Shown here: in pieces, positions 1-64,000 of the stretch
Layout of the letters: each line of letters starts with the position of its first letter
Numbering within the stretch: the stretch's first letter is position 1
Assembly: GCA_963815835.1 (NCBI GenBank)
Contig: CAWFIF010000001.1
Coordinates: forward strand, 772,807-836,806
Source of the DNA: an uncultured delta proteobacterium
GTDB taxonomy: Bacteria > Desulfobacterota > Binatia > Binatales > Binataceae
Reading direction: 5' to 3'
Length of the DNA stretch: 64,000 bases
Position numbers and translations under genes: made by a program
The notes under the pieces: model-generated
Databases searched by the model: none
Seen by the model: the letters and a program-made list of their open reading frames with translations, nothing else
Told to the model about the DNA's origin: nothing

Positions 1-129
1 AAATCGACGAGGCAGGGCGGATCGTAAGAATCGTCAACAACACCGGAAATCGAATCGCGCTGAAAAGTTACGCGCCCGGATAGCCGCACCATCAACCTGT
101 TCAATTGTTGACGAGAATGCGGTTTGACT

Positions 130-738
130 TCAGAAAGGCACGCCCGAACGGGCAGGCCCGGAGCATAGCAGGCTCAGCAGGCGTTTCATCGCGAGCCGCA
201 CCTCGATGGCGAAACATACGCTCGCCACCAGATACAGGAACGCCGTCATCCCGAGCACCGCCATTCGAGCGCCGAAGGTCGCGGCCACGCGCGAATCGAC
301 CACCAGGGAATTCCAGAACAGGAACATTACGATGGCGAGCCAGACGGCAATGACCGGCCACACCATCCGCATGGTGAGAGTGACGATGGTTACAAGGCCG
401 TCGCGCCGGAAGCGCCCTTCAACGATCGGCAGGAATGAGTTTGGAGCATTGATGACCCGATGTATTTTGAAACGGCCCCCCGCAACCCTGCCCTCAAAAA
501 ATCCGCGCTTCGTCGAAGTCGGCCATCCAAACTTCCTGGGCGGTTCGACGTTCTCTTGAAGAACCCTGGCAGCATGCTCCGTGCTCATTGGCGTCGAGAA
601 TTGGAATCTGCGAAATGGTGGCCGAAAAAAATCCTTCATGGTCGGTTCGAAATCAGACCCAGCGATCTGTTCGGCTTCAAACATTGGATGGACTGCGACG
701 CGACGATCGTAACGGCCTCGCGCATCAGGGTAAAGCAC
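130..738 (-). CDS. hypothetical membrane protein; start uncertain
   Basis: 202-aa ORF with two hydrophobic C-terminal helices (VWPVIAVWLAIVMFLFW, AVLGMTAFLYLVASVCFAI). No recognisable domain. Confidence 0.35.
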   Translation of the reverse strand: MLYPDARGRYDRRVAVHPMFEAEQIAGSDFEPTMKDFFRPPFRRFQFSTPMSTEHAARVLQENVEPPRKFGWPTSTKRGFFEGRVAGGRFKIHRVINAPNSFLPIVEGRFRRDGLVTIVTLTMRMVWPVIAVWLAIVMFLFWNSLVVDSRVAATFGARMAVLGMTAFLYLVASVCFAIEVRLAMKRLLSLLCSGPARSGVPF

Positions 739-822
739 GCAGGCATCGCATCTTCAACTACGAGCGGATAGGCGATGCGGAGGAAATCGACGCGGCGCCT
801 CTGAAGCCATGTGATCCAATGC

Positions 823-1155
823 TCAGAATGTGGCGCCGTAACGCCACGCCTCACTGGTGTCCAATGCGTCCTTGATCTCTTCCGGAGAGACCGGCTCTCC
901 GCTTTCCAATTTCCTGATTGCTGCAACGACGTGGCGTCGCTTGCTGTAGTAGTACATGGCCACATCATTCTCTCGGGAGCCCAGGTATGACTCGTAATTC
1001 ATTTGGTCCACGAGTTCGGCCTCCCGAAGACGCGTGAGCACTTGCGCCGCTCGCGGAGTGCCGGGCGTGACCATGGCGTCCTCCGTCGCGACGGCACTAG
1101 TGGAGAGCATCGCGATGATGAGCGCTGAAGTAATCATTCGGCGGGCAGTGGCCAT
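823..1155 (-). CDS. small secreted hypothetical protein
   Basis: 110-aa ORF with an N-terminal signal-peptide-like segment (MATARRMITSALIIAMLSTSAVA). No known domain. Confidence 0.4.
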   Translation of the reverse strand: MATARRMITSALIIAMLSTSAVATEDAMVTPGTPRAAQVLTRLREAELVDQMNYESYLGSRENDVAMYYYSKRRHVVAAIRKLESGEPVSPEEIKDALDTSEAWRYGATF

Positions 1156-1466
1156 TGCGCTAATAGGCCTCCATCAGAGTGACGGTCCGGCGTGCTCTTA
1201 AGATTCGTAGCATGCTGCCGAGGGAAAAAAATACTCCCAAAAGCTGGCACGGTGCGGCCGAATCATAGCGTCCACGTTGAGGATCGCTCGGTGTTTGACG
1301 AGCGCGAATCGCTTCGCGGTCCATTGTATCTTTCACAGCGAATGCGCAATTCCCGAAGGTAGGCAGGGCGGAAGAGCGCGAAGAACGGCGAAGACGATAC
1401 TGGCTTGCTCATGCCTAATTCGCTAGCGTTCGTGACGCGCGGAACCTCGCGCGAGAGGAGACAGTC

Positions 1467-1871
1467 GTGCAAGTAAGCAAAGACTCTATCGATTTGGGAA
1501 TCATCGTGACCGACGAGAAGGCGGCCCTTGCCTTCTACCGCGACGGGCTCGGTTTGGAATGGGAGGGCGAGTTGCCGCTGCCAGGAGGCAGGATGTATCG
1601 CCTCAAGTGCGGAACCACCGTCATCAAACTATTGAAGCTCGAGCGGACCCCGGCGGCAAAACCCGCACCGGGCGGCCCGATGGGCGGACTCGGCTACCGC
1701 TATTTCACGATCTCGGTGCCCGATATCCGCGGATTAATGACACAGCTCGAGGCGAAGGGCATCCGCCCCACAATGCCCGTCACCGAGTTCCGTCCGGGTG
1801 TCACGATCGCGATGGTGACCGATCCTGACGGCAACACGGTCGAGTTCTTACAGAATACGCCCGCGAAATGA
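1467..1871 (+). CDS. VOC family protein (glyoxalase/bleomycin-resistance fold)
   Basis: 134 aa with bipartite beta-alpha-beta-beta-beta pattern. The C-terminus has the typical DPDGNTVEF motif. Confidence 0.65.
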   Translation: MQVSKDSIDLGIIVTDEKAALAFYRDGLGLEWEGELPLPGGRMYRLKCGTTVIKLLKLERTPAAKPAPGGPMGGLGYRYFTISVPDIRGLMTQLEAKGIRPTMPVTEFRPGVTIAMVTDPDGNTVEFLQNTPAK

Positions 1872-1998
1872 TGGAGCCGCGGGGCAGTTCCATTCTGGTC
1901 TCTTCATATCGGGCGCAGGCTGGTTTTCGAGCGCGATAAGAACGAGCTGGATGGTTCATTGATCCGCCGCGCAACCTAACGGCTGCGGGGGCGCCGGA

Positions 1999-3021
1999 CT
2001 AGATACCAAGGATCCAATTCAGGAAAAGACCGAGCACGAACAGCGCGCCGGCGCGCCGCGTATGCACGAACGCCGCCGACACGTACCACAGCGGCCAGAC
2101 CGGATATCCCGGCGGCGGCGAACTCGGCTTGGGCTTCGAATAGACGTCGAGCGCCTGCAAGAGCATCGGCAGCCCGCCGAGCACGACCAAGGCGCCGAAC
2201 CCGAGCGTACGCGTCAGCACCATCGCCACGACAACCAAGTAGAACGAAATCATCAGCGCCTGGTTGAGGCGGAGCGCCCTCTTCTCGCCGAGGATCACCG
2301 GCAAGGTGTGCACGTCCTTTCCCGAATCGTAGGGAAGTTTGTCGATGTGCTTGCCGATAAGTACGCTCGTCACGAGGATCGCGTAGGGAAGCGACGCAAC
2401 CCAGACCCAGGCGGGTACTTGCCCGGTGGTGACGAAGTACGTGCCACCGACCATCAGCGGGCCCCATACGATGAACACGCCCGGTTCGCCCAGTCCGAGA
2501 TGTTTTAGCCGCACCGGTGGTGCAACATAAAACACGCTGATGAACAGGCCAGCCAAGGCGAAGAGGACCACCGCCCATCCGCGCATCGCGAAGAGAAAAA
2601 CCATTATCACCGCGTCAATCAAGTTGAGCACGACGATGGCGCGTAGGAGCTCTGCCCTGGTAACCCAGCCCGCGAGCACAGGATGGGGCGCATACAATGC
2701 ACGCGGCGCTTCGGACGTATCGATGCCGCCGGTCAGATCGAAGTAGTCGTTGATGAGATTGTTGCCGGCGTGCGCGAGGCCGAGGCCGATCAGACTGAGC
2801 AGGAAATATGACCAGTTCGGATTGGCCGCGCGCGCAGCAAGCAACCCGCCGATAAGGCCGGAGGTCAGCGTCATCGGGATAACGCCTGCGCGCGTGATGA
2901 TGAGCCATCGTGAGACGCCGTCCATGCGCTCGTCGGGCAGGTTCATCGTGAGGAGCGCCTCGCGCCAGTTCTTCAGCCGCTCGGCCCAGTCAATAGGATG
3001 GGTCTTTACCAACTCAGCCAT
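1999..3021 (-). CDS. UbiA family prenyltransferase (MenA-like)
   Basis: 340-aa polytopic membrane protein with the Asp-rich NNLINDYFDLTGGID motif characteristic of UbiA/MenA prenyltransferases. Confidence 0.75.
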   Translation of the reverse strand: MAELVKTHPIDWAERLKNWREALLTMNLPDERMDGVSRWLIITRAGVIPMTLTSGLIGGLLAARAANPNWSYFLLSLIGLGLAHAGNNLINDYFDLTGGIDTSEAPRALYAPHPVLAGWVTRAELLRAIVVLNLIDAVIMVFLFAMRGWAVVLFALAGLFISVFYVAPPVRLKHLGLGEPGVFIVWGPLMVGGTYFVTTGQVPAWVWVASLPYAILVTSVLIGKHIDKLPYDSGKDVHTLPVILGEKRALRLNQALMISFYLVVVAMVLTRTLGFGALVVLGGLPMLLQALDVYSKPKPSSPPPGYPVWPLWYVSAAFVHTRRAGALFVLGLFLNWILGI

Positions 3022-3246
3022 GATTCAGTTTTCGTGGGACACTGGCGTTTGTCGCGCTGCCGGGCATAATGAAAACCTCACGCCGCGCTTTGACCTCACG
3101 CACAGGCTATCGGCATCGCAGCTCTCTTTGCAATCGGCAGGGGTGCTATCGCCGCTTGTTCAACGAATGCTCTGCCTGCCGGAGCTGTTACGCATACGCA
3201 CATTGATGCGCTATCACTGAAAGCAAATGTGCTGGGATAAAACCCG

Positions 3247-4164
3247 ATGAAAGAAAAACCTCGATGGCTCAAGGAACTGTTGCCGTGGGAGCAGAAAACG
3301 ATCCCCGTCAACGGCCGCACGATGGCCTATGTGGACGAGGGGAATCGCGAGGGACGGCCGGTGCTGCTTCTGCACGGTAATCCGGTATGGGGATTTCTCT
3401 ATCGCGATTTCATTAAGCCGCTGGCGGACGCGGGATATCGCGTCATCGCGCCCGATTGGATTGGCTCCGGATACTCCGACCACCCGCGCGTCGATGCCTC
3501 GTTCACCCTCGCGCATCATATCGCGGACCTCGTCTCGCTCATCGATCAACTAAAACTGCGCGGCTTCGTCGTCGTCGGCCAGGATTGGGGCGGGCCGCAG
3601 GGAGTTGGGGCGGCATTGCAACGGCTCGGTGAGCTGTCCGCGTTGGTCCTGATGAACACCTGGCTCTACACCGACTACAAAGGACAGTTTCATCAGTCGC
3701 CGCTTCCGTGGACGACGTGGCATGCGCCGCTTATTGGCCAGCTTTTGATGAAGCGATTCAAAGTCCTCTCGCATGCCGGGCCGTCTGCGATCACCAAGCG
3801 CGGGATGAGCGATGCGGAGAAGCGTGCGTATCATCATGTGTACGATGAGCCTGATTCGGATCACGTGGTGCTCACCTGGCCGCGCACCATCCCGCTGCGC
3901 GAAGGCGATCGCGGATGGGCCGACATGCAGATGCTCCAGCGCCGATTGCCCGAGCTCGCAAAGACGCCAACGCTCCTGCTGTGGGCGCCGGAAGATGCGG
4001 TGTTCCCGATCGAGTATGCGAATCGGCTCAAGCAACTGCTTCCTCACGCGGAAGGACCGATCCTGTTCGACCGGGCATCGCACTTTCTGCAGGACGATCG
4101 CGGACCCGACCTGGTGGCCGCGATCATTTCGTTTCTGGGTCGCACCGTGGGGAATAATTTATGA
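3247..4164 (+). CDS. alpha/beta hydrolase, haloalkane-dehalogenase-like
   Basis: Motifs: HGNPVWGFLYR (oxyanion), GQDWGG nucleophile elbow, C-terminal His (ASHFLQDD). About 305 aa. Confidence 0.75.
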   Translation: MKEKPRWLKELLPWEQKTIPVNGRTMAYVDEGNREGRPVLLLHGNPVWGFLYRDFIKPLADAGYRVIAPDWIGSGYSDHPRVDASFTLAHHIADLVSLIDQLKLRGFVVVGQDWGGPQGVGAALQRLGELSALVLMNTWLYTDYKGQFHQSPLPWTTWHAPLIGQLLMKRFKVLSHAGPSAITKRGMSDAEKRAYHHVYDEPDSDHVVLTWPRTIPLREGDRGWADMQMLQRRLPELAKTPTLLLWAPEDAVFPIEYANRLKQLLPHAEGPILFDRASHFLQDDRGPDLVAAIISFLGRTVGNNL

Positions 4165-4550
4165 AGTTCATCACACCGTCAGCCGAAGAACTCGCCGGAT
4201 TGCGCGCCGATCCGCTGCTATGGGAACAAGAGCTCGACGTCCGCCCGGAAGTCGCGGAATCGATCGAGCGCGCGGCCGGAAAGCGTGCGGGAAAAGTCTT
4301 CTGGCGCTCCGCAAATAACCATCTATATGCGCTCGAACTTGCGGATCTCGGCCGCGGGCGCCCATCGATGGCGATGGTATACGGATATTGGAATCGCTAC
4401 GAACCGCGTCCGGCCGAGGATCAGATCGACGCGGACTTGATGGATTTTTGTTTGTGGGTGGCCGAAGTATCGGAAGGCCTCGACCCCGAGCATCTGGCGC
4501 GCGTGCTGACCTTCGCGGGTCATCCGGTGATGTGGCCGAAAGCGATCTAG
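4161..4550 (+). CDS. hypothetical protein, translationally coupled to the hydrolase (ATGA overlap)
   Basis: 129-aa ORF with no recognisable domain. Its 3' end is duplicated as a relic at 10255-10310. Confidence 0.4.
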   Translation: MKFITPSAEELAGLRADPLLWEQELDVRPEVAESIERAAGKRAGKVFWRSANNHLYALELADLGRGRPSMAMVYGYWNRYEPRPAEDQIDADLMDFCLWVAEVSEGLDPEHLARVLTFAGHPVMWPKAI

Positions 4551-4930
4551 AACTATGGTGTCCACATTTACCGGGAAGCGGTTCGAAAGCTAAAAAGCCA
4601 CTGTATCCAAACGCGCCATCTACTTTCAGCCGCTGACACGATTCGTGATCGAAGGGTAAATCCTCGTTCAACTTTCTTCGCATTGTCCGGTTGGCATGCC
4701 TTCTGCTGCGACTGTTTTTCAAGGCGCCATCGGGACCAAGCGAGGAAAAAATGTCTAGCGCATGGAATGCGAAAAAGGCTTCTGCGAAGGAGAGCACGGC
4801 TCGTTTGCGCGCGGATACGGGGTCTGCATCTTTCACGAACTCCACGCCGCCGATCGATGAGGGCCGCTAAGCTACCTCTTGTGCTTGCTTGTGACCCCGA
4901 CGGTCCCGCGCTCGGAGATAAAGGCGATAG

Positions 4931-6694
<1,764 letters not shown>

Positions 6695-6697
6695 AAC

Positions 6698-7701
6698 ATG
6701 GCGCTGCGACCAAGCATCGTGACCTCGAATGTCGACGCCGAGCACGCGCTGGCGCTATTGCGGGAGATGGTCCGTATCCGCCGCTTCGAAGAAAAATGCG
6801 CTGAGTTGTACAGTGCCACGAAGATTCGCGGATTCCTTCATCTATATATCGGTGAGGAGGCCGTCGCCGTCGGCGCGATGCGCGCGCTCACGCCGGAAGA
6901 CTCCGTCGTCGCGACCTACCGCGAGCACGGTCACGCGCTGTTGCGCGGGATTCCGGCCGGCGCGATCATGGCCGAGATGTTCGGCAAGCAGGAAGGATGC
7001 AGCCGGGGCCGCGGCGGCTCGATGCATCTGTTCGACGTGAAGCATCGATTTTTCGGCGACAATGCGATCGTGGGAGGCGGGCTGCCACTCGCGGTTGGCG
7101 TCGCGCTGGCCGACAAGCTGCAACATCGATCGAGAATCACCGCTTGCTTCTTCGGCGACGGCGCCGTGGCCGAGGGTGAGTTCCACGAATGCATGAACCT
7201 CGCGGCGTTGTGGAAGCTTCCGGTCCTGATGTGCTGCGAGAACAACCTCTATGCGATGGGCACGGCGCTGAAGCGAGCGCAATCGCAGACCGATCTGAGC
7301 CTCAAGGCGGCGGCATACGAAATGCCCTCGTGGCCGGTCGATGGGATGGACGTCGTAGCATGCGAGGAAGCCGCACATCGAGCCGCGCTCGCAGTGCGCT
7401 CCGGGGAGGGTCCCTGCTTTCTCGAATTCCGCACTTATCGCTTCCGCGCGCGCACTCGATGTACGATCCGCAGCTCTATCGCGACAAGCGCGAAGTCGAG
7501 GAATGGAAGAAACGCGATCCCGTCACAACCTTTCAGAATCGCCTGACGGCCGAGGACATTTTGGACGACGCAAACATGAAGCGCATCGAAGATGAGGTCG
7601 CGGCAGAAATCGAAAAAGCGATCGCATTCGCCGAAGCCGGCACCTGGGAACCGGTCGAAGAACTGACGCGTTTCGCATACTCGGAAAAAAAGCCGACATG
7701 A
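6698..7701 (+). CDS. TPP-dependent 2-oxoacid (acetoin/pyruvate) dehydrogenase E1 alpha subunit; single-nucleotide frameshift near 7447-7452
   Basis: N-terminal ORF 6698-7546 carries the TPP-binding [12 protein letters not shown] motif and ends ...LEFRTYRFR. The C-terminus continues in the +2 frame ([16 protein letters not shown] 7189-7701). The frames join inside a gcgcgcgc run. Confidence 0.75.
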
Positions 7702-8696
7702 GCTCGGACACGAACAAAATCAAGATCACGTATCGCGAGGCGATGCGTCAGGCGATTCGAGCGATGAATCGCGACGCGCGCGTCTTCCTGATGGGCGAAG
7801 ATGTCGGCGCGTACGGCGGATGCTACGCGGTGAGCAAGGGACTGCTGGAGGAATTCGGTCCCGATCGCATCCGCGACACGCCCCTCTCTGAATCGGCCTT
7901 CGTCGGTGCGGGAATCGGCGCAGCGATGAACGGCATGCGGCCGATTGTGGAAATCATGACGGTCAACTTCAGCCTGCTGGCGCTCGATCAAATCATCAAC
8001 AACGCGGCGACTATCCTTCACATGTCGGGCGGCCAGTTCAATATTCCGCTCGTGATCAGGATGACGACCGGCGCTGGCCGTCAACTCGCGGCGCAACATT
8101 CGCATAGCCTCGAAGGATGGTAAGCGCACATTCCGGGCATCAAGGTGCTTGCGCCGGCAACGTTGGAGGACGCGCGCGGGATGTTATGGACTGCGCTCGA
8201 GGATCCCGACCCGGTGCTCATCTTCGAGCATGGCACGCTCTATAACTTTGAAGGTGAGATGTCCGCCGATGCGGGCGCGGTCGAGATTTCGAAGGCCGCG
8301 GTGCGGCGCGCGGGCACGGATGTGAGCCTGATCACTTATGGTGGCACGCTCGGCAAGACGATACAGGCGGGGGAGCAGCTTGCCACGTCGGGCATCGATG
8401 CTGAGGTGATTGACCTTCGCACGCTGCGGCCGCTCGATACCGAGACGATTCTCGATTCGGTGACGCGCACGCATCGCGCGGTCATCATCGATGAAGGATG
8501 GCGTAGCGGCAGCATCTCGGCGGAGATCAGCGCGCGCGTCATGGAGGGCGGATTCTACGAACTGGACCTGCCGGTAGAACGCATCTGCAGCGCCGAAGTT
8601 CCCATACCTTATGCCAAACATCTTGAGGACGCCGCACTGCCGCAAGCTTCAACGATCGTCGAAACCGTGACGCGCATGGTGGGCGCTCATGGCTGA
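7698..8696 (+). CDS. 2-oxoacid dehydrogenase E1 beta subunit; in-frame TAA at 8121-8123
   Basis: ORFs 7698-8123 and 8145-8696 are in the same frame, separated by one TAA (..[19 protein letters not shown]..). Family consensus has Tyr/Phe (W-F/Y-AHIPG) at that codon. Transketolase-like pyrimidine and C-terminal domains are present. Confidence 0.75.
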
Positions 8697-9921
8697 TTTC
8701 CTCATGCCCTCGCTCGGCGCCGATATGGAAGTCGGCACCGTTCTGCAATGGCTGGTAAAGCCGGGTGACGCGGTGAAGCGCGGCGATATCGTCGCGGTGG
8801 TGGATACCGAGAAGGCCACTATCGAGTTGGAAATCTTCCAGACCGGCGTCATCCAAAAGATCGTCGTGCCCGAGGGCGAAAAGGTTCCTGTCGGTACGCT
8901 ACTGGCGGTGCTTGCGGTGGACGGCGAGGTCGTGCCCGCGCCTCCCGAAGTTAAACCTAAACCCGTCACCCTCACAGCGCCCCCGCCTGCTCCTGCGCCG
9001 GTCATTGCGAAGCCTCCGGCGAGGCCTGCCGCGCCCCATCGCATGCATATCTCCCCGCTCGCGATGCGCGTTGCGATGGATCTGAAGGTCAACCTCGCTA
9101 CCGTCAAGGGCACCGGCCCAGATGGCGCGATCACCAAGGCCGATGTCGAGCGCGCCGCGAAAGCTCCGCCGATGCCTCCTACGCCTCCAGCTGCCGCAAC
9201 TGTTGAAGCCCCAGCACCAGCAGCGCCCGCGAAGCCTGCAGTCGCACCTATTGACCATCATGCGGCGATGCGGAAAGTAATCGCGGCGGCGATGGCGCGC
9301 TCCAAGCGCGAGATACCGCATTACTACCTCGGCACGCACATCGACATGAGCAAAGCGATGGCCTGGCTGCAGGCCGAGAACCTCAAACGCCCGGTGACCG
9401 AACGGCTCCTCTATTCGGTACTGCTACTGAAAGCCGTCGCGCTCGCGGTTCACGAAGTACCCGAGATGAACGGCTTCTGGATCGATGGCGCGTCCAAACG
9501 GAGCGAGGCGGTTCACGTTGGCGTTGCAATATCGATTCGCCAGGGCGGGCTCATCGCGCCGGCGATCCACGATGTCGACAAAAAAAGCCTCGGCGAGATC
9601 ATGGTGAGTTTGCGGGATCTGGTAAAGCGCGTGCGCGCCGGCGTGCTTCGCAGTTCGGAAATTGCGGAGGCGACGATCACGGTCACCAGCCTCGGCGAGC
9701 AGGGCGTCGAAACTGTCTTCGGGGTCATCTACCCGCCGCAGGTCGCGCTGGTCGGGTTCGGCAAGATCGTCGAACAGGCGTGGGCGCGGGACGGTATGGT
9801 CGGCGCACGGCCTATTATGATGGCGAGCCTGTCGGGCGACCATCGCGCGAGCGACGGTCATCGCGGCGGATTGTTCGTTGCAGCCATCGAGCGTCTACTA
9901 CAGGAGCCGGAGAAGCTGTGA
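8689..9921 (+). CDS. dihydrolipoamide acyltransferase E2 (lipoyl domain + E3-binding domain + catalytic domain)
   Basis: Lipoyl-lysine motif [11 protein letters not shown], Ala/Pro linkers, PSBD ([26 protein letters not shown]) and catalytic DHRASDG motif. Confidence 0.85.
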
Positions 9922-10163
9922 CCGACGACGAGATCAAAACGCTCTATCTACGTGAGCTGCATAAGGTAGCACCCGAGGTCGAGTTAAGCGAAATCGATCC
10001 GGAGATCGATTTGCGCGAGCAGATCGATCTTGACTCGATGGACATCCTGAATCTCGCGATCGCGATCCACGAGGCGACAGGAGTTGATATTCCGGAAGCG
10101 GACTATCCGCAGATGGCGAGCTTGAACGGCTGCATGGCGTACCTGCATTCGCGCACCAGTTAG
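9918..10163 (+). CDS. acyl-carrier-protein-like phosphopantetheine-binding protein
   Basis: GTG start overlaps the E2 stop (GTGA). The 81-aa product contains the carrier-protein Ser motif IDLDSMDILNLAIAI. Confidence 0.55.
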   Translation: MTDDEIKTLYLRELHKVAPEVELSEIDPEIDLREQIDLDSMDILNLAIAIHEATGVDIPEADYPQMASLNGCMAYLHSRTS

Positions 10164-10254
10164 TGAAAACCTCCGCGTAGTCACCTGGTGCTGTTGTGTC
10201 TTAGGAACCCGGCACGACCTTCAATCGATGAGGCTTCGCTGCCTCGAGTCGAGA

Positions 10255-10310
10255 ACCTGGCGCAAGTGCTGACTTTCGCGGTCTTCCGGTGATGTGGCCG
10301 AAAGCGAGCT
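10255..10310 (+). other. relic duplicate of the 3' end of the gene at 4161-4550
   Basis: About 55 nt nearly identical to 4495-4550 (..gtgctgac.ttcgcgg.tc.tccggtgatgtggccgaaagcga..). No intact reading frame. Confidence 0.6.
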
Positions 10311-10364
10311 AAAGCGATAGCGCCCGACAAATCTGTCAGATGAGCACCGGCGAGTGAACTCGCC

Positions 10365-10601
10365 CTACCAACGCTGAAACCCACGTCGCGGAAGATTTCC
10401 GCCGTCGCAAATCGTATCGCACTTCCACGACGAGGCCTCGATGTTCCTTCCAGCCAGCTCCATGTACCACAAGAGCAGGATCGCGTCGGTCTGTTCGACG
10501 ACGAGATCGGGTGTGAAGCCCCAGACATGGCGCCGGTAACCGTCGAGCGCGCTATTGTAGTCGAGATTGGTGAGTGACCCAAAACCCGAAAAGTAGCCCA
10601 C
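10365..10601 (-). pseudogene. gene fragment abutting the IS3 left end (unknown family)
   Basis: 78-aa ORF starting 9 bp from the IS3 inverted repeat. No upstream continuation. Likely a truncated remnant. Confidence 0.3.
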
Positions 10602-10609
10602 CGATCAGT

Positions 10610-11937
10610 TGAGAGAGCGGCGACGAATTTGGTCCTCAGCAGAGCGATGAGGAGAGCACACGATGCCGAAGAAGGGTCAGAGCGGATGTTGCGCCAGGCG
10701 AGAGCGGGGACGAAGGTAAGCGCGATCTGTCGCGAACACGGAATCAGCGACGCGACTTTTCACAGTTGGAAGAAGAGGTAATGGAGCCTCGGCTTGAGCG
10801 AGTTGCGCGAACTGCGACAGTTGCGCGAAGAAACCCCCAAGCTCAAGCGGTTGGTGGCCGATCTTTCACTCGACCGGCACCTCCTGCAGGACATCGTGCA
10901 AAAGAGCTGTAAAGCTCCGGCAACGGCGCGCTCTGCGGCATTGGACCTAGGCGGCATACGCGCTCAGCACGCGGCGATCGTGAGGGCTGGTGAAAATCAC
11001 TCGAGTGACCGTGAGATAGCGGAGTCGGCGAGACCCGCAGCAGGCGCTACGGATGCGGCTTCGCGAACAGGCGGCGATCAGAGTGCGCTTGGGCTATCGG
11101 CGGCTGACAGTGTTGTTGAGACGCGAAGGATGGCGGGTCAACCCCAAGCGGATTTACCGCATGTTATACCGAGGACGGTCTGACGGTGCGGACCAAAACC
11201 CGCAACAAGATCGCGCGCTGCGCGCGGGTAGCGACACCCAAAGCAACCCGACCTAACGAACGCTGGAGTATGGACTTTATGCGCGCTCGGCTGCTCAATG
11301 GGCGCTGGTTTCGAGTGCTGACCATAGTCGATCAGTTTACCCGGGAGTGCCGCGCTTTGTCCGCTGACAACTCTCTCAACGGGAACCAGGTCGCGTTGGA
11401 ACTCTCGCAACTGGTAGCCGAGCACGGTGCACCGCGCTCGATCACTGCGGACAACGGCAGTGAATTTGTGAGTACAGCAATCGACACATGGGCTTACCAA
11501 CATGGTGTGCAACTGGACTTCATTTGTCCTAGCAAGCCGGTCGAGAACAGGTACATCGAGTCGTTCAAGGGGCGATTGCGCGACCAGTGCCTCAAGGTGG
11601 AGGTCTTTTTCGCGCTCGCCGACGTTCGCGAGAAGCTCCAGGTTGGCGCCAGGACAACAATCAGGTGCGGCCGCACAGTGCGCTAGCCGATCGGACGCCC
11701 GAGGAGTTTGCCAGAGCTTGGCAGGCTTTGAGCTCGGCTTCAGAGCGCACCGCGGGGCCAGCACACCACGCGCTGGCCGAAGCGGCGCTGGGCCCTGAAG
11801 CCGCGGATGCGAAACTTGTAGCGCTTTTCGGCTCGCCCTACCTCGAGATGAAGGGCGCGGCCGAAAAGCTGCTCATAGAAGCAGTCTAATCAGGTTTCCG
11901 CTCTGAACTGAGGAGCAGGATCGTTGCGTTTCTCTCG
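10610..11937 (+). mobile_element. IS3-family insertion sequence (IS407-like), degenerate
   Basis: OrfA-like N-terminus (MPKKGQ..RMLRQARAGTKVSAICREHGISDATFHSWKKR) plus leucine-zipper segment (ELRQLREETPKLKRLVADLSLDRHLLQDIV). OrfB rve/DDE integrase (WSMDFM.., ITADNGSEF, ..WRQDNNQVRPHSAL). Imperfect terminal IRs of about 37 bp start with TGAGAGAG. Frameshifts exceed the single programmed -1. Confidence 0.8.
10663..11889 (+). pseudogene. IS3-family transposase orfAB, multiply frameshifted
   Basis: Transposase homology is spread over at least four ORF fragments (10794-11183, 11053-11256, 11186-11686, 11587-11889) in different frames. Confidence 0.75.
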
Positions 11938-12320
11938 GGTCGCATGGTCGCGCCTCCATCATAGGAGGCGATGCTAACATGGCGTTTGATGTGCGTGGAT
12001 GGTTACTGTCAATTTTTCTCCCAAACCCAGTGCTAAGCGGCCGCCTTTCGCTGGCTCCCACGACAGCCAAAGCGGGCGATCTGCAAGCAGTCGATGCTGT
12101 CGGTCTTGATCCGCGCCAATTCTTCAACGCCAAAGCGATGTATGCGCTGCGGGTTGACCTTGCCCTCCGCAATTCCCCCACCTTGTCGTCCCCGACTGGC
12201 ATGTCGCGTGGACCAATACGCGACGACATCCGCGCGTCCTCGATGAGACGGGCGCAAACCGGGCTCGGAGAACGTCTACAATTGGCAGACTTCCTTGGTT
12301 TGACAGCACGCACGCCGTCG

Positions 12321-13527
12321 TCAATCCAAGCTCAGAACAAGGATCGTTGACGAGGCACTTTCATTGGCGGCGAGCATCGCGCGCAACTCGAGCGATTTCG
12401 CGCCTTGCTGGCGCGCTATTTTCGATCGCGCGCTCAAGAGACCGAAATCGTTTCCGGCATCATCCAGCTTGATTGCGAGATCGTTTTGAACCCGCAGAAT
12501 AGACGCGACTTGCCGCCACCGGCTCACCAACCGTTGCGACGATCTGTCTATGGCCGGACTTTGCAAGCTCCAGCGCGCCACGCATCGCGTCATCTCCGCG
12601 TCACGGGCCGACGAACCCGGTGAGGCTGCGACGGGCCGCGAACTGGAGCCTGGTCGCAGTGGGCTGAGTCCCCTGACTTCGTAAGCGTTTACGGGTTCGC
12701 TGACACCTTTCACCTTGGTCGGACCCAGCGGCTTGAGTTGAAAATATCCCGCCACGAATTTGCGCGTCTGCTCACTGATCGCGATCGAGCCGGTCGGCGC
12801 GAACGCCTGCATCCGCGCCGCCAGCCCGGTCGAATGACCAACCGGCGCGTATCCTGCCTGATCCGCGCCGGTGGCTATCGAACGCACCACCACCTCGTCC
12901 GTGTTGACGCCGACTCGGGCCTCGATGGGGGGAGGTTGCCCGCTTCGCGAGTCTTAAATGCATAGCGACGCATCTCTTCCTGCATCCGGAGAGCAGCATA
13001 GAGCGCGTTTGCGGATGGTCTTCATGGGCGATCGGCGCCCCAAACAGCGCGAAGATACCGTCACCGGTTAACTGGGCAGGGTAACCGCCATAACGCTGGA
13101 TCGCGTCGATCATGATCTTCAATGCAGGATCGACAATCGTGCGTGCCTCTTCGGGGTCCTTGATGTCGGCGAACAGCGCGGTGACCGTCTTGCGCTCGCC
13201 CTCGGGCGCCGCCGAGTCGTCAAATTCCGTCAGTGTGAGCTATGTTCGGGATGGCTCCGGTTGGGCGATCGCGAGACCGAGCGCAGCAGTTCATTGCCTA
13301 CAGAACTTGAATCCCGGCGGGTTCTGGAAGTGGCATTTCGGACAGATCAGTGCGAGCCGCCGGGTGCACTGACCGCAGAATTTCATTCCATCAGGATTGT
13401 CCGACCCGCATTTCGAGCAGCGCATTTTCCAGCCCCCCGGGTGCCGCAGGTCGCCTTTTCGACGAGGTTGCAGTCTTCTCAAGACGTGCCAATGTTGCCG
13501 ATCCCTTTTCCCGATAGAAATTAGCAC
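12321..13527 (-). pseudogene. adenylate/guanylate cyclase with N-terminal double zinc ribbon; frameshifted and 3'-truncated
   Basis: N-terminal CxxC zinc ribbons (MRCSKCGSDNPDGMKFCGQCTRRLALICPKCHFQNPPGFKFCRQ). Class III cyclase motifs lie in different frames (IQRYGGYPAQLTGDGIFALFGAPIAHEDHPQ; ALRMQEEMRRYA; VGHSTGLAARMQAFAPTGSIAISEQT..VKGVSEPVNAYEV). The gene runs into the IS3 element. Confidence 0.7.
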
Positions 13528-13912
13528 GAGTCACCGACCGCGTGTCTCGTTACGAGCCACGGCCCTTCGCCGCGCACCCGTTAGAGTCATCGCATTCCCG
13601 ATTGCAGCGCCACCCTCGTCAACTGCTACCGTGCGCCCGTCCACAGCGTGGTGCTCAGCGAGCCTGCGGCGATGGCCTTGCCTCACCGAGCCCTGTTTCA
13701 TTCGGCTAGCGTTGGTTCTTTCCGCGACAACAATGCTAGTTTTCAAATGTTCTCCGAAGAACATAATGTTCAATTTTCAAACTTGTCGTATAATTGCGTT
13801 GACCCAAGCAGCGGAACCGCCGAGACTACGGGTAGAATCGAATCCGGCCTGACGGAGGCCCTTGTGCTCGCCTTTTGGCTTTTCGGTTTGTCATTGGTAG
13901 TGGAGGTCTGAA

Positions 13913-14299
13913 ATGAAGATATTTCTCTTTACTATCCTGCTCGCGGCGCTGACCGCTAGCCTCGCCAGGGCCCAGTGCACGGGGTATTCAGCATGCGCTC
14001 ACAACAACAGTAAGGCGTGTGTTGACGCTCGCAACGCCTTCGCGAGACATCACAACGGGCTATATCCTGAACAGTGGTGTAACGAATGGTATCAAGGGCA
14101 GCAAGGACGCTGGAACCAGCGCGGTAATCACTGGCAATGGGAAGGCGCGGAAGGTGATCAGTGGTTTCAGGGACGGCGGGGACACTGGTTCAAGGAACGT
14201 GACGCCTGGCAATTCCGCGGCGATAAAGGCGATGAGTATCGGAACGGGCATAATGGCTGGCAATGGAGTGACGCCCGATCAAAGCACCATCGTGAGTGA
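13913..14299 (+). CDS. small secreted Trp/Gln/Gly-rich repeat protein
   Basis: 128 aa with signal peptide (MKIFLFTILLAALTASLARA). Mature part has degenerate W-x-W/F repeats (NHWQWEG, DQWFQG, GHWFKE, DAWQFRG, NGWQWSD). The AT-rich upstream region has lower GC than its surroundings. Confidence 0.5.
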   Translation: MKIFLFTILLAALTASLARAQCTGYSACAHNNSKACVDARNAFARHHNGLYPEQWCNEWYQGQQGRWNQRGNHWQWEGAEGDQWFQGRRGHWFKERDAWQFRGDKGDEYRNGHNGWQWSDARSKHHRE

Positions 14300-15365
14300 C
14301 GTCTGGTCCCGCTCAGTGTGACGTTTTCGAACGTCACCGTAACGGTGCTCACTAACACGCCTCCCAGGCAAATCTGCGATCTAGCGAGCAACTCACCCGC
14401 CCACCCTCTGATGGTTTCGCTTTTAACGTTAACGCGGGTCTAATCGCCAGTGAGCGGTCAGAAATGCGGACTACTTCGCAATGATCGCCGCCCTCGGAAA
14501 AAGGCGTAGTTGACTATTTAGTTCAAACCTCAGTCCGCCACGCGTCCCCGGAGCTGTTTGCTCGCGAGGCTCGCACCCTCAGCCATCGCCACCGTTATTG
14601 AGAATCCCGGCCTTCCCATAGGCAAACTCCCTGATCTCGTCGGGCTTGCAAATGTCTTGAGCCTGGATCGAAGTGGGCGAGTCACGAGGCCTCGGGAATT
14701 CCGCGCGACAAATAACCCGGCTGGCAGCTGAAAATTGTCGCCAATCAATTGCCGGACGCTCGCCGACGGGCGCCGCTTCCGCATCTTTGTGCGTGGTCAA
14801 CGACTTCAGCCGCGAGTGTCTTTACACAGAAGGATTATCGGGCAATGACCGATATCCTCGCTCCGGCTATAGCTAAAAGCCCCTATCGATCACGCCGTTT
14901 ATATGCTCAGGCGAGCTGGCCCGACATAGCCCGCAAAAATAAATGCCTTGTCAGGTCTGGTCTGCCCATAGCCAGTTTCATTTAGTCCAACCTGTAAGAT
15001 CACGAACCACCTCTTTGAGCGGAGGTGTTCTGGTAATCCAGAAATAAGCCGTCGAATCTGGATACAGGGTGCATCATCGCCGTGAGACAGATGTTCATCT
15101 TCCGATAAGTAGTGCTTCTTGTGCATTGCCGCTGCTCACGACGCGAACCCTCTTCGATTGCGCAATGGCACGACCGCCTCGGGTCAGTAATCGTTCAGAA
15201 AAAGTTGCATGAGCCTCTTGATCGCGGGTGGGGAGTCGCCTCCCCCAAAGAGTCTGCGCACTTTGAAGGTTCTCCGGGTCCAGTTCGCACTGACAGATAC
15301 AGTTCATCAGGGTTCAGTCGTCGTCGCTGAACAGGCTGGCCGAGTTTGTTCTCCACGTCCTCTCC

Positions 15366-15794
15366 CTAGTCGGACGACATGTCCTCTATGATGTGCATGT
15401 CGGGCTTCCGAGGACCCACATTCTCGCCTCGACTCAACAGTTCCACCCGAAGTCTGAGTGCATTTTCAGCGTCCTCTCGATGCGACGCGAATACGGACGT
15501 CTCCGCTGTGCGCACGATCCTGCCGTTCACGAACTCGACGAAAGGGCGCTCGACGTACGCAAATGCGGGATCATTTGTTTGCCACCTTCCAACGAGCGCA
15601 ACCTCCGGTCCCAACGGGAAGGTCAAGATCGTTCCGCGACCCGCTAGACCGTTTGCGAGCGGAAGCGGCGCGGATGCGTCTTGCCAGAACACTGGGTTGT
15701 CGCTCGTGACAAAGTGCATCCCGATCGGAGCGATCGCGTACCGCCATTTCATGCGGAACAGCAGCGGCGCAAACCCCTGCGCGATCTTGAGCAT
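15366..15794 (-). pseudogene. DUF4238-family protein, C-terminal portion only (N-terminus lost at IS5 insertion)
   Basis: 142 aa containing the DUF4238-like HFVTSDNPV motif. Family members are about twice this length. The ORF start sits 7 bp from the IS5-type inverted repeat. Confidence 0.45.
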
Positions 15795-15801
15795 GAACTC
15801 C

Positions 15802-16669
15802 CTAGGGAAGCTCTGGACAGGTTGATCGATTCAGGTACAAAGGAGTCAGTGGATCGGCGGATGTGGAGGTGTGGAGGTGGGAAATCAGCGGACGTTCGCA
15901 TCGGTGGCGTGGAATGCGAAGGGCAAGGTTACCCGGCGCGAGCGGTTCCTGGCCGAGATGGATGCGGTGATTCCGTGGCCGCGGCTGGTCAGGCTGATCG
16001 AACCGCACTACCCCAAAGCCGGACAAGGTCGCCAGCCGCTGGGGCTGGAGAAGATGCTGCGGATTTACTTTCTGCAGCAGTGGTTCAATCTGTCGGACCC
16101 GCAGGCCGAAGATGCGATCTACGACAGCGAGTCGATGCGCCGCTTTGCACGAGTCGAGCTGGGCGAGGAGACGGCCAGCTGCCCGATCTGCTGCATGGGC
16201 AGGAGCGCGAGCTGTTCGGCGATCAAGCGTACTGGAAGGAAGACGATCGAAGGTTTCTCGAGGCCTGGGGGTGCGCTACCGGATCAACCGGCGTCCTACC
16301 GCGCAGCGGCCGTTGAGCGAGCGCTGGCCGATGATCAACCGGGCGCGCTCGCGGACGCGGGCGCGCGGCGAACCGCCTTTCGCGTGGTCAAGCAACTGTG
16401 GGGTTTCGCCAAAGTGAGATACCGCGGTCTGGCCAAGAACCTGGCGCGAGCGCAGACCATGTTTGCCCTGGCTAATCTCTACCAGCTCCGCCGTGAGCTG
16501 CTCCCAGCAGGGGCGAGGTGCGTGTTGTGACCCCGATCGAGAGAACCGCAAATGGCTGCGACCACTTGCGAGGAACCAACAACCCGTCGCGCAGTTGCCT
16601 TTTCGCCGGATCCTAGTCACTTCCATATCAAACAGTCGTTGCAAAACGACCTGTGCAGAGCTTCCCTAG
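15802..16669 (+). mobile_element. IS5-family element, internally deleted derivative with CTAG target-site duplication
   Basis: 16-bp terminal IRs GGAAGCTCTGGACAGG (15806-15821) and its near-perfect inverted complement (16650-16665, one mismatch), each flanked by CTAG. Internal transposase fragments in several frames (MLRIYFLQQWFNLSDPQAEDAIYDSESMRRFA; LFGDQAYWKE; FRVVKQLWGFAKVRYRGLAKNLARAQTMFALANLYQLRR). Only about 0.86 kb where full-length IS5-family elements are about 1.2 kb. Confidence 0.8.
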
Positions 16670-17017
16670 GTGAACGGAATAAGAGGGATCGGAAATCTCG
16701 GGAAATTTCGATAACCCGATGAGTGCGTCGTTGCGGACCGCGGTCGGAAAAGCATTTGCGAGTTCGCTGTTGCTGTGAATCATCGTGACCAAGCCTATCG
16801 AACCTGATTTTATGGCGCTCGATCCTCCGCCGAATCTCGGCGTCGCGAAATTGAGGAGCCTAGCCTAAACCGCCTTCAGTTTCGGTCGCCACCTTTCTTT
16901 CGAAAATACCCCTTGATAGCTTCATTGGTAACGTTCAGGAAGCCTCGATTTCACGTGTGAGAGCCGAACGGGGCGGGAAGCGCTTCCGAGGCGGAGCGGC
17001 GTCGAGGAAAAGTCAAA

Positions 17018-17617
17018 ATGTCTCCAAAACAAATAGCCAAAGCGCTGGCGGCATTCGGCGTCATCGCCTTGGCCGCACTGGTGGGCGTGACCTACTACGT
17101 CGTCCACAATCGTGCGACTGCGCCGTTGATAACGGCGGTCGCCGGCTTGATTCCCGGGTCGCTCCTGCATGCCCACAACTTCCATTGGACGCAGATAAAG
17201 GACGGCGAGCAGCAGTGGGTGCTCACCGCACGCGATGCCAACTACTCGAACGACAAGACCTGGCTGCTCGACGACCCGGTTGTCACGCTCGTCTCGAAAG
17301 ATGGAAAGCCGGTCACCGTGAAGGCGCCCAAGGCCGTGCTCGACTTCGACGGCAACAAGGTCAAGCGCGCCAGGCTGAGTGGCGGAACACGCATCCGCTA
17401 CGGCGACTTCGTGCTTACCACCGATGTGGCTACCTTCCTCCCCGACGCTGACCAGGTCGACGCTCCAGGGTTCGTCACGATTGAGGGCGAGGGGATCAAG
17501 GTCACCGGGATCGGCTTGACCGGTCATACCAAAACCCGCCAGTTCGAGCTGCTCAAGCAAGTCAGCACCGACATCGCGCCGAAGCACAGCGGCCGTCCGG
17601 CTCCGAAGCAAGGCTGA
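17018..17617 (+). CDS. lptC: LPS export protein LptC
   Basis: 199 aa with N-terminal TM anchor then OstA-like beta-jellyroll. Lies directly upstream of lptA in the conserved rpoN locus. Confidence 0.7.
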   Translation: MSPKQIAKALAAFGVIALAALVGVTYYVVHNRATAPLITAVAGLIPGSLLHAHNFHWTQIKDGEQQWVLTARDANYSNDKTWLLDDPVVTLVSKDGKPVTVKAPKAVLDFDGNKVKRARLSGGTRIRYGDFVLTTDVATFLPDADQVDAPGFVTIEGEGIKVTGIGLTGHTKTRQFELLKQVSTDIAPKHSGRPAPKQG

Positions 17618-17629
17618 ACCAAGGCTGGA

Positions 17630-18547
17630 TTGATGACCGGGTCCGCCCAGAAAATTTCACCCCTTGCCGCCGCAATCGTGCTAGGTTTCGGAATCCTGAT
17701 TGCACCGCATCTGAATTTGGCATTCGCGCAGAACGAGCCCGAGCCAGAGACAACGCCCATCGAGGAACCGAACGCCGAGCCTACCGACTGGACACCAGTG
17801 ACCGCGGGCGAAGCTGACCGAGGTGGGCCAGCGGCGAGCCAGGAAGCGGCGACCTCACCTGCGAGCGAGCACATGCCAGCCGAGTCGCCGACGCCTCTGA
17901 CCGCAGCGGAAGGACCCTCCCCTGCGGCGACGCCGGTCAGCGGGGAGCGCGCGCCGGGGAACTCGAACGTTGGATCGAGAAGAACCACCGAATCGATGTC
18001 TCCGTCGTCGATATCAAACCCCTCGACCAACGCGCCATCTTCGCAGGCTCCCACATCTCAGAATGCAGGCAAGGCCCCGGCGGCGGTACCCTCGAACTCG
18101 CCCTTCGTGGGGATGAACTTCGGCAATCAGAAAGGACCGACCAACATCAAATCGGACACCGGCACCCTCGATTATCAAAATAAGGCGGTTCTGTTCGCGG
18201 GGCACGTGCATGCGGTGCAGGCCGACGGCGACCTGACCAGCGATACTCTCAAGGTCCAATACGGCCAGACTTTCAACGATATCAAGATGATGTATGCCGA
18301 TGGCAATGTGAGAATGAGTCAGGGGACGCGCTGGATAACCAGCGATCACGCGGTGCTCGACCAGACCAAACATCTCCTTACGTTTCGTGGCAACCCGGTG
18401 GCTCACGATGGGCAGGACCAGATCACCGGTTCGACGATTACCGTCAACCTGGTAACCAACAAAAGCACGGTCGAAAATCCGCGGGTGGTGATCTTCCCTC
18501 GAGAGTCCAAAAAACCTGATAATGTAGACTCGCCAGATAGCCCGTGA
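17630..18547 (+). CDS. lptA: LPS transport periplasmic protein LptA (OstA-like) with long low-complexity N-terminal linker
   Basis: Signal peptide, Pro/Ser/Ala-rich linker, then OstA-like repeats (SDTGTLDYQNKAVLFAGHVHAVQADGDLTSDTL.., ITSDHAVLDQTKHLLTFRGNPV). Confidence 0.75.
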   Translation: MMTGSAQKISPLAAAIVLGFGILIAPHLNLAFAQNEPEPETTPIEEPNAEPTDWTPVTAGEADRGGPAASQEAATSPASEHMPAESPTPLTAAEGPSPAATPVSGERAPGNSNVGSRRTTESMSPSSISNPSTNAPSSQAPTSQNAGKAPAAVPSNSPFVGMNFGNQKGPTNIKSDTGTLDYQNKAVLFAGHVHAVQADGDLTSDTLKVQYGQTFNDIKMMYADGNVRMSQGTRWITSDHAVLDQTKHLLTFRGNPVAHDGQDQITGSTITVNLVTNKSTVENPRVVIFPRESKKPDNVDSPDSP

Positions 18548-18560
18548 GTTAGTTGGACGG

Positions 18561-20129
18561 ATGGCCCTTGAAGTAAAGCTCGGACAAGATTTACGCCTGC
18601 GTCAGCAGCTGGTGATGACCCCCCAGCTTCAGCAGGCGATAAAGATCCTGCAATTGTCGCTTCCTGAACTGGAGGCGGTGGTCCAATCGGAACTCGAATC
18701 TAACCCGGTCCTTGAACCCCTCGATTCGAGCCCGGCCGAAAATGCGCCGGAAAATAGCAGCAATTCCGACGAAGAGTTCACTCCTCCCGCGGATGGGGAA
18801 CTCTCCGAAGAGCGCGAGGCAGCGCCGGCCTCGGCCGATGAACCTCCCAACGAATGGGACGCACCTCCCGGTTCCGAAGAGATCCCAGTCGCCCCCAGCG
18901 AGGCTCGCGATGCGGCGGTCGAAATGGAGCAGTTTGACCGCATCGATAAGCTCGACTGGCGCGAGTACATGGAGAATTACTCCAACAACTGGCAGGAGGC
19001 CGAACCCGCCGACCCTGACGACGAGCGCCGCCAGACCGTCGAGAACACGCTGACCCGCAAGACTTCGCTCGAAGACCATCTGATGTGGCAGCTTCGGCTT
19101 TCGAGCCTGAGCGAGGGCGACCAGCGTATCGGCGCGACTATCATTTACAACCTCAATGATGACGGCTACCTCGAAACCCCCCTCGCCGAACTGGCGACGC
19201 AACTCGAGGTCCCCGAGGCCGAGGTCGAGCGCGTGCTCAAGCGCGTGCAGCAGTTCGATCCGCCGGGCGCGGTCGCGCGCGACCTTCGCGAATGCCTCCT
19301 TCTCCAACTCAAGAACCTCGGTATGGAGGAATCGCTCGCCGCGCGAGTAGTGAGCAATCACCTCGACCTGCTCGAGAAGCATCGCTACAACGAAATCGCC
19401 AAACTGCTCGGCGTCAGCGTCGAGGCTGTCAATCAGGCGCAGAAGTTCATTTCGGTGCTGGAGCCGAAGCCGGGGCGCGACTATGGCGGCGAGGAGCCGA
19501 CCTACGTAATCCCCGATGTATTCATCGTTAAGATGGGCAACGATTATGTGGTTACATTGAATCAGAGCGCGGTGCCGCGCCTGCGGCTCGCGGGCTATTA
19601 CCAGCGCGTGATGAACGATGGCCAGACCGGCGCCGAGGCGAAAGAATATCTGCAGGAACGGCTTCGTTCCGCCAAGTGGCTGGTTAAGTCGATCTATCAG
19701 CGGCAGCAGACGATTTATAAGGTTGCCAACTCGATCATCAAATTCCAGCGCGCCTTTTTCGATCATGGAATCGGCAGCCTCAGGCCGCTGGTGCTGAAGG
19801 ATGTCGCGGAGGATATCGGGATGCATGAATCGACGATTAGCCGCGCCACCGCCAACAAGTACGCGCATACGCCACAAGGGATTTTCGAACTTAAGTTCTT
19901 TTTCACCTCTGGCGTCAAAGCCGGCAGCGGCGAGGATGTCAGCGCGGAAACCGTGAAGGAAAAAATCCGCGCGATGGTGACGGTCGAACAGGCCAACAAT
20001 CCTCTCTCGGATCAGGCTATCGCTGAGGTTTTGCGTCGCGACAATATCAATATCGCGCGCCGCACGGTGGCGAAGTATCGGCAAGCGCTGGGAATCCTGC
20101 CGTCGGCGAGCCGTAAACGGGTCGGTTAA
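18561..20129 (+). CDS. rpoN: RNA polymerase sigma-54 factor
   Basis: N-terminal activator-interacting region (LRLRQQLVMTPQLQQAIKILQLS), acidic linker, C-terminal HTH and RpoN box (ARRTVAKYRQALGI). Confidence 0.92.
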   Translation: MALEVKLGQDLRLRQQLVMTPQLQQAIKILQLSLPELEAVVQSELESNPVLEPLDSSPAENAPENSSNSDEEFTPPADGELSEEREAAPASADEPPNEWDAPPGSEEIPVAPSEARDAAVEMEQFDRIDKLDWREYMENYSNNWQEAEPADPDDERRQTVENTLTRKTSLEDHLMWQLRLSSLSEGDQRIGATIIYNLNDDGYLETPLAELATQLEVPEAEVERVLKRVQQFDPPGAVARDLRECLLLQLKNLGMEESLAARVVSNHLDLLEKHRYNEIAKLLGVSVEAVNQAQKFISVLEPKPGRDYGGEEPTYVIPDVFIVKMGNDYVVTLNQSAVPRLRLAGYYQRVMNDGQTGAEAKEYLQERLRSAKWLVKSIYQRQQTIYKVANSIIKFQRAFFDHGIGSLRPLVLKDVAEDIGMHESTISRATANKYAHTPQGIFELKFFFTSGVKAGSGEDVSAETVKEKIRAMVTVEQANNPLSDQAIAEVLRRDNINIARRTVAKYRQALGILPSASRKRVG

Positions 20130-20249
20130 GTTCCGATCCAAAGGTCCAGGCCAATCTGCATGAGTATGAAAAATGGCAAGGGCAAGAAGAACCGGGCTAT
20201 CGCGCGCAAGGCCAAACAGCAACAACGGCTTAAGGGTTCGGAGATCACA

Positions 20250-20582
20250 GTGAACGTAACCTTCCGTCATATGGAGCCGACCGATGCGCTCCGGCAGTAC
20301 GCGGAAAAAAAGTTCGCGCATCTGGGACGCATCCTGAAACGGCCCGGTGAGGCGCATTTGATTCTCGAGGTCAACAAGTATCGCCAATGCGGCGAGGTTA
20401 CTTTCAAATCGGGCCGGCTGGCGGCGACCGCGATCGAAGAGAACACCGACCTCTATGCGGTCATCGATTTGCTCACCGACAAGATCGGGCGCCAGCTGAA
20501 GAAGCATGTTGAAAAAGTGAATGGCAAGAAAATGCGCTCGCCTTCGACGCCGGAGGTGCTCGCCGCCGCGGAGGAGTCGTAG
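20250..20582 (+). CDS. hpf: ribosome hibernation promoting factor / sigma-54 modulation protein
   Basis: HPF/RaiA fold motifs (NVTFRHMEPTDALRQYAEKKF..LYAVIDLLTDKIGRQLKKH). GTG at 20250 is preceded by GGAG. The annotated ORF extends to an ATG at 20160, adding a Lys-rich 30-aa extension of uncertain reality. Confidence 0.75.
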   Translation: MNVTFRHMEPTDALRQYAEKKFAHLGRILKRPGEAHLILEVNKYRQCGEVTFKSGRLAATAIEENTDLYAVIDLLTDKIGRQLKKHVEKVNGKKMRSPSTPEVLAAAEES

Positions 20583-20704
20583 CAAAGCATTCGCGAGTGG
20601 GGGGTAATGCGCGCGGCGCAACACGCATTGCGCGTGGTGCAATGCGAAAGTTGACCTCCTCGCGGCGCTCCTACATAGATACATATGGGACCGGAACGGA
20701 CCTC

Positions 20705-21166
20705 ATGAAGATTACCGACTTCCTGACACCCGAGATGATCGAGCCGTCGCTCAAGGGGCAGAGCAAAGCTGAAGTTCTTGAAGAACTTGCAGGATGCCTC
20801 ACCAGGCAGCATCCGGAGATTCCATCGAATGAGATGCGCGCGGTGTTGGCCGAACGCGAGCGGCTGGGCTCGACGGCAATCGGCGACGGCATCGCGATCC
20901 CGCACGGCAAACTGCCCAAAGTCACGAAGATTCTCGGAACCTTCGGCCGTCACGTTCAGGGAGTCGATTTCGAATCGCTCGACGGCAACCCGACGCATCT
21001 GTTTTTCATGCTGGTCGCGCCGGAGGATTCCACCAGCCTCCATCTTAAGGCGCTCGCGCGCGTCTCGCGTTTGCTGCGCGACGGAAACTTCAGGGAGAAG
21101 CTTCTGAACGCGCCCGACGCGAACGAGCTCTTCCGGCTGATTCGCGAAGAGGACAGCAAGTTCTAG
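20705..21166 (+). CDS. ptsN: PTS IIA-like nitrogen regulatory protein (EIIA-Ntr)
   Basis: 153 aa with the EIIA-Ntr His region (GDGIAIPHGK) and conserved position after hpf. Confidence 0.8.
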   Translation: MKITDFLTPEMIEPSLKGQSKAEVLEELAGCLTRQHPEIPSNEMRAVLAERERLGSTAIGDGIAIPHGKLPKVTKILGTFGRHVQGVDFESLDGNPTHLFFMLVAPEDSTSLHLKALARVSRLLRDGNFREKLLNAPDANELFRLIREEDSKF

Positions 21167-21198
21167 TTCGCGCCGCATCGGCCTGCTAGACAGAAAGC

Positions 21199-22077
21199 GT
21201 GGCCGCGGATTCAACACAACCGCGTTTGATCATCGTCACCGGCGTGTCCGGCGCGGGGCACACCTCGGCGATGCGCGTGCTCGAGGATCTAGGCTTCTAT
21301 TGCGTCGATAATTTGCCCGTCGCGCTCGCGCCCACGGTGCTACGGCTCGCGCGCGAAAGCGGCAAGGACTTCCCTGGCGTTGCCCTAGGAATCGATTCGC
21401 GCCAGCGCGCCTTCTTCAGCCAGTGGCCCACGATATCCGCGGAACTCGAGCGCGAGGGGATGCATCCGGAGGTCTTGTTCCTCGACGCTTCGGAGGAAGT
21501 GCTTGCGCGCCGCTATTCCGAGACCCGCCGGCCGCATCCGCTCGGCTACACCGGCAAGGGAATCGCGGATTTGATTCGCGAGGATCGTCAGGCGCTCGCC
21601 GCCATGCGCGAGCTTGCCAGCCGTGTCATAGATACCTCGACCACCACCGTGCATGAGCTTCGCGAGCTTGTGACGGCCGCTGTGATGGCCTCGGCGACCG
21701 GCGATCGGATGGTAATCTCGATCGTGTCATTCGGTTACAAATACGGCGCGCCGGTCGGGCTCGACCTGGTGCTCGACGTGCGATTCATACCTAACCCATT
21801 TTTCATTCCCGAGTTGAAGATGCTCACCGGTCTCGATCAAGCGGTGCACGATTACGTCATGAGCAAGCCGGAGTCGAAGCAGTTCATCGACGAGGTTGGC
21901 AGGGTGCTCGATTTCCTGATCCCGCTGTATCAGCGCGAGGGAAAAAGCTACCTGACAATCGGGCTGGGATGCACCGGTGGACGGCATCGCTCGCCGGCGC
22001 TCGCGCGAGAGCTTCGCGATCGCCTCGCGCGCAGCGGATATGAGGTGCTGGTACGCGACCAGGACGTTGCCCGGTGA
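21199..22077 (+). CDS. rapZ: RNase adapter protein RapZ (YhbJ-like P-loop NTPase)
   Basis: Walker A GVSGAGHTSA and the C-terminal RapZ domain (GCTGGRHRSPA). Conserved position after ptsN. Confidence 0.85.
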   Translation: MAADSTQPRLIIVTGVSGAGHTSAMRVLEDLGFYCVDNLPVALAPTVLRLARESGKDFPGVALGIDSRQRAFFSQWPTISAELEREGMHPEVLFLDASEEVLARRYSETRRPHPLGYTGKGIADLIREDRQALAAMRELASRVIDTSTTTVHELRELVTAAVMASATGDRMVISIVSFGYKYGAPVGLDLVLDVRFIPNPFFIPELKMLTGLDQAVHDYVMSKPESKQFIDEVGRVLDFLIPLYQREGKSYLTIGLGCTGGRHRSPALARELRDRLARSGYEVLVRDQDVAR

Positions 22078-22685
22078 AACCGAACGGGCGGCGGGTTGGA
22101 AGTCAGATACCCGGTCTCGTCCGAGTCATCGCGAGGCGGATACTTTCAGAACAAGACGTTCCGGAAACCAAGGTCATCGTATCGATTGGCAGGCCGAGGC
22201 CGGATTCGCAGCACGACTGGGCATGCCCTTTTCTCATCGAAGGCATCAGGGAGTCGAAAGTTCAATTCTCCTACGGCGTCAACGCCATGCAAGCGCTCAT
22301 AATCGCCTTCCAAGTCATTCGAGCCATTATTAAGCAAAGCGGACGGAAACTATTTTGGCTCGGTCCCAAGATGGCAACGCATTTTCCGCTGCTTGTGCCC
22401 ACCTCATTTGGGAAAGCATTCGAGGATCGAGTAGGCCTTGCGATTGAGCGCGAAATCGTCCGCGAATGGCGCACTACTATAAGGAGCCGCAGAGCCAAAA
22501 TTCGAGCGCACGAAATAAAATTGCGACACCAAGGAATCGCGCCCGCGAAAATCGCGCGCACGGTGGCCGAAGGGAAGAGAGACCTCGACGAGTGGGAGGC
22601 CTCTATAAATAAGCTGAAGCCGGGATGGAATCGTCAGGTGCCAACGAACGAACCTCGCCGACGCAAGAGCAAAAGCGGGAGATGA
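22074..22685 (+). CDS. hypothetical protein with highly basic C-terminal tail
   Basis: 203-aa ORF overlapping the rapZ stop by 4 nt. Noticeably lower GC than flanking genes. No recognisable domain. Conserved-looking DWACPFLIEG segment near the N-terminus. Confidence 0.45.
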   Translation: MKPNGRRVGSQIPGLVRVIARRILSEQDVPETKVIVSIGRPRPDSQHDWACPFLIEGIRESKVQFSYGVNAMQALIIAFQVIRAIIKQSGRKLFWLGPKMATHFPLLVPTSFGKAFEDRVGLAIEREIVREWRTTIRSRRAKIRAHEIKLRHQGIAPAKIARTVAEGKRDLDEWEASINKLKPGWNRQVPTNEPRRRKSKSGR

Positions 22686-22706
22686 ATGCTCGGCGATGCC
22701 GAGCAT

Positions 22707-23489
22707 TCAATTCATATTACTGCCGCAATCGACGTTGATGGTCTGGCCCGTCACCCCAGCGCTCACATCCGTCACGAGGAACAACGCGACGCGCGCGACC
22801 TCGTCCTCGGTCGCCATCCGATGCAGCGCCGCGCCCGACAGGAATCCCGCGCGCACCGCCTCGTATGGCTGCCCGAGCGATTCCGCCCGCGCGCGCATCA
22901 CGCGCTCGATGCGATCGCCTTCGATTGCGCCGGGACAAATGCAGTTTACGCGGATGCCGCGCTGACCCCATTCACCGGCCAGCGTTTGCGTCAGTCCAAT
23001 CATCGCCCATTTTGCCGCTGCATATGGCGTGCGAAGTGGATATCCGCGACGTCCCGCGCCCGACGAGATCATCAGGATGTTGCCCGTGCGCGCCTTGTCC
23101 ATCTGCGGAATCACGGCGCGCGAAGCGAGCCATGCGCCGGTCAGATCGATATCGATCACCTCCTGCCATTCGGCGAGGCTCATGTCGGTGATGCGCTTGG
23201 TCGGCCCCGAGATGCCGGCGTTGTTCACGAGAATGTCGACGCGCCCGAATGCCTTGAGCGTTTCGTCGGTCATTTTTTTGCAATCGGCTTCCTTCGCTAC
23301 ATCGGTCTGCACGAAGATCGCCTTGGCGCCGATTTTCTCCAGCTCGGCGCAGGTCTGCTTCATCGGATCGATGGAGCGCGCCGCCAGCGCGATCTTCGCG
23401 CCCGCCGCGCCGTATATGAGCGCGATATGCTTTCCGATTCCGTATCCGCCACCAGTGATGATTGCGACTTTGTCCGAAAGCTCGTTCAT
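22707..23489 (-). CDS. SDR family NAD(P)-dependent oxidoreductase
   Basis: TGGGYGIG Rossmann motif, NNAG motif, catalytic YxxxK (YAAAKWA). Confidence 0.8.
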   Translation of the reverse strand: MNELSDKVAIITGGGYGIGKHIALIYGAAGAKIALAARSIDPMKQTCAELEKIGAKAIFVQTDVAKEADCKKMTDETLKAFGRVDILVNNAGISGPTKRITDMSLAEWQEVIDIDLTGAWLASRAVIPQMDKARTGNILMISSGAGRRGYPLRTPYAAAKWAMIGLTQTLAGEWGQRGIRVNCICPGAIEGDRIERVMRARAESLGQPYEAVRAGFLSGAALHRMATEDEVARVALFLVTDVSAGVTGQTINVDCGSNMN

Positions 23490-23604
23490 GGAAAAGTTTC
23501 CTCGCAGCCCGCGCATCGCCCCAAGCGGGCGCGCGGCCTCAAACGTATATTTTTCGCGACTGTATTAGCATTGAAGGACTTCGACAAACGCGCGCCAGGA
23601 GTTC

Positions 23605-24357
23605 TTGTCTCACCAGCATAACCGCCTCTATCATAAAGCTTTCCAGATGGCTGCGATCAAACCGATAACCGTGCCCCCCGCGAAGCCAGAAGGCGGCGGC
23701 CTCTCTTCCCTCGACCTCGTCAAAATCGCGGCACTCGTCGGGATCGTCGCCGTATTCGGATGGCTACTGTGGGCGCACTCCGAATGGTTTCGCGATCCGC
23801 AATCGGTCAAGCGCGAAGTCGTTCAATGGGGAATTTGGGGACCGATTATCTATATGGTGCTCTATGCGATCGGTCCATCATTCCTGGTACCCGGCGCGGT
23901 GATGACGATCGCAGCCGGTCTCGCATTCGGCACCGCATGGGGGTCGGTGTATTCGCTGATCGGCGCCGATGTTGGCGCGATCGTTGCCTTCGGCGCGGGG
24001 CGATGGCTCGGAAAGTCGTTCGTCGAGCGCATCGTGGGCGAGCGTTTTCATGAAGTGCTGCAAAAAATCGCACGCCACGGCTTCCAGATCATTTTCTATC
24101 TGCGGATGGTTCCCGTCATCCCTTACAACGCGCTGAACCTGCTCGCCGGCGCGTCGCCGATCAAGTTCAAGGATTATTTCTGGGCCTCAATGATCGGGAT
24201 GGTGCCCGGCACGATCTTGTTCGCGTTTCTCGGCGACGCACTATGGCATCCGATGTCGCCTAGATTCGTCCTCGCGCTATTGCTGATCGGGATCAGCGTT
24301 CTGTGCGGCGAAATCTGGCGTCGATGGTCGAAAATCGGCGCCGAAGAACCCCTTTAA
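23605..24357 (+). CDS. TVP38/TMEM64 (DedA-superfamily) membrane protein
   Basis: Polytopic membrane protein with the DedA/SNARE-associated signature (FGxxxG...RMVPVIPYNALNLLAGASPIKFKDYF). Confidence 0.65.
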   Translation: MSHQHNRLYHKAFQMAAIKPITVPPAKPEGGGLSSLDLVKIAALVGIVAVFGWLLWAHSEWFRDPQSVKREVVQWGIWGPIIYMVLYAIGPSFLVPGAVMTIAAGLAFGTAWGSVYSLIGADVGAIVAFGAGRWLGKSFVERIVGERFHEVLQKIARHGFQIIFYLRMVPVIPYNALNLLAGASPIKFKDYFWASMIGMVPGTILFAFLGDALWHPMSPRFVLALLLIGISVLCGEIWRRWSKIGAEEPL

Positions 24358-24421
24358 CGATCCGAAAACTGGCTGCTTCCTTCATTTTCTCTCCTACTGA
24401 GAGAGACAAGAGTGAGGGCGC

Positions 24422-25771
24422 TCAGGTACTCGCAGCCCAGCTTCCGAGCGCGCCGTTGGGATTCATCGGGGAGCGATCCTGCCACGACATCGTGAGCCGC
24501 GCATTGCGATGAATCGGATGCAAGTGCCTTTCGATGATGATGTCGAGGATCCCCGGGATTTCGAAGATGGCGCGATTGTTGAGCGCGCCGACGCGCTCGC
24601 GCAATTGCGCCAGCCGCTGCGGATCGAGCATCGGAACAATCGCCGTCGCAATCTCGGCAAACGAATGGAGCACTACGCCGACGCGATTGCTGACGATCCA
24701 ATCCGTATTGTAACGCTCCTGCACCATTGTCCATGAGTTGCGTTCGACGATCACGGGCAACTGCATCACCAGCGCCTCGCTGATACTGCCCGGCCCAGGT
24801 TTCCCAACGAAGTAGTCGGCAAGATTCATGAAGTAGGGAATCTCGCGTGTGAATCCCTCGATATGAAACGGGTACGGGAGCTCCAGCGCCGAGAGCTGCT
24901 CGCGCAGGCGCTGATTATGCCCGCACACGAAGATTAGTTGCGTCTTCAACCCTGCCGTGGCGACCCGCCTCGCGATCGTGAGCATCTTGCGCGAGCCGTG
25001 TCCGCCGAACATCACGAGGCCGGTGGGCAAATCGGGACGCAGCCCGAGGCGCGTGCGCTCCTGCGCACGATCGACGTGAAGGGGAAGGTAGAACTCGGGA
25101 CGCACGATCATCCCCGAGGTGCGAAAGATTCGTTCGCGCGGATGTCCCATCGCAAGCGCCTGCGCCACCGCGCGCTCCGTCGCACAAGCGAAGTATTGCT
25201 CCTGCCGCTCGATCCAGAAATGGGACGGATAGTCAGCGAGGTCGGTGAGGATGGTCAGCATCGGGGTCGGCACGCGATCGAGTTCATGATCGCTGGCGTG
25301 CAGGCCGTCAAAGATCGCGCGATTGAAGTTGGGAATCAGCGAGACCACCAAATCAGGAGGTGCGCCTTTCCAAAAGCGCGCGAGCAAAGCCGCTGAGGGG
25401 CGATGCATTTGGCGGATCAGCATCTGCACGCCACGCAGCATCGCGCCCGTGCCGAGCGTCATTCCGTAGCGAAGCATAAACCGATTGTAGGCGTCCTCGA
25501 CCCGGACTCGCGCAACTTTTCTGACGATGTCGATCGGCTCGAGCACCTCGCGCAGATTCACCATCCTGACGTCCCACGCACGGCGGTCCCGCCCGAGCAT
25601 CGATTGCAGCGCGGTTGCGCTCGCGCGATGTCCCCCGCCCGCGTCGAAGAAAATCAGATCAACCTTCCTCGGCGCCGATTGCCTATGCGCGTGCGCGAGG
25701 TCGCTATACGCTTCACCACTTCGATCCCATTCGGGCGCAAACAGTTGCCTGACCGGATAAAAACGGCTCAT
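24422..25771 (-). CDS. GT28-family glycosyltransferase, MGDG-synthase-like (diacylglycerol glycosyltransferase)
   Basis: 449 aa with MGDG synthase-like N-terminal domain and GT28 C-terminal domain (VMFGGHGS...LIFVCGHN..ADYFVGKPGPGSISEAL). Confidence 0.65.
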   Translation of the reverse strand: MSRFYPVRQLFAPEWDRSGEAYSDLAHAHRQSAPRKVDLIFFDAGGGHRASATALQSMLGRDRRAWDVRMVNLREVLEPIDIVRKVARVRVEDAYNRFMLRYGMTLGTGAMLRGVQMLIRQMHRPSAALLARFWKGAPPDLVVSLIPNFNRAIFDGLHASDHELDRVPTPMLTILTDLADYPSHFWIERQEQYFACATERAVAQALAMGHPRERIFRTSGMIVRPEFYLPLHVDRAQERTRLGLRPDLPTGLVMFGGHGSRKMLTIARRVATAGLKTQLIFVCGHNQRLREQLSALELPYPFHIEGFTREIPYFMNLADYFVGKPGPGSISEALVMQLPVIVERNSWTMVQERYNTDWIVSNRVGVVLHSFAEIATAIVPMLDPQRLAQLRERVGALNNRAIFEIPGILDIIIERHLHPIHRNARLTMSWQDRSPMNPNGALGSWAAST

Positions 25772-25775
25772 CGCG

Positions 25776-26627
25776 TCAACCTCTCTCTCGAATCATTCTC
25801 GATCTTTCCCATCGCACCAACCGCAGCGCACCGCTCGCTTCTTCGACGAGCGCCGTCTGGCTCTGCACCCAATCGCCGTCGTTGACGTAAAGAATGGGGC
25901 CGATCATGCGATGGTCGGGCTTGTGAGTGTGCCCGCAAATCACGCCATCGACCTTGCGATAGCGCGCAGCGCGCGTCACCTGCTCATCACGGAAATCGAC
26001 CAGGTAATGAACCGCCGATTTGATACCTCGTTTGAAATACAGGCGCGCAGCGCGACGGCGCGAAACTGAGCCGGTGCGCTCGCGGTTGTACCAAAGGTTG
26101 ACGCGCAGCGCGGCGGAGTAGCCGACGCTGCCTATCACCGAAAGCCAGCGCCCGCCATGCAAGGCGCCATCGAATTGATGGCCGTGGGTAATCAGCATCC
26201 GACGGCCTTCCGCGGTGCGATGGACAAAGTCCTCGTGGCATTCAACCGCGCCGAATAACGTGCGCACCATCTCGGTGCTGCGCTCGTCATGATTACCAGG
26301 CATGAAAATCATCCGCGTGCCGCGTCGCCGCCATGCCCAGAGCTCCTCGATCACGGCGGTCTGTGCGGCGTCCCAGCACCATCCCGGCCCTACGTTCCAT
26401 CCGTCGATGACGTCGCCAACCAGGAAAAGATTCTCGGCGCAGTGGCTGCGCAGGAAATCGAGCAGCGATTCGGCTTTACATCGAGCAGTGCCCATATGAA
26501 AATCGGAGATCCAGATCGAGCGGTAATACTTTCGTTCGCGGGGCGACGTGCCTGGCCACGATAGATCGCCGATGGATTGAACCATCGGATGCGACCGTTC
26601 GGTGCCGGGCATACTAAGATCAGCCAT
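25776..26627 (-). CDS. LpxH-like calcineurin-type metallophosphoesterase
   Basis: Metallophosphatase motifs ISDFHMG, GDVIDGWN, GNHDE, GHQFDG, GHTHKPDHR, GDW. Immediately upstream of the GT28 gene with a few-nt overlap. Confidence 0.6.
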   Translation of the reverse strand: MADLSMPGTERSHPMVQSIGDLSWPGTSPRERKYYRSIWISDFHMGTARCKAESLLDFLRSHCAENLFLVGDVIDGWNVGPGWCWDAAQTAVIEELWAWRRRGTRMIFMPGNHDERSTEMVRTLFGAVECHEDFVHRTAEGRRMLITHGHQFDGALHGGRWLSVIGSVGYSAALRVNLWYNRERTGSVSRRRAARLYFKRGIKSAVHYLVDFRDEQVTRAARYRKVDGVICGHTHKPDHRMIGPILYVNDGDWVQSQTALVEEASGALRLVRWERSRMIRERG

Positions 26628-26880
26628 ACGACGCTTCCCCTCGACCTCACCAACACCCACAACGATCAGAGCACGGGCTGTGGAGAAAAGCTGCCGTTTT
26701 CGTTGAATTTTTCGCGAGCGAAACGTTATCGATGTGTTACGTTGGAAGGTGCCTCGAAGAAATGCTTGGTAACTATCGGTCCAATTAGGCGTCTTCGAGG
26801 CAAGCTAGGCTCCGTTGCCGGGAAAACAAAGAGGGCGCCGTATCGACGACGCCCTCTTCTCTCATGCGATGTTCCTTCGC

Positions 26881-28158
26881 TCAGGTGCCGCTGGTCCAGC
26901 TCTCCAGATACTTCCTCTGCTCCGGCGTGAGGCGGTCGATTTTTATTCCCATCGAGGCCAGCTTCAGAGTCGCCACCTCATTTTCGATCTCGAGGGGAAC
27001 GTCATGGACTTTCACCGCAAGCTCGTGATCGCCGGCGGCCCATCGCGAGGCGAGCGCCTGTGTCGCAAAGCTCATGTCCATCACCTGCGCCGGATGGCCT
27101 TCGGCGCACGCGAGGTTGACCAGGCGCCCCTGCCCGAGCAGATAGACCTTGCGCCCGTTGTTCAGATGGAAGACCTCGATCTCGCGCAGGCCCTTGTCAA
27201 CCTTGCTCGCGAGCTTCTTGAGCGCGACGAGATCGATCTCGACATCGAAGTGACCCGAATTACAGACGATCGCGCCGTCTTTCATAAGCTTAATGTGTTC
27301 GGCGCGAATGACTTCGCGATCGCCCGTTACCGTGACAAACACATCGCCGATCTTCGCCGCGTCCGACATCTTCATCACGCGATGGCCATCCATCGCGGCT
27401 TCCAGCGCGCGAATCGGATTCACCTCGGTCACAACCACGCTGGCGCCCAAGCCGTGCGCGCGTGACGCGACGCCGCGCCCGCACCATCCGTAGCCCGCGA
27501 CGACCCAGGTCGAACCCGCGACCAGGATTCCAGTCGAGCGCACGATCGCCTCGACGGTCAACTGTCCGGTGCCGTAGCGATTGTCGAACAGAAACTTGGT
27601 CTGCGCGTCATTGACGGCGACCACCGGGATGCGCAGCGCGCCATCTTTTTCCATCGCGCGCAAGCGGATGACGCCGGTGGTAGTTTCCTCCATGCTGGCG
27701 CGCACTTCACCCGCCTGGTCCTTGAACTCGGTATGCAGGAGGCTCACCAGATCGGCGCCGTCATCCATCGTGATGTTGGGATGACTCTCGAGCACGGCGC
27801 GCAAATGGCTGTAGTAGGTGTCGCGATCCTCGCCATGAATCGCGTAGCAGGGGATGTTGTACTCGCCGACCAGCGCCGCCGCGACGTCGTCCTGCGTCGA
27901 GAGCGGATTGGATGCGCATGCGGTCACCTGCGCGCCACCAGCTTTGAGCGCGCGCAGCAAGTTGCCAGTCTCGGCCGTGATGTGTAGGCACGCGCTCAGC
28001 TTGAGACCCTTTAGCGGCAGCTCTTTCGCGAAGCGCTCGCGGATTTTCCGCAGCACCAGCATCTGCTCGTCGGCCCATTCGATTCGATTCGCTCCGCCCT
28101 TGGCGAGGCCGAGATCCGCAACATCGTAGTCGCGGCTGGCGCGCCGGGCTTTAGGCAT
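26881..28158 (-). CDS. ahcY: adenosylhomocysteinase
   Basis: Typical N-terminus (DYDVADLGLAKGGANRIEWADEQM), NAD-binding GYGWCGRGVA motif, C-terminal conserved KLxxLG region. Confidence 0.9.
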   Translation of the reverse strand: MPKARRASRDYDVADLGLAKGGANRIEWADEQMLVLRKIRERFAKELPLKGLKLSACLHITAETGNLLRALKAGGAQVTACASNPLSTQDDVAAALVGEYNIPCYAIHGEDRDTYYSHLRAVLESHPNITMDDGADLVSLLHTEFKDQAGEVRASMEETTTGVIRLRAMEKDGALRIPVVAVNDAQTKFLFDNRYGTGQLTVEAIVRSTGILVAGSTWVVAGYGWCGRGVASRAHGLGASVVVTEVNPIRALEAAMDGHRVMKMSDAAKIGDVFVTVTGDREVIRAEHIKLMKDGAIVCNSGHFDVEIDLVALKKLASKVDKGLREIEVFHLNNGRKVYLLGQGRLVNLACAEGHPAQVMDMSFATQALASRWAAGDHELAVKVHDVPLEIENEVATLKLASMGIKIDRLTPEQRKYLESWTSGT

Positions 28159-28213
28159 GGCTTTACGCTTGCTGGCTATTGATCCCACCGTAATTTGACT
28201 CCGATATTTCTGC

Positions 28214-29401
28214 TTAGTTCTTGCCGTTGTGCCCGAACGCGGCGCGCATCGCCTCGGCCATATTGGTCTCTTCCCACGGGAAGAGACCGTTGTGCGGCGT
28301 GCGGCCGAAATGTCCGTACGCGGCGGTGGCCTGATAGATAGGACGTTTCAGCGAGAGGGTTCTGATGATGCCGGCGGGGCGGAAATCGAATAGTTCCCGA
28401 ATCGTCGATTCCAGCTTCTTATCGGGAACTTTTCCCGTGTCGAAAGTGTCAACCAGAATCGAAACCGGCTCGGCGACGCCGATCGCATAGGCAACCTGGA
28501 TTTCGCACTTCGTGGCGAGGCCGGCCGCGACTACATTTTTCGCGACGTGACGCGCCATGTAGCAGGCCGAGCGATCGACCTTACTCGGATCCTTGCCCGA
28601 AAAGGCGCCACCGCCATGCCTGCCGTAACCTCCATAGGTATCGACGATGATCTTGCGTCCGGTCAGCCCGCAATCGCCATGCGGTCCGCCAATCACAAAA
28701 CTGCCAGTGGGATTGACGTGGAAAACGGTCGAGCGGTCGAGATATCGTGCGGGGATGGTCTTCTTGATCAGTTCCTCGATGATAACCTCGCGAATCGTCG
28801 AATGGCTGACGTTGGGTTTATGCTGGGTCGAGACGACCACCGCGGTGACCTGCTCGGGACGCCCATCGACGTAGCGCACGGTGACCTGGCTCTTTCCGTC
28901 CGGGCGCAGGAAGTCGAGTTTGTTTTCCTTGCGCAGCTTGGTGAGGTTTTCCATCAGGTGATGCGCGAGCGCGATCGGCAGCGGCATCTGCTCGGGGGTC
29001 TCGTCACATGCGAAGCCGAACATCAGACCCTGATCGCCGGCGCCCTGCTCCTTATGGAGTCCCTCGCCCTCGGTGACGCCCTGCGAGATATCGGCGGACT
29101 GCGGCTCGATTGCCATCAGGACGGCGCAAGTTTTGGCATCGAAGCCGGTTTCGGCATCGTCGTAGCCGATGCCGCGGGCGGTCTCGCGCGCGATGCTCAC
29201 GAAGTCGGGATGCGCGCGGCTGGTAATCTCGCCAGCGAGCACGATGAGGCCGGTTTTGGCGAGCGTTTCGAGGGCGACTCTGGAGTTCGGGTCTTCGGCA
29301 ATCAGCGCATCGAGAACTGCATCCGAAATCTGATCGCACATCTTGTCGGGATGGCCTTCGGAGACCGACTCAGACGTGAACAGAAAATCCTTAAGCGGCA
29401 T
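28214..29401 (-). CDS. metK: S-adenosylmethionine synthetase
   Basis: N-terminal [37 protein letters not shown] and the other MetK signatures. 395 aa. Confidence 0.93.
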
Positions 29402-29713
29402 TCGCTAGGGCTCCTTGGATAGTTGGCGTCGTGCCATGGCGGCGAACAACAGGCAGCGTGATGTCTCAAGTTTCGGTCCGACTTCGCGAGATCGCGAGTC
29501 GGCGCCAGATGGTGCGCGATGAAATCTGTATCCTCGGCTTGATATGGCGTTTACGTAAAGCGCCCCACGTGTACGCCATTTGCACACGTGGAGCGCCGTT
29601 AATTCAAGATGAGGATGCTATCCTGACCACGCGGTCGGGGTCAAGAATACGTCCGGCCTCGCGCATGGAGCGAGGATCCGTGACGCCAGCGACCGTCGCG
29701 CGTGTACGCGCCT

Positions 29714-30202
29714 CTAGTTGTCGAGCGGATGCTTGAACTTGCGATCGGGGTGACGAATCGTAAGCACTGGGCAAGCGGCCTTCTGTACCACTCGCTCGGC
29801 GACACTGCCCATCAGCACGTGCGCGATCCCAGTGCGTCCGTGGGTGCCCATCACGATCAGGTCGGCGCCCTCGGCTTGTGCCGCATGAATTATCTCGAGA
29901 AAGGGCGAGCCGACCTTCAGCATCGAGCGCGCCTTCAGGCCGGAGTCGCGCATGCGGTTGACGATTTTATCGAGTTCCTTCTGCGCCATCATGCGCTGCT
30001 CTTCCGCGATTCTCGTCATCGCACCGACGTCCATCACCGGACCGATCTCCGGTGACACCATTACCGGTGGGAGCGCCTGGTTGACATGGAGCAGGAGGAT
30101 CTCAGCGCCGAAGCGCCGCGCGATTTCTTCGGCATAACCGATCGCGAGATTGGAATCCTCGGAGAAGTCTGTCGCGGAAACGATCTTGGTGAAGTTCGCC
30201 AC
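29714..30202 (-). CDS. universal stress protein (UspA family); start uncertain
   Basis: USP ATP-binding signature (ADLIVMGTHGRTGIAHVLMGSVAERVVQKAACPVLTIRH). The tabulated ORF extends to 30793 through the Hsp20 gene. GTG at 30202 gives a canonical 162-aa USP. Confidence 0.6.
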   Translation of the reverse strand: MANFTKIVSATDFSEDSNLAIGYAEEIARRFGAEILLLHVNQALPPVMVSPEIGPVMDVGAMTRIAEEQRMMAQKELDKIVNRMRDSGLKARSMLKVGSPFLEIIHAAQAEGADLIVMGTHGRTGIAHVLMGSVAERVVQKAACPVLTIRHPDRKFKHPLDN

Positions 30203-30328
30203 GAGGCGACCATAGCGTTGAGGCTCAACTGTGGCAAGCGGACCTTTGCAGCGCTTGCCGTCATCCAAACCGCGCTGTCCGTCTCGACCAGCAGGTGCGT
30301 GAGGCATTAGAATTGACCGAAGGATTTT

Positions 30329-30709
30329 TTGCGAATGGCAAGACGAGCGGGAATAAGCGTTCTGGATTTCGAGCGGGCGCTCGACGAATTTTTTGACGAG
30401 ATGCTTATCTCGCGATGGCGCCGCACCGCCGATCGCGATGAGTTCGAGAACGCGCAGATCCTCGATCATCCGGATCGCTACGAAGTGCGGATCGCCGTGC
30501 CTAACGTCGATCCCGAGCGCATCGAGATCGATGTCGCGGGTCAGCGTCTCAGCGTGCGCGCGCCGGCCGGCTCGGAGGGCACCTTCGAGACCGCTTACTC
30601 TTTCGCGGTTCCGATCGAGGCCGAGGCGGTCCAGGCGCGATGGACCGATCACACACTTATCGTCATCGTTCCGAAACAGAAGCCCAAACGAATCAAAGTC
30701 AATAACTAA
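30329..30709 (+). CDS. Hsp20/alpha-crystallin family small heat-shock protein
   Basis: 126 aa with alpha-crystallin domain pattern (YEVRIAVPNVDPERIEIDVAGQRLSVRA..) and C-terminal I-x-I/V-like tail (RIKV). Confidence 0.7.
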   Translation: MRMARRAGISVLDFERALDEFFDEMLISRWRRTADRDEFENAQILDHPDRYEVRIAVPNVDPERIEIDVAGQRLSVRAPAGSEGTFETAYSFAVPIEAEAVQARWTDHTLIVIVPKQKPKRIKVNN

Positions 30710-30747
30710 CGAGCGTGCCTCCATCCGCTCTCCAGTGAGACCCTCCC

Positions 30748-33288
30748 ATGCCTGAAAAAACCGACGGAGACTCGCGCAATCCGCCTGAAGCAAAAGCGGC
30801 GGAACTTAAGCCGGCGCCGCAGCCGACCGAACTGGCGCCAGCGGAGCTGCGCGGCGCGCCTCCGCTAACCTCTGACGAGTTGCTTGCCGCGTCGAGGGAT
30901 GGCGACGGCGAGGAACTTCTCGGCCAAGGGCGCGCATTCGACGCGATCAGAATGGCAATTGGCATCGGCGGTCCCGGCTACAACGTGTTCGTATCGGGTG
31001 TGCGCTCGCGCGAAGAGCGCGAATCGGTCATCAAGCTGCTCGCCGAGAAGGCTGCCTCGATGCCGACCCCGGGCGATTGGGTGTACGTGCACAACTTCCG
31101 CAATCCCGAAGCGCCATGCGCGCTCTATCTGACGCCCGGCCAAGGTCCCAAGCTGCGCGATCGGATGAACCAACTGATCGAATCGATAATCGAGCAGCTT
31201 CCCAAGGCATTTAGACGAGAGGATTTCGATCAGGAACGTTCGGCGCTGCGCGAGAAATACAACAAGCGTGCGCAGGAACTCTTCGGAGGTCTCGAGCAGA
31301 AGGCGCGGGAAAAGGGCTTCGCGATCCAGACCACGCCCAACGGTCAGGTGATCTTCCTTCCGCTCGTCGAGGGCAAAATGCCCGAGTCGCCGGAGGCGCT
31401 CAACAAGGCGATGCAGGAAAAGACCGACGCGGAGCGTGAGCAACTGGGCAAGGCGCAAGTCGAGCTGCAAGAGGAGTTCGGCAGCGTCATCCTTAAGCAG
31501 CAGGAGCTGATGCGCGAACTGATAGAGGATATCCGCACCATCGAGCGCTCGTTCGCGGCCCGCCTGGTCAATCCACTGATCGCTGAAATCAAGGCTCAAT
31601 TCGAAAATCCCGGCGTTGCCGCATACCTCGATCATGTAGCCGAGCACATCCTCGACAATCTCGACCGCTTTCGTGAAACCGAGGGCAGGCAGGCACCCGG
31701 CATTCCGGGGATGCCGCAAGCGCCGGAAGACGGACGCCACTGGTTCGAGTACCAGGTCAACGTGATGGTCGATAACTCGGAGACCAAGGGCGCGCCGGTG
31801 GTCAATGAGGATGCGCCGAGCTACCGAAACTTGTTCGGCACCATCGAGCGTTGGATCGATCCGCTCGGGCGCTCCGGCACCAACTTCACCCGAATTATCG
31901 GCGGCTCATACATCAAGTCCCACGGCGGCTTCCTGATCCTCGACATGGAAGACGCGGTAATCGAGCCTGGAGTGTGGAAGGCACTCAAGCGCAGTCTCAA
32001 ATCCGGCCGCGTCACGGTGGAGACCTTTGAGCCGTTCCCGTTTTTCTCAGTGAGCGGACTGCGCCCCGAATCGATCGAGGTGCGCAACAAGATCCTCGTC
32101 CTCGGCGGGCCGTATCTCTACAATCTGTTGTATTTCTACGACACCGATTTCCCAGAGTTGTTCAAGGTCAAAGCGGAGATTAGACCGATCGTCGGCGCCG
32201 ACAAGACCGCTGCGGCGAAGTATGCGGCGCGCGTGGGCGAATTGGTGCGGCGCGAGAAACTGCCGCCATTCGAGGGCGACGCACTCGCGAGAATCGTGCA
32301 GTTCGGGATGCGGCTGGCGGGCGATCGCGCGCGGATGCTGGCCGTGATGGAGCCGATCGACGATTTAGCGCGCGAGTCGGCCTACTTCGCGATTAGCGAG
32401 GGCGCCCGTATCGTCGCCGCGCCGCACGTCGAGCGAGCACTGCGCGAGCGGATGCTGCGGCTCAACTACATCGAGGAGGAGATCCGCCGGCTGATCGCGA
32501 ACGGCACGCTGATCGTACATCTTGATGGAGCCTCGGTCGGACAGATAAACGGACTCGCCGTGATCGACGTCGGCGGCTATGCATTTGGGCGTCCCTCGCG
32601 CATCACCGCAACCGTGGCGCTAGGCCAGGCGGGGCTCATCAACATCGAACGCGAGGCACGCCTTTCGGGATCGACGCATGACAAAGGCGTCGCGATCCTG
32701 AGCGGATTCCTGCGCAACCGCTTCGGCCAGACTCATCCGGTTGCGATGACGGCTAGCATCTGCTTCGAGCAATCCTATTCGGGGATCGACGGAGACAGCG
32801 CCAGCTCTACCGAGGTTTACGCGCTGTTGTCAGCTCTGAGCGGAGTGCCGATTCGCCAGAATCTGGCCGTCACCGGCTCGGTCAACCAATACGGCGACGT
32901 CCAGGCGATCGGCGGTGCCAATGAGAAAATCGAAGGCTACTACCGTGTGTGCAAGGCAGTCGGGCTCACCGGATCGCAGGGCGTGCTGGTGCCGCGCGCC
33001 AATATCGCCAACCTGATGCTTGATCCTGAAACCGTCGATGCGGTCGCGCGGGGCGCCTTCCATATCTATCCGGTGGATAACATCGATCGCGGCATCGAGT
33101 TGCTTACCGGCGTCCGCGCGGGAAGCATTGATGAGCCCGGCACCATCAACTATCTCGTCGACCAGAGACTCCAGAAGATCTCACTCTGGCTCCGCGAACG
33201 TGGCGAACGCGAAACCCGCATCGTACACGACAATCCTCCCACTCCGCCTGCGCCCAAGCCGCCGGAGCCTCCGGGGCCGCCGCGATAG
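30748..33288 (+). CDS. Lon-like protease with degenerate Walker A (LonC-type) and Pro-rich C-terminal tail
   Basis: 846 aa. AAA-like region lacks GK[ST] (GIGGPGYNVFVSG). Large helical insertion. C-terminal S16 peptidase domain with Ser-Lys dyad context (GIDGDSASSTEVYALLSALSGVPIRQNLAVTGSVNQYGDVQAIGGANEKIEG). Confidence 0.75.
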   Translation: MPEKTDGDSRNPPEAKAAELKPAPQPTELAPAELRGAPPLTSDELLAASRDGDGEELLGQGRAFDAIRMAIGIGGPGYNVFVSGVRSREERESVIKLLAEKAASMPTPGDWVYVHNFRNPEAPCALYLTPGQGPKLRDRMNQLIESIIEQLPKAFRREDFDQERSALREKYNKRAQELFGGLEQKAREKGFAIQTTPNGQVIFLPLVEGKMPESPEALNKAMQEKTDAEREQLGKAQVELQEEFGSVILKQQELMRELIEDIRTIERSFAARLVNPLIAEIKAQFENPGVAAYLDHVAEHILDNLDRFRETEGRQAPGIPGMPQAPEDGRHWFEYQVNVMVDNSETKGAPVVNEDAPSYRNLFGTIERWIDPLGRSGTNFTRIIGGSYIKSHGGFLILDMEDAVIEPGVWKALKRSLKSGRVTVETFEPFPFFSVSGLRPESIEVRNKILVLGGPYLYNLLYFYDTDFPELFKVKAEIRPIVGADKTAAAKYAARVGELVRREKLPPFEGDALARIVQFGMRLAGDRARMLAVMEPIDDLARESAYFAISEGARIVAAPHVERALRERMLRLNYIEEEIRRLIANGTLIVHLDGASVGQINGLAVIDVGGYAFGRPSRITATVALGQAGLINIEREARLSGSTHDKGVAILSGFLRNRFGQTHPVAMTASICFEQSYSGIDGDSASSTEVYALLSALSGVPIRQNLAVTGSVNQYGDVQAIGGANEKIEGYYRVCKAVGLTGSQGVLVPRANIANLMLDPETVDAVARGAFHIYPVDNIDRGIELLTGVRAGSIDEPGTINYLVDQRLQKISLWLRERGERETRIVHDNPPTPPAPKPPEPPGPPR

Positions 33289-33336
33289 TTGATGTTGTTT
33301 CACGCGCGGAGAATATTTCCGCTAGAGTCCCCCAGA

Positions 33337-34740
33337 ATGCCGATTGATTTGCGGCTCGACCCGCACGAGATATCCCTCCTCAACGACCTCTACGAATTTA
33401 CCGTGGCGGCGGCCTTCTTCGAGCGCGGGATGAATGGCGCCGCCTCCTTCGAGGTCATGGTGCGGCGCTTTCCGCCGAGCCGTGGATACATGATTGCGGC
33501 CGGGTTGGAGCGCGTGCTTCAAATCCTCGAGGATTTCCACTTCGATGCGACGGCGATTGACCATCTTGAGTCGCTGCATCTCTTCAAGCCCGAATTTCTA
33601 CATCACCTGGCGCAGTTGCGTTTCACCGGCTCGGTGCGCGCGGTCGCGGATGGCAGCATCTTCTTTCCCGGCGAACCGGTCATGGAAGTACGCGGACCGC
33701 TCATCGAAACGCAGATCCTCGAGCCGTTGATCCTGAACCAGCTGGGATTCGCATCGCTTACGGCGACCAAGGCGGCGCGATGTTTCAGCGTCGCCTCCGG
33801 ACGGCGGCTGGTCGAGTTCGGCTTGCGGCGGGGGCAGGGAGCCGATGCGACTTTGATCGCCGCACACTCCAGCTATCTGGCGGGGTTCAGCGGAACCTCG
33901 AACGTGCTCGCCGGCAAACGCTATGGGATGCCGGTGTTTGGCACCATGAGCCACAGCTTCATAATGGCGCATGATGGCGAGCGCCAGGCGTTCGAGGATT
34001 TCGCCCGAACTTTTCCCAAACTGAACACGATGCTGGTCGATACTTACGACACGGCGCAGGGCGTCAGGAACGTCGCGGAACTCGCGCAGCGGCTCACCAA
34101 GGAAGAGATTAAAATACAGGCGGTGAGATTGGACAGCGGCGACCTCTATCAGTTGAGCCGCCAGGCGCGCGCGATTCTCGATCAGCACGGACTGACTGAC
34201 ATCGCGATCTTTGCCAGCGGCAATCTCGACGAATATCGAATCGCGGACCTGATTCGCGCGGGCGCGCCGATCGACGCGTTCGGTGTGGGAACCGCGCTGA
34301 CCGTCAGCGACGATGCTCCCAGCGCCGACTACACCTACAAGCTCTCCGACTATCTCGGCCGTCCGCGGCTCAAAACGTCCGCGGGCAAGACCACGGTGCC
34401 GGGGCGCAAGCAGATCTTCCGGGGAATCGACGCCGGCAATCACTTTTCGCAGGATCTGGTTGGGCTCATGGATGAAACGCCGAGCAGCGTGACGCGCGAA
34501 TTCAAGCCCGCAGTTTCCAAAATCACGCCGATGCTGCAGACGGTGTTCGAGAATGGCCGGCGGGCGATCGCGGCGCCCACGCTGGATGAATCGCGCGATC
34601 ATTTCATGACCGAGTTCGCGATGCTCGGCGCAAAGCAGCGCTCACTCGCAAATCCCGCGGTGTATGCTGTCCGCCTTACCGCCGCGCTGAACGCGATGAC
34701 GATTAGCGCGAAGCTTCGGGCGGAGCAGCTGCAAGACTGA
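33337..34740 (+). CDS. pncB: nicotinate phosphoribosyltransferase
   Basis: NAPRTase N-terminal and catalytic domain motifs (LLNDLYEFTVAAAF; GTMSHSFIMAHD; GVGTAL). The tabulated ORF starts at 33289, overlapping the Lon stop. Confidence 0.8.
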   Translation: MPIDLRLDPHEISLLNDLYEFTVAAAFFERGMNGAASFEVMVRRFPPSRGYMIAAGLERVLQILEDFHFDATAIDHLESLHLFKPEFLHHLAQLRFTGSVRAVADGSIFFPGEPVMEVRGPLIETQILEPLILNQLGFASLTATKAARCFSVASGRRLVEFGLRRGQGADATLIAAHSSYLAGFSGTSNVLAGKRYGMPVFGTMSHSFIMAHDGERQAFEDFARTFPKLNTMLVDTYDTAQGVRNVAELAQRLTKEEIKIQAVRLDSGDLYQLSRQARAILDQHGLTDIAIFASGNLDEYRIADLIRAGAPIDAFGVGTALTVSDDAPSADYTYKLSDYLGRPRLKTSAGKTTVPGRKQIFRGIDAGNHFSQDLVGLMDETPSSVTREFKPAVSKITPMLQTVFENGRRAIAAPTLDESRDHFMTEFAMLGAKQRSLANPAVYAVRLTAALNAMTISAKLRAEQLQD

Positions 34741-36889
34741 GCGAAGGTTGCGATGACACGCGCTCGGCAACCTGCCGCAGGTGCGACGGGTCGAATTCCA
34801 TCACCATCAACTGGATCGATTCGCCACTGGTTGAGCCGAAGATTTGCGGCGCGAACAGATAACGGACAAACGTCCGCGCTCCATTCGGCGGCCAAAGCCG
34901 CGGATATGGAAAGTAGATTTTCTCGGCATCGGCGCCATAGCTATCGATGATCGGTTTGAGACCCGAGGCGGAGCCGGCGACCCCAATTCCGATTTTGCCT
35001 TCGAGCTGGCCCGACCAGATGTCGTTATAGCCGTCGGGCTTGGGATCGAATGTCCATCCCGCGGGGAACAGGCCGGCGGCTTCGAGCGTCGGGACGTTGA
35101 GCTTAGCGGCATCGCCGCCGTTCTCGAGATAGCGCTCGGTCGCCGCGATCAGCGTCTCGAAGCGAGCGCGTTCGGCACGTTGCTCGAGGTCGATCGCGTT
35201 CATTCCCCGATACGCCTTAAGCGCGTCGGGCGGGATGCGATAGAAAAGAACGCCCCCGACTTCCCGCGGCGTGACCTCGAGACTCGATAGCAACTGCTTC
35301 CATTGCGGCACGCGCGAATCGCCCGCGTCGAGCACGATCGCGGTGATGCCGAGGTTGGCGACGAAGGCCTTGAGCTGGAGATCCGGCTGCGGAAGGTCGG
35401 GCGAGCCGACGAACACGTTGACCACCGGCCAGCGCCGAATCTCGATCGGCTGCAGACCGGTCAGTCCCGATGCCATCCGAAAATTCATTCCGCTCTCGGC
35501 CAGCCACATCATCGACATCCCCTGTTGGCCAAACGGCAGCGGCAGCACGATATCATCGCCGGCCAGCAAACGATTCGAACTTCCGTCACGGAAAAATGCC
35601 GGCAGCGGCGCCCGGCGCGCCCAGAACGACGCGGCAGGGTTCGGCATCAGCATGATGAGCGTCGCCAGCGTGCCGATCACTTTTTCCGCTGGGCCGGTGA
35701 GCGGATCGCAAAGCCACATCGTGAAAATGACGGCCAGCGCAAGGAAGGCATACATGACCAGCCGCCCCGGGACGGCGCTTTTGATCAGCGGCAGCTTCTC
35801 GACCACCAGCCACGGCATCGGCAGTACCTGATGTCCCGCGATCTGAAGATATGGTCCGAGGGCGAGGATGCAGCTCACCGCGACGGTTGCCAGGAGAAGT
35901 TTCGGCAGCAACTCGCCGCGATGGCGGCGGCTCCAGACCGCCGCGATCGCGAGCAGCGGAATTCCGAGGCACGCGCCCTGTTCGTAAATGTCGCCGGGAA
36001 AGGTCGCGGAGACTTGTGTCAGCGTCCCGAGGTTGCCGATCGCATTGGCTGGAGTAGGAACGATGAAGTTCAGCAAGTCGGTGGAGAACCTCGCGGACGG
36101 CCATAGCGGCCGGCTCGGGAATCCGTAGGCGAAATAGAAATAGATATATGGACTCATCAGCAGCGCGGTGAACGCATATGCCGCCGCGATTTCGGGGATC
36201 AATCGCGCGATGCGCCGGCGATCCTCTCCTGACGCGATTCGCAACCCGATGAGTAGCGTCAGCGCGGCGAGGAACGTCATCACCGCGAACGGTTCGAGCA
36301 CCAGCAGGAACTGCATCGAAAGGACGAGGGTCAGCAGAACCACGAATCGGTTGCGGCTTAGATTTTCCCGCACCCGCCGAACGGCGAGGTATACCGCGAG
36401 CGGAACCGGGAAAATCAGGAGCTGATTCAGATGGCTGAGAATTTGTCCAAGCACAAAGGGTGAGAAGCCGAACAGAAATCCACCCAGCAGCGCCGCGGCA
36501 AAGGCGCCGCTCAATCTCCGACAGAGCAGAAACGCCGTTAAGGCGGCCAGCGGCGGCAGCATCACAATGATCAGGTTGAAAGTCGCGAGCGGCCCGAGCG
36601 TGTTAGTCAGCGGCGTTGCGATGATACCCAACAGCGGGAGGCACGTGACCCAGGCGAGGTTTATGCCTTGCGGCGCCCAAATCAACTTGGTCAGAAATGG
36701 ATGCGCATGATGATGCAGTACATAGGGCCACCATGCGAGCGACCACATATACAATGATGGGTCGGTGTCGCGGCCGACGTAGTAATCGAACAGATGTCCG
36801 GGAAGCATCCGCGCGAAAAATATCAGTGACAGGAATAGGTATACGGCAAACGCGAACAGACTATTCGCAAGTGTGTGACGCGATTGCAT
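34703..36889 (-). CDS. large polytopic membrane protein with C-terminal extracytoplasmic domain (putative GT-C-type glycosyltransferase); paralogue 3 of a trio
   Basis: 728 aa, about 10-12 predicted TM helices in the first 420 aa, then a soluble domain of about 300 aa. ATG lies 3 nt after the stop of the upstream paralogue. Confidence 0.5.
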   Translation of the reverse strand: MQSRHTLANSLFAFAVYLFLSLIFFARMLPGHLFDYYVGRDTDPSLYMWSLAWWPYVLHHHAHPFLTKLIWAPQGINLAWVTCLPLLGIIATPLTNTLGPLATFNLIIVMLPPLAALTAFLLCRRLSGAFAAALLGGFLFGFSPFVLGQILSHLNQLLIFPVPLAVYLAVRRVRENLSRNRFVVLLTLVLSMQFLLVLEPFAVMTFLAALTLLIGLRIASGEDRRRIARLIPEIAAAYAFTALLMSPYIYFYFAYGFPSRPLWPSARFSTDLLNFIVPTPANAIGNLGTLTQVSATFPGDIYEQGACLGIPLLAIAAVWSRRHRGELLPKLLLATVAVSCILALGPYLQIAGHQVLPMPWLVVEKLPLIKSAVPGRLVMYAFLALAVIFTMWLCDPLTGPAEKVIGTLATLIMLMPNPAASFWARRAPLPAFFRDGSSNRLLAGDDIVLPLPFGQQGMSMMWLAESGMNFRMASGLTGLQPIEIRRWPVVNVFVGSPDLPQPDLQLKAFVANLGITAIVLDAGDSRVPQWKQLLSSLEVTPREVGGVLFYRIPPDALKAYRGMNAIDLEQRAERARFETLIAATERYLENGGDAAKLNVPTLEAAGLFPAGWTFDPKPDGYNDIWSGQLEGKIGIGVAGSASGLKPIIDSYGADAEKIYFPYPRLWPPNGARTFVRYLFAPQIFGSTSGESIQLMVMEFDPSHLRQVAERVSSQPSLSLAAAPPEASR

Positions 36890-36892
36890 ACG

Positions 36893-38434
36893 CTAGTACT
36901 TGCGCGTTCTACCCGCGGCGATGCGTCTCAGCCGATTGGTATTTTCGATTACATACTCAGGCGGAGCGATAAGTCCGGCTGCGAATTGTGGATAGGACCA
37001 ATCCAGCGCTCGCTCAGGATGCTTGTCTACATCAACTACGGTGCTCCATTGCTGCGTAGCTGATGAGAATGCACCCCGGCCGTTGATCGCTACAGACAGC
37101 GCAAGCAGCATCAGCGCGGTCACCATCTCGCCCCGGCTTAAGACCGACAAGCGTCCAACCGACGCGGCGGCGCATCCGAGGATCGCCAGCAGCGCGAACC
37201 ACGGGAGTGCGTCCATCATCAGTCGCGCGCCATAGCAATAGCCTCCCCACCAACAAGGATAAGCGCCGATAGCGACGAGGTTCGTTGTCGCCGTTGCTAT
37301 CGAAAGGAGTGCGAGACGGCGCAACGGAAGATTCTTCCAATAGCGAACGATCAGGTAGACAACAAAGCCGAGCACGGGAACATAGATGAACAGTCCCCGC
37401 GAGGGGCCGACGAGGTTCCCGTAGAGACCGACCCAGAAAGCATGCGAACCGAACCGGGATCGGTAGTATCCAGGAATCAGCTCGCCATAAGTCATCCACC
37501 AATACGCGACGAATCCAGCGAGCCATGATGCGCCGGTCGCGGCGAACGCGACGAACCTTAGGCGGTGGTAGACTAAAAGATAGGCGCTGACGCAGGCGAT
37601 TGTGATCGCGCCTGTGGGGCGCACGAAGTACATCCAGGAAAGAATGGTGGCGAGAAGTACCGGACGCACCGAGCGGTGTTCTACCTCGGCGGACAAAATA
37701 TCGTATACCGCCAAGCCGCCGAGAAAGATGAACCATGTATGCGACCACAGTGAGCGCGTCCCCGCGCTCCATACTTGCGTGCCGAGTGCGAAACCGAGCG
37801 CAATGATGGCGCTTGGGGCCGCGCTGAGCATCAGCATCGCGGTTCTAAACACGACGCACGCCAGAAGAGCCATCAGCAACGCCGCTAGTGTTTTCTGAAT
37901 CGTCACTTCGCCCACCCGGTTGTATTCGCGATCCGGTGTGGCGGCCGTGATTCCGATAGCGTTCATAAGGGCCACGAACGGAACTGACAAAATCGAACTT
38001 CCGTTCGGATAGCGATAGACAATGTTGCCGTTTACGTTTCCCAGCTCGTAGCTATACGGATTTTGTGGATCGTCGATTGGTGGCGCGCTCGTTTTGAGTA
38101 CCGCAATCGGCTCAGCGAACCTATAGGCGTTAAGATGGGTGGAGTGACTATGCAGGATGCTTTCGCTCAGAAGAGTAGAGTACAAAGAATCACAAATGTC
38201 GATGACAGGAGACACTGAAAAAAGTAGGTACGTAAGAGAGAACAACACCACTGTCAGAAACAAACGCGTCCGATATTCCAAGCTCGCGTTTACCCGCCAT
38301 TGCATCAACACGGGAACAGATGCATTCGCCTTGCAGCGAAGCGCCCTGGTGAGACCAATTCCGAGTTGCCTCAACCCCATAAACCTCATGGAGATAGATG
38401 CCGTTGGAAAATCTCGAAGTATTGACCTTTCCAT
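36893..38434 (-). CDS. polytopic membrane protein, paralogue 2 of trio (putative GT-C-type glycosyltransferase)
   Basis: 513 aa, multi-TM, Asp-rich first extracytoplasmic loop (PPIDDPQNPY). Lower GC than flanking DNA. Confidence 0.5.
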   Translation of the reverse strand: MERSILRDFPTASISMRFMGLRQLGIGLTRALRCKANASVPVLMQWRVNASLEYRTRLFLTVVLFSLTYLLFSVSPVIDICDSLYSTLLSESILHSHSTHLNAYRFAEPIAVLKTSAPPIDDPQNPYSYELGNVNGNIVYRYPNGSSILSVPFVALMNAIGITAATPDREYNRVGEVTIQKTLAALLMALLACVVFRTAMLMLSAAPSAIIALGFALGTQVWSAGTRSLWSHTWFIFLGGLAVYDILSAEVEHRSVRPVLLATILSWMYFVRPTGAITIACVSAYLLVYHRLRFVAFAATGASWLAGFVAYWWMTYGELIPGYYRSRFGSHAFWVGLYGNLVGPSRGLFIYVPVLGFVVYLIVRYWKNLPLRRLALLSIATATTNLVAIGAYPCWWGGYCYGARLMMDALPWFALLAILGCAAASVGRLSVLSRGEMVTALMLLALSVAINGRGAFSSATQQWSTVVDVDKHPERALDWSYPQFAAGLIAPPEYVIENTNRLRRIAAGRTRKY

Positions 38435-39915
38435 ACCGGCGAGAAGTCTCCGAGAGAATGGTTGAACTCAGGCTCACTGGCTATGCCGGTGCATGTACTC
38501 TTAGTCAATGGGACTACGACCGTGTTGGCGACCGCTAGGTCTCTTAGCTTGCGGCTTATATCCCCTTGGGTCATTAGGCCCTTCATAAGGAACAGGCTTA
38601 CGGGTTGTTGAAATCCCGGAAACAACAATTCGGCCGCGCCCATCTCGTCGAGGATTGTGACTTTGTGATCTCCGGCAATCGCCAAAACCGTCTCCCATTC
38701 AGCGCGCTCGTCGCGGCGAGCCCACAACCCTTTCGTGCTGGGAGTGGGTGTAGTTGTTGCCCACCATCGTAACGTCCAGTAGCCAAGGGCGGTCCATGAA
38801 AAGAAGGCGAGTACGGAAAGAGCCAGGCCGAGGCGTCGATGGTAGGGCCCGAAGTCTACAGCTACTGCACATCCGATAACGAGAAGATAAGAGTAATAAA
38901 TCCACGAAAACTGATTTCCGAAGAAGGCGAAAAGAAAGCACAAATGAAGAACCGCGCAGGTTATCACCAGTCCTGCTCTGCGGGTCGGTAATTCTCCACT
39001 CACAATAGCGGCGATGATTGCAGAAGTTGCGCATCCGTATAGAAAGAGATTAGCCGCGATCCAGAAGCCCGAATGAGTGATAAAGTAGAAGGGCCAGGCC
39101 TTCGCATCCCAAAGGCCGCGTCCATCGGCAAAGAGTCCAAAATTAAGTGCACGATAGGCGGCCGCTCCTTCGATCGGGACTGCGGTTCGCAGAAGCACGC
39201 TTGCTCCAAACTCGATTGACAGCACCATGGCAACAGTGAGGAACGTTACCGCCGCTGGAGCGAAGGCCAACAACCAACGTCGAGGAGAGAATGATTCTTT
39301 GGTCAGATCTCGGACTATGAGAAGAATGAGCAATAGAGAGTAAGCGTAGGCCATGCTCGGCTTCGCGAAAACGGTGGCGCTTGTGATAGCCAGAGCGATT
39401 GTTTTCGCTCCGGATGCCTGCTGCGCCAGCGCTGATACTATGAGGGCAGCCTCCATCGCGTGAGCCAGGTTGGGATAGGTCGGTTGAAACGCGAACCCCA
39501 AGCCGATGGTAGTAAATATCAGCCCAAGGCCACCGATCCGTATTTGCACAAATGTTTTTGCCAACGCCCAGGCGCAGACAAGGTTGAAGGAAATCATGGC
39601 GAATTGATACGACCATGGAGTGGGTCCCAGCGCGGCAAACCAGACGCGGCCGAAGAGGGCCGGAAGCAAGCCGTAGTGATAGCCGAAATCAATCCCGGCA
39701 CGATAACCGTGCGATATCAGATATTGGAGCGTCAGATTCGAGCCGTGATCGCAGAAGGCGAATCCATCGAACCGCATACTCTCCGGGAGCCGTGCCAGAT
39801 TTAGCGCTAACAACTCAATCGAAAACAGAGCGAGCAGCATCGCAAAGCTCGGCCTGAACTCGCTACTCTGTTTGGAATCCCACCGGTCTATCGCGATGGA
39901 GCTATACGCGGCCAT
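38386..39915 (-). CDS. polytopic membrane protein, paralogue 1 of trio (putative GT-C-type glycosyltransferase)
   Basis: 509 aa, multi-TM. 3' end overlaps the start region of paralogue 2. Lower GC. Confidence 0.5.
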   Translation of the reverse strand: MAAYSSIAIDRWDSKQSSEFRPSFAMLLALFSIELLALNLARLPESMRFDGFAFCDHGSNLTLQYLISHGYRAGIDFGYHYGLLPALFGRVWFAALGPTPWSYQFAMISFNLVCAWALAKTFVQIRIGGLGLIFTTIGLGFAFQPTYPNLAHAMEAALIVSALAQQASGAKTIALAITSATVFAKPSMAYAYSLLLILLIVRDLTKESFSPRRWLLAFAPAAVTFLTVAMVLSIEFGASVLLRTAVPIEGAAAYRALNFGLFADGRGLWDAKAWPFYFITHSGFWIAANLFLYGCATSAIIAAIVSGELPTRRAGLVITCAVLHLCFLFAFFGNQFSWIYYSYLLVIGCAVAVDFGPYHRRLGLALSVLAFFSWTALGYWTLRWWATTTPTPSTKGLWARRDERAEWETVLAIAGDHKVTILDEMGAAELLFPGFQQPVSLFLMKGLMTQGDISRKLRDLAVANTVVVPLTKSTCTGIASEPEFNHSLGDFSPVWKGQYFEIFQRHLSP

Positions 39916-40162
39916 CAGAAGTTTGCGGGTTCTTCTCCCATAGCGCTCGATACCGGCCCGGTGCTGACGACGTGGCCGTGCTCCCCCGAACTGATGATTC
40001 CATCCCCCATCCCCGGACCCTCAGTCTGAAGCTATCGGCGTCCGATTGGCGAATCAACCCGTCTGTCTGTACGGCGCAAATACCGTCCATTTGTTGGATG
40101 TGGGTTGACAAATGCAGGCCGCGCGGGTTACGCGGCTGTTATTATCGAAGAGGTCGCCAACC

Positions 40163-40975
40163 GTGTCGTACAAACACATCCGCTATGAGAGATCCGATAG
40201 CATCGCCAGGGTGATTCTGAACCGTCCGCGCTACAAGAACGCGCAGTCGCGTCTGATGATCGAGGAGATGGACGAGGCATTTGCCGCCGCCAACGAGGAC
40301 GACGACATCCGAGTCGTTATTCTGAAGGGCGAGGGCGAGCATTTCTCCTCCGGCCACGACCTCGGCACGACCGAAGAGAAGGAAGATCTCGAGAAACGTC
40401 CCTATCCGAAGGGGATGCGCGGGCAGCATAAGCGCTCGTGGGATTTGTATATCGACGCGACGCTCAGGTGGCGCGATCTCACCAAGCCCACCATCGCGCA
40501 GGTTCATGGCTTCTGCATTTTCGGCGGCTGGATGTTCGCCGCCGCGATGGATCTGATCGTCGCCTCCGATGACGCGATGTTCCTGCCCTCGCTGCTGCAA
40601 TACTTTTCGATTCCGTGGGATATCGGGGTGCGCAAGGCCAAGGAAATTCTCTATCAAAGCCGCTTCGTCAAGGCGGAGGAGGCGGAGAGGCTCGGCTTCG
40701 TGAACATGGTGGTTCCGCGTGACCGGCTCGAGGAGGAGACAACAGCGCTTGCGGAGCGCATCGCGGAGAGCGATCGCTTCACGCTGCGGATGCTGAAGAT
40801 TGCGATCAACAATGCGCAGGACGAGATGGGCTTCCGCAGTGCGATCAAGAATGCGCATGCGCATCATATGGTGCTTATGGCGGGAGGATTGCTTCGCGAT
40901 CGCCTCGAAGGCCGCGCGCTGCCGAGTCGGATGCCGGGAGTTGATCAGGCGCTCAAGAAACTCGGCAAGTCGTGA
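40163..40975 (+). CDS. enoyl-CoA hydratase/isomerase (crotonase) family protein
   Basis: Crotonase fold motifs (IRVVILKGEGEHFSSGHDL; AQVHGFCIFGGWMFAAAMDLIVAS). GTG start at 40163 preceded by GAAGAGG. Confidence 0.75.
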   Translation: MSYKHIRYERSDSIARVILNRPRYKNAQSRLMIEEMDEAFAAANEDDDIRVVILKGEGEHFSSGHDLGTTEEKEDLEKRPYPKGMRGQHKRSWDLYIDATLRWRDLTKPTIAQVHGFCIFGGWMFAAAMDLIVASDDAMFLPSLLQYFSIPWDIGVRKAKEILYQSRFVKAEEAERLGFVNMVVPRDRLEEETTALAERIAESDRFTLRMLKIAINNAQDEMGFRSAIKNAHAHHMVLMAGGLLRDRLEGRALPSRMPGVDQALKKLGKS

Positions 40976-41096
40976 TCCTGACCGAATGCGTCCTGACTCA
41001 GGTTTCGTACGCCGCTATCATTGTTAAGGATTCTCGGTTAAAGATTCTCGCGCCGTCCGATCTCCTCGACCGACGCCGCTTAATCCGGAGCCCATC

Positions 41097-42083
41097 ATGA
41101 CGGCGGTTGCCGCGTTCTTTCTCCTGTTGATCCTCCTGATTCCCGGCTGCCAGAAGTCCCACAGTCAACCGCCGCCCGCACCGGCGCCGAGCGTTAGCCC
41201 GACTGGATCGCCGACCGTCACCCCGACCGCGACGCCCACACCGATTCCCTACTCGCAGCGCAACTTTCCATGCCTCAGCAACACGATCGTGGGTAAGGAG
41301 TTCGACTATTCGCCCGAGGAGAAGCAGGCAGTTCATCTCATCTCCGCCAAGCTCGGCGTCGATTCGAAACTGATCGCGCACGCGAACCACATCTCACGCT
41401 TCTCGATCATTGAACCTGGGCACAGCGTTCATATCGACAATCAGCACCTCGCGCCGTGCGACATCAGCAACGGAATCCTCATCAACCTGCCGCAGCGGAT
41501 GCTCTTCTACTATGAGGAGGGCAAACTCGAGGCCTCCTATCCGGTCGCGATCGGCAAACCCGATTGGGAGACGCCGGTCGGATCGTTCTCGGTGATCAGC
41601 AAACATAGGAATCCGGCGTGGGTGGTGCCGAAGGACATTCAGGAGGAAATGGAGGAGGAGGGCAAGGAAGTCCAAACGCGCGTCGAGCCCGGGCCCAACA
41701 ATCCGCTCGGCAACTACTGGATCGGGCTGAGCATTCCGGGAATTGGGATTCACGCGACCAACGCGCCGGCCAGCATATACAGCTATCACACGCACGGCTG
41801 CGTGCGGCTGGAGCCGGAAAACATCAAGGACCTGTTCCATCGAATCTCGAAAGGCGCGCCCGGAATGATCGTGTACGAGCCGGTGATGTTCGCAAAGCTT
41901 GACGACGGCCGTGTGTTTCTGGAAGTAGATCGCGATATCTACGAGGAGGGCGGGGTCACCCTCGAAGATGCGAGGCACCTCGCGGATAGCATCAAGCTCA
42001 CGGATTTGATTGACTGGACTGGGGCAACCGCTGTCGTGAACAACCATGATGGTATCGCTCACGACGTTACGGCGAAAAAATAG
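41097..42083 (+). CDS. L,D-transpeptidase lipoprotein (YkuD domain) with LysM-like region
   Basis: Lipobox-like N-terminus (LLIPGC), Pro/Thr linker, catalytic HGCVRL motif of L,D-transpeptidases. Confidence 0.75.
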   Translation: MTAVAAFFLLLILLIPGCQKSHSQPPPAPAPSVSPTGSPTVTPTATPTPIPYSQRNFPCLSNTIVGKEFDYSPEEKQAVHLISAKLGVDSKLIAHANHISRFSIIEPGHSVHIDNQHLAPCDISNGILINLPQRMLFYYEEGKLEASYPVAIGKPDWETPVGSFSVISKHRNPAWVVPKDIQEEMEEEGKEVQTRVEPGPNNPLGNYWIGLSIPGIGIHATNAPASIYSYHTHGCVRLEPENIKDLFHRISKGAPGMIVYEPVMFAKLDDGRVFLEVDRDIYEEGGVTLEDARHLADSIKLTDLIDWTGATAVVNNHDGIAHDVTAKK

Positions 42084-42095
42084 TTACGGGGACGA

Positions 42096-42671
42096 TTGGG
42101 ATTGAAAGATGCTAATGCCGCGCCGGCTCTGGTCAGCCGACGCAATCTTCTTAAGATGGGGCTCGTCGCCGCGGTTCCCGCACTGATTCCAGGCGCCGCG
42201 CTGGCGGCCTATCGTGTCATTCCGAAGCGCTCGCGCTCGCTGTCGTTTTACAACTTGCATACGGGCGAGAGCCTCAAGACGACCTACTTCGCCAACGGCG
42301 AGTACATTCCAGGCGCGCTTCATGAAATCAACTTCATCCTGCGCGACTGGCGTGAGAACGAGGTGAAACCGATCGATCCCGCGCTACTCGATCTGCTGGT
42401 GGGCATTCACCATCGCCTCGGGACCAAGGAGCCGTTCCAAATTATCTCGGGATATCGCACGCCGAAGACCAACGCGATGCTGCATTTCCGCACCGAAGGT
42501 GTCGCGCTCCACAGCCTGCACCTCGATGGCAAGGCGATCGACATTTGCGTCGAGGGCCGCTCGCTCAAGAACGTGCGGCGCGCCGCGATGTCGATGTTCG
42601 GCGGCGGTGTCGGATACTATCCGCGCACCGGTTTCGTCCACGTCGATACCGGCCGGCTTCGCTTCTGGTAG
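42096..42671 (+). CDS. DUF882/YcbK (MepK-like) peptidase M15-type protein with Tat signal
   Basis: Twin-arginine motif SRRNLLKMGLVAAVPA. DUF882 conserved core (ISGYRTPKTN; HLDGKAIDI; VGYYPRTGFVHVD). Confidence 0.7.
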   Translation: MGLKDANAAPALVSRRNLLKMGLVAAVPALIPGAALAAYRVIPKRSRSLSFYNLHTGESLKTTYFANGEYIPGALHEINFILRDWRENEVKPIDPALLDLLVGIHHRLGTKEPFQIISGYRTPKTNAMLHFRTEGVALHSLHLDGKAIDICVEGRSLKNVRRAAMSMFGGGVGYYPRTGFVHVDTGRLRFW

Positions 42672-42688
42672 CGACTTCTTCGATTGCC

Positions 42689-43297
42689 TCAGCGCGATCG
42701 TTCGGATGCGGCCCGCTCCTTGAGTGCTTCGCCCTCGGGCGCCGCATGCGCCATGTGTCTGGTGAAAGCGTCGAGCTCGACCCCGAACGCATCGGCAATT
42801 CGATCGATAAAGTTGAACAGGCTGGCGATCAGCACGATGTCGTAACACTGCTCTTCGGAAGAGTGACGCCGCAGTCCGTCGAGGTCGGCCTTGGTCATCT
42901 GCGAGGGATTCACGGTGAGCTTCTCGGCATACGCGAGCATCGCGAGATCGGCCTCGGAGAGCGGCGCGCCGCGCCAGTCGCGCTTGAGCGTCGCGACCAG
43001 TTCGTTGGCGCCGTTGCTCTGAACGCGGAGGAACTCCGCGTGGGAATTAGTTCAGTAGTGACACTGATTGAGCGACGACACGACCGTCGCAATCATTTCC
43101 TCCCGCACGCGGCTTAGGTTCGATGCGCCGAAGGTCCCCGTCGTGAAGACTCGCGCGACCGCTCCGAGCACCTCGGGCTTGAGACTGAACGACTGCATGA
43201 TGTGCGGCACCATGGGGAATTTTTGAAGGAGGGCAGCGTAGACTTCCTTCAGCCTGCCGGTAGCGTCCTGCTCGGAAGTGGTCCTGATCCACGCCAT
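42689..43297 (-). CDS. AhpD-like (carboxymuconolactone decarboxylase family) putative selenoprotein; in-frame UGA at 43052-43054
   Basis: ORFs 43052-43297 and 42689-42940 are in the same frame. The product reads ..SSLNQCHY-[UGA]-TNSHAEFLRV.., placing UGA at the second Cys of the AhpD CxxCxxxH motif. The C-terminal part carries the family signature (LAYAEKLTVNP..DIVLIASLFNFIDRIADAFGV). Confidence 0.7.
43023..43041 (-). promoter_or_regulatory. candidate bacterial SECIS hairpin
   Basis: mRNA UGA-ACUAAUUCCC-ACGCGGAG-UUC-CUCCGCGU: a perfect 8-bp stem starting 10 nt after the UGA. Confidence 0.55.
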
Positions 43298-43447
43298 GTC
43301 TCGTCTCCTCGTGGCTTCGATCGTCTCTCTCGTCTAGCCGCGCGCCCCAACGAATCAATCCGGCGAATCTCGTATGCCAAAACGAAAGCGCGCCGCAGCC
43401 ATCGCCGCGACGCGCTCCTCTCGCAAGAAACCTGATGACTGGATTTG

Positions 43448-43780
43448 CTACTTGCCGGCACCCGCGGCAAGGGCCTGCTTCACCATCGGCGCCAGCTCGC
43501 CGCTTTCATAAAGCTCGCGCACGATGTCGCATCCGCCGACGAATTTCCCGTTGATATAAACCTGGGGAATGGTGGGCCAGTTGCTGAAGCGCTTGATGCC
43601 CTCGCGAATTTCCATGTCTTGCAGCACGTCAACCGTTTCGAATGGCGCGCCCAACTGCTCGAAGATTTCGACCGTCGCGGCCGAAAACCCGCATTGCGGG
43701 AAACTGCGATTGCCTTTCATGAACAGCACGATCTTGTTGTTGTTGATCGTGGACTGGATCTTCTCAGCTACATCAGCCAT
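43448..43780 (-). CDS. Grx4-family monothiol glutaredoxin
   Basis: CGFS active site (FPQCGFSAA) and conserved WPTIPQVYI motif. Confidence 0.85.
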   Translation of the reverse strand: MADVAEKIQSTINNNKIVLFMKGNRSFPQCGFSAATVEIFEQLGAPFETVDVLQDMEIREGIKRFSNWPTIPQVYINGKFVGGCDIVRELYESGELAPMVKQALAAGAGK

Positions 43781-43785
43781 TTGGG

Positions 43786-44034
43786 TTACCTCCGATTCGC
43801 GTGCTGTGCCGGTGTCAACGTTTTGAGCGTCAGCGCATGCACGCGCGCGCGCATCGCATCGCCGAGCGCATTGTAGACCGCCTGATGACGTTCGACGAGA
43901 GTCTTGCCCTCGAAGCTTTCGCTCACCACGAGCGCCTCGAAATGGTCGCCGCCGCCGGTGTAGTCGCGCACTTCCACGCGCGCACCGGGAATGCCGTTGG
44001 CGATCATATGCTCGATTTCACTCGCGTCCATCAA
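43786..44034 (-). CDS. BolA family protein
   Basis: 82 aa, BolA fold motif (GGGDHFEALVVSESFEGKTLVERHQAVYNAL). Classic partner of Grx4. Confidence 0.75.
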   Translation of the reverse strand: MMDASEIEHMIANGIPGARVEVRDYTGGGDHFEALVVSESFEGKTLVERHQAVYNALGDAMRARVHALTLKTLTPAQHANRR

Positions 44035-44103
44035 CGTCTCGGTATGGGCCTCATTTTCGGCTTCATTCTAACCACAGTTGCAAAAAGAAACTAGCTTCCA
44101 GGG

Positions 44104-44724
44104 TCACTGAATGTATTCGATGTCGTAGCGATTCTCTTTCTTTTCTTGCTCGGGCGTCATCTTCTTCGCGGGCTTCGGTTTACCGGATGGATTTGCGAGC
44201 AACGCGTTCACGCTCTCGGTGAGTTCGCCGGTAGCTCCCGCACCCATTATGCGGCCCACCATGGCGCCGTCGGAGCCTAGAAAAACCGTGGTCGGAATTG
44301 CCTCGACGCCAAAGTCGTCCAGCACCGCTGTTTCGGCGAGCAAGATCGGATAACTGATCTCGAATTGGCGCACGAATGGCCGCACTGATTCGACGCCTTC
44401 ACCCTGCACGGTATCGCACGCGACGCCGAGGACCACTAGTCCGCGCGATTTATGATACTTCGTGTAAAGTTTTTTCAGCTCGGGTATCTGATGGCGGCAG
44501 GGCGCGCACCAGGTCGCCCAGAAATCGATTACCACCGGATGCCCGCGGTACTGGCTGAGCTTGGTGACGTGGCCGTCGAGGTCCCGCAGCGAAAAGTCGT
44601 AAATGTTGCTCGAAGTAGGAACGACCTGGGCGTTGCCGCGCGATTCGAGCCGCGCCGGCATCGGTCCGAGTAAAAGAACGACGGCTACCAGAGCCATCGC
44701 GATGAATTTGCATTGGTGAGTCAT
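44104..44724 (-). CDS. TlpA-family thiol:disulfide oxidoreductase (thioredoxin-like)
   Basis: Signal/TM anchor and WCAPC active site (DFWATWCAPCRHQIPEL). Confidence 0.8.
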   Translation of the reverse strand: MTHQCKFIAMALVAVVLLLGPMPARLESRGNAQVVPTSSNIYDFSLRDLDGHVTKLSQYRGHPVVIDFWATWCAPCRHQIPELKKLYTKYHKSRGLVVLGVACDTVQGEGVESVRPFVRQFEISYPILLAETAVLDDFGVEAIPTTVFLGSDGAMVGRIMGAGATGELTESVNALLANPSGKPKPAKKMTPEQEKKENRYDIEYIQ

Positions 44725-44733
44725 CTGAGCGCT

Positions 44734-45873
44734 TTAGACCTGCTCCACTACAGTTGCGATTCCCGGGCCGATTCCGATGCACATCGTTGCGATGCCCAAT
44801 CTCGCTTCGCGCCGCCTCATCTCATGGGTCAACGTCACCATCAATCGCGCGCCCGAGCATCCCAGCGGATGCCCCAATGCGATCGCGCCGCCATTCACGT
44901 CGAGCTTTTCTTCGGAAATTTTGAGATCGGTATTGCACGCGAGGACCTGCGCGCCAAACGCCTCGTTGATTTCGAAAAGATCGATGTCCTTGATCGACAA
45001 ACCCGCGCGCGCAAGTGCCTTGTGCGTCAACGGCACCGGACCCCATCCCATGATTTCGGGAGGCACGCCCGCAACCGCCATCGCCCGAATCTTCGCCATC
45101 GGCTTCAGCCCCAATGACTTCGCGCGCTCCGCCGTCATCAGCAAAACCGCCGCGGCGCCGTCGCTGATTTGCGAGGAGTTGCCGGCGGTCACCTGACCGT
45201 CAGGCTTGAACGACGGCTTGAGAGTCGCAAGCTTTTCCATCGAGGTCTCGGCGCGCGGTCCCTGGTCGACATCGACGCTAGTTCCATCGGGCAGCTTGAC
45301 CGGCACGATTTCTTCCTTGAAGCGCTCGCGAGCGGCGACGGCGCGCTGATTCGATTGCATCGCAAACGCATCCGATTGCTCGCGCGTGATGTGGTACATC
45401 TCGGCGAGCCGCTCCGCCGTAAGCCCCATGAAGAACATGTCGCGCGGAAACATGTCCATCAGCTTCGGGTTAGGCGAAATGCCGGAACCCATCGCGACGT
45501 GGGTCATGTTCTCAACGCCGCCCGCGATCGCGACATCGCCGCATCCGGTCATGATGGCCTGCGTCGCTGAGTTGATCGCCTGCAGGCTCGAGCCGCATTG
45601 ACGATCGATGGTGGTGCCCGCGACCTCGACCGGAAGTCCGGCCAGTAACGCGATCATGCGGCCGACGTTGAGTCCCTGCTCTCCGGTCTGATTGGCGCAT
45701 CCCCAGAACACGTCCTCGATTTCCTTGGGGTCGAGCTTGGGATTTTTTTCGAGCAGGCGCTTGATGCAGTTAACGGCGAGGTCATCGGCGCGGACGTCTT
45801 TGTAGTAGCCCTTCTCGCGGCCGGCTTTTCCGATCGGCGTCCGCACTCCGTCAACGATAACAACCTCACGCAT
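44734..45873 (-). CDS. acetyl-CoA C-acyltransferase (thiolase)
   Basis: Thiolase signatures (N-terminal VDGVRTPIGK; active-site Cys region RQCGSSLQAI; C-terminal GHPLGCSGARL, CIGIGPG). Confidence 0.88.
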   Translation of the reverse strand: MREVVIVDGVRTPIGKAGREKGYYKDVRADDLAVNCIKRLLEKNPKLDPKEIEDVFWGCANQTGEQGLNVGRMIALLAGLPVEVAGTTIDRQCGSSLQAINSATQAIMTGCGDVAIAGGVENMTHVAMGSGISPNPKLMDMFPRDMFFMGLTAERLAEMYHITREQSDAFAMQSNQRAVAARERFKEEIVPVKLPDGTSVDVDQGPRAETSMEKLATLKPSFKPDGQVTAGNSSQISDGAAAVLLMTAERAKSLGLKPMAKIRAMAVAGVPPEIMGWGPVPLTHKALARAGLSIKDIDLFEINEAFGAQVLACNTDLKISEEKLDVNGGAIALGHPLGCSGARLMVTLTHEMRRREARLGIATMCIGIGPGIATVVEQV

Positions 45874-45905
45874 AATTATGTCTCCTCCGATGGATCGTTT
45901 GCCGG

Positions 45906-46217
45906 TTAACCGACGGCAAGCCGACCGCGGGTTGTAGCACGCCTCGGCCTTACCACTATGTTTACATCCTGATTGAGTGCATTGAGAAACTTCGCGAGCC
46001 GCTCGATAGAAAAACCATCGATTCGTCCGCGTAGTAACGCTGACACTTTTGGCTGAGTAACGTCGAGAATGGAAGCGGCTTGCCGTTGAGTCAAACCCCT
46101 CTGCTCGATGATTGACGAGATTAGAAATACGAGGTCCGCTTTCGCCTGAAGCACGCCGGCATCGGGAAGATCCAGATCGCGAAAGACGTTACCGCTGCCT
46201 CTAGTAACAGTTCTCAT
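45906..46217 (-). CDS. higA: HigA-family antitoxin (XRE-type HTH)
   Basis: 103 aa with N-terminal GSGNVFRDLDLPDA motif and HTH (LTQRQAASILDVTQPKVSALLRG). Immediately downstream of the HigB-like toxin. Confidence 0.7.
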   Translation of the reverse strand: MRTVTRGSGNVFRDLDLPDAGVLQAKADLVFLISSIIEQRGLTQRQAASILDVTQPKVSALLRGRIDGFSIERLAKFLNALNQDVNIVVRPRRATTRGRLAVG

Positions 46218-46290
46218 TTCGAATTCGGAGCGCTCCCACGCCTTTTTCGATAGTCAATCTCGGCAAGCTTTAATCTCTGTTTTACCAATT

Positions 46291-46599
46291 CTATCTCTTC
46301 CTTGGGGGGCGCAATTCCTCTTTTGGTTTTTTCTGAAAGACGTGAAGAACGTAAACAACATCGGAGAAGGAAACAGTGTACACCGCTCGAAAAGTACCGG
46401 CCTCGCTCCTGTCAACGATTTCGAGAACGCCGGCTCCGTGAAAGCCCTTGAGCGGTTTGGCAGTTTCATGTTTGCCGCCTAGCTGCGCAACGTTTAGCGC
46501 GACACCGATGGTAACCCTTACTTCCTTTGGAAATTTGCGCAGATCGCTTCTTGAGCTCCCAATCCAATCAAGCGGTTTGCGAGGCGAATGGATCGTCAT
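46291..46599 (-). CDS. higB: HigB-like RelE/ParE-superfamily toxin (C-terminus possibly altered)
   Basis: Family motifs (KPLDWIGSSRSDLRKFP; AKPLKGFHGAGVLEI; YRAVYTVSFSDVVYVLHVFQKK). Toxin-then-antitoxin order. C-terminal residues are ambiguous between two frames. Confidence 0.6.
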   Translation of the reverse strand: MTIHSPRKPLDWIGSSRSDLRKFPKEVRVTIGVALNVAQLGGKHETAKPLKGFHGAGVLEIVDRSEAGTFRAVYTVSFSDVVYVLHVFQKKPKEELRPPRKR

Positions 46600-46681
46600 C
46601 AAGAGTATCCCAAATCTGGGATAGCTCGTCAAAGCTATTGCTTTTCAAGACAGCCCATCAGAAACGAGCAATCATCTGCCC

Positions 46682-47878
46682 TCATATGATACTCCGCGAG
46701 CGCAAATCGGCCAGATCGGTTTTGTCCAGCCCGAGCAGCGCGCCCAGCACTTCGTCGGTATGTTCTCCGAGCTTCGGCGCGCGCGTATCGGGCGTCGCGG
46801 TCGAGTCGGGATTCCTGAGCGGCGTGCCGGGAACGATGAGGTCTTCGAAGGTCGGATGGTCAGCATGGAGAATCATCTGATGCTCCTTGAGATGCGAGTT
46901 TTGCGTGACCTCCTCGACGTTCGCAATCGGAGCGCATGGGACGTGCGCGCCCTCCAGCTTCTCCAGCCAGTAGGCGCGGGTGCGAGTCGCGAAATGCGCG
47001 ACCAGAATCTTTTCCAGTTCGGCATGATGCGCGGTGCGATCGGCATTGCGGGCGAAGCGCGGATCGTCTTTCAACTCGGGGCGTGAGATCGCCTCGCACA
47101 TGCGCTGCCAGATCGATTCGTTACCGGCGCCGGTGACGAAGAATCCATCGCTTGCGTGAAACTGCTGGAACGGCGTAATCGACGGATGCCGCGTGCCGAG
47201 CGGGCCGGGCACTTTACCGGAGACTGAGAAGCGCGCGATCGCGTCCTCGAGCATCGCGACCTGGCAATCGAGCATCGAGATGTCAACGTGCTGGCCCTTG
47301 CCGGTGGCGTCGCGGGTGCGCAGCGCTACCAGAATTCCAATAATGCCATACAGTGCGCCCGACAAATCGCCGATCGACACCCCGCATCGCAGGGGATCGC
47401 CGCCCGGATATCCGGTGATGCTCATGGTGCCGCCGAGCGCCTGCGCCACGATGTCGTAGGCGGGCGCCGACGCCATCGGTCCGCTTTGCCCGAATCCCGA
47501 AATCGAGCACAGGATGATCGCGGGATTGCCGGCGCTGAGTTGCCGGTATCCGACACGGAAACGTTCCATCGTGCCGGGCGAGAAATTCTCAACTACCACA
47601 TCAGATTTGTTCGCGAGCTTAAGTAGAAGGTCCGCGCCCTCTTTGGTGCGTAGATCCAGAGTGACGCTCTTCTTGCCGCGATTGACGCTGTAGTAATAGC
47701 CGGAGTCGCCGCCGGGAATTGTCGGAGCGAAGCCGCGCGAATCGTCGCCACGTCCGGGAACCTCGATCTTGATGACCTCGGCGCCGAGGTCGGCGAGATT
47801 CATGGTGCAGAAGGGCCCGGCCAGCACCCGCGTCAGGTCGATGACGCGGATTCCCTTGAGCGGTTTTTGCTCAATCAC
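46682..47878 (-). CDS. CoA-transferase family III (CaiB/BaiF) protein
   Basis: 398 aa. N-terminal LKGIRVIDLTRVLAGPFCTMNLADLGAEVIKIE and catalytic Asp region. Confidence 0.8.
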   Translation of the reverse strand: MIEQKPLKGIRVIDLTRVLAGPFCTMNLADLGAEVIKIEVPGRGDDSRGFAPTIPGGDSGYYYSVNRGKKSVTLDLRTKEGADLLLKLANKSDVVVENFSPGTMERFRVGYRQLSAGNPAIILCSISGFGQSGPMASAPAYDIVAQALGGTMSITGYPGGDPLRCGVSIGDLSGALYGIIGILVALRTRDATGKGQHVDISMLDCQVAMLEDAIARFSVSGKVPGPLGTRHPSITPFQQFHASDGFFVTGAGNESIWQRMCEAISRPELKDDPRFARNADRTAHHAELEKILVAHFATRTRAYWLEKLEGAHVPCAPIANVEEVTQNSHLKEHQMILHADHPTFEDLIVPGTPLRNPDSTATPDTRAPKLGEHTDEVLGALLGLDKTDLADLRSRSII

Positions 47879-48067
47879 CTTAGATTTTTCCTCGACTCCG
47901 CTTCGCTCCGCCTCGGAAGCGGCTGCGCCGCGGCGCTATCGCGCCCCCTTCGGGTCTCTTGATCGAGCTCAGCGGTTTCCGCCGAAGTTCATAATTTTCT
48001 TTGAGGTTCCGAAAATGGAAGATGCGCTTGACGATGCGAACATCGGTGCTCCATCGTAGCTGACCTG

Positions 48068-48550
48068 ATGGCCCGAGCAAATTCCGCCCACGATCCTCCC
48101 TCGATACGAATCCGACGCGCACACAAGTTCGATCTTCCAAGGTTGCAGGAACTCTACGATCAACTTCATCTCAACAATTACTTGAACTTGCGAGTTCAGC
48201 GGGCGAGACTCTCGGCGGCATTCGATCGCCTCGCACGCGACCGCAACCATACGATCCTCGTCGCCGAGGTCGGAGGCAAAATCGTCGGGACCTGCCACGT
48301 GATCATCGTGCCGCATCTGGGTCATGCGCCGAAGCCTTTCGCCGTCGTCGAGAATGTCGTCGTCAACGAGGACGCGCGCTCCTCCGGAATCGGGCAGCAT
48401 CTGATGGCGGCCGCTAGCGACCTCGCGCGCCGTCGCAAATGCTACAAGATGGCGCTGACCAGTAACATCGCGCGCGGCCGAGCGCATCGATTCTACGAGC
48501 GCCTCGGATGGACGCGCACGCACTTCGGCTACTCGTTGGGCCTGGAGTAG
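48068..48550 (+). CDS. GNAT family N-acetyltransferase
   Basis: Acetyl-CoA binding motif (VVNEDARSSGIGQHLMAAA) and C-terminal YERLGW. Confidence 0.7.
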   Translation: MARANSAHDPPSIRIRRAHKFDLPRLQELYDQLHLNNYLNLRVQRARLSAAFDRLARDRNHTILVAEVGGKIVGTCHVIIVPHLGHAPKPFAVVENVVVNEDARSSGIGQHLMAAASDLARRRKCYKMALTSNIARGRAHRFYERLGWTRTHFGYSLGLE

Positions 48551-48670
48551 TCGCATTTTCAAAGTTGCGTTTCGTAACCTGAAAGCATTCGCGAACGCGT
48601 AGCTCCGGCGAAAATGCTATAGTACGAGAGTTGGAGGTCGGGAGTCGGGTCTTGAGACGATGTGAAAAAA

Positions 48671-48783
48671 TGCAAAAACAAACCCACTACTCAGCCGTCT
48701 CAGTGCAGTGGTCTCAGGCCCCCACGAAGTACCTCGGGACTGATTCCGCGCAATTATTGAAATTGCAAAAACAAACCCACTAC
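48671..48783. repeat. pair of 20-bp perfect direct repeats (TGCAAAAACAAACCCACTAC) in AT-rich convergent intergenic region
   Basis: Copies at 48671-48690 and 48764-48783. The intervening sequence contains GTCTCAG...GTCTCAG. The region lies between two convergent gene ends. Confidence 0.6.
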
Positions 48784-48882
48784 GAACGACTTCTCACACC
48801 TAACAAAATTACCAAACGAAGCCAAATAATCCTTATTGTATAAGTCTCTTCGCTTTATCTTCGCCTACACGATTGGCCCAAA

Positions 48883-50067
48883 TCACCGCCGCGAGCCGCG
48901 GGCGCGCGCTTCCTCCTGCGCGCGAAGTGCTTCGGCCGGCGTCATGATGAGCCGAGGCTCCTCGCGTTTGCGCTCCGCCTCCTGCGCCATCATCGCACCC
49001 AGCTGGGTCTGCACCAGCGATCGGAAGAAGGCGATTTTCTTGAGGTCGGCGCCATCGCGAATTTTCGCCGCCGCAGCCGCCGCCCATCCCGCCTGCTGTC
49101 GACGCCCGGTCTTCGCGAGGTACAGTCCAATGTCCTCGAGGCGACGGCGCAGGCGCTCAGCACGCGCGCCGCTCAGCAGCTCGCCGATCGCCTTCTCGAC
49201 CGCGCCCATGATGCGATCCTCCTGCGACGAGCGACTGACCACCAGCACGCTCTCCTGCGCGCGATTGACCTCGTTGAGGTATGGCTCCAGCTCCTTGAGC
49301 GGGATGCGGAACGCCTGAACCTCCGGCTCCTTCAATAGCTCGATCGACGGTTCTTCCGCCGCTTCTTTCGCGAACTCCGAATAGATCGGATGCGATAGTT
49401 GGGTGGGCAAGGGAGCGCCGGTCACCTCCGTGCGCAAAGCGTAGAAACTTCCTACGTTCAGGCGACCGGACTCCGGAGTCCGGCGATAAGCATCGCACAA
49501 AATGAAATCGGCGAGCCGAGGATCGATGTCGATGAGCTTCACTCCCGCTTGCTGCTCGAGTTCCTCCCGTTGCGTCTTCAACTCGCGCCGATTGAGCGCA
49601 TGATTCTGCACGCCTGCGAGCCCTTGGGTTTCGGAGACGAGTCCCCACAGCCTGACCAGCCCGCCGCGAGGACGCGCCCTGATCATCCAAACGATCTGCG
49701 CGCCTTCCGGATCGATCGGCGACATCAGCGCGGTAAGTCCGGCCTCCGCTGGAGAAGCAGGCGCCGCCTTGTGCTCCGCCTCGGGCTCGCGCACCTCGAT
49801 ACCGTGCTGGCGAAGCCTGTAGATCGCGCGGCGAATCTCGCGCCGCAGCGCGCCGCTCGCGTTCGATTCCATCTCGACCAGCAGATCGCCCGCGCCAGGA
49901 TCGTTTATTTCGCCGAGCGCCTTGGCGATCGCGAGATCGCTCGCATCAGCTTTGCCTCGAAGCTCGCGGAGTTGTGCGACTCGTTCAGGAATCGGCGCCG
50001 CGGCATCGAATCCCAGTTCGCGCAGGCGCGTCTCATTAGTGTCGAGGTCTTTCTTCGGATTGGCCAC
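48883..50067 (-). CDS. conserved hypothetical protein
   Basis: 394 aa, native GC, acidic/Arg-rich, no recognisable domain. Confidence 0.45.
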   Translation of the reverse strand: MANPKKDLDTNETRLRELGFDAAAPIPERVAQLRELRGKADASDLAIAKALGEINDPGAGDLLVEMESNASGALRREIRRAIYRLRQHGIEVREPEAEHKAAPASPAEAGLTALMSPIDPEGAQIVWMIRARPRGGLVRLWGLVSETQGLAGVQNHALNRRELKTQREELEQQAGVKLIDIDPRLADFILCDAYRRTPESGRLNVGSFYALRTEVTGAPLPTQLSHPIYSEFAKEAAEEPSIELLKEPEVQAFRIPLKELEPYLNEVNRAQESVLVVSRSSQEDRIMGAVEKAIGELLSGARAERLRRRLEDIGLYLAKTGRRQQAGWAAAAAAKIRDGADLKKIAFFRSLVQTQLGAMMAQEAERKREEPRLIMTPAEALRAQEEARARGSRR

Positions 50068-50241
50068 GTCAATGTTTCCCGGATGAAGTCAGTTTCGATC
50101 GATAGAACCATCGAAGCTATTCGGCGCTTCGTTCAGCTGTCAAGTTTGGAGTCTCCGCTGCGAGCTGCCACTTCTGGATTCTCAAAATCAGCAAGAGTGT
50201 AATCTAGCCATCACGCTTCGCCCCCAGCAGTTGGAAGTTCA

Positions 50242-51606
50242 ATGGCCACCGCGAGCGAAATCAGTAACGGGAACCTCCAGGAAACTCCATCGTCCAGCGC
50301 ACAGCCGCATGTCGTGATCGTGGGCGCCGGCTTCGGTGGCCTCAATGCGGCGTGGTCGCTGCGGCACGCGAAAGTCCAGGTCACGATTATCGATCGCCGC
50401 AACCATCATTTGTTTCAACCGCTGCTCTACCAGGTTGCGACCGCCGGTCTCTCGCCCGCAAATATCGCCTATCCGATTCGCTCGATCGTCAGGCGCAATC
50501 TCAACACCAGGGTCTTGCTTGATGAAGTGCATGCCGTCAACCTGAATCGGCGCCACGTCACCACGACTCAGGGCGACATAAAGTATGATTTCCTGATCCT
50601 CGCGGCGGGCGCCGATAATTCGTATTTCGGCCACGACGAATGGGCGCGGTACGCTCCCGGGCTGAAGAGTCTTGATGACGCGATCGAGATCCGCCGCCGA
50701 ATACTGCTTTCGTTCGAACTGGCCGAGCGCGAGCGCGACGATGCCGCGCGCCGGATGTTGCTCACGTTCGTCGTGGTCGGCGGCGGGCCGACCGGCGTCG
50801 AGCTCGCCGGCGCAATCGCGGAAATATCGCGGCAAGTCATCGTCAGCGATTTTCGCCGCATCGATCCGCGGGAAGCGAGAATCGTGCTGATAGAAGCGGG
50901 TCCGAGAATTCTTCCCACCTTCGATGAAGCGCTCGCTGCGAAGGCCGCAACCGCACTCAAGGCTCGAGGCGTCGAGGTTCTCACAGGCACTCCGGCGAAA
51001 GCAATCACGCTTAACCTGATCCACCTCGACAAGTCCGAAATCAATGCGCGCACGATTATCTGGGCGGCCGGCGTCGCGGCCTCACCGCTGGCGAGGACGA
51101 TGGGCGTGGAACTCGATCGCGCGGGCCGGGTGAAGGTTCGAGGCGATCTCACGATCGAGGGGCATCCCGAGGCGTTCGTGATCGGAGATCTCGCGGCGTG
51201 CATCGACGCGGCGGGCCATACGATGCCGGGACTCGCGCCGGTTGCGATCCAGCAGGGGCGCTGCGCCGCCGGCAACATCGTCAGGGCGCTCGCCGGCAGA
51301 CCCTACCGCCAGTTCCAATATGTGGACAAAGGGGCGCTGGCGACGGTCGGGCGCGCTTTCGCGATCTTGCAGAGGGGAAAACTCAAACTGAGCGGACTAT
51401 TCGCGTGGGTGATTTGGTCGCTGGTCCATATCGTTTATCTGATCGGATTTCGCAACCGGGTGATCGTGATGTTCGATTGGGCGTGGGCGTACCTCACGTA
51501 TCAACGGGGCGGGCGATTGATCACCGGCGACATCGAACAACTGATGGCGCCGTCGGCGGAGCGTCGCGAGCCCGACGCTGAAATCTCTCGTCCAGCAAGC
51601 CGCTAG
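50242..51606 (+). CDS. ndh: type II NADH dehydrogenase (NDH-2)
   Basis: Two FAD/NAD Rossmann motifs (VVIVGAGFGG; VVVGGGPTGVELAG) and a C-terminal membrane-anchoring helix. Confidence 0.85.
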   Translation: MATASEISNGNLQETPSSSAQPHVVIVGAGFGGLNAAWSLRHAKVQVTIIDRRNHHLFQPLLYQVATAGLSPANIAYPIRSIVRRNLNTRVLLDEVHAVNLNRRHVTTTQGDIKYDFLILAAGADNSYFGHDEWARYAPGLKSLDDAIEIRRRILLSFELAERERDDAARRMLLTFVVVGGGPTGVELAGAIAEISRQVIVSDFRRIDPREARIVLIEAGPRILPTFDEALAAKAATALKARGVEVLTGTPAKAITLNLIHLDKSEINARTIIWAAGVAASPLARTMGVELDRAGRVKVRGDLTIEGHPEAFVIGDLAACIDAAGHTMPGLAPVAIQQGRCAAGNIVRALAGRPYRQFQYVDKGALATVGRAFAILQRGKLKLSGLFAWVIWSLVHIVYLIGFRNRVIVMFDWAWAYLTYQRGGRLITGDIEQLMAPSAERREPDAEISRPASR

Positions 51607-51615
51607 TGACCGAGA

Positions 51616-52146
51616 ATGCGGATGCGAAACCTCGAAGCGAAATTCAAACTCGACGATCTTGAGCGCGCCAGAAAGCAGGCTGAGGCGATCACGTATCAAT
51701 TCAAGGCGATGCTCGTTCAACGCGATACGTTCTTCCGCGTGACGGAAGGCAAGCTGAAACTTCGCGAAGAGGAATCCGGCGCCTGGATGATTTTTTACGG
51801 CCGCGAAGATAGCCGGGATCTCAAACTCAGCAGTTACGAAATCGTGTCGGTCGCTGAACCGGCGAAGACGCGCGAGATGTTGACGCAGGCGCTCGGGGCA
51901 ATTGCTACGGTGAAGAAGACTCGCATCCTGATGATGCGCGACCACGTTCGGCTGCACCTCGATCGCGTCGACGGCCTCGGCGAATTCGGCGAGATCGAAG
52001 CGGTGCTCGGTGAGCATGGCGATCCCGAACGTAGCCGCCCGGCGGTGGACGAACTTCTTCGCGTCCTCAACATCAACCGGGACAACCTGATCGCGGAATC
52101 CTACTTCGAGATGCTGTGGCCGTCAGAGCGCGGCGGTAAAGATTGA
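51616..52146 (+). CDS. CYTH-domain protein (class IV adenylate cyclase / CyaB-like)
   Basis: N-terminal E-x-E-x-K motif (NLEAKFKL) and overall CYTH fold pattern. 176 aa. Confidence 0.6.
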   Translation: MRMRNLEAKFKLDDLERARKQAEAITYQFKAMLVQRDTFFRVTEGKLKLREEESGAWMIFYGREDSRDLKLSSYEIVSVAEPAKTREMLTQALGAIATVKKTRILMMRDHVRLHLDRVDGLGEFGEIEAVLGEHGDPERSRPAVDELLRVLNINRDNLIAESYFEMLWPSERGGKD

Positions 52147-53166
52147 TTCGCAACCGGTTCCAGACAGCACTTCATCGACCAAACGACCATCGCTATCGCT
52201 TAACGCGGCGCGGCCTTCGCGCAGCCACTTCAGACATTTTCCCTGGTATGGGAAGGGCTGCTGAATCCATTGATGCCCATCAATCTCGGTGCCGACTTCG
52301 GCGGCTTTCGAATTGAGCGCGCGGGCATTGGCGATCAGAAACGGCGCGTAGACGCGACCGATCTCGTGCAGCAACGCGTTCAAACTTTCGCCGACCCGCT
52401 CGCGCGACATCCATCCGTCGTCATCGACCTCTATCGCTGCGAGGTCCTCCATTCTATTCACCCACGAATAGACTCGCGGCGCGTGTTCCGCTGCGATCGC
52501 GCTCGGCGTCGGGTCGAAATGAGTCAGTTGGCTAAGTTGCCCGAACAATCCGAAATCGCCCACGCCGGGACGGTCCCCCATCAGGAACAGCGAGCCGCCC
52601 GCGACATGCCGATCGAGAATCGAGAGCAACCGCCGATAGCTGTCCTCGATGACCGGGCGCGTGGTCGAATTGGAACCCACCACGGTGAGCCGGGCGATCT
52701 GACGATCGGCAATCATCCTGGCGGCGCGCTCCAGCCGCTCGCCGTTGAGATGAGGCATGCGATCGAGGATGAGCACGTACGATGCCTTTCGGATGTCGGC
52801 TTCGTAGTTCCATCGGTAATGGAACATCGGCTTGGTGAGCCATTCGTCGCCGTAGTCCTCGATCAGCGCATGGAGAAACGCGAGCGCTGGGTCAGGCGGA
52901 ATCAGCGAGCGTTCCTTGAACGCGGCTTCGAGGCGAATGATCTCGAAAGTCGAATCGATCATCGCCTCGTCCGGCGCGCCGCTTTCGCCGGGGAACACCA
53001 GCACCGGAATCAGCGCGACCGGCACGGGCGGTATGCCGACATCTTCAGCGGAGCCGCGCATGATCCATCGAAACGGGATGCGCCGATAGCGCAGCACCGC
53101 GCGCATCTTGCGTGAGTAGGGCGAACCGTAGCCACCAACCAATGTGAGAGGCTTCATCGCGAGCAC
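52123..53166 (-). CDS. glutathione S-transferase family protein
   Basis: N-terminal thioredoxin-like GST domain (LVGGYGSPYSRKMRAVLRYRRIPF) and C-terminal helical domain. 347 aa. Confidence 0.6.
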   Translation of the reverse strand: MLAMKPLTLVGGYGSPYSRKMRAVLRYRRIPFRWIMRGSAEDVGIPPVPVALIPVLVFPGESGAPDEAMIDSTFEIIRLEAAFKERSLIPPDPALAFLHALIEDYGDEWLTKPMFHYRWNYEADIRKASYVLILDRMPHLNGERLERAARMIADRQIARLTVVGSNSTTRPVIEDSYRRLLSILDRHVAGGSLFLMGDRPGVGDFGLFGQLSQLTHFDPTPSAIAAEHAPRVYSWVNRMEDLAAIEVDDDGWMSRERVGESLNALLHEIGRVYAPFLIANARALNSKAAEVGTEIDGHQWIQQPFPYQGKCLKWLREGRAALSDSDGRLVDEVLSGTGCESIFTAAL

Positions 53167-53185
53167 CGGGTTCGACGAGATGCGA

Positions 53186-54769
53186 TCATGCGGGAGCCTC
53201 GACGGGAAGCTGAGGATCGCGCGGCGGCGGCAGATTGTCGTACAAGTCCGCGATCAAGTCGGATTTCAGTTTTGCGAAGCCCGCGTCATTCCACAGATTG
53301 CGCCACTGCATCGGATCCTCGCGCAGGTTGTACAGTTCGCCCTCGGTGCCGTCGTAATTGATATCCGGCATCGGAACATTCGGACCGCCGAGGCCTCCAC
53401 GTATAATTCCTGCGAGATCGAAGCCGATGTCGCGCGTACTTCTTTCATACACGGTGCATACATAGCCGTCGCGATAAATCGATTTCATATGCATACCGAT
53501 TTGCGCGAACTGACTATCCCATTCAGTAATCACTCGCTCGCGCCCCGAATTCGGCGCGGTCGGCAGCGGCTTCCCCTCTATCCACGATGGAACGGGCACG
53601 CCGGCGATCTGGCAAAACGTCGGCGCGAGGTCGAGTTGGCCGACGGGCTCCGAAATCTGTGCCGCGTTAACGTTGGCACTCGGCGCCGGACGCCAGATCA
53701 TCGGAATGCGCATCAACGCGTCAACATGATACGGCCCTTTGTAAACCAGCCCGAAGTCGCCCTGCAGCTCGCCGTGATCGGTCGTAAAAAATACGTCGGT
53801 GCGCTCGTCCCACTTTCGTTCCGTGATTCTCCGAAGCACACGGCCACAGGCCTGATCGATGAGTTCGTTTTCGACGTGGACCATCGCGTTGATTTCTCGC
53901 ACCTGGTCATGCGTCATCTGTGCGGGGATGAACCGGACCGGACCGCCCTCGGGATTGCGAAAGCGGCCCTCGTACCACTCGAGCCAATGACGCGGCTTCT
54001 GGCGCAAAATCGCCTCGATTTTCTCGCGCGATCCCGGATGTCCCGGCGGCAAATCCAGATCGCGCCAGTTGATCCTGCGCGCCTCAGCCTCGGGAGGATC
54101 CCAGGGGTGATGCGGGTCGGGAAAGCTCATCCACACAAACCAGTTTTCGTTCGGATCGAGCGAATCCAGAAATGCAATCGTGCGATCGGCCACCCAATCA
54201 GTGTGATAGTGCTCACGAGGTATCGGATTATATTTCACTTCGGGAGCGTTAGTATCGCCGCCACCGGTCCCACTGAGTAATGGCGCAAATCCACCAACCT
54301 CATTCGGATAGTTATTCTGCAACCATACTGAGTAATGCCATCCGCCCATCGGCACGTGCATGGCGAGCTCCATCCGCTCGAAGCCGCGCCATGGTCCGGT
54401 GTTGCCCTGACGGCCCATCGAGTTCTCGCGCCACTTTCCCGCGAGATCGAATGCCGGCTCGAAGTGCGCCTTGCCCAAAAGCGCGGTGCGATATCCCGCC
54501 TTCTCGTGCAGGTACGCCGCGACGCTCGGCGCATCGGGTGGCAGCGCGACGCCGTTGGCGAACACACCGTGCGTGCGCACGTACTGCCCGGTGATCATCG
54601 TGGAGCGCGCGGGCATGCACACCACATTCTGATTGTGCGCGCGACGATAGTTGATTCCGTTCGCCGCGAGATCGTCGACCACGGGAGTCTTCGCGATCGT
54701 GCCGCCGTTGCATCCGAGCGAATCGTAACGCTGCTGATCGGTAGTGATGAAAAGAATATTGCGGCCCAT
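53186..54769 (-). CDS. sulfatase (formylglycine-dependent arylsulfatase family)
   Basis: ILFITTDQQRYDSLG and the C-x-P-x-R formylglycine motif (VCMPARSTMITGQY). 527 aa. Confidence 0.85.
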   Translation of the reverse strand: MGRNILFITTDQQRYDSLGCNGGTIAKTPVVDDLAANGINYRRAHNQNVVCMPARSTMITGQYVRTHGVFANGVALPPDAPSVAAYLHEKAGYRTALLGKAHFEPAFDLAGKWRENSMGRQGNTGPWRGFERMELAMHVPMGGWHYSVWLQNNYPNEVGGFAPLLSGTGGGDTNAPEVKYNPIPREHYHTDWVADRTIAFLDSLDPNENWFVWMSFPDPHHPWDPPEAEARRINWRDLDLPPGHPGSREKIEAILRQKPRHWLEWYEGRFRNPEGGPVRFIPAQMTHDQVREINAMVHVENELIDQACGRVLRRITERKWDERTDVFFTTDHGELQGDFGLVYKGPYHVDALMRIPMIWRPAPSANVNAAQISEPVGQLDLAPTFCQIAGVPVPSWIEGKPLPTAPNSGRERVITEWDSQFAQIGMHMKSIYRDGYVCTVYERSTRDIGFDLAGIIRGGLGGPNVPMPDINYDGTEGELYNLREDPMQWRNLWNDAGFAKLKSDLIADLYDNLPPPRDPQLPVEAPA

Positions 54770-54781
54770 GGCACTGCCCTC

Positions 54782-55153
54782 CTACGGAGTCGGCATCGGA
54801 TTGATCGCGTACAGCTCGGTTCGTTCGAGGCCTTCGTCGCGAAAATGATGGATCGCCTGGTACTCAGCGCTCATGCCCATTTCGAGAAAAGCCTTGCGCG
54901 AGGGGTACTCGACGATCGCGATTGCGTCCCAGTCGCCATTGTTGCCGATCACCGATTGCGCGACCTGGCCCGCGAAAAGAACACGGCCGCCGATCTTGTC
55001 GAGGATCTTCGCAACATGGCGTCCATACTCATTGTAGGATGCCGCGCCGGCGCCGGGCTTGAACTTGAGCAGATTCAGCATCACCACTTTGCCGGTCTCC
55101 GGAGCCTGCGCCAGTTTCTGCATCGCCTCAGCCGTCGGCATTATCGAACTCAT
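54782..55153 (-). CDS. DUF1330 domain protein
   Basis: 123 aa, typical DUF1330 pattern (VVMLNLLKFK..FLAGQ..DWDAIAIVEYPSRKAF). Confidence 0.55.
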   Translation of the reverse strand: MSSIMPTAEAMQKLAQAPETGKVVMLNLLKFKPGAGAASYNEYGRHVAKILDKIGGRVLFAGQVAQSVIGNNGDWDAIAIVEYPSRKAFLEMGMSAEYQAIHHFRDEGLERTELYAINPMPTP

Positions 55154-55231
55154 CAGAGTGCCTCCTCAACGAAAAATCAATTAGTGAGTCGCGCGATGTG
55201 GGTAGTACCGAAATGGTCCGCGCGACCGAGG

Positions 55232-55885
55232 TTAGGGCTCCGGGCGCGGAATCTCCATGATGTCGAGCAGGCTTTCAGTGATGCGCAGTGTGAGGCCCCA
55301 AATCGTCTGACCAGAATAGAAGATGGCCGGAAAATTCGACGACGGACGATCCTTGTCGCGGCGCCATTCGTAAAGCCCCCGATAGCGCGCGTCGGCGAGC
55401 ACGTGCAGCGGCACTTCGAAAACCTCCGCGACTTCGACCTGCTGGATCCGATAGTCAACCGGGCGCTTGAGCAAGCCGACGAACGGCGCCACTCGCATCC
55501 CGCTCGAAACTGTACTCATGGTAGGAAAACCGCCCAGCACGTCGACCAGGTGCGGCTCGATGCCGACCTCTTCATGGGCTTCGCGCAAAGCGGTGTCGAG
55601 CAGCGTGGCATCGGTGGGATCGACGCGCCCGCCGGGAAACGCGACTTGGCCGCGATGACTCTCGACCGAGTCGGAGCGGCGGATGAACACCAGATGCAAA
55701 TCACCTTCGCGCTGTACAATCGGGACCAGCACCGCGGCCGCGCGCGTCGCGGCATGGTGACCAGGCCGATCATCGGGATCGGTCTTGTGCAACGCGCGCC
55801 GCAGCTTTTCGATCTGCTCGTGTTTCGCGAGAATGAGAGATTCACTCGCCGTCGCGCCGGCGGCGTTGCGATGCGATTTGGACAT
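55232..55885 (-). CDS. NUDIX hydrolase, CoA pyrophosphatase-like
   Basis: Nudix box (GGRVDPTDATLLDTALREAHEEVG). Start at MSKSHRN is chosen because the longer ORF would abut the divergent thiI start. Confidence 0.65.
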   Translation of the reverse strand: MSKSHRNAAGATASESLILAKHEQIEKLRRALHKTDPDDRPGHHAATRAAAVLVPIVQREGDLHLVFIRRSDSVESHRGQVAFPGGRVDPTDATLLDTALREAHEEVGIEPHLVDVLGGFPTMSTVSSGMRVAPFVGLLKRPVDYRIQQVEVAEVFEVPLHVLADARYRGLYEWRRDKDRPSSNFPAIFYSGQTIWGLTLRITESLLDIMEIPRPEP

Positions 55886-55944
55886 GCTGGCTCCGTTGCG
55901 CGGATAGCATATCATGAACCGCTGCCTCGTTATCAAAATCGAAG

Positions 55945-57117
55945 ATGCGTTACCTGATCGGTAGATATCATGAAGTTGCGCTCAAGGGCGGCAATCGCTG
56001 GCGCTTCGTCGATCAGATCAAAAACAATCTACGCGTGATTTTCGGAGACTACGAACTCGGGCGCGCGCGCTCGCTCGGCTCGCGCCTGCTGATCGAACTG
56101 CCCGACGCGATTCCCGACGACACCGTCCGAGAACGCGCCGCGCTGATTTTCGGATTGCAGAATTTCTCGATCAGCTATCCAGCCCCGCTCGATATCGAAG
56201 CGATCACGCGCGAGGCCATCGCGCGCGCCCGCGGCCTCACGCCGAAAACCTTCCGCGTCAGCACCAGGCGCGACTACAAACGCTTCGCGCTCAACTCGAT
56301 GGAGATCGATCGGGAAGTCGGTGGCGCGGTCGCCGATGAGTTCGGGTTCAAAGTCGACCTCGAGAATCCCGAGCTGACAATTTCCATCGAGATCCTTCCC
56401 GATGGCGCTTACGTTTCGGCGGGCAAAATTCCCGGCGCGGGCGGTCTGCCGGTCGGAATAACAGGGCGCGGTTTGACGCTGCTGTCGGGCGGCATCGATT
56501 CTCCGGTCGCGGCGCATCGCATGATGAAACGCGGGCTGCACGTCAACTTCGTGCATTTCCATGGGCATCCGCTGGTGACGACCGCGAGCCGCGACAAGGC
56601 GCTCGAGTTGGCGACTCATCTGACGCGCTTCGAGGGCCGTGCGACGCTGATGCTGGTGCCGTTTGGAATTCTGCAGCGCGAGATCGTCGCGAAAAGTCTT
56701 CGTCCTCTCCGCGTCGTGATGTACCGCCGCTTCATGATGCGGATCGCGGCGGAGCTGGCGCGCAAGATTGGCGCGACGGTTCTTGTCAGCGGCGAAAGCC
56801 TCGGGCAGGTGGCGTCGCAAACGCTCGAAAACATGATGGTGATTCAAACCGCGACGGCCATGCCGATCCTGCGGCCGCTGATCGGGATGGACAAGAACGA
56901 GATCATCGTCGAGGCGCGCAAGCTTGGGACCTTCGAGACCTCCATACTTCCAGACGAGGATTGCTGCACGCTGTTCACGCCGCCTCATCCTGAAACACAC
57001 GCCAGGCCGAAAGAGGTCGAGGAATCGGAATCGCGCCTGGAGGTCGATCGGATGGTGAATGACGCGCTCGCCCAGACCGAAGTGGTGCGGCTGAGCTTTC
57101 CGAAGCAAATCGCCTAG
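55945..57117 (+). CDS. thiI: tRNA 4-thiouridine(8) synthase
   Basis: THUMP domain then PP-loop (LLSGGIDSPVAA). Confidence 0.85.
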   Translation: MRYLIGRYHEVALKGGNRWRFVDQIKNNLRVIFGDYELGRARSLGSRLLIELPDAIPDDTVRERAALIFGLQNFSISYPAPLDIEAITREAIARARGLTPKTFRVSTRRDYKRFALNSMEIDREVGGAVADEFGFKVDLENPELTISIEILPDGAYVSAGKIPGAGGLPVGITGRGLTLLSGGIDSPVAAHRMMKRGLHVNFVHFHGHPLVTTASRDKALELATHLTRFEGRATLMLVPFGILQREIVAKSLRPLRVVMYRRFMMRIAAELARKIGATVLVSGESLGQVASQTLENMMVIQTATAMPILRPLIGMDKNEIIVEARKLGTFETSILPDEDCCTLFTPPHPETHARPKEVEESESRLEVDRMVNDALAQTEVVRLSFPKQIA

Positions 57118-57674
57118 AGGCCGATTTCGATAAGCGCGAGCCCCATCGCGATCGTCAGGATCGTGACGGGAATTCCCACCTTCAGATATTCTGAAAATGT
57201 GATGCTGATGCCATGCCTGCGCGCGTGCTCGATGACGATCAGATTCGCGATGGAGCCCACCACAGTGAGATTTCCGGCGAGCGTACTTACCGCCGATATG
57301 ATCAGCGCGATTTGCTCCGTGCCGCAGAGTGCCGGAAAAATGGGCCGAAACAGCAGCACTGCGGGAAAGTTGCTCACCAGATTGGAAAGAATCGTGACGA
57401 CGACGCTGAGCGTGACGGGGTTAGCAAGCCTCCCCACGCCGATCCATTTGATCGCATCGTGATCGACGCCAGTTGCTTCGAGCCCGCCCACCACGACGAA
57501 CAATCCCGCGAACATCAGGAGCATCGTCCAATCGACCATCCTGAACACCCGTTCCGGTTTGAGGCGTCGCGTGAAGAGCAAGACTGCGCCCGCGCCGAGC
57601 GCCACTAGATGAGTGGGATATCCGAGCGCGAAGCAGAGCAGCGCGGCAATCGCGACCAGCGACGACTTGACCAT
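57114..57674 (-). pseudogene. ArsB/NhaD-superfamily anion permease, C-terminal half only
   Basis: 186-aa ORF matching only the C-terminal repeat of ArsB/NhaD/CitMHS transporters (..SNFPAVLLF..LIVIEHARRHGISITF..). Full-length members are 400+ aa. No upstream continuation in frame. Confidence 0.45.
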
Positions 57675-57840
57675 CAGCGCGGGTATCGTATGTCGGTTGC
57701 TCGAGCGGTCGAGATTGTCAGCGCGGCGGCGGTGTGGGTCATCAGGTTGGAGGAAGAAGCGACCTCATCAAATGATCCCGGTTGAGCATCGCGCAATCAA
57801 GTCGTATGTCTTTGTCACCACTGCCGCGGAGGAATCGCAC

Positions 57841-58233
57841 ATGGAATCGCCGCTCAAGATTGCCGAAATCGATCACGTGGTTTTCAGATGCCGCGACCAA
57901 AAGAAGATGCTGGACTTCTACACGAGGCTGCTGGGCCTCGCCGAAGAGCGCCGCATCGAGCAGATCGGGCTGATTCAGCTCCGCGCCGGTCGCAGCATGA
58001 TCGATCTGGTGCCCTCCGAGGGCGCTCCCGATGAGAAATCCAGAAACGTCGATCACGTATGCCTCGGTATCGAGGCCACCGATATGTCGGCTATAGCGCG
58101 ACATCTCAAGGAATGCTCCGTCGAGGTGATGGGCGAACCCGCGACTCGATACGGCGCGCGCGGAATGGGACTTTCGATTTATGTTCGCGATCCAGAGGGC
58201 AACGTCATCGAGCTAAAGCAAATGCCCAAGTGA
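57841..58233 (+). CDS. VOC family protein (glyoxalase-like)
   Basis: 130 aa. IDHVVFRCRD..YTRLLG..DPEGNVIEL pattern. Confidence 0.65.
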   Translation: MESPLKIAEIDHVVFRCRDQKKMLDFYTRLLGLAEERRIEQIGLIQLRAGRSMIDLVPSEGAPDEKSRNVDHVCLGIEATDMSAIARHLKECSVEVMGEPATRYGARGMGLSIYVRDPEGNVIELKQMPK

Positions 58234-58336
58234 GTGTGCACGAAGTCGGAGCAGCTGCTCCGGGCCCAAAACCGGTGGCGCCTTTTTTGTCAAGTAGTGC
58301 TTGTTTTTGCTTGCTACCACACTAGAATCTCTCCCG

Positions 58337-59575
58337 ATGACAAAATCCAACTTTCGAATTCTGCGGCCATTCCTCACGGTGGCCGCGCTGATAGTGTCCG
58401 TCATGTTGTCGGGATGTTCGGGCGGAGGGCCTGGAAAGGCCGCGCAAAACTATGTTGACAACCTGAAGTTCTTCAACTATCCGGCCTGCTACCAGGCCCT
58501 GTCGCATCAGGATCAGATCGATCGGACGATCGATCAGTTTCTGACCGACATACCGCTTGCTCCGGATGTCAACCGTGACTGGTTCAAGAGCGTCCTCGGC
58601 GCGCAGGAATTCACCCTCGGCGACGTCAAGCAGGAGGGCGACAGCAAGGGAGTAGTGACGGTCAAGGTGACTCGTCCAGATCTCGCTTTGTGGGAACGCA
58701 CCATCGACGCGACCACTGATCCGAATGCGGGCCCGGATCAGGCCGCGCAGAAGACTCTCACTGAGAAGAGCTATCCGAAGGTTACCTACGACGACGACAT
58801 CGTCGCCGTAAAGGAAGGCAGCGATTGGAAAGTCCTCTACAATTATCCTCAAAAGGAAGCTGTCGAGAAGAAACACAAAGAAGGAATCGACGCCTACCAC
58901 AAGCACGACTATGACAAGGCGATCGCCGCCTACCAGGCCGCGATCCAGGAGTTGGATAAGGAAGAGGCAACCGGCAACGCCGGCATAAAATTCCGCCTTC
59001 AGAGGGAACTCGACGATATCAACAACATCAAGGCGCAGATTCCCGAGGGTCAGGCCTACGTCCCGAAGCTCGCCCTCAGCGACGTCGATATGAAGATGGC
59101 GGCTTCGCGAGTGCCGGGAATCTTCGGCAAGATCACCAACAATGGCGACAAGGCGATCGATGAAATCGTCGTCACGGTCACCTATTCCGAGGGCAAGGGC
59201 AAGAAGAAAAAGCAGGTCTTTTCGGAAGAGCACTCGATCATCGTGACGCCCATCGAGTTCATCAACTTCTCGCGTCCGGTTCTGCCCTTCGTGCCCGGCG
59301 AGACGCGCAGCTTCGGCTTCAAGCTGACCGCGCCGGCCGATGTCCAGAACAAGGCGACCCCCGATCTCGAAGTCAGCGGCGTCGTCTTCACCCAGTCCAA
59401 GGCGCCATTGCCGAAGCCGCAAGCGCCGCCGTCGCCGACTCCCGCGGCCTCTCCTGGAGCGCCTGCGGCTGCGGGTGCGCCGCCCGCTGGAGGGCCTGCC
59501 GCTGCGGCGCCTCCGCCGCCACCACCACCTCCGCCGCCACCGCCTCCTCCACCGCCTCCTCCTCCGGCACATTGA
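58337..59575 (+). CDS. lipoprotein with extreme C-terminal poly-proline tail
   Basis: Signal peptide plus lipobox (VMLSGCSG). TPR-like internal segment. The last 45 residues are Ala/Pro-rich, ending in 26 consecutive Pro. Confidence 0.6.
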   Translation: MTKSNFRILRPFLTVAALIVSVMLSGCSGGGPGKAAQNYVDNLKFFNYPACYQALSHQDQIDRTIDQFLTDIPLAPDVNRDWFKSVLGAQEFTLGDVKQEGDSKGVVTVKVTRPDLALWERTIDATTDPNAGPDQAAQKTLTEKSYPKVTYDDDIVAVKEGSDWKVLYNYPQKEAVEKKHKEGIDAYHKHDYDKAIAAYQAAIQELDKEEATGNAGIKFRLQRELDDINNIKAQIPEGQAYVPKLALSDVDMKMAASRVPGIFGKITNNGDKAIDEIVVTVTYSEGKGKKKKQVFSEEHSIIVTPIEFINFSRPVLPFVPGETRSFGFKLTAPADVQNKATPDLEVSGVVFTQSKAPLPKPQAPPSPTPAASPGAPAAAGAPPAGGPAAAAPPPPPPPPPPPPPPPPPPPAH

Positions 59576-59677
59576 TCGAAGCGGCGCCAACCAGTGCATA
59601 ATGGAATCGCGAAGGTTGACCGCCTTCGCGATTCTGTTTTTTACGATTGCAGTTGAGGGGAGGCGCTACTCCGCGGC

Positions 59678-60590
59678 TTGACCAAGTCAGTCACCATCGC
59701 GATCCCGACCCATAATCGCGCGCGCACGTTGAGTGAGACGCTCGACAGCCTCAAGGTGATCGCGATTCCCGAGGATACCGCGGTCGAATGCGTCGTCATC
59801 GATAACGCCTCGACCGACGATACTCCTCGCGTCGTCGAGGCAGCCGCGAATTCATCGCCGCCGTTTCCGATTCGCAGGGTCCTCGAGCCGCGGCAGGGCT
59901 CGAGCTTCGCACGTAATCGCGCGGTTGATGAGGCTCGCGGCGATTTCATTTTCTTCCTCGATGATGACGCGACCGCCGATCGCGAGTGGCTGCGCGCGAT
60001 GCTGTCAGCCCTGGAGACCCGGGGCCTCGACGCCGCATGCGGGATGGTGTTGCCGCGCTGGAGTACGCCTCCGCCGCCATGGCTGGGTCCGCGGCTATGG
60101 GTGAAGCTCGCCGTGCATGATCGCGCGGCGCTCGAGTCGGCGTCCGCGAACGAGGTCGAGGCGCTGCAAAACTATTTCAGCGCCAACGTGGGATTTCGGC
60201 GCTCAGCGTTCGAACGCTTCGGGCGTTTTCGCGAGGACCTCGGCGTCGTCGGCAAAAATCCGATGTCGGGAGAAGACACCGAACTGTTCGCGCGCATCAT
60301 TGGTAACGGCGGCAAAATGGGATTCGTTCCAGGCGCCATCGTGCATCATCTGATTGGCACCGGAGCGGATGACCCCTGAATATTTGCGGCGCAAGAGTTT
60401 CGCGTATGGATTCGGGAGTGCGATTGCCAGCGGCAGGAGTCACAACCGGCTCGACAAGCTGGCGAAAAATCTGATCCGAATGTTCGGCGCCGCGCTGCGA
60501 GGCGATCGCGAGGGCGTGTTGTACCATCAACTCGAATGCGCGAATTTTTTTGGCTACTGGCGCGGCCGCCTCGCGCATCGAAGAAGCTGA
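59678..60590 (+). CDS. family 2 glycosyltransferase; single-nucleotide frameshift near 60350-60360
   Basis: N-terminal GT2 motifs (VTIAIPTHNRA; VIDNASTDDT; FLDDDA). The C-terminus continues in another frame (..VHHLI / PERMTPEYLRRKSFAYGFG). Confidence 0.7.
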
Positions 60591-60696
60591 GGTGTCATCG
60601 ATCGCTGCGGTCAAAACCGACATGCTTGAATCATTCTAGCCACTCCGCTTTGATTTCCCAGAGATTCGATTCATTTCCGTAAGGGGGCGCCGCCTC

Positions 60697-61260
60697 GTGG
60701 ACAAGATGCATTTCACCCGGATGGACCAGGGCAGCGACGAGGATTTCCTCATCCTCAAGCGGGTCCATGAGAAAGCCCTCGCCGATCTGCCGGACCGCTT
60801 GATGGCGATGGTTAACGACCTCTCTGAAGATCAGGCCTATAACCTCAACCGCCGCGGTCACAGCCTGCAGGCCGCCACGCGCGCGATGCGTGACGGCGCC
60901 GACGAAGAGTTGATCGTGGTTGCCTTGTTCCATGACGTGGGTGAATCGCTCGGCCCGATGAATCATGGGGAGATCGCGGCTTCAATCCTTCGCCCCTTCA
61001 TTTCCGCCGACCACTACAATCTGCTCAAGTATCACGGCCTCTTTCAGACCTATTTCTACGCCCGGCATCTGGGGCTGGATCCCAATGCGCGCGAACAGTT
61101 CAAGCGCGAGCCGTGGTATCAGATGACCGTGGATTTCTGCGCCAAGTATGATGAGGTTTCCTTCGATCCGGCTTATCCCAACGAGCCGATGAGCACGTTC
61201 GCCCCGATGGTGCACCGGGTGCTGAACAAGCCCTGGCTTCCGCCGGGAAAAGCGGACTGA
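60697..61260 (+). CDS. HD-domain protein (PhnZ/MIOX-like HD phosphohydrolase-oxygenase family)
   Basis: H..HSLQAATRA...DGADEELIVVALFHDVG: HD-domain metal-ligand pattern resembling PhnZ-type proteins. 187 aa. Confidence 0.5.
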   Translation: MDKMHFTRMDQGSDEDFLILKRVHEKALADLPDRLMAMVNDLSEDQAYNLNRRGHSLQAATRAMRDGADEELIVVALFHDVGESLGPMNHGEIAASILRPFISADHYNLLKYHGLFQTYFYARHLGLDPNAREQFKREPWYQMTVDFCAKYDEVSFDPAYPNEPMSTFAPMVHRVLNKPWLPPGKAD

Positions 61261-61362
61261 CGAAACTCGCGCGATTTATCATCGAAGGCGAGAGCGAACC
61301 AGCGCGATCACCGCTCGCGATAGGGACGGCAACGGAGTAAATGGTCGGACTCGGGCGCTCCG

Positions 61363-61812
61363 ATGATGTCGCGGCGAAACATCTATCAGACAGTCGCTGC
61401 AATCTCGATGCTGTTCGCATGCATCGCCGGCGTCGCAAGAGCGCAAATGCCGTCCGATTCGATGGGCCTCCCGATCCCGACCACAATCGTGCTGGCGAAG
61501 CCCGCGCCCGGCGAAACCTTCGAGGGCAGGCTTCTGATAACAGTGGGCGTAGGCCCTGGGATCTACAAGTTCATCCTGAAAGATGGCTACACGAATCACA
61601 TCTACGTTAAATGGGCCAGCATCTGGGAGCAGGTGCGCCAATCCAGTCCGAACCTGATTGCCGAAGGCCCTGATTCCGAGAAGTTCAGCCAGGTTGAACC
61701 CGGCGCGACGGTGACAGTTTCAGGGATGTACACGCCGGAGCAGCGCTGCTTCGAAATTATGAGCGTCGATCTGGGCGATAGTCGTTTCCAGCATGACGGG
61801 CAGCACCATTGA
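61363..61812 (+). CDS. secreted hypothetical protein
   Basis: Signal peptide (ISMLFACIAGVARAQ). 149 aa. No domain recognised. Confidence 0.45.
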   Translation: MMSRRNIYQTVAAISMLFACIAGVARAQMPSDSMGLPIPTTIVLAKPAPGETFEGRLLITVGVGPGIYKFILKDGYTNHIYVKWASIWEQVRQSSPNLIAEGPDSEKFSQVEPGATVTVSGMYTPEQRCFEIMSVDLGDSRFQHDGQHH

Positions 61813-61851
61813 GAAGCTCACTTGAGTGAGGTTGTGCCGAACCGTCAGCGC

Positions 61852-62271
61852 CTAGTGTCCATCGACCACGAAGTCCAACATTCCACGGTGCAGGATGCCT
61901 TCGAGGTAGGGAATCAGTTCGAGCTGCGCGAGCTCCGAGGGCGCAACCCATCGCGCCTCGACGTGCTCATGCGGCCGCAACCGAATGTCATCCGCCGCAC
62001 TCGTGATCGCGCATGCAAAAATCGCCTGCAGGTACGGACCGACGCTGTTGTGAATCCCGAGTAACCGCTCAATTGCAACCTTGAGGCCGGTTTCCTCCTC
62101 GATCTCGCGCGCGAGGCATTCCTCGAATGACTCTCCAATTGCGAGATGGCCGCCCGGCAGGTCCCAGGTGCCCGGCTTGTACGGCATCGAGGGCGCGCGC
62201 TTCAGCACCAGCAGCTTCCCACCTCGCACGATCACGCCATGAACTCCGACCCAGAATTGATCTTCCGCCAT
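61852..62271 (-). CDS. NUDIX hydrolase
   Basis: Nudix box GHLAIGESFEECLAREIEEETGL. Confidence 0.75.
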   Translation of the reverse strand: MAEDQFWVGVHGVIVRGGKLLVLKRAPSMPYKPGTWDLPGGHLAIGESFEECLAREIEEETGLKVAIERLLGIHNSVGPYLQAIFACAITSAADDIRLRPHEHVEARWVAPSELAQLELIPYLEGILHRGMLDFVVDGH

Positions 62272-62365
62272 CGCGATCAGGCTAATCGACTGAATAACGG
62301 GGCGCTATCGCGTTTGAGGAAGCCACCAGCATCGAAGTAGGATTTCGCGGCAACAGGGGAGAACC

Positions 62366-63597
62366 ATGGAAAAGTCGGAATTTTATCGCGAGGCGCGAAA
62401 CGACCTGACCGGGCCGCTACACGGCGTGCGCGTGATGGACGTCACTACCAGCTGGGCCGGTCCGATGTGCGCGTGCGTGCTGGCTGACCTGGGCGCCGAT
62501 GTGATCAAGATCGAATTGCCCGACGGTGAGGTTGGGCGGCGCATCACTCCCTACTTGCCGGGTACAAATCCGCCAATCAGTTTCGCGCATGCCACCGTGA
62601 ATCGAAACAAACGCGACCTGACGGTCGACATGAGAGCGCCGGAGGGACGCGACATCATCCTGAAGCTCGCGAAGAGCACCGACATCATCGTGCAGAATTA
62701 TCGTCCGGGCACGCCGGCGAAGTGGGGTCTCGGTTACGACGACGTGCGCAAGGTGAAAGCGGACATCGTGTACGTATCGATCAGCGGATGGGGTCAATGG
62801 GGACCGGACCACGATCGCGTCGGTTACGATCCGATGGCGCAGGCGGCCGGAGGCTTCATCTCGCTCAATGGCGAGGTGAATGGGCCGCCGGTCAAGGCGC
62901 CGACTTTTCTATGCGATGATCTCGCGGGACTTCATGGCGCGATCGGCGCGATCGCGGCGTTGCGCCATCGCGATCAGACCGGCGAGGGTCAGCATGTCGA
63001 TGTTTCACTCCTCGACGCAATGCTGTTCCAGTCCAATGGCTATCCCACGCTCGGCGCGATGGGTATTCCGATGAAGCGATGGGGAAATGAATTCGGGTTT
63101 TCGATACCGGCAAACATCTATCAATGCCGCGATGGACGAATAATTGCCGGTACGCTGTTGGATAGTCATTGGCGAGTGTTCGCGCGACTCGCGGGGCGGC
63201 CCGACCTTGCGAAGAATCCTGAATTTGCCACCGCCGCGCTGCGAGCCAAGCATCGCGACGAATGCAATGCGCTATTCGCCGGATGGTGCGCGCAACGCAC
63301 GGTTGCGGAGGCCGTCGCCGAATGCGCGGCGAATTCGATCGCATGCGCCCCGATTCGCTCCTACGCCGATGCGGCGCGCGACCCCCACGTCCTCGCGCGC
63401 GACATGATGCAGGACACGCCGCAAGTCGATGGCACAGTCGTTCCCGATGGTAGGACCAGCGGCAAAATTCTCGCGCACTCCGACCAAGGTACGCACCCCT
63501 GCTCCCTCCTTGGGCGCGCATACGGATGAGGTTCTCGCGGAACTCGGCATCGATGCCTCGACGCGCGCGCGCCTGCGCGAGAAGAAGGTTATCTAGA
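62366..63597 (+). CDS. CoA-transferase family III (CaiB/BaiF) protein; single-nucleotide frameshift near 63445-63455
   Basis: N-terminal LHGVRVMDVTTSWAGPMCACVLADLGADVIKIE and catalytic region. The C-terminal family segment continues in another frame (VGPAAKFSRTPTKVRTPAPSLGAHTDEVLAELGI). Confidence 0.75.
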
Positions 63598-63614
63598 TAA
63601 AGCATTGGCCGAAC

Positions 63615-64000
63615 ATGGCTCCTGACACATCCGTAGCTAGTGAACTCGGAATCTATGTATGCCCCGTATGCAAGCTTGGCTTGCGCCAGGAAGAGGGTGC
63701 GCTTCGCTGTCCCACCTGTTCGCAAGCCTACCCAATCATAGAAGGCATCCCTGACTTCATTCGTGAAGAGCTATCACTAAGCACCGATCCTGTGCTGAGG
63801 AGAATGCGCTTCATCGATCGGATGGCGAGCATTTACGAAACGAAGTTGTGGTATCCGATGATTCTGAAAATCTATGGTGGATTGCACAGCCCATCTCTTG
63901 AACAACTGATCGACACCGTTTCTCAGAAAGTCCAATCGACCAAAGGCCGGCTGCTGGATGTCGCTTGCGGTCCCGGCACCTTTGGCCGGCGGGTTGCTTC
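63615..64000 (+). CDS. Trm112-like zinc-ribbon fused to class I SAM-dependent methyltransferase (3' partial at window end)
   Basis: CPVC...CPTC zinc ribbon followed by the methyltransferase motif I region (LLDVACGPGTFG). Runs off the window. Confidence 0.55.
   Translation, partial: MAPDTSVASELGIYVCPVCKLGLRQEEGALRCPTCSQAYPIIEGIPDFIREELSLSTDPVLRRMRFIDRMASIYETKLWYPMILKIYGGLHSPSLEQLIDTVSQKVQSTKGRLLDVACGPGTFGRRVA

Follow-up and report, generated by a model that had tools for sequence, protein, structure and literature searches.

Synteny breakpoints associated with insertion sequences (IS), together with a build-up of pseudogenes, are known from the IS-expanded genomes of Shigella, Yersinia pestis and Bordetella pertussis. 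The window analyzed here is a 64-kb stretch of DNA, and its positions 10164–16888 were similar to that pattern: IS remnants lay exactly where gene order departed from that of relatives, adjacent genes were truncated or singly inactivated, and some lesions varied between close strains. However, the known cases are host-restricted pathogens, whereas the window came from an uncultured, Binataceae-like soil bacterium. It also differed from IS-expanded genomes in that no other IS copy was present within the 64 kb, a view limited to this one window. The ~6.7 kb consisted of dead insertion sequences, broken genes and one apparently live small gene between two conserved blocks (Table 1). With a probability of about 0.8, this stretch is debris without function, lying at a rearrangement junction of a Binataceae-like (Binatota) chromosome. 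It is ordinary genome decay at such a junction and no new kind of system, and it belongs to a known kind of thing, IS debris at a synteny break.

Table 1. Features in and around the decayed stretch (window coordinates).
Feature	Position	Strand	Basis or remark
E1-alpha (2-oxoacid dehydrogenase) pseudogene	6698–7697	+	2-nt CG insertion at 7445–7446, in a (CG)n run
E1-beta pseudogene	7698–8696	+	in-frame TAA at 8121–8123 (…SLEGW*AHIPG…)
ORF	10181–10582	-	beside the left inverted repeat (IR) of the IS3 element
Decayed duplicate of the 3′-terminal part of gene 4161–4550	10241–10311	+	85% identical to 4477–4549; 1-nt deletion
78-aa ORF	10365–10601	-	abuts the IS3 left end; overlaps ORF 10181–10582
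IS3-family element, full length (1328 bp), dead	10610–11937	+	IRs plus HTH_Tnp_1, rve and rve_3
IS110-family transposase gene, internal fragment	12033–12257	-	NF033542; …VNPQRIHRFG…KTDSIDCLQIARF…
Class III adenylate/guanylate cyclase pseudogene (zinc-ribbon)	12321–13527	-	Pfam and three-frame map
Promoter-like site, TTTTCA-16-CATAAT	13740–13767	+	5′ of the Trp-rich gene; consensus match only
Trp-rich repeat protein, 128 aa, intact, N-terminal hydrophobic leader	13913–14299	+	56 homologues
Second IS3-family (rve) remnant, start portion	14673–14818	+	continuation in contig L015; cut off at 14818
DNA with short ORFs only, slightly AT-richer	14819–15365	.	no family matches
DUF4238 gene, C-terminal fragment	15366–15794	-	Pfam PF14022
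IS5-family internal-deletion derivative, 860 bp	15806–16665	+	inverted ends plus NF033581
Unassigned spacer, 219 nt	16670–16888	.	runs from the IS5 end to where conserved synteny begins
Conserved motif (ACCTTTCTTTCGAAAATACCCCTTGATAGC)	16889–16925	+	5′ of lptC in 7/7 relatives

The initial annotation had listed six components, namely a truncated ORF, a frameshifted IS3 element, a cyclase gene, a region without ORFs over 90 codons, a DUF4238 fragment and a Trp-rich gene. All six were recovered at or close to the coordinates given for them, and its core reading of an IS-scrambled region undergoing deletion decay was supported. Two IS remnants had been missed, the IS110 fragment and the second IS3-family fragment.

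The first IS3 element was like its family in its length and its imperfect terminal IRs (10611–10646 and 11899–11936, 27 aligned positions matching). It was also like the family in having an OrfA with a helix-turn-helix (HTH) and a leucine-zipper-like region, followed by an OrfB with the rve domain. Both transposase parts, the HTH of OrfA and the rve DDE core of OrfB, were present, and their Pfam domains were scattered over three frames (HTH_Tnp_1, E = 5.5e-8; rve, E = 9.1e-21; rve_3, E = 2.9e-10). The element differed from the family in that both ORFs were destroyed and in that its right end was …CG rather than …CA; the left end was TG, and the adjoining triplets differed (AGT and GGT). The IS3 transposase model NF033516 matched in separate pieces (profile positions 5–37, 139–178, and 209–345), the best of which reached 105 of the 160 bits that the cut-off requires, and two intact ORFs were not found. 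In the three-frame translation, OrfA was interrupted by TAA at 10779–10781, while OrfB had three stops in its N-terminal part. The frame changed near 11175 and again near 11650, and the N-terminal part of OrfB was in frame with neither OrfA nor the catalytic core. Among the IS3 elements of a plasmid collection, DNA identity to this element was 66–69% over ~20% of its length. The two overlapping ORFs at its left end matched no family in Pfam, NCBIfam or PADLOC, and their sole homologue was the same ORF. The 78-aa one could be either spurious or a remnant altered beyond recognition.

The second IS3-family remnant was recognized from contig L015, in which the rve reading frame ran on past 14818 (…VVDDFSRECLATVVDTSLSDVRVVRELD…) for 487 nt that are not in the window; the ORF in L015 matched NF033516 at E = 2.7e-4. 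By tblastx the remnant showed 55% identity to an IS3 copy in contig L013 and 43% to the first element. Positions 14300–15365 had been described as having no ORF over 90 codons: no ORF there matched any family, but the start of this remnant lies within them. The assignment of the IS110 fragment was weak (NF033542, E = 7.8e-4, only profile positions 77–111 of 343), and Pfam gave no match.

The IS5 derivative shared several characters with its family (NF033581): inverted ends beginning GGAAG… (22 nt, 95% complementary), CTAG on either side (15802–15805 and 16666–16669), and the DUF772 N-terminal and conserved C-terminal segments. The CTAG flanks together with the IRs agreed with a CTAG-targeting element and were compatible with plain insertion, but they were not diagnostic, as an unrelated copy in L019 was also flanked by CTAG. 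A related full-length copy in the same population, in contig L019, encoded an intact transposase of 322 aa that scored 325 bits over the full profile (1–285). Compared with it, the transposase gene of the window copy was short of 313 nt in its central part, after ~16172, and one further nucleotide was missing both near 16270 and near 16373. Only the N-terminal DUF772 region and the C-terminal end were kept; NF033581 matched in two stretches with 103 bits, below the cut-off of 140, and DUF772 was the only domain detected. At best, this copy could be mobilized by a transposase from another copy.

In the cyclase pseudogene, DZR/Zn_ribbon and a partial Guanylate_cyc domain were found with Pfam, and the Zn-ribbon, the cyclase and the start of AAA_16 followed one another in the right order. 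These were distributed over three frames, with two in-frame stops in the linker between Zn-ribbon and cyclase, so a one-frame Zn-ribbon/Guanylate_cyc/AAA_16 gene was rejected in favor of a pseudogene. Most of the AAA/TPR part was gone. A short stretch, ARQQGAKSLELRA, looked typical of the C-terminal region of the family, which would imply a large internal deletion. The frame-corrected reconstruction of the N-terminal 328 residues aligned end to end with multidomain Zn-ribbon/class III cyclase/AAA_16 proteins: more than 7000 were matched, the best with E = 1.6e-136, 67% identity, and 100% coverage. The copy in the window differed from them in being a pseudogene, and at 67% for the best homologue no close intact ortholog was found.

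A DUF4238 protein conferred resistance to phage T7 in a study of P2-prophage hotspots (Rousset et al., bioRxiv 10.1101/2021.01.21.427644). The fragment in the window matched such proteins in their C-terminal part, both with PF14022 (43.7 bits, cut-off 27; profile positions 171–280 of 281 only) and with the PADLOC model DUF4238-Pers (E = 2.5e-4). The N-terminal ~165 profile positions were absent and only ~40% of the domain was left, so no function is to be expected. The fragment lay 11 nt away from where the IS5 element begins, and 6 nt from its extended palindrome. When the element was removed in silico, the profile match across it lengthened by only 6 positions, so the missing half does not lie beyond the element. 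A simple insertion therefore cannot explain the truncation.

The decay was local. Disruptions were concentrated in 7.4–16.7 kb and the genes beside that range were uninterrupted: the right-hand genes matched relatives in long unbroken segments by tblastx, and the AMP-ligase on the left aligned to relatives over 586 of 587 residues. It reached leftward, however, into an acetoin-dehydrogenase-like operon that had been called intact, where E1-alpha and E1-beta had one recent lesion each. The Pfam E1_dh match of E1-alpha ended at profile position 228 of 300 with a visible frame switch, whereas the gene in five relatives was intact (333 aa) and lacked the extra CG. Relatives aligned through the TAA site of E1-beta at 78–92% amino acid identity.

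The lesions were real and not sequencing errors, because independent short-read contigs from other samples repeated most of them. Contig L018 matched window positions 7182–12800 at 99.4% identity, with two 1-nt indels, none of them at lesion sites; it contained the CG insertion in E1-alpha, was identical at the TAA site of E1-beta (the truncated product of 141 aa was also called in it), and covered the whole first IS3 element. L015 matched 12674–14818 without gaps, and both contigs were gap-free against the window across the cyclase pseudogene. Further matches were found with L019 (14965–16170), L020 (15036–16174), and L001 (16388–22077). The joins 14818–14965 and 16172/16173, the latter being the IS5 deletion, were seen in the window alone, with no independent contig across them. 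It is very unlikely that sequencing or assembly produced the frameshifts, stop codons and unusual joins, for example through long-read indel errors or a chimeric join inside repeats. Three observations would fit such artefacts: the relatives found were long-read MAGs, so the source of the window may be one too; a homopolymer at 7685 had a window-specific length; and the contigs of other samples diverged exactly at 14818 and 16172. Against this, the lesions of E1-alpha, E1-beta and the cyclase and the IS3 frameshifts recurred in independent short-read assemblies, the disruptions were clustered between uninterrupted neighbors, and if two IS copies had collapsed into one, a full-length IS should remain rather than one lacking 313 nt. 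Decay was ongoing, because some lesions differed between near-identical strains: the OrfA stop of the IS3 element was TAC (Tyr) in L018. The breakpoint at 14818 and the internal deletion of IS5 may also be strain-variable. One could imagine a working defense or signaling cassette whose split ORFs yield separate domains or are joined by programmed frameshifting. IS3 elements normally employ a -1 programmed frameshift, and the Trp-rich gene, which is intact, is preceded by a promoter-like site and an RBS-like GGAGG. However, this was hardly credible given the three in-frame stops and wrong frame of OrfB, the linker stops and lost AAA/TPR part of the cyclase gene, the remaining 171–280 of 281 profile positions of DUF4238, and the gap in the IS5 transposase gene.

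The synteny of the two conserved blocks bore on the initial framing, in which an acquired accessory island bracketed by two IS had been inserted between ancestrally adjacent loci and was decaying in place. The left block was the AMP-ligase/E1/E2/ACP module and the right block was lptC-lptA-rpoN-hpf-ptsN-rapZ. Seven genome relatives were collinear with the window rightward from ~16889, where the conserved motif begins, except that the window had 77 extra nt between this motif and the lptC start; this motif is a putative regulatory element. The 10-kb upstream flanks of these seven had nothing in common with window positions 1–16880. In five of them kdsB-pyrG-kdsA preceded lptC, while L008 and L009 showed a third arrangement; judged by the majority of relatives, the former was probably the ancestral order in the lineage of the window. 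The five-gene AMP-ligase..ACP module was conserved in ~35 metagenome contigs, and no genes of the stretch were found in their flanks. After the ACP gene, six of eleven close relatives had the same gene of ~184 aa, whose translation, read by eye, looked like HPF/RaiA. A check proposed earlier, whether the module lies next to lptC elsewhere, was negative in all relatives examined. As the flanks were nonadjacent in the 7 genome loci and the ~35 metagenome loci, the stretch is a synteny breakpoint and not an insertion between neighbors. Intact versions of its genes in the same order, which would have spoken against the reading of an IS-scrambled region in decay, were found in none of the ~40 related loci examined. 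Some features would suit an island: accessory-type contents (a candidate defense gene with DUF4238, a paralogous cyclase regulator, and mobile elements), their absence from the flanks in relatives, a GC dip to 55–56%, and a tetranucleotide distance of up to z ~2.1 across 13–16 kb. Overall, the stretch had 58.8% GC and the DNA outside it 59.7%. The lowest local value reached z = -2.07, and lost coding constraint explains the dip equally well. This mildly atypical composition would thus give weak support at most to a foreign origin. No integrase occurred among the ORFs scanned and no direct repeats at the borders of the stretch; the only tRNA gene, tRNA-SeC (20720–20811), was 3.8 kb past the right edge. 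The IS3 and IS5 elements were unrelated, by which a composite transposon was also rejected. An inserted island was therefore judged unlikely, and the stretch did not qualify as a classical genomic island.

Under the preferred reading of debris at a rearrangement junction, IS3-, IS110- and IS5-family elements would have inserted in or beside accessory genes, including the adenylate cyclase regulator, the DUF4238 gene and others. IS-adjacent deletions or recombination between IS copies may then have taken gene halves and the original neighbors of both blocks. The stranded elements and gene fragments would later have gathered frameshifts, stop codons and internal deletions. While anatomy, lesions, independent assemblies and the synteny break were observed directly, we infer in which order these steps took place and what part IS recombination played.

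The Trp-rich gene looked like the only live gene of the stretch. It had been described as an odd secreted repeat protein in an AT-rich patch. The ORF was indeed present, and it was an intact, apparently live member of a conserved family, not debris. GC in the patch was still 55–56%, while the whole window averaged 59.7% (z ~ -2). Exact copies were found in three other samples, and the non-identical homologues among the 56 had E-values down to 2e-59. No Pfam domain was present in 55 of the 56. The family kept a hydrophobic leader, a Cys-containing head, and W/Y-Q-G-x-x-G-x-W repeats of variable number. A perfect TATAAT at ~13786–13791 and GGAGG 8 nt ahead of the ATG were found upstream, both as consensus matches only. 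In the AF2 model (pLDDT 71), successive beta strands were predicted, which can be read as a beta-meander, and comparison with the PDB gave no significant match.

In one lineage, a Trp-rich homologue was located beside BON and CsbD genes, and one homologue was fused to CsbD. These associations, with the repeats and the all-strand fold, suggested a new envelope stress protein. In addition, a 73-nt direct repeat, made up of the upstream gene's 3′ terminus and its decayed copy, bracketed the AMP-ligase/E1/E2/ACP module, which occurred in differing contexts in different relatives; it might thus be a mobile cassette. The combined proposal, an undescribed family of envelope stress proteins moving as a stand-alone gene and a module integrating as a cassette at gene 3′ ends, is doubtful. 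After the ACP gene, six of eleven close relatives had the same gene of ~184 aa, whose translation, read by eye, looked like HPF/RaiA.

Seven related loci, found with the LptC encoded at 17018–17617 as query, came from MAGs labelled 'uncultured delta proteobacterium', one Candidatus Binataceae and one labelled Terriglobia, and their proteins were 65–79% (LptC) and 86–97% (RpoN) identical to those of the window. By these matches, the window derives from a Binataceae-like soil bacterium of the Binatota. In all seven, collinearity with the window began at about 16889 and ran rightwards through lptC, lptA, rpoN, hpf, ptsN, rapZ and beyond. The homology started at a 37-nt motif (16889–16925) that was 91–100% conserved in the seven relatives; this motif, ACCTTTCTTTCGAAAATACCCCTTGATAGC, lay about 20 nt 5′ of lptC in each of them, regardless of the gene further upstream. 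Its retention in the window presumably preserved the expression of lptC. On the 5′ side of the motif, five relatives carried kdsB-pyrG-kdsA and two (loci L008 and L009) another, divergently transcribed gene, and nothing resembling window 1–16880 was found in the 10-kb upstream flanks of the seven. The window alone had 77 extra nt (16926–17002) separating the motif from lptC; these included a GGGAAGCGCTTCC palindrome and were absent in the seven relatives.

The module on the left side comprised AMP-ligase, E1-alpha, E1-beta, E2 and ACP genes, and a metagenome scan with E2 returned 80 loci carrying it. On ~35 long metagenome contigs the module showed 55–93% amino acid identity; its surroundings varied even between close relatives, and none of the island genes was found in its flanks there. 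The operon was not directly next to lptC in the relatives compared, an arrangement that had been raised in the initial annotation. The flank synteny in the relatives indicates that the stretch of IS debris and broken genes at 10164–16888 is the junction of two blocks that are normally far apart.

Features of the stretch and contigs matching the window (window positions)
Feature or contig	Position	Strand	Description
IS3 element	10610–11937		1328 bp; imperfect inverted repeats 10611–10646 and 11899–11936
IS110-family fragment	12033–12257	-	E=7.8e-4, weak assignment
Adenylate cyclase gene	13527–12321	-	double zinc ribbon first, then stops and sequence running through three frames
Trp-rich ORF	13913–14299		promoter-like site; GGAGG 8 nt 5′ of ATG
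Second IS3-family rve remnant, start	14673–14818		from comparison with L015
DUF4238 fragment	15366–15794	-	profile positions 171–280 of 281 only
IS5 element	15806–16665		860 bp; 22-nt inverted ends, CTAG each side
L018	7182–12800		99.4% identity; two 1-nt indels, none at lesion sites
L015	12674–14818		99.4% identity, gap-free
L019	14965–16170		99.0% identity
L020	15036–16174		99.6% identity
L001, L002, L003, L006	begin within right part of IS5 (16388–16639)		extend into lptC; 99.6–99.9% identity

Exact-protein look-ups led to short-read metagenome contigs from a number of other samples that represent essentially the same species; the strain was present in GCA_052916045.1, GCA_052915765.1, GCA_052915985.1 and ERR11523662. 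These contigs and the loci were used for three tests, namely the reality of the lesions, the conservation of gene order and the presence of intact island genes elsewhere. Because contigs from other samples matched the window there, the lesions in the E1, IS3 and adenylate cyclase genes and the IS5/lptC junction are independently reproduced. The left operon, described as intact in the initial annotation, was damaged: E1-alpha carried a 2-nt CG insertion at 7445–7446 within a (CG)n run, where five relatives had uninterrupted 333-aa genes, and E1-beta carried an in-frame TAA at 8121–8123. Both lesions were also present in L018, from another sample. Speculatively, selection on the module may have been relaxed once the rearrangement had taken place, and the lesions may be a result.

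The joins at 14818 and 16172 were covered by none of the contigs from other samples. Contig L015 parted from the window at 14818, and L019 and L020 ran on as a full-length IS5 past 16174, the site of the window's deletion; either differences between strains or branches of the assembly graph may account for these divergences. Exact-protein look-ups with E2, AMP-ligase, the IS5 junction ORF and ORF 14899–15126 gave no match that could confirm the two joins. The stop codon TAA of IS3 OrfA in the window was TAC (Tyr) in L018, a clear polymorphism. Some steps of the decay differ between near-identical strains, for certain this stop codon and possibly also the deletion inside the IS and the breakpoint.

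Profile, ORF and repeat evidence recovered every element that had been listed for the stretch, and in addition the IS110-family fragment and the second IS3-family remnant, which had been missed. The coding capacity of the first IS3 element was split into HTH_Tnp_1 (10629–10781) and rve/rve_3 (11186–11686 and 11587–11889), and its NF033516 pieces occupied three frames. Three-frame translation placed the OrfA TAA at 10779–10781 and showed that the N-terminal part of OrfB contains three stops; the frame changes near 11175 and again near 11650. Database copies were only distantly related to this element. Contig L018 crossed it uninterrupted and the short-read contigs broke in IS5; we infer a single, dead copy of IS3 and an IS5 family that still has multiple copies, and the breaks also suggest that the IS5 family is active. 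The related full-length IS5 on L019 encoded an intact 322-aa transposase (325 bits on NF033581); compared with this copy, the transposase gene in the window was missing 313 nt of its middle part, and the window showed two single-base deletions. Across the remaining 57 kb of the window, no further copies of these IS were found.

Beyond the part of L015 that was in register with the window, its rve frame extended for 487 nt that were missing from the window. An NCBIfam match on the L015 ORF assigned it to the IS3 family, in agreement with tblastx comparisons against two further IS3 copies. Part of the kilobase previously taken as ORF-free is therefore IS debris, and position 14818 appears to be a deletion or rearrangement breakpoint. 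No credible RNA came from Rfam, either in the stretch (E<=1) or in the whole window (gathering score); thus, the ORF-poor kilobase does not correspond to any known ncRNA, intron or riboswitch.

In the adenylate cyclase gene, the cyclase core was still present, as were ~40 residues at the start of the AAA_16 domain; the sequence then jumped to a short 'ARQQGAKSLELRA' stretch, a motif that we regard as characteristic of the C-terminal region in Zn-ribbon/cyclase/AAA_16 proteins. If so, the gene has undergone an internal deletion of ~2 kb. Its frame-corrected reconstruction of 328 residues is valid, since all of it could be aligned with >7000 Zn-ribbon/cyclase/AAA_16 proteins; the best match (E=1.6e-136) had 67% identity, and no close intact orthologue was found in the databases. 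The ORFs adjoining the left end of IS3 could be assigned to no family. Among them, the 78-aa ORF at the IS3 edge had been described as truncated, but it cannot be taken for a truncated gene of any family, since the homology search returned only the ORF itself. PADLOC and PHROGs gave only a weak DUF4238 match and a negligible Cas8g match. One DUF4238 member conferred resistance to phage T7 in a study of P2 hotspots (bioRxiv 10.1101/2021.01.21.427644).

Simple disruption of the DUF4238 gene by IS5 was rejected: when IS5 was removed in silico, the frame stayed open for 66 more codons and the profile gained only 6 positions. The missing N-terminal half is not across IS5, so a plain insertion cannot explain the truncation, which argues for serial IS insertions followed by IS-adjacent deletions or by recombination between IS copies. 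Such IS-driven events would have joined the two conserved blocks and stripped genes of their halves. The stretch held at least four IS remnants of three families and truncated or broken accessory genes, the ancestral neighbors were lost on both sides, and the adjacent E1 genes carried single recent lesions. A synteny breakpoint filled with IS debris and flanked by pseudogenes is a textbook case of genome decay.

A foreign origin of the stretch was also weighed. Its GC content was 58.8%, vs. 59.7% elsewhere in the window; the 1-kb windows with the lowest GC content (55–56%, z -1.8 to -2.1) were at 13.5–15.5 kb, where the tetranucleotide distance (z ~2.1) was below that at 38–40 kb. This composition fits relaxed constraint and foreign origin alike and provides no strong evidence of horizontal transfer. 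Intact versions of the island genes in the same order were found neither in the flanks of the relatives nor in the contexts of Trp-rich homologues, which agrees with the initial annotation. Separately, the highest tetranucleotide deviation (z up to 3.9) was at 37001–40000, a region more atypical than any part of the stretch.

The known families here are IS3, IS5, probably IS110, class III cyclases with AAA_16, and DUF4238; the IS elements themselves are unnamed. The stretch represents a synteny breakpoint in Binatota, a poorly known phylum. Pseudogenes and IS remnants are the appropriate labels for it in an annotation, and its short ORFs should not be recorded as hypothetical proteins. In this species the E1-alpha and E1-beta genes of the module, which is widely conserved, are pseudogenes, and this has consequences for reconstructing metabolism from the genome. 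The significance beyond annotation is little.

The Trp-rich ORF was present as first described, but it does not appear to be debris, given its 56 homologues, its promoter-like site and GGAGG, and identical copies in three other samples. Fifty-five of the homologues had no Pfam domain. The family, one of undescribed small repeat proteins, keeps an N-terminal hydrophobic leader and a Cys-containing head and varies in the number of Trp-rich repeats. The AF2 model (pLDDT 71) was all-strand, and we read the predicted fold as a beta-meander; a fold search with it gave no significant PDB match. The three homologue contexts examined were IS debris, BON/CsbD small proteins, and DUF6306 beside an RND pump in a Binataceae MAG, and none of them had an adenylate cyclase or DUF4238 gene. 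One homologue was fused to CsbD/YjbJ, and BON and CsbD genes adjoined in one lineage.

Around the left module, a 73-nt direct repeat (85% identical; 4477–4549 and 10241–10311) bracketed exactly the AMP-ligase/E1/E2/ACP genes, whose contexts differed among relatives. The first copy formed the 3′ end of a small gene at 4161–4550 (129 aa, …HLARVLTFAGHPVMWPKAI*), and the second was decayed and just 3′ of the ACP gene. On metagenome contig L036, a hydrolase gene and the 129-aa gene were inverted, ~3 kb downstream of the ACP gene. The ORF at 4171–4845(-), considered as a paralogue of the left-edge ORF, looked spurious (low-complexity R/P/S); the real similarity was the 73-nt repeat on the + strand. 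A gene of ~184 aa (MQRPVQITSRDFQLTPAMEAQIRERADDLQLYFPRLTGCHVVVEAP…) directly followed the ACP gene in six of eleven relatives (L036, L038, L039, L029, L026 and L030) and was absent from the window. By eye its product looks HPF/RaiA-type, and the gene would then add a second of this type to the one that follows rpoN. The window and L018 showed 33 differences, of which 20 were clustered in 480 nt (9489–9968) within the 3′ part of E2; most of these were a multiple of three apart, a pattern suggestive of a tract recombined from a diverged allele.

Downstream of rapZ, another indel polymorphism distinguished the near-identical strain of L001, in which an unmatched ~118 nt (5691–5808) corresponded to ~610 nt in the window (22078–22689) with an ORF at 22074–22685 (203 aa). 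The sole tRNA of the window, a tRNA-Sec (anticodon TCA) at 20720–20811 (-), was located between the hpf/ptsN region and rapZ.

What the first reader, a model, noticed from the sequence alone, without database searches (positions are those of the whole stretch)
29714..34740. sHsp - ATPase-dead Lon-like protease (LonC-type) - NAPRTase operon, divergent from a USP gene
Hsp20 (30329-30709), the Lon-like gene (30748-33288) and pncB follow each other on the plus strand with 38-nt and about 0-48-nt gaps. The Lon-like protein keeps the Ser-Lys protease dyad but lacks the P-loop Lys/Ser (GIGGPGYNVFVSG). It has a non-canonical Walker B (LILDMED), a large helical insertion and a Pro-rich tail. A holdase paired with a chaperone-like, ATP-independent Lon is a plausible stress proteostasis module. 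Coupling to NAD salvage is unusual.
Basis: partly seen in the sequence, partly recalled or inferred. Interest (0 to 1): 0.55.

Follow-up and report, generated by a model that had tools for sequence, protein, structure and literature searches.

The report
Small heat-shock protein plus LonC protease operon
This is a stress operon from an uncultured Binataceae bacterium that pairs a stripped-down small heat-shock protein with a known kind of energy-independent Lon protease (LonC), followed by an NAD-salvage gene. The parts are ordinary, but the chaperone-protease pairing recurs in three phyla and I found no published report of it.

Summary
The genes are USP (-, 29714-30202), hsp20 (+, 30335-30709), lonC (+, 30748-33288) and pncB (+, 33337-34740), with 38-nt and 48-nt gaps.

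The 846-aa protein is a clear LonC. It matches the Pfam families LonC_helical, AAA_32, LonB_AAA-LID and Lon_C. It matches MtaLonC by sequence (E 6e-87) and by fold (TM 0.85). It has the Ser684/Lys727 dyad, Asp before the Ser, and the LonC-specific CX3GLXG insertion. It has no Walker A or Walker B anywhere. Its P-loop is 2 residues shorter and lacks Gly-Lys, which is more degenerate than in most of the family.

hsp20 lies directly upstream of lonC in 7/7 Binataceae loci, 3 Planctomycetota loci and 4 Desulfobacterota loci, with unrelated flanks. It is absent from about 62 other LonC loci and from the characterised Meiothermus and Thermus genes. pncB linkage is Binataceae-only and sits inside broader synteny.

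The promoter CTCGAC-N18/19-TAGAAT is conserved in 7/7 Binataceae loci. No CIRCE, HAIR, sigma32-type site or RNA thermometer was found.

The Binataceae Hsp20 lacks the beta6 dimerisation loop.

Verdict: a new member of a known family with a conserved, apparently unreported sHsp partner. Functional cooperation is inferred, not shown. Interest is modest.

The parts
29714..30202 (-). Universal stress protein gene (162 aa, GTG start), divergent from hsp20
   Evidence: Pfam Usp E 6e-32. The same divergent position occurs in L001-L006.
30209..30237 (-). Promoter-like site for USP: TTGCCA-17-TATGGT. The -10 element ends 6 nt before the GTG start, so the mRNA is probably leaderless.
   Evidence: scan. 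GGCAAG and CCATA are conserved in the Binataceae intergenic regions.
30283..30313 (+). Conserved promoter of the hsp20-lonC-pncB unit: CTCGAC-N19-TAGAAT
   Evidence: Found. CTCGAC-N18/19-TA[GC]A[AT]T is present in 7/7 Binataceae loci while the flanking intergenic DNA has diverged. It is the only match in the 64-kb window.
30335..30709 (+). hsp20: a 124-aa small heat-shock protein. It has a short N-terminal region with the near-invariant motif DFERAxDEFFDEMLIxRW, a minimal alpha-crystallin domain lacking the beta6 loop, and a C-terminal RIKV (IxV) motif.
   Evidence: Pfam HSP20 31.5 bits against a cut-off of 20.8. The AF2 alpha-crystallin domain has pLDDT 80-90 and a best fold match to S. solfataricus Hsp20.1 ACD, TM 0.79.
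30748..33288 (+). lonC: an 846-aa ATP-independent-type Lon-like protease
   Evidence: Pfam LonC_helical + AAA_32 + LonB_AAA-LID + Lon_C. MtaLonC match E 6e-87. The AF2 model has pLDDT 84.6 and matches 8k8v_A with TM 0.85.
30976..31026 (+). Degenerate, shortened P-loop region (GYNVFVSGVRSREERES, aa 77-93). It has a 2-residue deletion and no Gly-Lys/Arg.
   Evidence: Aligned to GxxGTG[KR][ST]T in 148 representatives. It is the same in all 7 Binataceae loci. The model leaves only 4 residues between strand 80-83 and helix 88-103.
31135..31683 (+). Helical-hairpin extension (HHE, aa ~130-312) with a hydrophobic beta-hairpin hook (aa 190-209). This is the substrate-binding, chaperone-like insertion of LonC.
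   Evidence: Model helices 132-188 and 215-312 and hairpin 191-205. Fold match to the MtaLonC N-terminal domain 4fwv, TM 0.86. The role of the HHE is described in PMC13069640.
31924..31953 (+). Walker-B-like strand GGFLILDMED without the catalytic Glu
   Evidence: Aligns to MtaLonC GYLILDA (PMC3391209). The family consensus is GGYLVLNA.D.
32791..32805 (+). Catalytic Ser684 in GDSAS, with Asp before the Ser as in LonB and LonC
   Evidence: Invariant in 148/148 representatives. The Asp rule is from PMC9569914.
32920..32973 (+). Catalytic Lys727 (NEKIEG), followed by the LonC-specific insertion CKAVGLTG (CX3GLXG)
   Evidence: Lys is invariant. The Cys is present in 145/148 representatives and GL-x-G in about 134-140/148. 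The insertion is defined in PMC3391209.
33235..33285 (+). C-terminal Pro-rich tail ending ...PKPPEPPGPPR
   Evidence: PKPPxPPEPPR-like ends are conserved in 6 of the 7 Binataceae LonCs; L005 ends ...PPGPPEPPT. The tail has low pLDDT in the model.
33337..34740 (+). pncB: nicotinate phosphoribosyltransferase, 467 aa
   Evidence: NCBIfam NF006696 equivalog, 551 bits against a cut-off of 503. Pfam NAPRTase_N, NAPRTase and NAPRTase_C. It lies downstream of lonC only in Binataceae.
34703..36889 (-). Convergent DUF6311-family membrane protein gene. It marks the 3' boundary of the unit and overlaps the pncB 3' end by 38 nt.
   Evidence: The homologue is annotated PF19830 in L001.

Best explanation
hsp20-lonC(-pncB) is a stress proteostasis operon of an uncultured Binataceae bacterium.

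Transcription. One conserved sigma70-like promoter (CTCGAC-N19-TAGAAT) drives three co-directional genes with 38-nt and 48-nt gaps and no terminator between them.

Proposed mechanism:
- The small Hsp20 binds unfolding proteins without ATP.
- LonC assembles into a ring whose helical-hairpin extensions form a hydrophobic basket. The basket holds non-native chains and feeds already-unfolded ones to the Ser684-Lys727 sites, again without ATP.
- Together the two proteins give an energy-independent hold-or-degrade route for damaged proteins.

Derived features. In this lineage both partners have lost parts. LonC has lost even the phosphate-binding P-loop that MtaLonC keeps. Hsp20 has lost the beta6 dimerisation loop. 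This suggests a specialised pair.

pncB. It is probably co-transcribed, but it belongs to the unit only in Binataceae.

What is shown: the gene identities, the motif states, the conservation of the gene pair and the conservation of the promoter.

What is inferred: absence of ATPase activity, stress induction, and any physical hand-over between Hsp20 and LonC.
For: LonC identity.

LonC biochemistry. MtaLonC has no ATPase activity, degrades only unfolded substrates, is heat-induced, and switches between chaperone and protease forms (PMC3391209, PMC13069640).

Hsp20 identity.

Gene-pair conservation:
- hsp20 lies immediately upstream of lonC on the same strand in 7/7 Binataceae loci, in 3 Planctomycetota loci (Pirellulales, Anaerohalosphaeraceae, Gimesia) and in 4 Desulfobacterota loci. 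The gaps run from -4 to about 158 nt.
- L007 (Binatia) carries two hsp20 genes within 1.6 kb.
- These loci form two LonC clades in a neighbour-joining tree, and the genes flanking the pair are unrelated to one another.
- All 9 Hsp20 genes found in about 740 kb of non-Binataceae flanks sit next to lonC. Seven are in the immediately upstream slot and two are close downstream in L007. None lies elsewhere.
- At least 15 further Binataceae Hsp20 hits have exactly the same longest-contig length as a LonC hit.

Promoter: conserved in 7/7 Binataceae loci. There is no terminator-like site in the hsp20-lonC or lonC-pncB gaps; the only plus-strand one lies inside the hsp20 coding sequence.

Other stress-gene links. 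USP genes also recur next to lonC in another clade (L058, L068, L077).
Against: - Most LonC loci have no hsp20 neighbour (about 62 of 69 assessable loci outside Binataceae). The two biochemically characterised LonCs also have none. LonC therefore does not need an sHsp in general.
- Counted as evolutionary events, the linkage may reflect only 2-3 origins.
- There is no expression data and no recognisable heat-shock operator, sigma32-type promoter or RNA thermometer. Stress induction is an assumption.
- No interaction evidence exists, because a complex could not be modelled with these tools.
- pncB lies inside a larger syntenic block, GGT-ECH-USP-Hsp20-LonC-PncB-DUF6311. Its linkage could be plain inheritance.
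Confidence: 0.6

Rival explanations
1. Co-regulation only. Hsp20 and LonC belong to the same stress regulon and are placed together for common expression, but they act independently on damaged proteins. There is no hand-over and no complex.
For: - The characterised LonCs work alone in vitro (PMC3391209, PMC13069640) and lack an hsp20 neighbour.
- Most LonC loci lack hsp20.
- USP genes, another generic stress family, also recur beside lonC.
Against: - The pair has been kept as immediate, tightly spaced neighbours across three phyla while everything around it changed.
- In Binataceae both partners carry lineage-specific losses, which fits co-adaptation. LonC has lost the P-loop and Hsp20 has lost the beta6 loop.
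Confidence: 0.28
2. Hsp20 is mainly a substrate or regulator of LonC. For example, LonC could clear sHsp-client assemblies or free sHsp after stress. E. coli LonA degrades free IbpA and IbpB in this way.
For: - The abstract of bioRxiv 10.1101/2020.06.17.157248 states that Lon proteolyses free IbpA and IbpB. From my own knowledge, Bissonnette et al. 2010 reported the same.
- The N-terminal region of Hsp20 is predicted to be flexible, so it could be degraded without ATP.
Against: - There is no direct evidence.
- This rival is not exclusive of the best explanation.
- The near-invariant N-terminal motif suggests a binding function rather than a disposable tail.
Confidence: 0.1
3. The locus is an anti-phage defence or other non-proteostasis Lon-like system, such as a BrxL-type system.
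For: Lon-like proteases do occur in BREX systems (my own knowledge).
Against: - None of the three proteins matches any PADLOC model.
- The architecture and fold are LonC, not BrxL.
- The neighbours are housekeeping or stress genes.
Confidence: 0.01

Closest known systems
MtaLonC / TTC1975 (LonC subfamily, MEROPS S16.007; Meiothermus taiwanensis, Thermus thermophilus)
   Same: - Same domain order: a short N-terminal segment, then an AAA-like alpha/beta domain interrupted by the helical-hairpin extension, then the LID, then the Lon protease domain.
- Ser-Lys dyad with Asp before the Ser.
- CX3GLXG insertion.
- Walker B without the catalytic Glu.
- No transmembrane segment and no LonA N-domain.
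- Full-length fold match with TM 0.85.
   Different: - About 30% identity and 114 residues longer.
- The P-loop is 2 residues shorter and lacks Gly-Lys, whereas MtaLonC keeps GPPSLGKHE and binds phosphate there.
- A conserved Pro-rich C-terminal tail.
- An hsp20 gene directly upstream, which Meiothermus and Thermus lack.
Archaeal LonB (e.g. Thermococcus onnurineus, PDB 3k1j)
   Same: No LonA N-domain. Asp-Ser at the active site. AAA and LID domains of the LonB type. Fold match with TM 0.71.
   Different: LonB has intact Walker A and B motifs and a membrane anchor inserted in the AAA domain. Here the insertion is a soluble helical hairpin, the longest hydrophobic run is 7 residues, and there are no Walker motifs.
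Bacterial and archaeal small heat-shock proteins (IbpA/IbpB, Hsp16.5, Hsp20.1) and the sHsp-Lon link in E. coli
   Same: Alpha-crystallin beta-sandwich. C-terminal IxV motif. A short, flexible N-terminal region.
   Different: - Only 124 aa.
- Lacks about 15 residues of the beta5-beta7 loop (beta6), which makes the canonical dimer of non-metazoan sHsps. This explains why CS/p23 domains also match the model.
- Homologues at this sensitivity are confined to Binataceae.
- The partner protease is LonC, not the ATP-dependent LonA.
Nicotinate phosphoribosyltransferase PncB (NF006696 / TIGR01513 type)
   Same: Full-length match above the curated equivalog cut-off.
   Different: Nothing unusual in the protein. 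Only its position after lonC is unusual, and that position is Binataceae-specific.

Membership tests
LonC subfamily of Lon proteases | Lon S16 protease domain with a Ser-Lys dyad and Asp (not Pro) before the Ser | tested here: met
   GDS684A and K727. Both are invariant in 148 representatives. Pfam Lon_C. The rule is from PMC9569914.
LonC subfamily of Lon proteases | LonC-specific insertion CX3GLX(G/E) after the catalytic-Lys helix | tested here: met
   CKAVGLTG at aa 735-742. The definition is from PMC3391209.
LonC subfamily of Lon proteases | Helical-hairpin extension inserted in the AAA alpha/beta domain, with no transmembrane anchor and no LonA N-domain | tested here: met
   Pfam LonC_helical. 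Model helices and hairpin at aa 130-312. Match to 4fwv with TM 0.86. Longest hydrophobic run is 7 residues.
LonC subfamily of Lon proteases | Degenerate AAA+ motifs (no catalytic Walker B Glu) and no ATPase activity | tested here: inconclusive
   The motifs are absent, so the sequence half of this feature is met. ATPase activity itself cannot be tested with these tools.
LonC subfamily of Lon proteases | Overall sequence and fold similarity to MtaLonC greater than to LonA or LonB | tested here: met
   By sequence: E 6e-87 for MtaLonC, 6e-21 for LonB and about 1e-5 for LonA. By Foldseek: 1e-55, 4e-31 and about 1e-15 respectively.
Small heat-shock proteins (HSP20 / alpha-crystallin) | Alpha-crystallin domain beta-sandwich | tested here: met
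   Pfam HSP20 scores above the gathering threshold. The AF2 model matches sHsp alpha-crystallin domains with TM up to 0.79.
Small heat-shock proteins (HSP20 / alpha-crystallin) | C-terminal I-x-I/V anchoring motif | tested here: met
   R-I-K-V at aa 119-122. The equivalent sequences in relatives are RIKV, RIAL and RISV.
Small heat-shock proteins (HSP20 / alpha-crystallin) | beta6 loop used for the strand-swapped dimer of bacterial and archaeal sHsps | tested here: not met
   About 15 residues are missing in all 7 Binataceae copies compared with the other LonC-linked Hsp20s. This feature defines the canonical dimer type, not the family itself.
Small heat-shock proteins (HSP20 / alpha-crystallin) | Holdase activity and oligomer formation | not testable with these tools
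   Needs biochemistry.
Nicotinate phosphoribosyltransferase (PncB) | Score above the curated equivalog cut-off, with all three NAPRTase domains | tested here: met
   NF006696, 551 bits against 503. Pfam NAPRTase_N, NAPRTase and NAPRTase_C.
Universal stress protein | Usp domain | tested here: met
   Pfam Usp E 6e-32, covering the full profile.
BREX BrxL and other defence Lon-like proteases | Match to defence-system protein models, with defence genes nearby | tested here: not met
   No PADLOC hit for any of the three proteins. The neighbours are metabolic or stress genes.
Classical heat-shock regulons (HrcA/CIRCE, HspR/HAIR, E. coli-type sigma32, ROSE/FourU thermometers) | Operator, promoter or RNA element upstream of hsp20 | tested here: not met
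   - CIRCE: 0 matches in the window.
- HAIR: none near the locus.
- Best sigma32-like match has 5 mismatches, which is the chance level.
- Rfam: no hit.

The most novel reading that the evidence does not exclude
In one or two LonC clades the upstream Hsp20 is a dedicated partner of LonC. It would act as a substrate-delivery or gating factor, so the pair forms a fully ATP-independent capture-and-degrade machine. In Binataceae the pair has co-evolved further. LonC has dispensed with the phosphate-binding P-loop that influences ring assembly in MtaLonC. The sHsp has dropped its canonical dimer loop and kept an invariant acidic N-terminal helix, which could serve as the docking element.
Probability: 0.25. 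Interest if true: 0.55.

Novelty: new member of a known kind. Interest (0 to 1): 0.3.

Why it matters
LonC is the least understood Lon subfamily. It has been studied in two thermophiles only, and its physiological substrates and partners are unknown.

A conserved sHsp neighbour gives a concrete, testable candidate partner. It also gives a natural series of LonCs with progressively lost P-loops (GK, then GR, then deleted). That series can be used to ask what the dead AAA module still does.

If the pair cooperates, it would be an ATP-free alternative to the usual route from sHsp to DnaK/ClpB. That could matter for slow-growing, energy-limited soil bacteria such as Binataceae.

The individual genes are otherwise ordinary.

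Tried and rejected
Regulatory elements searched without result:
- CIRCE, HAIR and E. coli-type sigma32 promoter searches found nothing above chance.
- An Rfam scan of 29400-35000 at E<=1 found nothing.

Defence reading: the PADLOC scan was empty, so this was rejected.

Hidden Walker motifs: a search for Walker A or B elsewhere in LonC found none.

pncB: I looked for pncB next to lonC outside Binataceae and found none in 77 loci.

Method problems:
- Greedy ORF calling mis-called several upstream genes because of antisense ORFs and over-extended lonC starts. The Pfam tally of neighbours therefore undercounts HSP20, finding 4 instead of 7. The iterated HMM on all ORFs is the better count.
- The first MAFFT --auto run timed out.

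Not attempted:
- A mirror-tree or sHsp phylogeny to decide between one and two origins of the linkage. About 100 alignable sHsp positions would not resolve it.
- The neighbour-joining tree is approximate, and its deep branches should not be trusted.
Full report
1. What is in the sequence

The ORF map and family scans confirm four genes.
- A universal stress protein lies on the minus strand. Pfam Usp gives E 6e-32. The real start is GTG 30202, giving 162 aa as called in a relative.
- An Hsp20-family protein, an 846-aa Lon-like protein and a nicotinate phosphoribosyltransferase lie on the plus strand.
- hsp20 most likely starts at ATG 30335 (124 aa, GAAGGA 9 nt upstream), not at TTG 30329.
- pncB starts at ATG 33337, giving 467 aa as in three relatives.
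- The gaps are 38 nt and 48 nt.
- A convergent DUF6311-type membrane protein gene overlaps the end of pncB by 38 nt and closes the unit.
- No terminator-like site lies in the gaps between the three genes; the only plus-strand one is inside the hsp20 coding sequence.
- Substitutions between the window and its 92%-identical relative L001 are concentrated at third codon positions in all three genes. Counts at codon positions 1/2/3 are 12/7/34 for hsp20, 60/24/281 for lonC and 45/16/156 for pncB. All three are therefore real coding genes, and hsp20 is evolving fastest.
- Names attached to homologues place the organism in Candidatus Binataceae.

2. The protease is a LonC

Sequence and fold evidence:
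- Pfam finds LonC_helical, AAA_32 (LonB-like AAA), LonB_AAA-LID and Lon_C, in that order.
- The best solved relative is Meiothermus taiwanensis LonC, with E 6e-87. Archaeal LonB gives 6e-21 and LonA about 1e-5.
- An AlphaFold2 model built from a 40-sequence alignment has mean pLDDT 84.6.
- The model matches the full-length MtaLonC cryo-EM chain 8k8v_A at TM 0.85. It matches the isolated helical-hairpin domain 4fwv at TM 0.86.

Family-defining features were taken from PMC3391209, PMC9569914 and PMC13069640. All are present:
- Catalytic Ser684 preceded by Asp, and Lys727.
- The CX3GLXG insertion (CKAVGLTG).
- A helical-hairpin extension at aa ~130-312 with a hydrophobic beta-hairpin.
- No membrane segment and no LonA N-domain.

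3. State of the ATPase motifs

No G-x4-GK[ST] and no hhhhDE occurs anywhere in the protein.

I aligned 148 representatives of the nearest 50%-identity clusters. The family has 1,893 such clusters at E<=1e-30. The results are:
- Walker B is degenerate throughout the family, with consensus GGYLVLNA.D.
- The P-loop varies. It is GK[ST] in 22 representatives, GK-other in 24, GR in 86 and otherwise degenerate in 16.
- The window protein is at the far end of this range. At the position of MtaLonC GPPSLGKHE it reads SGVRSREER, with a two-residue deletion.
- In the model only four residues link strand 80-83 to helix 88-103.
- All seven Binataceae LonCs share this state.

MtaLonC cannot hydrolyse ATP but still binds phosphate in its P-loop (PMC13069640). 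This lineage has probably lost that as well. This is an inference, and activity was not measured.

4. Is the gene order conserved?

Within Binataceae. Six further loci with LonC 65-92% identical all have the order USP, then hsp20-lonC-pncB. However, a larger block, GGT-ECH-USP-Hsp20-LonC-PncB-DUF6311, is also syntenic there. The window differs only in having metK and ahcY upstream. This level of comparison alone says little about function.

Across other phyla. A scan of one genome per GTDB species with a family alignment returned 80 LonC loci from many phyla. An HMM iterated from the Binataceae Hsp20s was run on all ORFs of these loci, with Pfam confirmation.
- hsp20 lies immediately upstream on the same strand in three Planctomycetota loci (Pirellulales, Anaerohalosphaeraceae, Gimesia).
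- It does so in four Desulfobacterota loci (NaphS2, two Desulfobacteraceae, one Desulfovibrionaceae).
- The gaps run from -4 to about 158 nt.
- A non-Binataceae Binatia genome (L007) has two hsp20 genes within 1.6 kb downstream on the other strand.
- No Hsp20 gene was found anywhere else in the flanks. All nine lie beside lonC, seven of them in the immediately upstream slot.
- About 62 of 69 assessable loci have none.

Phylogenetic pattern. In a neighbour-joining tree the linked loci form two clades, Binatia plus Planctomycetota, and Desulfobacterota. The genes flanking the pair differ completely between them: ribonucleotide reductase, a sensor kinase, RadC and oxidoreductases.

Conclusions on linkage:
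- The conserved unit is the two-gene pair hsp20-lonC.
- pncB follows lonC only in Binataceae.
- The characterised LonC genes of Meiothermus and Thermus have no hsp20 neighbour.
- Two literature searches found no paper linking Hsp20 with LonC.

5. The Hsp20

Evidence that it is an sHsp:
- Pfam HSP20 is above threshold, at 31.5 bits against 20.8.
- The model has a confident alpha-crystallin sandwich at aa 38-115 with pLDDT 80-90. It matches sHsp alpha-crystallin domains with TM up to 0.79.
- The C-terminus carries an IxV motif, RIKV.

Ways in which it is a stripped-down sHsp:
- It is only 124 aa.
- It has a nearly invariant acidic N-terminal motif, DFERAxDEFFDEMLIxRW.
- It lacks about 15 residues of the beta5-beta7 loop that forms beta6. 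That loop makes the strand-swapped dimer of bacterial and archaeal sHsps. It is present in the LonC-linked Hsp20s of the other phyla.
- Detectable homologues of this short form are few (122) and, where named, all come from Binataceae or Binatus.

6. Regulation

The USP-hsp20 intergenic region (132 nt) has diverged among Binataceae except for two promoter-like elements.
- CTCGAC-N18/19-TA[GC]A[AT]T lies upstream of hsp20 in 7/7 loci. The leader is 6-30 nt long.
- TTGCCA-17-TATGGT serves USP on the other strand and ends 6 nt before its GTG start.

There is no CIRCE, no HAIR, no E. coli-type sigma32 promoter above chance, and no Rfam thermometer. Stress induction is therefore assumed by analogy with heat-induced MtaLonC. 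It is not shown here.

7. Interpretation

The best reading is a stress proteostasis operon. An ATP-independent holdase is paired with an ATP-independent chaperone-protease, and pncB is attached in this lineage. Three observations favour real cooperation:
- The gene pair persists across three phyla despite turnover of the flanking genes.
- The spacing between the two genes is tight.
- Both proteins carry derived losses in Binataceae.

The main rival is simple co-regulation of two independent stress proteins. It cannot be excluded, because LonC clearly works without an sHsp elsewhere. A substrate or regulator relationship, as for E. coli Lon and IbpA/B, is compatible with either reading. A defence role is rejected.

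8. Verdict

The locus is a new member of a known protease family in an ordinary-looking stress operon. Beyond that, three points are worth noting:
- The hsp20-lonC pairing is conserved and apparently unreported.
- LonC has lost its P-loop completely.
- The sHsp lacks the beta6 loop.

The NAD-salvage link is lineage-specific and weakly supported as a functional coupling. Interest is modest.

Noticed in passing
window 30200-30237 (- strand): The USP promoter-like -10 element (TATGGT) ends 6 nt before the GTG start, so the USP mRNA is probably leaderless. In L003, L005 and L006 the hsp20 -10 element also ends 6 nt before a GTG start.
   Followed up: partly
window 34703-34740: pncB and the convergent DUF6311-type membrane protein gene overlap by 38 nt at their 3' ends. 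No terminator-like site lies between them.
   Followed up: no
window 33235-33285; L001-L006, L008-L010: The LonC C-terminus ends in a Pro-rich tail. PKPPxPPEPPR-like ends are conserved in 6 of the 7 Binataceae copies. The Planctomycetota relatives also end Pro-rich, while the Desulfobacterota relatives end Lys-rich. Function is unknown.
   Followed up: partly
L058:7447-8286, L068:7469-8335, L077:7359-8198: In another LonC clade (Chlorobiaceae, Ardenticatenaceae, Anaerolineales) a USP-domain protein of about 280 aa lies immediately downstream of lonC on the same strand, with gaps of 31, -4 and 9 nt. USP-LonC adjacency therefore recurs outside Binataceae.
   Followed up: partly
LonC family alignment (P0121-P0269): Most LonC-family representatives (86 of 148) carry Arg instead of Lys in the P-loop (G-T-G-R-x-T). 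This is a family-wide Lys-to-Arg swap that I did not see discussed in the LonC papers I read.
   Followed up: partly
LonC alignment, window aa 393-402 (31924-31953): The hsp20-linked LonCs mostly share a Leu after the Walker-B-like Asn/Asp (N/D-L-x-D). It is Met in the window, L001 and L002, and Ile in L009. Most other LonCs have Ala there (N-A-x-D). L039 has the Leu but no hsp20 was detected.
   Followed up: no
window 26881-29401 (- strand): The adenosylhomocysteinase and SAM synthetase genes (ahcY, metK) lie directly upstream of USP in the window. The other Binataceae loci have enoyl-CoA hydratase and gamma-glutamyltranspeptidase genes there instead. This marks a local rearrangement breakpoint at the edge of the conserved block.
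   Followed up: partly
L084, L085 (Meiothermus, Thermus): Precomputed Pfam hits for the Deinococcota LonCs lack PF20437 (LonC_helical), although these are the founding LonC members. The Binataceae proteins do hit it. The model seems tuned to other LonC clades.
   Followed up: no

Follow-up and report, generated by a model that had tools for sequence, protein, structure and literature searches.

Three adjacent genes for putative GT-C glycosyltransferases, with an exchangeable middle gene, in an uncultured member of the Binataceae

Described systems of lipid-linked sugar transfer

Transferases of the ArnT/PMT_2 type (CAZy GT83 and GT39-like; PF13231 and PF02366) are polytopic proteins of the inner membrane whose long first periplasmic loop contains an Asp, which is catalytic in ArnT/PMT_2. 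Their donor is a polyprenyl-phosphate sugar supplied by an ArnC-like GT2. In STT3, PglB, and AglB (GT66), a core of multiple TM helices precedes a C-terminal domain in the periplasm or lumen. Mycobacteria encode different GT-C proteins side by side (EmbA/B/C, AftA-D, and PimE), which act on a single envelope polymer, either one after another or as heteromers. In three-component systems of O-antigen and glycan modification, a GtrA flippase and a GtrB/ArnC-like GT2 are accompanied by a GT-C enzyme, which attaches a side-chain sugar on the periplasmic side; the loci are strain-variable and low in GC. Such systems are the subject of PMC11127046. A family represented by Leptospira LA_3751/LA_3752 (NF047440) is itself described as 'putative'.

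The locus described here lies in a stretch of 64,000 nucleotides (the window) from an uncultured member of the Binataceae and consists of three consecutive genes on the minus strand, named A, B, and C. The system is ordinary in kind: its type is well known and involves no new principle, while its families are uncharacterised. Like the three-component loci it is strain-variable and low in GC, but it holds GT-C components only, three of them, and partner genes are seen only at distant C-family loci elsewhere. With the mycobacterial sets it shares a lineage-specific expansion of GT-C genes, and AftA and EmbC are among the structural matches. However, the phylum is another one, sequence similarity is absent, and there is no AcpM-like or DPA-pathway context, leaving an analogy only.

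Arrangement and conservation of the genes

The genes, their junctions, and the flanking regions are as follows.

38386-39915, minus strand: gene A, 509 aa (ORF list)
36893-38389, minus strand: gene B, 498 aa from Met16 (homologue start, ATGA, and public gene call)
36893-38434, minus strand: gene B as the longest ORF, 513 aa (ORF list)
34703-36889, minus strand: gene C, 728 aa (ORF list)
38386-38389, minus strand: A-B junction ATGA, shared by the ATG of B (Met16) and the TGA stop of A
36887-36895, minus strand: B-C junction, with the TAG stop, a 3-nt spacer (cgt), and the ATG of C
39916-40111: divergent intergenic region of 196 nt between gene A and an enoyl-CoA hydratase (ECH) gene
34703-34740: convergent 3'-end overlap of 38 nt between gene C and a NAPRTase gene

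Each of the three has more than 100 significant homologues among the matches listed; therefore, the ORFs of the initial annotation are real, conserved genes and not chance ORFs. The 49-nt overlap of A and B given there is probably an artefact of taking the longest ORF. A start candidate at ATG 38389-38387 (Met16) gives the ATGA junction, one homologue begins at the same Met, and the public record holds B as a 498-aa gene call. Such an ATGA overlap is a classic arrangement for translational coupling. The same 4-nt overlap with A is found at loci L090 and L092, and 1-nt overlaps are found in L093. Between B and C, the 3-nt spacer is as originally read (TAG cgt ATG). The spacing of start and stop codons makes it likely that A, B, and C are coupled in translation, and from the gene spacing we infer that they form one operon. 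The region 39916-40111 is presumably the promoter region of this operon. A single, weak match to a sigma-70-like consensus lies at 40169-40141 on the minus strand, within the start of the ECH gene. The 38-nt overlap of C with the NAPRTase gene exists also in the gene tables of related genomes. No RNA family was found in the window by an Rfam scan.

Gene neighbourhoods, read from precomputed gene tables, indicate how widely this arrangement is kept. An A-(A or B)-C operon is conserved beside the NAPRTase gene in Binataceae, and the loci retrieved with A as the query have A-C or A-A'-C at this position. The 89 loci contain 24 A genes, each of which runs in the same direction as C and either adjoins it or is one gene off. 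A and C are thus a fixed pair with an exchangeable middle slot, which may be empty or hold a second A or B. Homologues of A number 145 among the matches listed, and those with names belong to Binataceae or Binatus. At least 575 relatives of C are encoded in GTDB species genomes, and the C family is strongly expanded in Binataceae, with arrays of up to five copies, changes in copy number, and frequent pseudogenes. At the same chromosomal site, another C adjoins a DltB-like MBOAT. C-family members of 41-42% identity exist in clusters of the order PMT_2, GT2, methyltransferase, PMT/ArnT-like, methyltransferase, and C, in which the GT2 matches both PgfS (7e-83) and ArnC (6e-53) over its full length. 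This GT2 would be a polyprenyl-phosphate sugar synthase, and its presence gives contextual support for a lipid-linked sugar donor.

Among about 40 larger ORFs of the window that were scanned, neither a polyprenyl-sugar donor synthase nor a flippase was found adjoining the array. The initial annotation had stated that no such synthase accompanies the genes in the window. This holds for the adjoining genes. At a distance from the array, the window encodes the following:

59678-60379: generic GT2
24422-25771: diglucosyl-diacylglycerol-synthase-like protein
1999-3021: UbiA prenyltransferase

Fold and family of A, B, and C

All three proteins had been described as sets of TM helices followed by a soluble domain. 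For A and C this stands. The AF2 model of A (pLDDT 91.8, pTM 0.91) has 11 TM helices and then a periplasmic alpha/beta C-terminal domain of about 120 aa, and the model of C (pLDDT 92.2, pTM 0.91) has 11 TM helices and then a periplasmic C-terminal domain of about 310 aa. For B it does not: hydropathy gives about 11-12 TM segments and a C-terminal tail of 57 aa, without a sizeable C-terminal soluble domain. Positive-inside counts (13 in and 1 out for A, 16 in and 3 out for C) agree with the proposed extracytoplasmic location of the C-terminal domains of A and C, and by the same rule the loop with the conserved Asp is extracytoplasmic as well.

The first external loops comprise residues 42-99 in A, 85-144 (60 aa, after D82) in B, and 26-99 in C. 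They are not Asp-rich as first thought, having about three Asp each, though one Asp just after TM1 is conserved in every family: D56 of A is invariant in 118 sequences, D82 of B is invariant in 60 sequences and kept in at least 90% of 147, and D43 of C is nearly invariant (at least 90% of sequences). Judged by position, these residues would be equivalent to the known catalytic Asp. Arg, Glu, and His are also conserved in external loops of the three families.

In Foldseek searches of the PDB, GT-C proteins are 18 of the best 19 matches of A (ALG12 at 7e-5, STT3, ArnT, ALG9, PglB, EmbC, and PIG-U) and all of the best 27 matches of C (AglB at 2e-6, DPY19, STT3, ArnT, PglB, AftA, and Pmt4), with probability of about 1.00 for both. 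The significant PDB matches of the two models are exclusively GT-C (AglB/STT3/PglB, DPY19, ArnT, AftA, and ALG9/12). Solved GT-C structures resemble the models only remotely (Foldseek E 1e-4 to 1e-6, TM-score 0.35-0.54, identity 10-16%). As modelled, A and C share the GT-C fold, and their architecture is that of GT-C enzymes in its long first loop outside the membrane, its conserved Asp, and its C-terminal domain on the periplasmic side. STT3, PglB, and AglB, which include the best match of C and are strong for A, resemble both in having a multi-TM core followed by a C-terminal domain. Unlike them, however, A and C have 11 helices instead of 13, reach TM-scores of only 0.35-0.5, and carry C-terminal domains without detectable sequence relation to theirs. 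The WWDxG motif is absent from A, B, and C on reading of the sequences, the nearest being WWA in A, WWG in B, and WWP in C. A and C also match ArnT in structure, and ArnT-like and ArnC-like genes cluster with distant C members. Yet identity to ArnT is 11-12%, A, B, and C miss the family thresholds, and no arnC-like or flippase gene adjoins them.

None of the three proteins matches Pfam PMT_2 (PF13231) or PMT (PF02366) at E<=1, the gathering threshold not being reached, and PDB sequences gave chance matches only against family-alignment profiles of A, B, and C (147 sequences in the profile of B). Direct scans found no Pfam or NCBIfam family for A, whose family has no model in either, and NF047440 matches neither A nor C. 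A comparison of A and C by hhalign with PMT_2 families from the fetched loci, a low-powered test, was also negative. In precomputed annotations PF19830 (DUF6311) is assigned to most C homologues, including one that is 98% identical, while in the Pfam copy searched it matches neither C nor 67 family members; the PF19830 model may have been retired or changed.

B is placed by profiles. Its family counts 8702 representative clusters (50% identity) at E<=1e-3. B itself has no Pfam match in a direct scan, and the only curated model that it matches is NF047440, at 23.9 bits (E 1.6e-5), short of the curated cut-off of 200 bits; B is a distant relative of the LA_3751/LA_3752 family and not a member. 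The same model is matched by 49/60 B-family members (best 1.7e-16) over about 250 positions. Of 89 diverse B representatives, 25 match PMT_2 (best 3.9e-7, with most scores around or under the 26.1-bit cut-off) and five match Glyco_transf_22. By hhalign, B reaches P=3.6e-4 and a probability of 37% against a local PMT_2 family, in a low-powered test in which two bona fide PMT_2 families reached only 7e-5 and 63%. On profile evidence, B is a distant member of a very large uncharacterised family akin to PMT_2 and LA_3751/LA_3752, and it probably has the GT-C fold too.

A, B, and C had also been taken for paralogues, and lack of similarity among them had been named as evidence against the proposal. 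At the sequence and profile level such similarity is indeed lacking. Pairwise BLASTP among the three gives a best E of 0.11, and pairwise hhalign, local and global, gives probabilities of <=8% for all pairs, including those with a 150-sequence B profile. They are not detectable paralogues, and what they have in common is a fold, as predicted by the models of A and C. The core of the proposal, an array of GT-C lipid-linked-sugar transferases, nevertheless holds, by the models for A and C and by the profiles for B.

Strain variation and proposed function

The lower GC of A and B noted at the outset is real (0.54 and 0.56 in total, compared with 0.59-0.62 in the flanks), and the difference is at third codon positions: GC3 is 0.59 in A, 0.645 in B, and 0.74 in C, while 11 neighbouring genes have 0.70-0.79. 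Low GC3 in the array recurs in five of six genomes. Sliding-window comparison with strain L090 delimits two segments.

36851-38200, minus strand: replaced segment, body of B (DNA identity)
34900-36100, minus strand: mosaic divergence within C

The body of B is 54-69% identical to that of L090 without gaps, whereas the flanks are 97-100% identical. The closest B alleles differ as well: B of the window is nearest P0121-P0123, and B of L090 is nearest P0131. Thus the B allele, which differs between these otherwise near-identical strains, has been replaced by recombination. Within C, identity to L090 is lowest, 69%, at 36100-35951 (aa ~263-313, in the TM7-TM8 external loop); at 35500-34900 (aa ~463-663, the periplasmic domain) it is 73-84%. 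The contig of L091 stops within B. Searching JGI metagenomes for exact matches to the A/B junction yielded no further B alleles.

Horizontal acquisition had been offered as the reason for the low GC. Because the presence of the operon at this site is ancestral and other genomes, too, have low GC3 in the array, a one-off import of A and B is rejected as the sole cause. What remains of the idea is recurrent recombination or allele replacement, for which the evidence is direct in the case of B and which is the better description of the array.

We consider A-B-C to be an operon of three GT-C inner-membrane glycosyltransferases that transfer lipid-linked sugars in the periplasm to a surface acceptor, with a probability of roughly 0.72. 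By analogy with ArnT, PglB/STT3, PMT, DPY19, and Emb/Aft, each enzyme would work at the periplasmic face and use a sugar carried on polyprenyl phosphate. In the first external loop, the conserved Asp (D56, D82, or D43) would activate or position the acceptor, and conserved Arg/Lys may hold the donor phosphate. The sugar would then be placed on a periplasmic or surface acceptor, which may be an envelope glycan, a lipid, or a protein. Genes for a flippase and for the ArnC/PgfS-like GT2 that makes the donor would lie outside the locus, in other parts of the genome. The catalytic role of the Asp, the type of donor, and the co-operation of A, B, and C are all presumptive parts of this scheme.

A variant compatible with the GT-C assignment has envelope or secreted proteins as the acceptor, as for PMT-, TMTC-, STT3-, or DPY19-like enzymes. 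The best structural matches of C and A include the protein-modifying AglB/STT3/PglB, DPY19, and Pmt4; relatives of B match PMT_2, and one of them has TPR repeats as in TMTC-type enzymes. The GT2 of the distant C clusters is most similar to PgfS, which (by NCBIfam naming) is part of a streptococcal protein-glycosylation system. However, the lipid- or glycan-modifying ArnT, AftA, Emb, and ALG9/12 match equally well, the WWDxG of STT3, PglB, and AglB is missing, and the operon has no evident acceptor protein, so that we regard a protein acceptor as possible but rather doubtful. One or more of A, B, and C may instead be non-catalytic subunits with a GT-C fold in a heteromeric complex, serving as scaffolds or presenting substrate to a single catalytic member. 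Examples would be PIG-U of the GPI transamidase, which is among the structural matches of A, and the inactive partner of certain heterodimers; some GT-C-fold proteins, including PIG-U, are not known to be transferases. A is never found without C, and the overlapping gene starts suggest stoichiometric co-production. Such a division of labour is nonetheless quite improbable, as each family keeps its own Asp and external Arg, Glu, and His, as expected of active GT-C enzymes, and C is often found alone or in C-only arrays.

Far less probable still is a reading without glycosyltransferases, in which A, B, and C would be transporters or else polymerases or ligases with some other fold (MFS, Wzy, WaaL, or SEDS). 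One A homologue is automatically labelled 'MFS family permease' at JGI, and A, B, and C themselves have no Pfam matches. Unrelated transporter families had been named from the start as the assignment that would speak against GT-C, but MFS and other transporters appear against the models of A and C only at Foldseek probabilities of <=0.15 and TM-scores of <=0.2; Wzy, WaaL, and SEDS structures are absent among the Foldseek matches listed for the two, and the loop, Asp, and C-terminal domain of both fit GT-C. The transporter reading is rejected on this fold evidence and is largely refuted for A and C.

Returning to the three transferases, A and C are fixed, and the middle gene is exchangeable and was replaced here by recombination; therefore, the locus may determine a strain-variable feature of the surface glycan. 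An extension that we think unlikely has A and C as obligate partners in a heteromeric GT-C machine of the periplasm, specific to Binataceae, in which the exchangeable middle protein would set a strain-specific linkage and the expanded C family would build a distinctive envelope glycopolymer. If true, its logic would be comparable to that of mycobacterial Emb/Aft, and two or three new CAZy GT-C families would be added. Literature searches found no paper on DUF6311 or LA_3751/LA_3752, and nothing relevant on Binatia and glycosyltransferases.

GT-C enzymes build or decorate the cell surface, so that antigenic type, phage sensitivity, and envelope integrity depend on them. The A and C families, limited as sampled to Binataceae, become assignable to these enzymes by predicted structure, and the very large B family by profile links. 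The gain is one of annotation and of an experimental handle, in the form of candidate catalytic residues and a conserved operon. It also points to a locus for surface-glycan variation in the Binataceae, an abundant but uncultured soil lineage.

Genes of the array and their surroundings

The array lies in housekeeping DNA of the Binataceae genome and consists of three genes, A, B, and C, with the following neighbors.

38386-39915, minus strand: gene A, ORF of 509 aa
36893-38434, minus strand: gene B as longest ORF (513 aa); likelier start at 38389 (498 aa) from start evidence
34703-36889, minus strand: gene C, ORF of 728 aa
Upstream of the array: LptC/LptA, RpoN, RapZ, DedA-type protein, SAH hydrolase, SAM synthetase, Usp, Lon, NAPRTase
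Downstream of the array: enoyl-CoA hydratase, YkuD transpeptidase, M15 peptidase, Grx, BolA, thioredoxin-like protein, thiolase

Since each has more than 100 significant homologues in public protein collections, A, B, and C are, judged by sequence, genuine genes. Named homologues are few, all of them hypothetical proteins, and where an organism is given it is nearly always Candidatus Binataceae or Binatus. The 49-nt overlap of A and B in the initial annotation is most likely an artefact, because the ATG of B Met16 (38389-38387) and the TGA stop of A share the sequence ATGA, one B homologue starts exactly at the equivalent of Met16, and the 498-aa product is the recorded gene call on a 3.4-Mb public contig. 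The overlap is then 4 nt instead. The conserved core of the B family begins only at about residue 55. The 3-nt spacer described between B and C is correct: three nucleotides separate the TAG stop of B from the ATG of C. Similar overlaps or very short gaps connect most adjacent array genes in related genomes. From spacing alone, translational coupling of A-B-C is plausible. A public gene call for C (P0513) has 701 aa; if begun at Met28 (36808 rather than 36889), this reading would delete the conserved first transmembrane (TM) helix. Family conservation speaks for the 728-aa start, as does the high confidence of the model at residues 11-30.

A and B are indeed lower in GC than their surroundings, as first noticed. 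The difference sits at third codon positions and is therefore not explained by amino-acid content: GC3 is 0.59 in A, 0.645 in B, and 0.74 in C, and 0.70-0.79 in eleven neighboring genes. Array genes have the same low-GC3 tendency in five of six other genomes examined. Elsewhere in the window, ORFs of 230 aa or longer are missing from 9900-17600, where a DUF772 transposase fragment lies at 15871-16530; this region may be a decayed mobile element. An Rfam scan of the whole window was negative.

Predicted fold and topology

Direct scans of A, B, and C gave no Pfam match, and the sole NCBIfam match was a weak one of B to NF047440 ('LA_3751/LA_3752 family putative glycosyltransferase'). No match was found when all PDB sequences were searched with the A, B, and C family profiles. 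Structure prediction was confident for both C (pLDDT 92.2, pTM 0.91) and A (pLDDT 91.8, pTM 0.91). In Foldseek searches against PDB, the first 27 hits of the C model are all members of the GT-C glycosyltransferase superfamily, including AglB (2e-6), DPY19, yeast and human STT3, ArnT, PglB, AftA, and Pmt4. The top hits of the A model are also GT-C (ALG12 at 7e-5, STT3, ArnT, ALG9, PglB, EmbC, and PIG-U). The GT-C fold of A and C is thus settled at the level of structure prediction. Because their similarity to solved GT-C structures is remote (TM-scores 0.35-0.54, sequence identity 10-16%), A and C are, by their models, distant GT-C branches outside every characterized family.

The B family is very large, with 8702 clusters (50% identity) at E<=1e-3 in an exhaustive profile search. 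NF047440 is matched by 49 of 60 family members (best E-value 1.7e-16), and among 89 diverse representatives PMT_2 is found in 25 (best 3.9e-7) and Glyco_transf_22 in five. Through these profile matches of its relatives, and so indirectly, B is likely to belong to GT-C. The proposal of a GT-C array is thus borne out for A and C by predicted structure and is likely for B by family profiles. The suggested paralogy of the three did not hold at the sequence level: the best pairwise BLASTP E-value is 0.11, profile-profile comparison of the family alignments gives probabilities below 1%, and a 150-sequence B profile compared with A and C reaches at most 8%. PF19830 (DUF6311) is listed for most C homologues in precomputed annotations, and none of 67 C-family members match it in the Pfam copy searched; perhaps this Pfam entry has been withdrawn or built anew.

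Counted on the models, both A and C have 11 TM helices, and the first external loop covers residues 42-99 (A) or 26-99 (C). Lys and Arg in short loops are strongly biased to the inside (13 vs 1 in A, 16 vs 3 in C), which places the N-terminus in the cytoplasm and the first loop and C-terminal domains in the periplasm. A soluble C-terminal domain had been described for every gene; the models have one of about 120 aa in A and about 310 aa in C, but B, with about 11-12 hydrophobic segments and a 60-aa first loop, ends in a tail of just 57 aa. Other B-family members bear extensions that bring them to 600-900 aa in total. In each family one invariant or nearly invariant Asp directly follows TM1 (D56 in A, D82 in B, D43 in C; B D82 is D67 in the 498-aa numbering), and Arg, Glu, and His are conserved in external loops.

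Variation of the array

Related arrays occupy the same site in other Binataceae.

Arrays at homologous loci in other genomes (C' and A', second family-C and family-A copies)
L001: C'(frameshifted)-A-B-C
L002: C'-A-A'-C
L003: C'-A-C
L090: A-B-C
L092: A-C
L093: A-A'-C

The 89 non-redundant loci contain 24 A genes, every one of which shares its orientation with a C gene, 18 directly adjacent and six one gene off. A and C are therefore a fixed pair, and the middle position is exchangeable.

L090 is a public contig of a very close relative. Its DNA matches the window at 94-100% in each 150-nt block (mostly 97-100%) across the M15 peptidase, YkuD, and enoyl-CoA hydratase genes, the whole of A, and B as far as about 38200. 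In the body of B (window 38200-36851, L090 6590-7935) identity is 54-69% with zero gaps, and at the start of C it is back to 99%. Both junctions, near 38200 and 36850, are sharp, and this, with such similar flanks, indicates at the sequence level that the B body is an allele replaced by recombination, a pattern familiar from surface-polysaccharide loci. The two B alleles have differing nearest relatives. Compared with L090, C is a mosaic over 34900-36100, with dips to 69% and 73-84% in the TM7-TM8 external loop and periplasmic domain vs 97-100% in the membrane core. In a second close relative (L091, 99% identical), the contig ends inside B and A is on a separate 2.9-kb contig, consistent with strain polymorphism disrupting assembly.

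In the species representatives of GTDB, tblastn confirms at least 575 copies of family C; almost all carry the label Binataceae, Binatus, or 'delta proteobacterium' MAG. Many Binataceae genomes (L014, L018, L036, L048, L058, L060, L066, L067, L079) have tandem arrays of 2-5 copies, with up to five copies within ~13 kb. Together with frameshifted copies (L001, L031, L043, L060, L076), they point to fast gene gain and loss.

Sugar donors and possible function

No sugar-donor synthase adjoins the array. Among about 40 larger window ORFs scanned, related genes are only distant.

24422-25771, minus strand: diglucosyl-diacylglycerol-synthase-like protein, 449 aa (NCBIfam 5e-23, no Pfam match)
59678-60379, plus strand: generic GT2, ORF of 233 aa
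1999-3021, minus strand: UbiA-family prenyltransferase, 32 kb from the array

The first, ~9 kb from the array, may be a glycolipid synthase. Directly upstream of the GT2 gene is a 424-aa ORF (58301-59575, plus strand) whose N-terminus resembles that of lipoproteins and whose C-terminus carries ~26 consecutive prolines. Some UbiA enzymes produce polyprenyl-phosphate pentose donors for GT-C enzymes.

In other genomes, C relatives at 41-42% identity occur in clusters of the order PMT_2 - GT2 - methyltransferase - PMT/ArnT-like - methyltransferase - C (L083 1821-10109, L087 1910-10199), kept in at least 10 species. Their GT2 matches PgfS (7e-83) and ArnC (6e-53) over its full length; enzymes of this type are polyprenyl-phosphate sugar synthases supplying GT-C enzymes. 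The two methyltransferases might, speculatively, hint at a methylated sugar. At the NAPRTase site of L085 (8001-12775), a 388-aa gene lacking annotation and a DltB-like MBOAT (acyltransferase) come after a family C gene; here the same site would hold an envelope-modification set of another kind. The GT2 clusters and the MBOAT context support lipid-linked-sugar-dependent envelope modification.

In the best-supported reading, A-B-C is an operon of three GT-C-fold periplasmic glycosyltransferases without detectable mutual sequence similarity. They would use polyprenyl-phosphate sugars synthesized elsewhere in the genome and act jointly or sequentially on an acceptor in the envelope, with the middle enzyme as a strain-variable determinant. 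Glycans, lipids, and proteins are all candidate acceptors. A protein-glycosylation system, differing in acceptor only, is possible, if on the unlikely side: the structures matched include enzymes that modify proteins as well as enzymes that modify lipids or glycans, and the WWDxG motif carried by oligosaccharyltransferases is absent from the A, B, and C sequences.

The fixed A-C pair and exchangeable middle position could also belong to a heteromeric machine of A and C in which the specificity subunit can be exchanged and which builds a lineage-specific envelope polymer; we consider this doubtful. It is quite unlikely that one or more of the three are non-catalytic subunits sharing the GT-C fold; by position, D56, D82, and D43 appear to match the catalytic Asp of known GT-C enzymes. 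That the genes encode membrane proteins other than glycosyltransferases is highly improbable, and for A and C, whose models find transporters only at Foldseek probabilities of 0.15 or below, essentially excluded.

No literature on families A, B, and C was found. Systems of the kind favored here, periplasmic GT-C glycosyltransferases, are already well known. What is new is that two families, apparently restricted to their lineage, and a third, very large and uncharacterized, are placed in this kind of system, together with the A-C pairing, the expansion of family C, and the allele swap in B.

Follow-up and report, generated by a model that had tools for sequence, protein, structure and literature searches.

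Two open reading frames on the minus strand of the window, by which we mean the whole 64,000-nt stretch of DNA that was analysed, share one frame (43052-43297 and 42689-42940), and their sole interruption is a TGA at 43052-43054, codon 82. This arrangement raises the question of whether the locus is a broken gene, a pair of separately translated pieces, or a single gene whose internal UGA is recoded. The sequence-only reading had favored a selenoprotein gene in which two frames are joined through one TGA, and a direct reading of the window bears out that structure. We conclude that positions 42689-43297 very probably form one functional gene, which encodes an AhpD-like oxidoreductase of 202 residues, with the UGA at codon 82 decoded as selenocysteine (Sec). 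Judged by comparison of the gene with its homologues, the in-frame TGA almost certainly encodes Sec.

Gene structure, protein family and surroundings

The gene comprises the following elements.

42689-43297, minus strand: AhpD-like (TIGR01926-type) selenoprotein gene, 202 codons plus a terminal TGA stop, with one internal TGA
43304-43310, minus strand: Shine-Dalgarno-like GAGGAGA, 6 nt 5′ of the ATG, read directly
43295-43297, minus strand: ATG start codon
43052-43054, minus strand: in-frame TGA, predicted to encode Sec as U82, where the C-x-x-C active site would have its second Cys
42689-42691, minus strand: terminal TGA stop

The integrity of this gene is a direct observation. The AGGAGA preceding the ATG is invariant in five aligned upstream regions, in two of which the remaining spacer is deleted, and the translation around the internal TGA reads ..SSLNQCHY-*-TNSHAEFLRVQS.. 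when the codon is passed. A scan of the window for other pairs of open reading frames joined by a TGA left the AhpD-like gene as the sole credible case.

Five residues define the predicted active site, with the motif C79-x-x-U82-x-x-x-H86 and the full spacing E-x11-C-x-Y-U-x3-H as read from the window sequence.

43040-43099, minus strand: active-site segment containing E67, C79, Y81, U82, and H86
43097-43099, minus strand: E67, active-site residue
43061-43063, minus strand: C79, active-site residue
43055-43057, minus strand: Y81, active-site residue
43040-43042, minus strand: H86, active-site residue

These residues are conserved in all homologues. The conserved histidine that had been noted earlier is indeed present as H86, but it had been placed three residues after the UGA and actually lies four residues after it, with three between.

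The assignment to the AhpD/carboxymuconolactone decarboxylase (CMD) family, also proposed at the outset, is supported by profile matches obtained for the window protein when U is read as C. The Pfam CMD model matches at 1e-7. For the NCBIfam model TIGR01926 (peroxid_rel), the score is 107.3 bits (cutoff 81.8), with protein residues 2-173 aligned to positions 1-173 of the 178 in the profile. By sequence, the nearest solved proteins are 6k40, 3c1l, 2pfx, and 2oyo (E 1e-23 to 1e-19), and the TGA aligns with a Cys in 6k40 and 3c1l as well as in two Cys homologues, L013 and P0001. A fold model was made for P0001 (mean pLDDT 60, core 75-90); its N-terminal half had three aligned rows, and the model served fold assignment alone. 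When this model was compared with known structures by Foldseek, the same four solved entries were recovered with TM scores of 0.66-0.75. On these profile and alignment matches, we assign the window protein to the COG2128/TIGR01926 ‘peroxidase-related’ family.

Upstream of the gene, Pfam matches identify three neighbors.

43448-43780, minus strand: CGFS monothiol glutaredoxin
43786-44034, minus strand: BolA
44104-44724, minus strand: TlpA/ResA-like WCAPC redoxin

Thus, the thiol-redox cluster described in the sequence-only reading exists in the window, but its adjacency to the AhpD-like gene is seen in just four of 14 genomes (L001, L002, L007, and L011, the closest relatives), and the functional link between the gene and the cluster is therefore weak. 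A conserved terminator-like hairpin (43386-43417) lies between the glutaredoxin gene and the AhpD-like gene. No peroxiredoxin-type ahpC sits beside the AhpD-like gene, and the nearby match to the AhpC/TSA family in Pfam is the WCAPC redoxin itself.

Conservation of the TGA codon and of the protein beyond it

To place codon 82 in an evolutionary context, we used 60 related loci drawn from Binataceae genomes and soil metagenomes. The codon is TGA at 58 of these loci, TGC at one (L013), and TAA at one (L058, a decayed copy). Among species-representative Binataceae genomes, 13 of 14 carry TGA and the 14th carries TGC. Identical or near-identical copies of the gene are present in assemblies GCA_052916045.1 and GCA_052915765.1. 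Full-length collinear homologues are present in the 14 genomes and on 53 metagenome contigs, and they provide 44 distinct intact coding sequences of the Sec form, with amino acid identity down to 40%. In this set the Sec form outnumbers the Cys form by 44:1. The proposal that Sec takes the place of the second CxxC cysteine therefore agrees with both the near-universal TGA and the orthologue that carries TGC in its place. Nor do the homologues in close relatives terminate at this codon.

UGA retains its ordinary meaning elsewhere. Of 46 homologues of the AhpD-like gene, 38 have it as their terminal stop, and in the window it closes 35 of the 62 long, high-GC3 open reading frames, indicating that the code has not been reassigned.

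Both halves of the gene are under purifying selection. By the NG86 method, dN/dS is ∼0.21 upstream and ∼0.18 downstream of the TGA, with dS greater than 1, and the uncorrected pN/pS values for three segments of the gene are 0.39, 0.42, and 0.34. The same holds for the 37 codons that follow the TGA, which contain no ATG, GTG, or TTG in the window yet have a pN/pS of 0.42, like the remainder of the gene. The downstream half has thus been preserved as protein, as had been argued from its frame and family motifs.

These data bear on whether a nonsense mutation or a miscalled base simply truncates an ordinary Cys-type gene after 81 residues. Defects of this kind do occur nearby: a TAA at 8121-8123 interrupts an E1-beta-like gene in the same window (7596-8693), and the AhpD-like family itself includes decayed copies, one with TAA at codon 82 plus further stops (L058) and one that is frameshifted (L065). 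However, such true pseudogenes of the family show several lesions rather than one, whereas 44 different intact sequences, taken from independent assemblies and diverging by up to 60% at the protein level, all have the same TGA. Moreover, an identical coding sequence is present in an independent assembly (L069), and selection downstream of the TGA equals that upstream. A pseudogene or sequencing error is effectively refuted, and we assign it next to no probability.

Public records, on the other hand, are consistent with a split gene, wherein an 81-residue N-terminal piece and a reinitiated C-terminal piece would assemble the AhpD fold with no recoding. In the records examined, the gene appears as two fragments (81 and 83 residues at L068) or as a C-terminal part of 83-115 residues alone, including fragments of 111-115 residues, under the name ‘hypothetical protein’. 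The 83-residue C-terminal fragment is found, unchanged, on a contig of 3,418,075 bp. One metagenome record (P0002) has W at the Sec position and a C terminus, ..RCRR-W-VEP.., that runs through the normal stop, and because of these two features its caller apparently read both TGA codons as Trp. Reinitiation, however, is difficult to reconcile with 37 protein-conserved codons that lack a start codon and that carry the catalytic His86. Among homologues, the first possible restart codon falls at 11 different positions, from 7 to 38 codons after the TGA. Two separate pieces would also leave the CxxC center without its second redox residue, which the Cys orthologue retains. We therefore judge a split gene to be highly improbable, and continue with a single polypeptide that spans the UGA.

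A hairpin in the codons that follow the UGA

Downstream of the UGA, the predicted mRNA can form a compact hairpin resembling a bacterial selenocysteine insertion sequence (SECIS).

43023-43041, minus strand: SECIS-like mRNA hairpin with a perfect 8-bp stem and 3-nt loop, overlapping codons H86-A-E-F-L-R-V92
43034-43041, minus strand: 5′ arm, ACGCGGAG
43031-43033, minus strand: loop, UUC
43023-43030, minus strand: 3′ arm, CUCCGCGU

The spacer between the UGA and the hairpin is 10 nt (ACUAAUUCCC), precisely as the sequence-only reading had described. Taken alone, the hairpin is moderately unusual, with a z score of −2.2 in a 71-nt context and 7 of 200 shuffled sequences folding equally well. Its significance arises from its conservation and not from its folding energy in isolation. 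An RNAalifold consensus recovers the same helix, and the hairpin is found in every Sec form, with 97.5% of cells paired compared with 30-62% in slid controls. Across 35 distinct sequences, six core pairs are invariant. Pair 15-31 is C-G in 22 of these sequences, U-A in six, and unpaired in seven, which provides one compensatory change. Support from covariation is thin, as six of the eight pairs never vary.

Codon choice provides further evidence. In the hairpin arms the synonymous difference is 0.06, the lowest among 160 windows, versus 0.42 for the gene as a whole. Only four conserved columns are completely codon-frozen, and three of these are in the arms. Counted from the TGA, codons GCG at +5, GAG at +6, CTC at +8, and CGC at +9 are frozen, whereas elsewhere in the gene Ala, Glu, Leu, and Arg take those codons just 36-61% of the time. 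The arms encode conserved residues, and thus part of their conservation reflects the protein. In the Cys form (L013), GCC and CGT are used and the hairpin does not form. Its presence in all Sec forms, its frozen synonymous sites, and its loss from the Cys form together uphold the view that the hairpin is SECIS-like.

The apical region is less uniform. Bacterial SECIS loops are described as carrying a guanosine (PMC1088965). The loop starts with G in 31 of the 44 Sec forms, whereas the window is of a UUC type with a G-C closing pair; as drawn, its 3-nt loop has no G, and one enters only if the closing pair opens. An Rfam search of 42900-43150 at E ≤ 10, using a collection whose range of bacterial SECIS types is uncertain, yielded no match to any family, SECIS and tRNA-Sec included. 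A lower stem in which the UGA would be paired (CUGA with UCAG in the window) was considered and dropped, as its register is not kept in the other aligned sequences.

A more elaborate reading would hold that in Binataceae the AhpD-like enzyme is almost obligately selenium-dependent, that its SECIS is an unusually compact, sequence-frozen element written into the catalytic-helix codons H-A-E-x-L-R, and that the UUC loop serves as a SelB-binding apex that dispenses with the canonical guanosine. If Binatia had no record as users of Sec, this reading would further make the gene a constitutive selenoprotein of an aerobic clade of soil bacteria, perhaps linked to the adjoining monothiol glutaredoxin/BolA/TlpA module. 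We regard this combined proposal as unlikely. If a SECIS were indeed written into active-site codons, then the RNA element and the active site would constrain each other.

Proposed selenocysteine decoding and comparison with known systems

Genes for Sec decoding were sought in the available sequences. Neither the window nor ∼0.5 Mb of related loci contains selA, selB, selC, or selD, and approximate E. coli SelA, SelB, and SelD queries gave zero tblastn matches in the window and 69 loci. Rfam at its gathering thresholds returned no tRNA-Sec and no SECIS across the whole window, and a tRNA search of 14 genome loci also came back empty. ARAGORN did report a tRNA-SeC at 20720-20811 on the minus strand. 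This is a false positive that lies antisense inside ptsN (PTS_EIIA_2, in an rpoN-hpf-ptsN-rapZ operon); Rfam gives no match in this interval at E ≤ 1, and its fold does not stand out (z = −1.05). A second, unrelated selenoprotein gene was found on another Binataceae contig (L004:140-1249), with a TGA at 566-568 in the context WASW-U-GC and, with U read as C, a score of 361.6 bits against the cutoff of 300 for NF041054 ‘WAxxUGC’.

The machinery searches leave some room for read-through independent of selenium, wherein a near-cognate tRNA (Trp, Cys, or Gly) would suppress the UGA and the hairpin would merely stimulate it, as in organisms where the Sec trait is absent or has been lost. That no sel genes or tRNA-Sec were located in the window and related loci, and that the hairpin matches no curated SECIS model in Rfam, is in keeping with this idea. 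However, a Trp or Gly at this site would abolish the redox center, yet TGA is kept almost exclusively (44:1), and near-cognate insertion of Cys would be inefficient and leaves the selection against a simple TGA-to-TGC change unexplained. Furthermore, a UGA exactly on a catalytic Cys, with an orthologue that has TGC there, is the signature that defines selenoproteins. The L004 gene adds, in a Binataceae genome, a member of a recognized selenoprotein family that has TGA where U is expected, and the AhpD-like family is already known for Sec at the position in question (PMC1088965, PMC13188914). Selenium-independent read-through is therefore very improbable, and decoding of codon 82 as Sec is the interpretation that we develop below.

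We infer Sec insertion and SelB binding, as well as the substrate and reductant of the protein, in the following scheme. The hairpin located 10 nt after the UGA would act as a bacterial SECIS and bind SelB·GTP·Sec-tRNA(Sec). This complex would be delivered to a ribosome with UGA in its A site, where it would compete with release factor 2. The product would carry a C79-x-x-U82 selenenylsulfide redox center on the AhpD helix, flanked by the putative relay residues E67, Y81, and H86. Position 82 presumably corresponds to Cys133 of Mycobacterium tuberculosis AhpD, the second cysteine and the one that attacks, a role that Koshkin et al. reportedly assigned to it in 2003. Sec82 may accordingly attack an oxidized substrate; candidates are peroxides and, on a partner peroxiredoxin or another protein, a sulfenate or a disulfide. 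Resolution of the adduct by Cys79 would give an Se-S bond, to be re-reduced by a cellular thiol system.

Corrected annotation would restore a redox enzyme with its active site to Binataceae proteomes, and would flag this lineage as selenium-using, which is relevant to the trace-element ecology of soil. Literature searches that paired Binatota or Binatia with selenoprotein or selenocysteine yielded no relevant reports. The 44 sequences also offer a clean example of a compact SECIS whose arms are recognizable by synonymous-site freezing, and could help to train models of bacterial SECIS elements.

The hairpin resembles the SECIS of E. coli fdhF in its location inside the coding sequence, its distance of ∼10-11 nt from the UGA, and its small apical loop. 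It differs in having no bulged U, a perfect 8-bp stem, and a nominal 3-nt loop. The window loop, a putative SelB site, is UUC, with G present just as the closing base, whereas in most homologues the apex is G-GUC-C, which includes the GGUC that we take to be the fdhF loop sequence.

Among protein families, NF041238 (AhpD_rel_CFYUT, an alkylhydroperoxidase-related (seleno)protein, ‘hypothetical protein 1’ of the Sargasso Sea survey) has a related domain and a CxxU motif, C-F-Y-U-T compared with C-H-Y-U-T in the window protein. The match reaches 88.6 bits against a cutoff of 175 and covers profile positions 151-343 of 357 only. Because it falls below the cutoff and the window protein has no counterpart of the ∼150-residue N-terminal part, the protein is not a member of NF041238.

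M. tuberculosis AhpD (1KNC, 1GU9), a lipoamide-fed adaptor that reduces AhpC, shares the pattern E-x11-C-x-[H/Y]-C-x3-H and the helical AhpD/CMD fold class. Its proton-relay residues are E118, C130, H132, C133, and H137, and those of Pseudomonas aeruginosa PA0269 are E36, C48, Y50, C51, and H55 (PMC3141380). The window protein has no sequence match to 1KNC, 1GU9, or 1LW1 at E ≤ 0.01, and Foldseek relates the P0001 model to M. tuberculosis AhpD at E ∼1 with TM scores of 0.42-0.53. In NCBIfam, the generic ahpD_dom model TIGR00778 matches, with no equivalog-level AhpD model among the matches. M. tuberculosis AhpD acts with AhpC, whereas the window gene has no adjacent ahpC. By these sequence and structure comparisons, the window protein is only remotely similar to M. 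tuberculosis AhpD and not its orthologue, although it may work like AhpD.

The Bmp8 debrominase (6OHI/6OHJ) belongs to the same fold family by sequence (E 2e-7) and by structure, at ∼22% identity and with no bmp-type biosynthetic genes near the window gene. Bmp8, a reductive enzyme of the AhpD/CMD superfamily that depends on thiols, shows that this scaffold also serves chemistry other than that of peroxides; we do not propose its function for the window protein. The best solved homologues are DR1765, the AhpD-like protein of Deinococcus radiodurans (6K40), and the ‘peroxidase-related’ proteins from structural genomics 3C1L, 2PFX, 2OYO, and 2PRR (E 4.5e-23 to 1.9e-11, ∼30-37% identity), which are of equal length and share the active-site helix LN-x-C-x-Y-C-x-x-SH. 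These are Cys proteins with no defined substrate or reductant, whereas in the window protein the second of the two positions is predicted to be Sec. A DR1765 mutant is sensitive to H2O2, and its rescue needs the CxxC cysteines (PMC8945050).

The closest known system is the AhpD-like selenoprotein family (‘AhpD-like 1’) of the Sargasso Sea and Global Ocean Sampling (GOS) surveys. The earlier selenoprotein call is correct but not new: AhpD-like CxxU proteins of COG2128/TIGR01926 have been catalogued since the 2005 Sargasso Sea survey (PMC1088965, PMC2398784, PMC13188914), with 27 sequences in PMC1088965 and 299 in PMC2398784, and a 2026 review gives the family with TIGR01926 and CxxU (PMC13188914). 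The CxxU is thus a textbook signature that opens no new question. Compared by description, the two groups agree in a TIGR01926 score above the cutoff, the CxxU placement of Sec, the existence of Cys homologues, and a stem-loop after the UGA, and they differ in source, soil or peat Binataceae here as opposed to marine plankton. They differ also in the balance of the two forms, with a Sec-to-Cys ratio of 44:1 in the Binataceae clade versus 299 Sec and 902 Cys homologues in GOS (PMC2398784).

An in-frame UGA in the active-site motif of an AhpD-like gene

The AhpD-like gene of the window is very probably a genuine selenoprotein gene, as a sequence-only reading had proposed, with support from a conserved TGA, selection downstream of it, a frozen hairpin, and a family match.

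42689-43297, minus strand: AhpD-like gene, 202 codons
43052-43054, minus strand: in-frame TGA, predicted to encode selenocysteine 82 (U82)
43041-43023, minus strand: SECIS-like hairpin, ACGCGGAG-UUC-CUCCGCGU, a perfect 8-bp stem 10 nt after the UGA

The two ORFs previously noted here indeed form a single frame, preceded by an AGGAGA Shine-Dalgarno sequence 6 nt 5′ of the ATG, in which the TGA is the sole internal stop. The translation flanking this codon (..REEMIATVVSSLNQCHY-TGA-TNSHAEFLRVQS..) yields the active-site motif C-x-x-U-x-x-x-H, wherein the conserved histidine lies four residues after the TGA, not three as first stated. Residues E67, C79, Y81, U82, and H86 are spaced as in the AhpD proton relay (MtAhpD, E118-C130-H132-C133-H137; PA0269, E36-C48-Y50-C51-H55; PMC3141380).

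Scored with C in place of U, the protein matches Pfam CMD (PF02627, 1e-7) and, over its full length, NCBIfam TIGR01926 “peroxidase-related enzyme” (107.3 bits versus a cutoff of 81.8). It is also related to NF041238 “AhpD_rel_CFYUT (seleno)protein”, but scores under the cutoff of that family and has no counterpart to its N-terminal part. Among solved proteins, the closest are Deinococcus radiodurans DR1765 (6K40, E 4.5e-23) and the structural-genomics “peroxidase-related” entries 3C1L, 2PFX, 2OYO, and 2PRR. In each, the second cysteine of CxxC aligns to the TGA, as the sequence-only reading had placed it.

Searching 5.8 billion proteins gave 16 matches, of which two are full length: P0001 (CHYC) and P0002 (CHYW). 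The latter was probably called with a code in which TGA is Trp, because its normal stop is likewise read through as W. Twelve of the 16 are fragments of 111 to 122 residues that start just past the window TGA position, which is the pattern expected if gene callers halt at a conserved TGA. Scanning one genome per species gave 14 loci, all from Binataceae or “uncultured delta proteobacterium” MAGs, with 58 to 92% protein identity; the identical codon is TGA in 13 and TGC in one (L013). Metagenomes contributed 53 further loci. Among the 60 sequences spanning the site, 58 carry TGA, one TGC, and one TAA, and the 44 distinct intact Sec-form coding sequences diverge to pairwise amino-acid identities as low as 40%. 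An outlier with 38% identity and the motif NDCDY-U-IVAH (L063:1501-2052, Ga0075434_100093010) likewise carries TGA there.

True pseudogenes of the gene have a clearly distinct appearance. In one decayed copy (L058, Ga0073928_10007678), the Sec codon is TAA and the N-terminal part contains further stops, with the hairpin still kept, and two others (L065, Ga0187846_10052846, and the database match P0007) are frameshifted just past the first cysteine.

Selection beyond the UGA and on the downstream hairpin

Were the product truncated at the TGA, which the sequence-only reading had judged unlikely given the preserved downstream frame, the codons beyond it would not be translated; yet constraint there matches that in the rest of the gene. 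NG86 dN/dS estimates are about 0.21 for the part before the TGA and about 0.18 for the part after it, with dS exceeding 1 against most relatives. A gene in two pieces, with translation restarting at a conserved point, is opposed by the window sequence, in which none of the first 37 codons past the TGA is ATG, GTG, or TTG. The uncorrected pN/pS of this start-free segment is 0.42, compared with 0.39 and 0.34 for the rest of the gene, and the first possible restart codon occurs at 11 different distances among homologues. Thus, both a truncated product and a conserved-restart split are ruled out. We also rejected a plain sense meaning for TGA: it terminates the AhpD-like gene in 38 of 46 homologues and is the commonest stop among long, high-GC3 ORFs of the window (35 of 62). 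Elsewhere in the window, an E1-beta-like 2-oxoacid dehydrogenase gene (7596-8693, plus strand) is one frame with a single TAA (8121-8123). This codon does not fall at a Cys position, differs from a Tyr codon by one substitution, and looks like a nonsense mutation or assembly error, not recoding.

The perfect hairpin claimed from the sequence was recovered as the core of the minimum-free-energy fold. It is present in all Sec forms, and RNAalifold yields the same helix; no Rfam model matches it. Across 35 distinct sequences, pairing is maintained in 97.5% of cells, compared with 30 to 62% for slid partners. Six pairs are invariant, one shows a G-C to G-U change, and one is C-G in 22 sequences, U-A in six, and mismatched in seven, such that covariation is real but thin.

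The evidence from synonymous sites is stronger. The arm codons +5 GCG, +6 GAG, +8 CTC, and +9 CGC (43/45), numbered from the TGA, are essentially invariant, whereas in other parts of the gene these codons account for only 53%, 61%, 36%, and 48% of Ala, Glu, Leu, and Arg, respectively. Synonymous diversity in the 5-codon window from +5 is 0.06 versus 0.42 gene-wide, the lowest of 160 windows, and three of the four codon-invariant columns (among 79 with conserved degenerate residues) lie in the hairpin arms. Loop codon +7 varies freely, even in its amino acid (F, V, or G). The single Cys form, L013, encodes the same A-E-L-L-R, but with GCC and CGT codons, and does not form the hairpin. Such joint occurrence of UGA and hairpin is as expected of a SECIS. 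In the outlier L063, a different hairpin (GACCUC-CGGGCC-GAGGUC) lies about 20 nt past the TGA, a sign that subclades of the family may have different SECIS elements.

Genomic neighborhood and search for selenocysteine machinery

Upstream, minus strand: thiolase, TlpA/ResA-like WCAPC redoxin, BolA, and CGFS monothiol glutaredoxin genes
43377-43417, minus strand: terminator-like hairpin, 14-bp GC-rich GAGCGCGUCGCGGC-GAUG-GCUGCGGCGCGCU, then UUUCGUUUU (U-tract)
Downstream, opposite strand, convergent: cell-wall genes (DUF882/M15 peptidase and YkuD transpeptidase)
20597-21166: ptsN (PTS_EIIA_2), in an rpoN-hpf-ptsN-rapZ operon

The gene had been assigned to a thiol-redox cluster, and redoxin, BolA, and glutaredoxin genes do lie upstream, but we place little weight on this cluster. 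The redox neighbors are kept in only four of the 14 genomes (L001, L002, L007, and L011), Grx-BolA pairs are usually tied to Fe-S and iron handling rather than peroxide defense, and the strong terminator-like hairpin, missed by a simple terminator scan, separates the AhpD-like start from the glutaredoxin stop. Its stem is invariant in L001, L002, L015, and L068 despite diverged flanks. In L001 and L002, it lies only about 25 nt from the AhpD-like ribosome-binding site, leaving no room for a promoter, and it may therefore be an attenuator or processing site instead of a simple terminator.

No selA, selB, or selD was found in the window or the retrieved related loci by tblastn with E. coli queries, nor was a tRNA-Sec found in the window (Rfam) or the 14 genome loci (ARAGORN). 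The 64-kb window contains no genuine tRNA gene or Rfam family at gathering threshold. An ARAGORN tRNA-SeC call at 20720-20811 (minus strand) was rejected, as it is antisense inside ptsN, has no Rfam hit at E ≤ 1, and folds with z = −1.05; such a false call could mislead checks for Sec machinery. The exact C-terminal ORF product of the AhpD-like gene also occurs on a 3,418,075-bp public contig, and a near-complete genome of the host organism probably exists.

Indirect support for a lineage Sec trait comes from a second selenoprotein candidate on a Binataceae MAG contig (L004:140-1249, plus strand, CAWHNS010000006.1), 9.5 kb from the AhpD-like gene of that locus. This ResA-like gene carries a TGA (566-568) in WASW-U-GC, and its product, with U read as C, scores 361.6 bits on the NCBIfam equivalog NF041054 “WAxxUGC_long” (cutoff 300). 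Visual inspection suggests that a 7-bp hairpin with a GUC loop (CCUGCCA-GUC-UGGCAGG) could form 16 nt after the UGA; the RNAfold minimum-free-energy prediction picks another structure. The window counterpart is just a distant Cys-type relative, the TlpA-like gene (32% identity).

Putative function and relation to known AhpD-like proteins

We propose that a SelB complex with Sec-tRNA(Sec) would recognize the hairpin while the UGA occupies the A site, leading to insertion of Sec82. This residue would take the position of AhpD's attacking second cysteine, with Cys79 resolving and E67, Y81, and H86 as the relay, and the enzyme would cycle between selenolate/thiol and Se-S states. By analogy with DR1765, the likeliest role is reduction of peroxide or oxidized thiols; loss of DR1765 sensitizes D. 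radiodurans to H2O2 in a CxxC-dependent manner (PMC8945050). The predicted structure of P0001, of modest confidence (pLDDT 60, core 75-90), matches the same solved entries as the sequence search at TM 0.66 to 0.75, but M. tuberculosis AhpD only remotely (TM about 0.45). Sequence and structure matches to the Bmp8 debrominase show that other reductive chemistry is possible on this scaffold.

Both the family and the mechanism are already established. A CxxU “AhpD-like protein” was a new selenoprotein family in the Sargasso Sea survey (27 sequences, COG2128; PMC1088965) and ranked fourth in abundance in GOS (299 Sec forms, 902 Cys forms; PMC2398784). In a 2026 review, it appears under TIGR01926 with CxxU (PMC13188914), and BSepDB offers it as a browsable family (PMC13326102). 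In sequence, the window gene agrees with this family and is thus a further member, one consistently mis-annotated in public records. Particular to this case are the Binataceae host (soil and peat metagenomes), the almost exclusive use of Sec in this clade, and the compact frozen hairpin.
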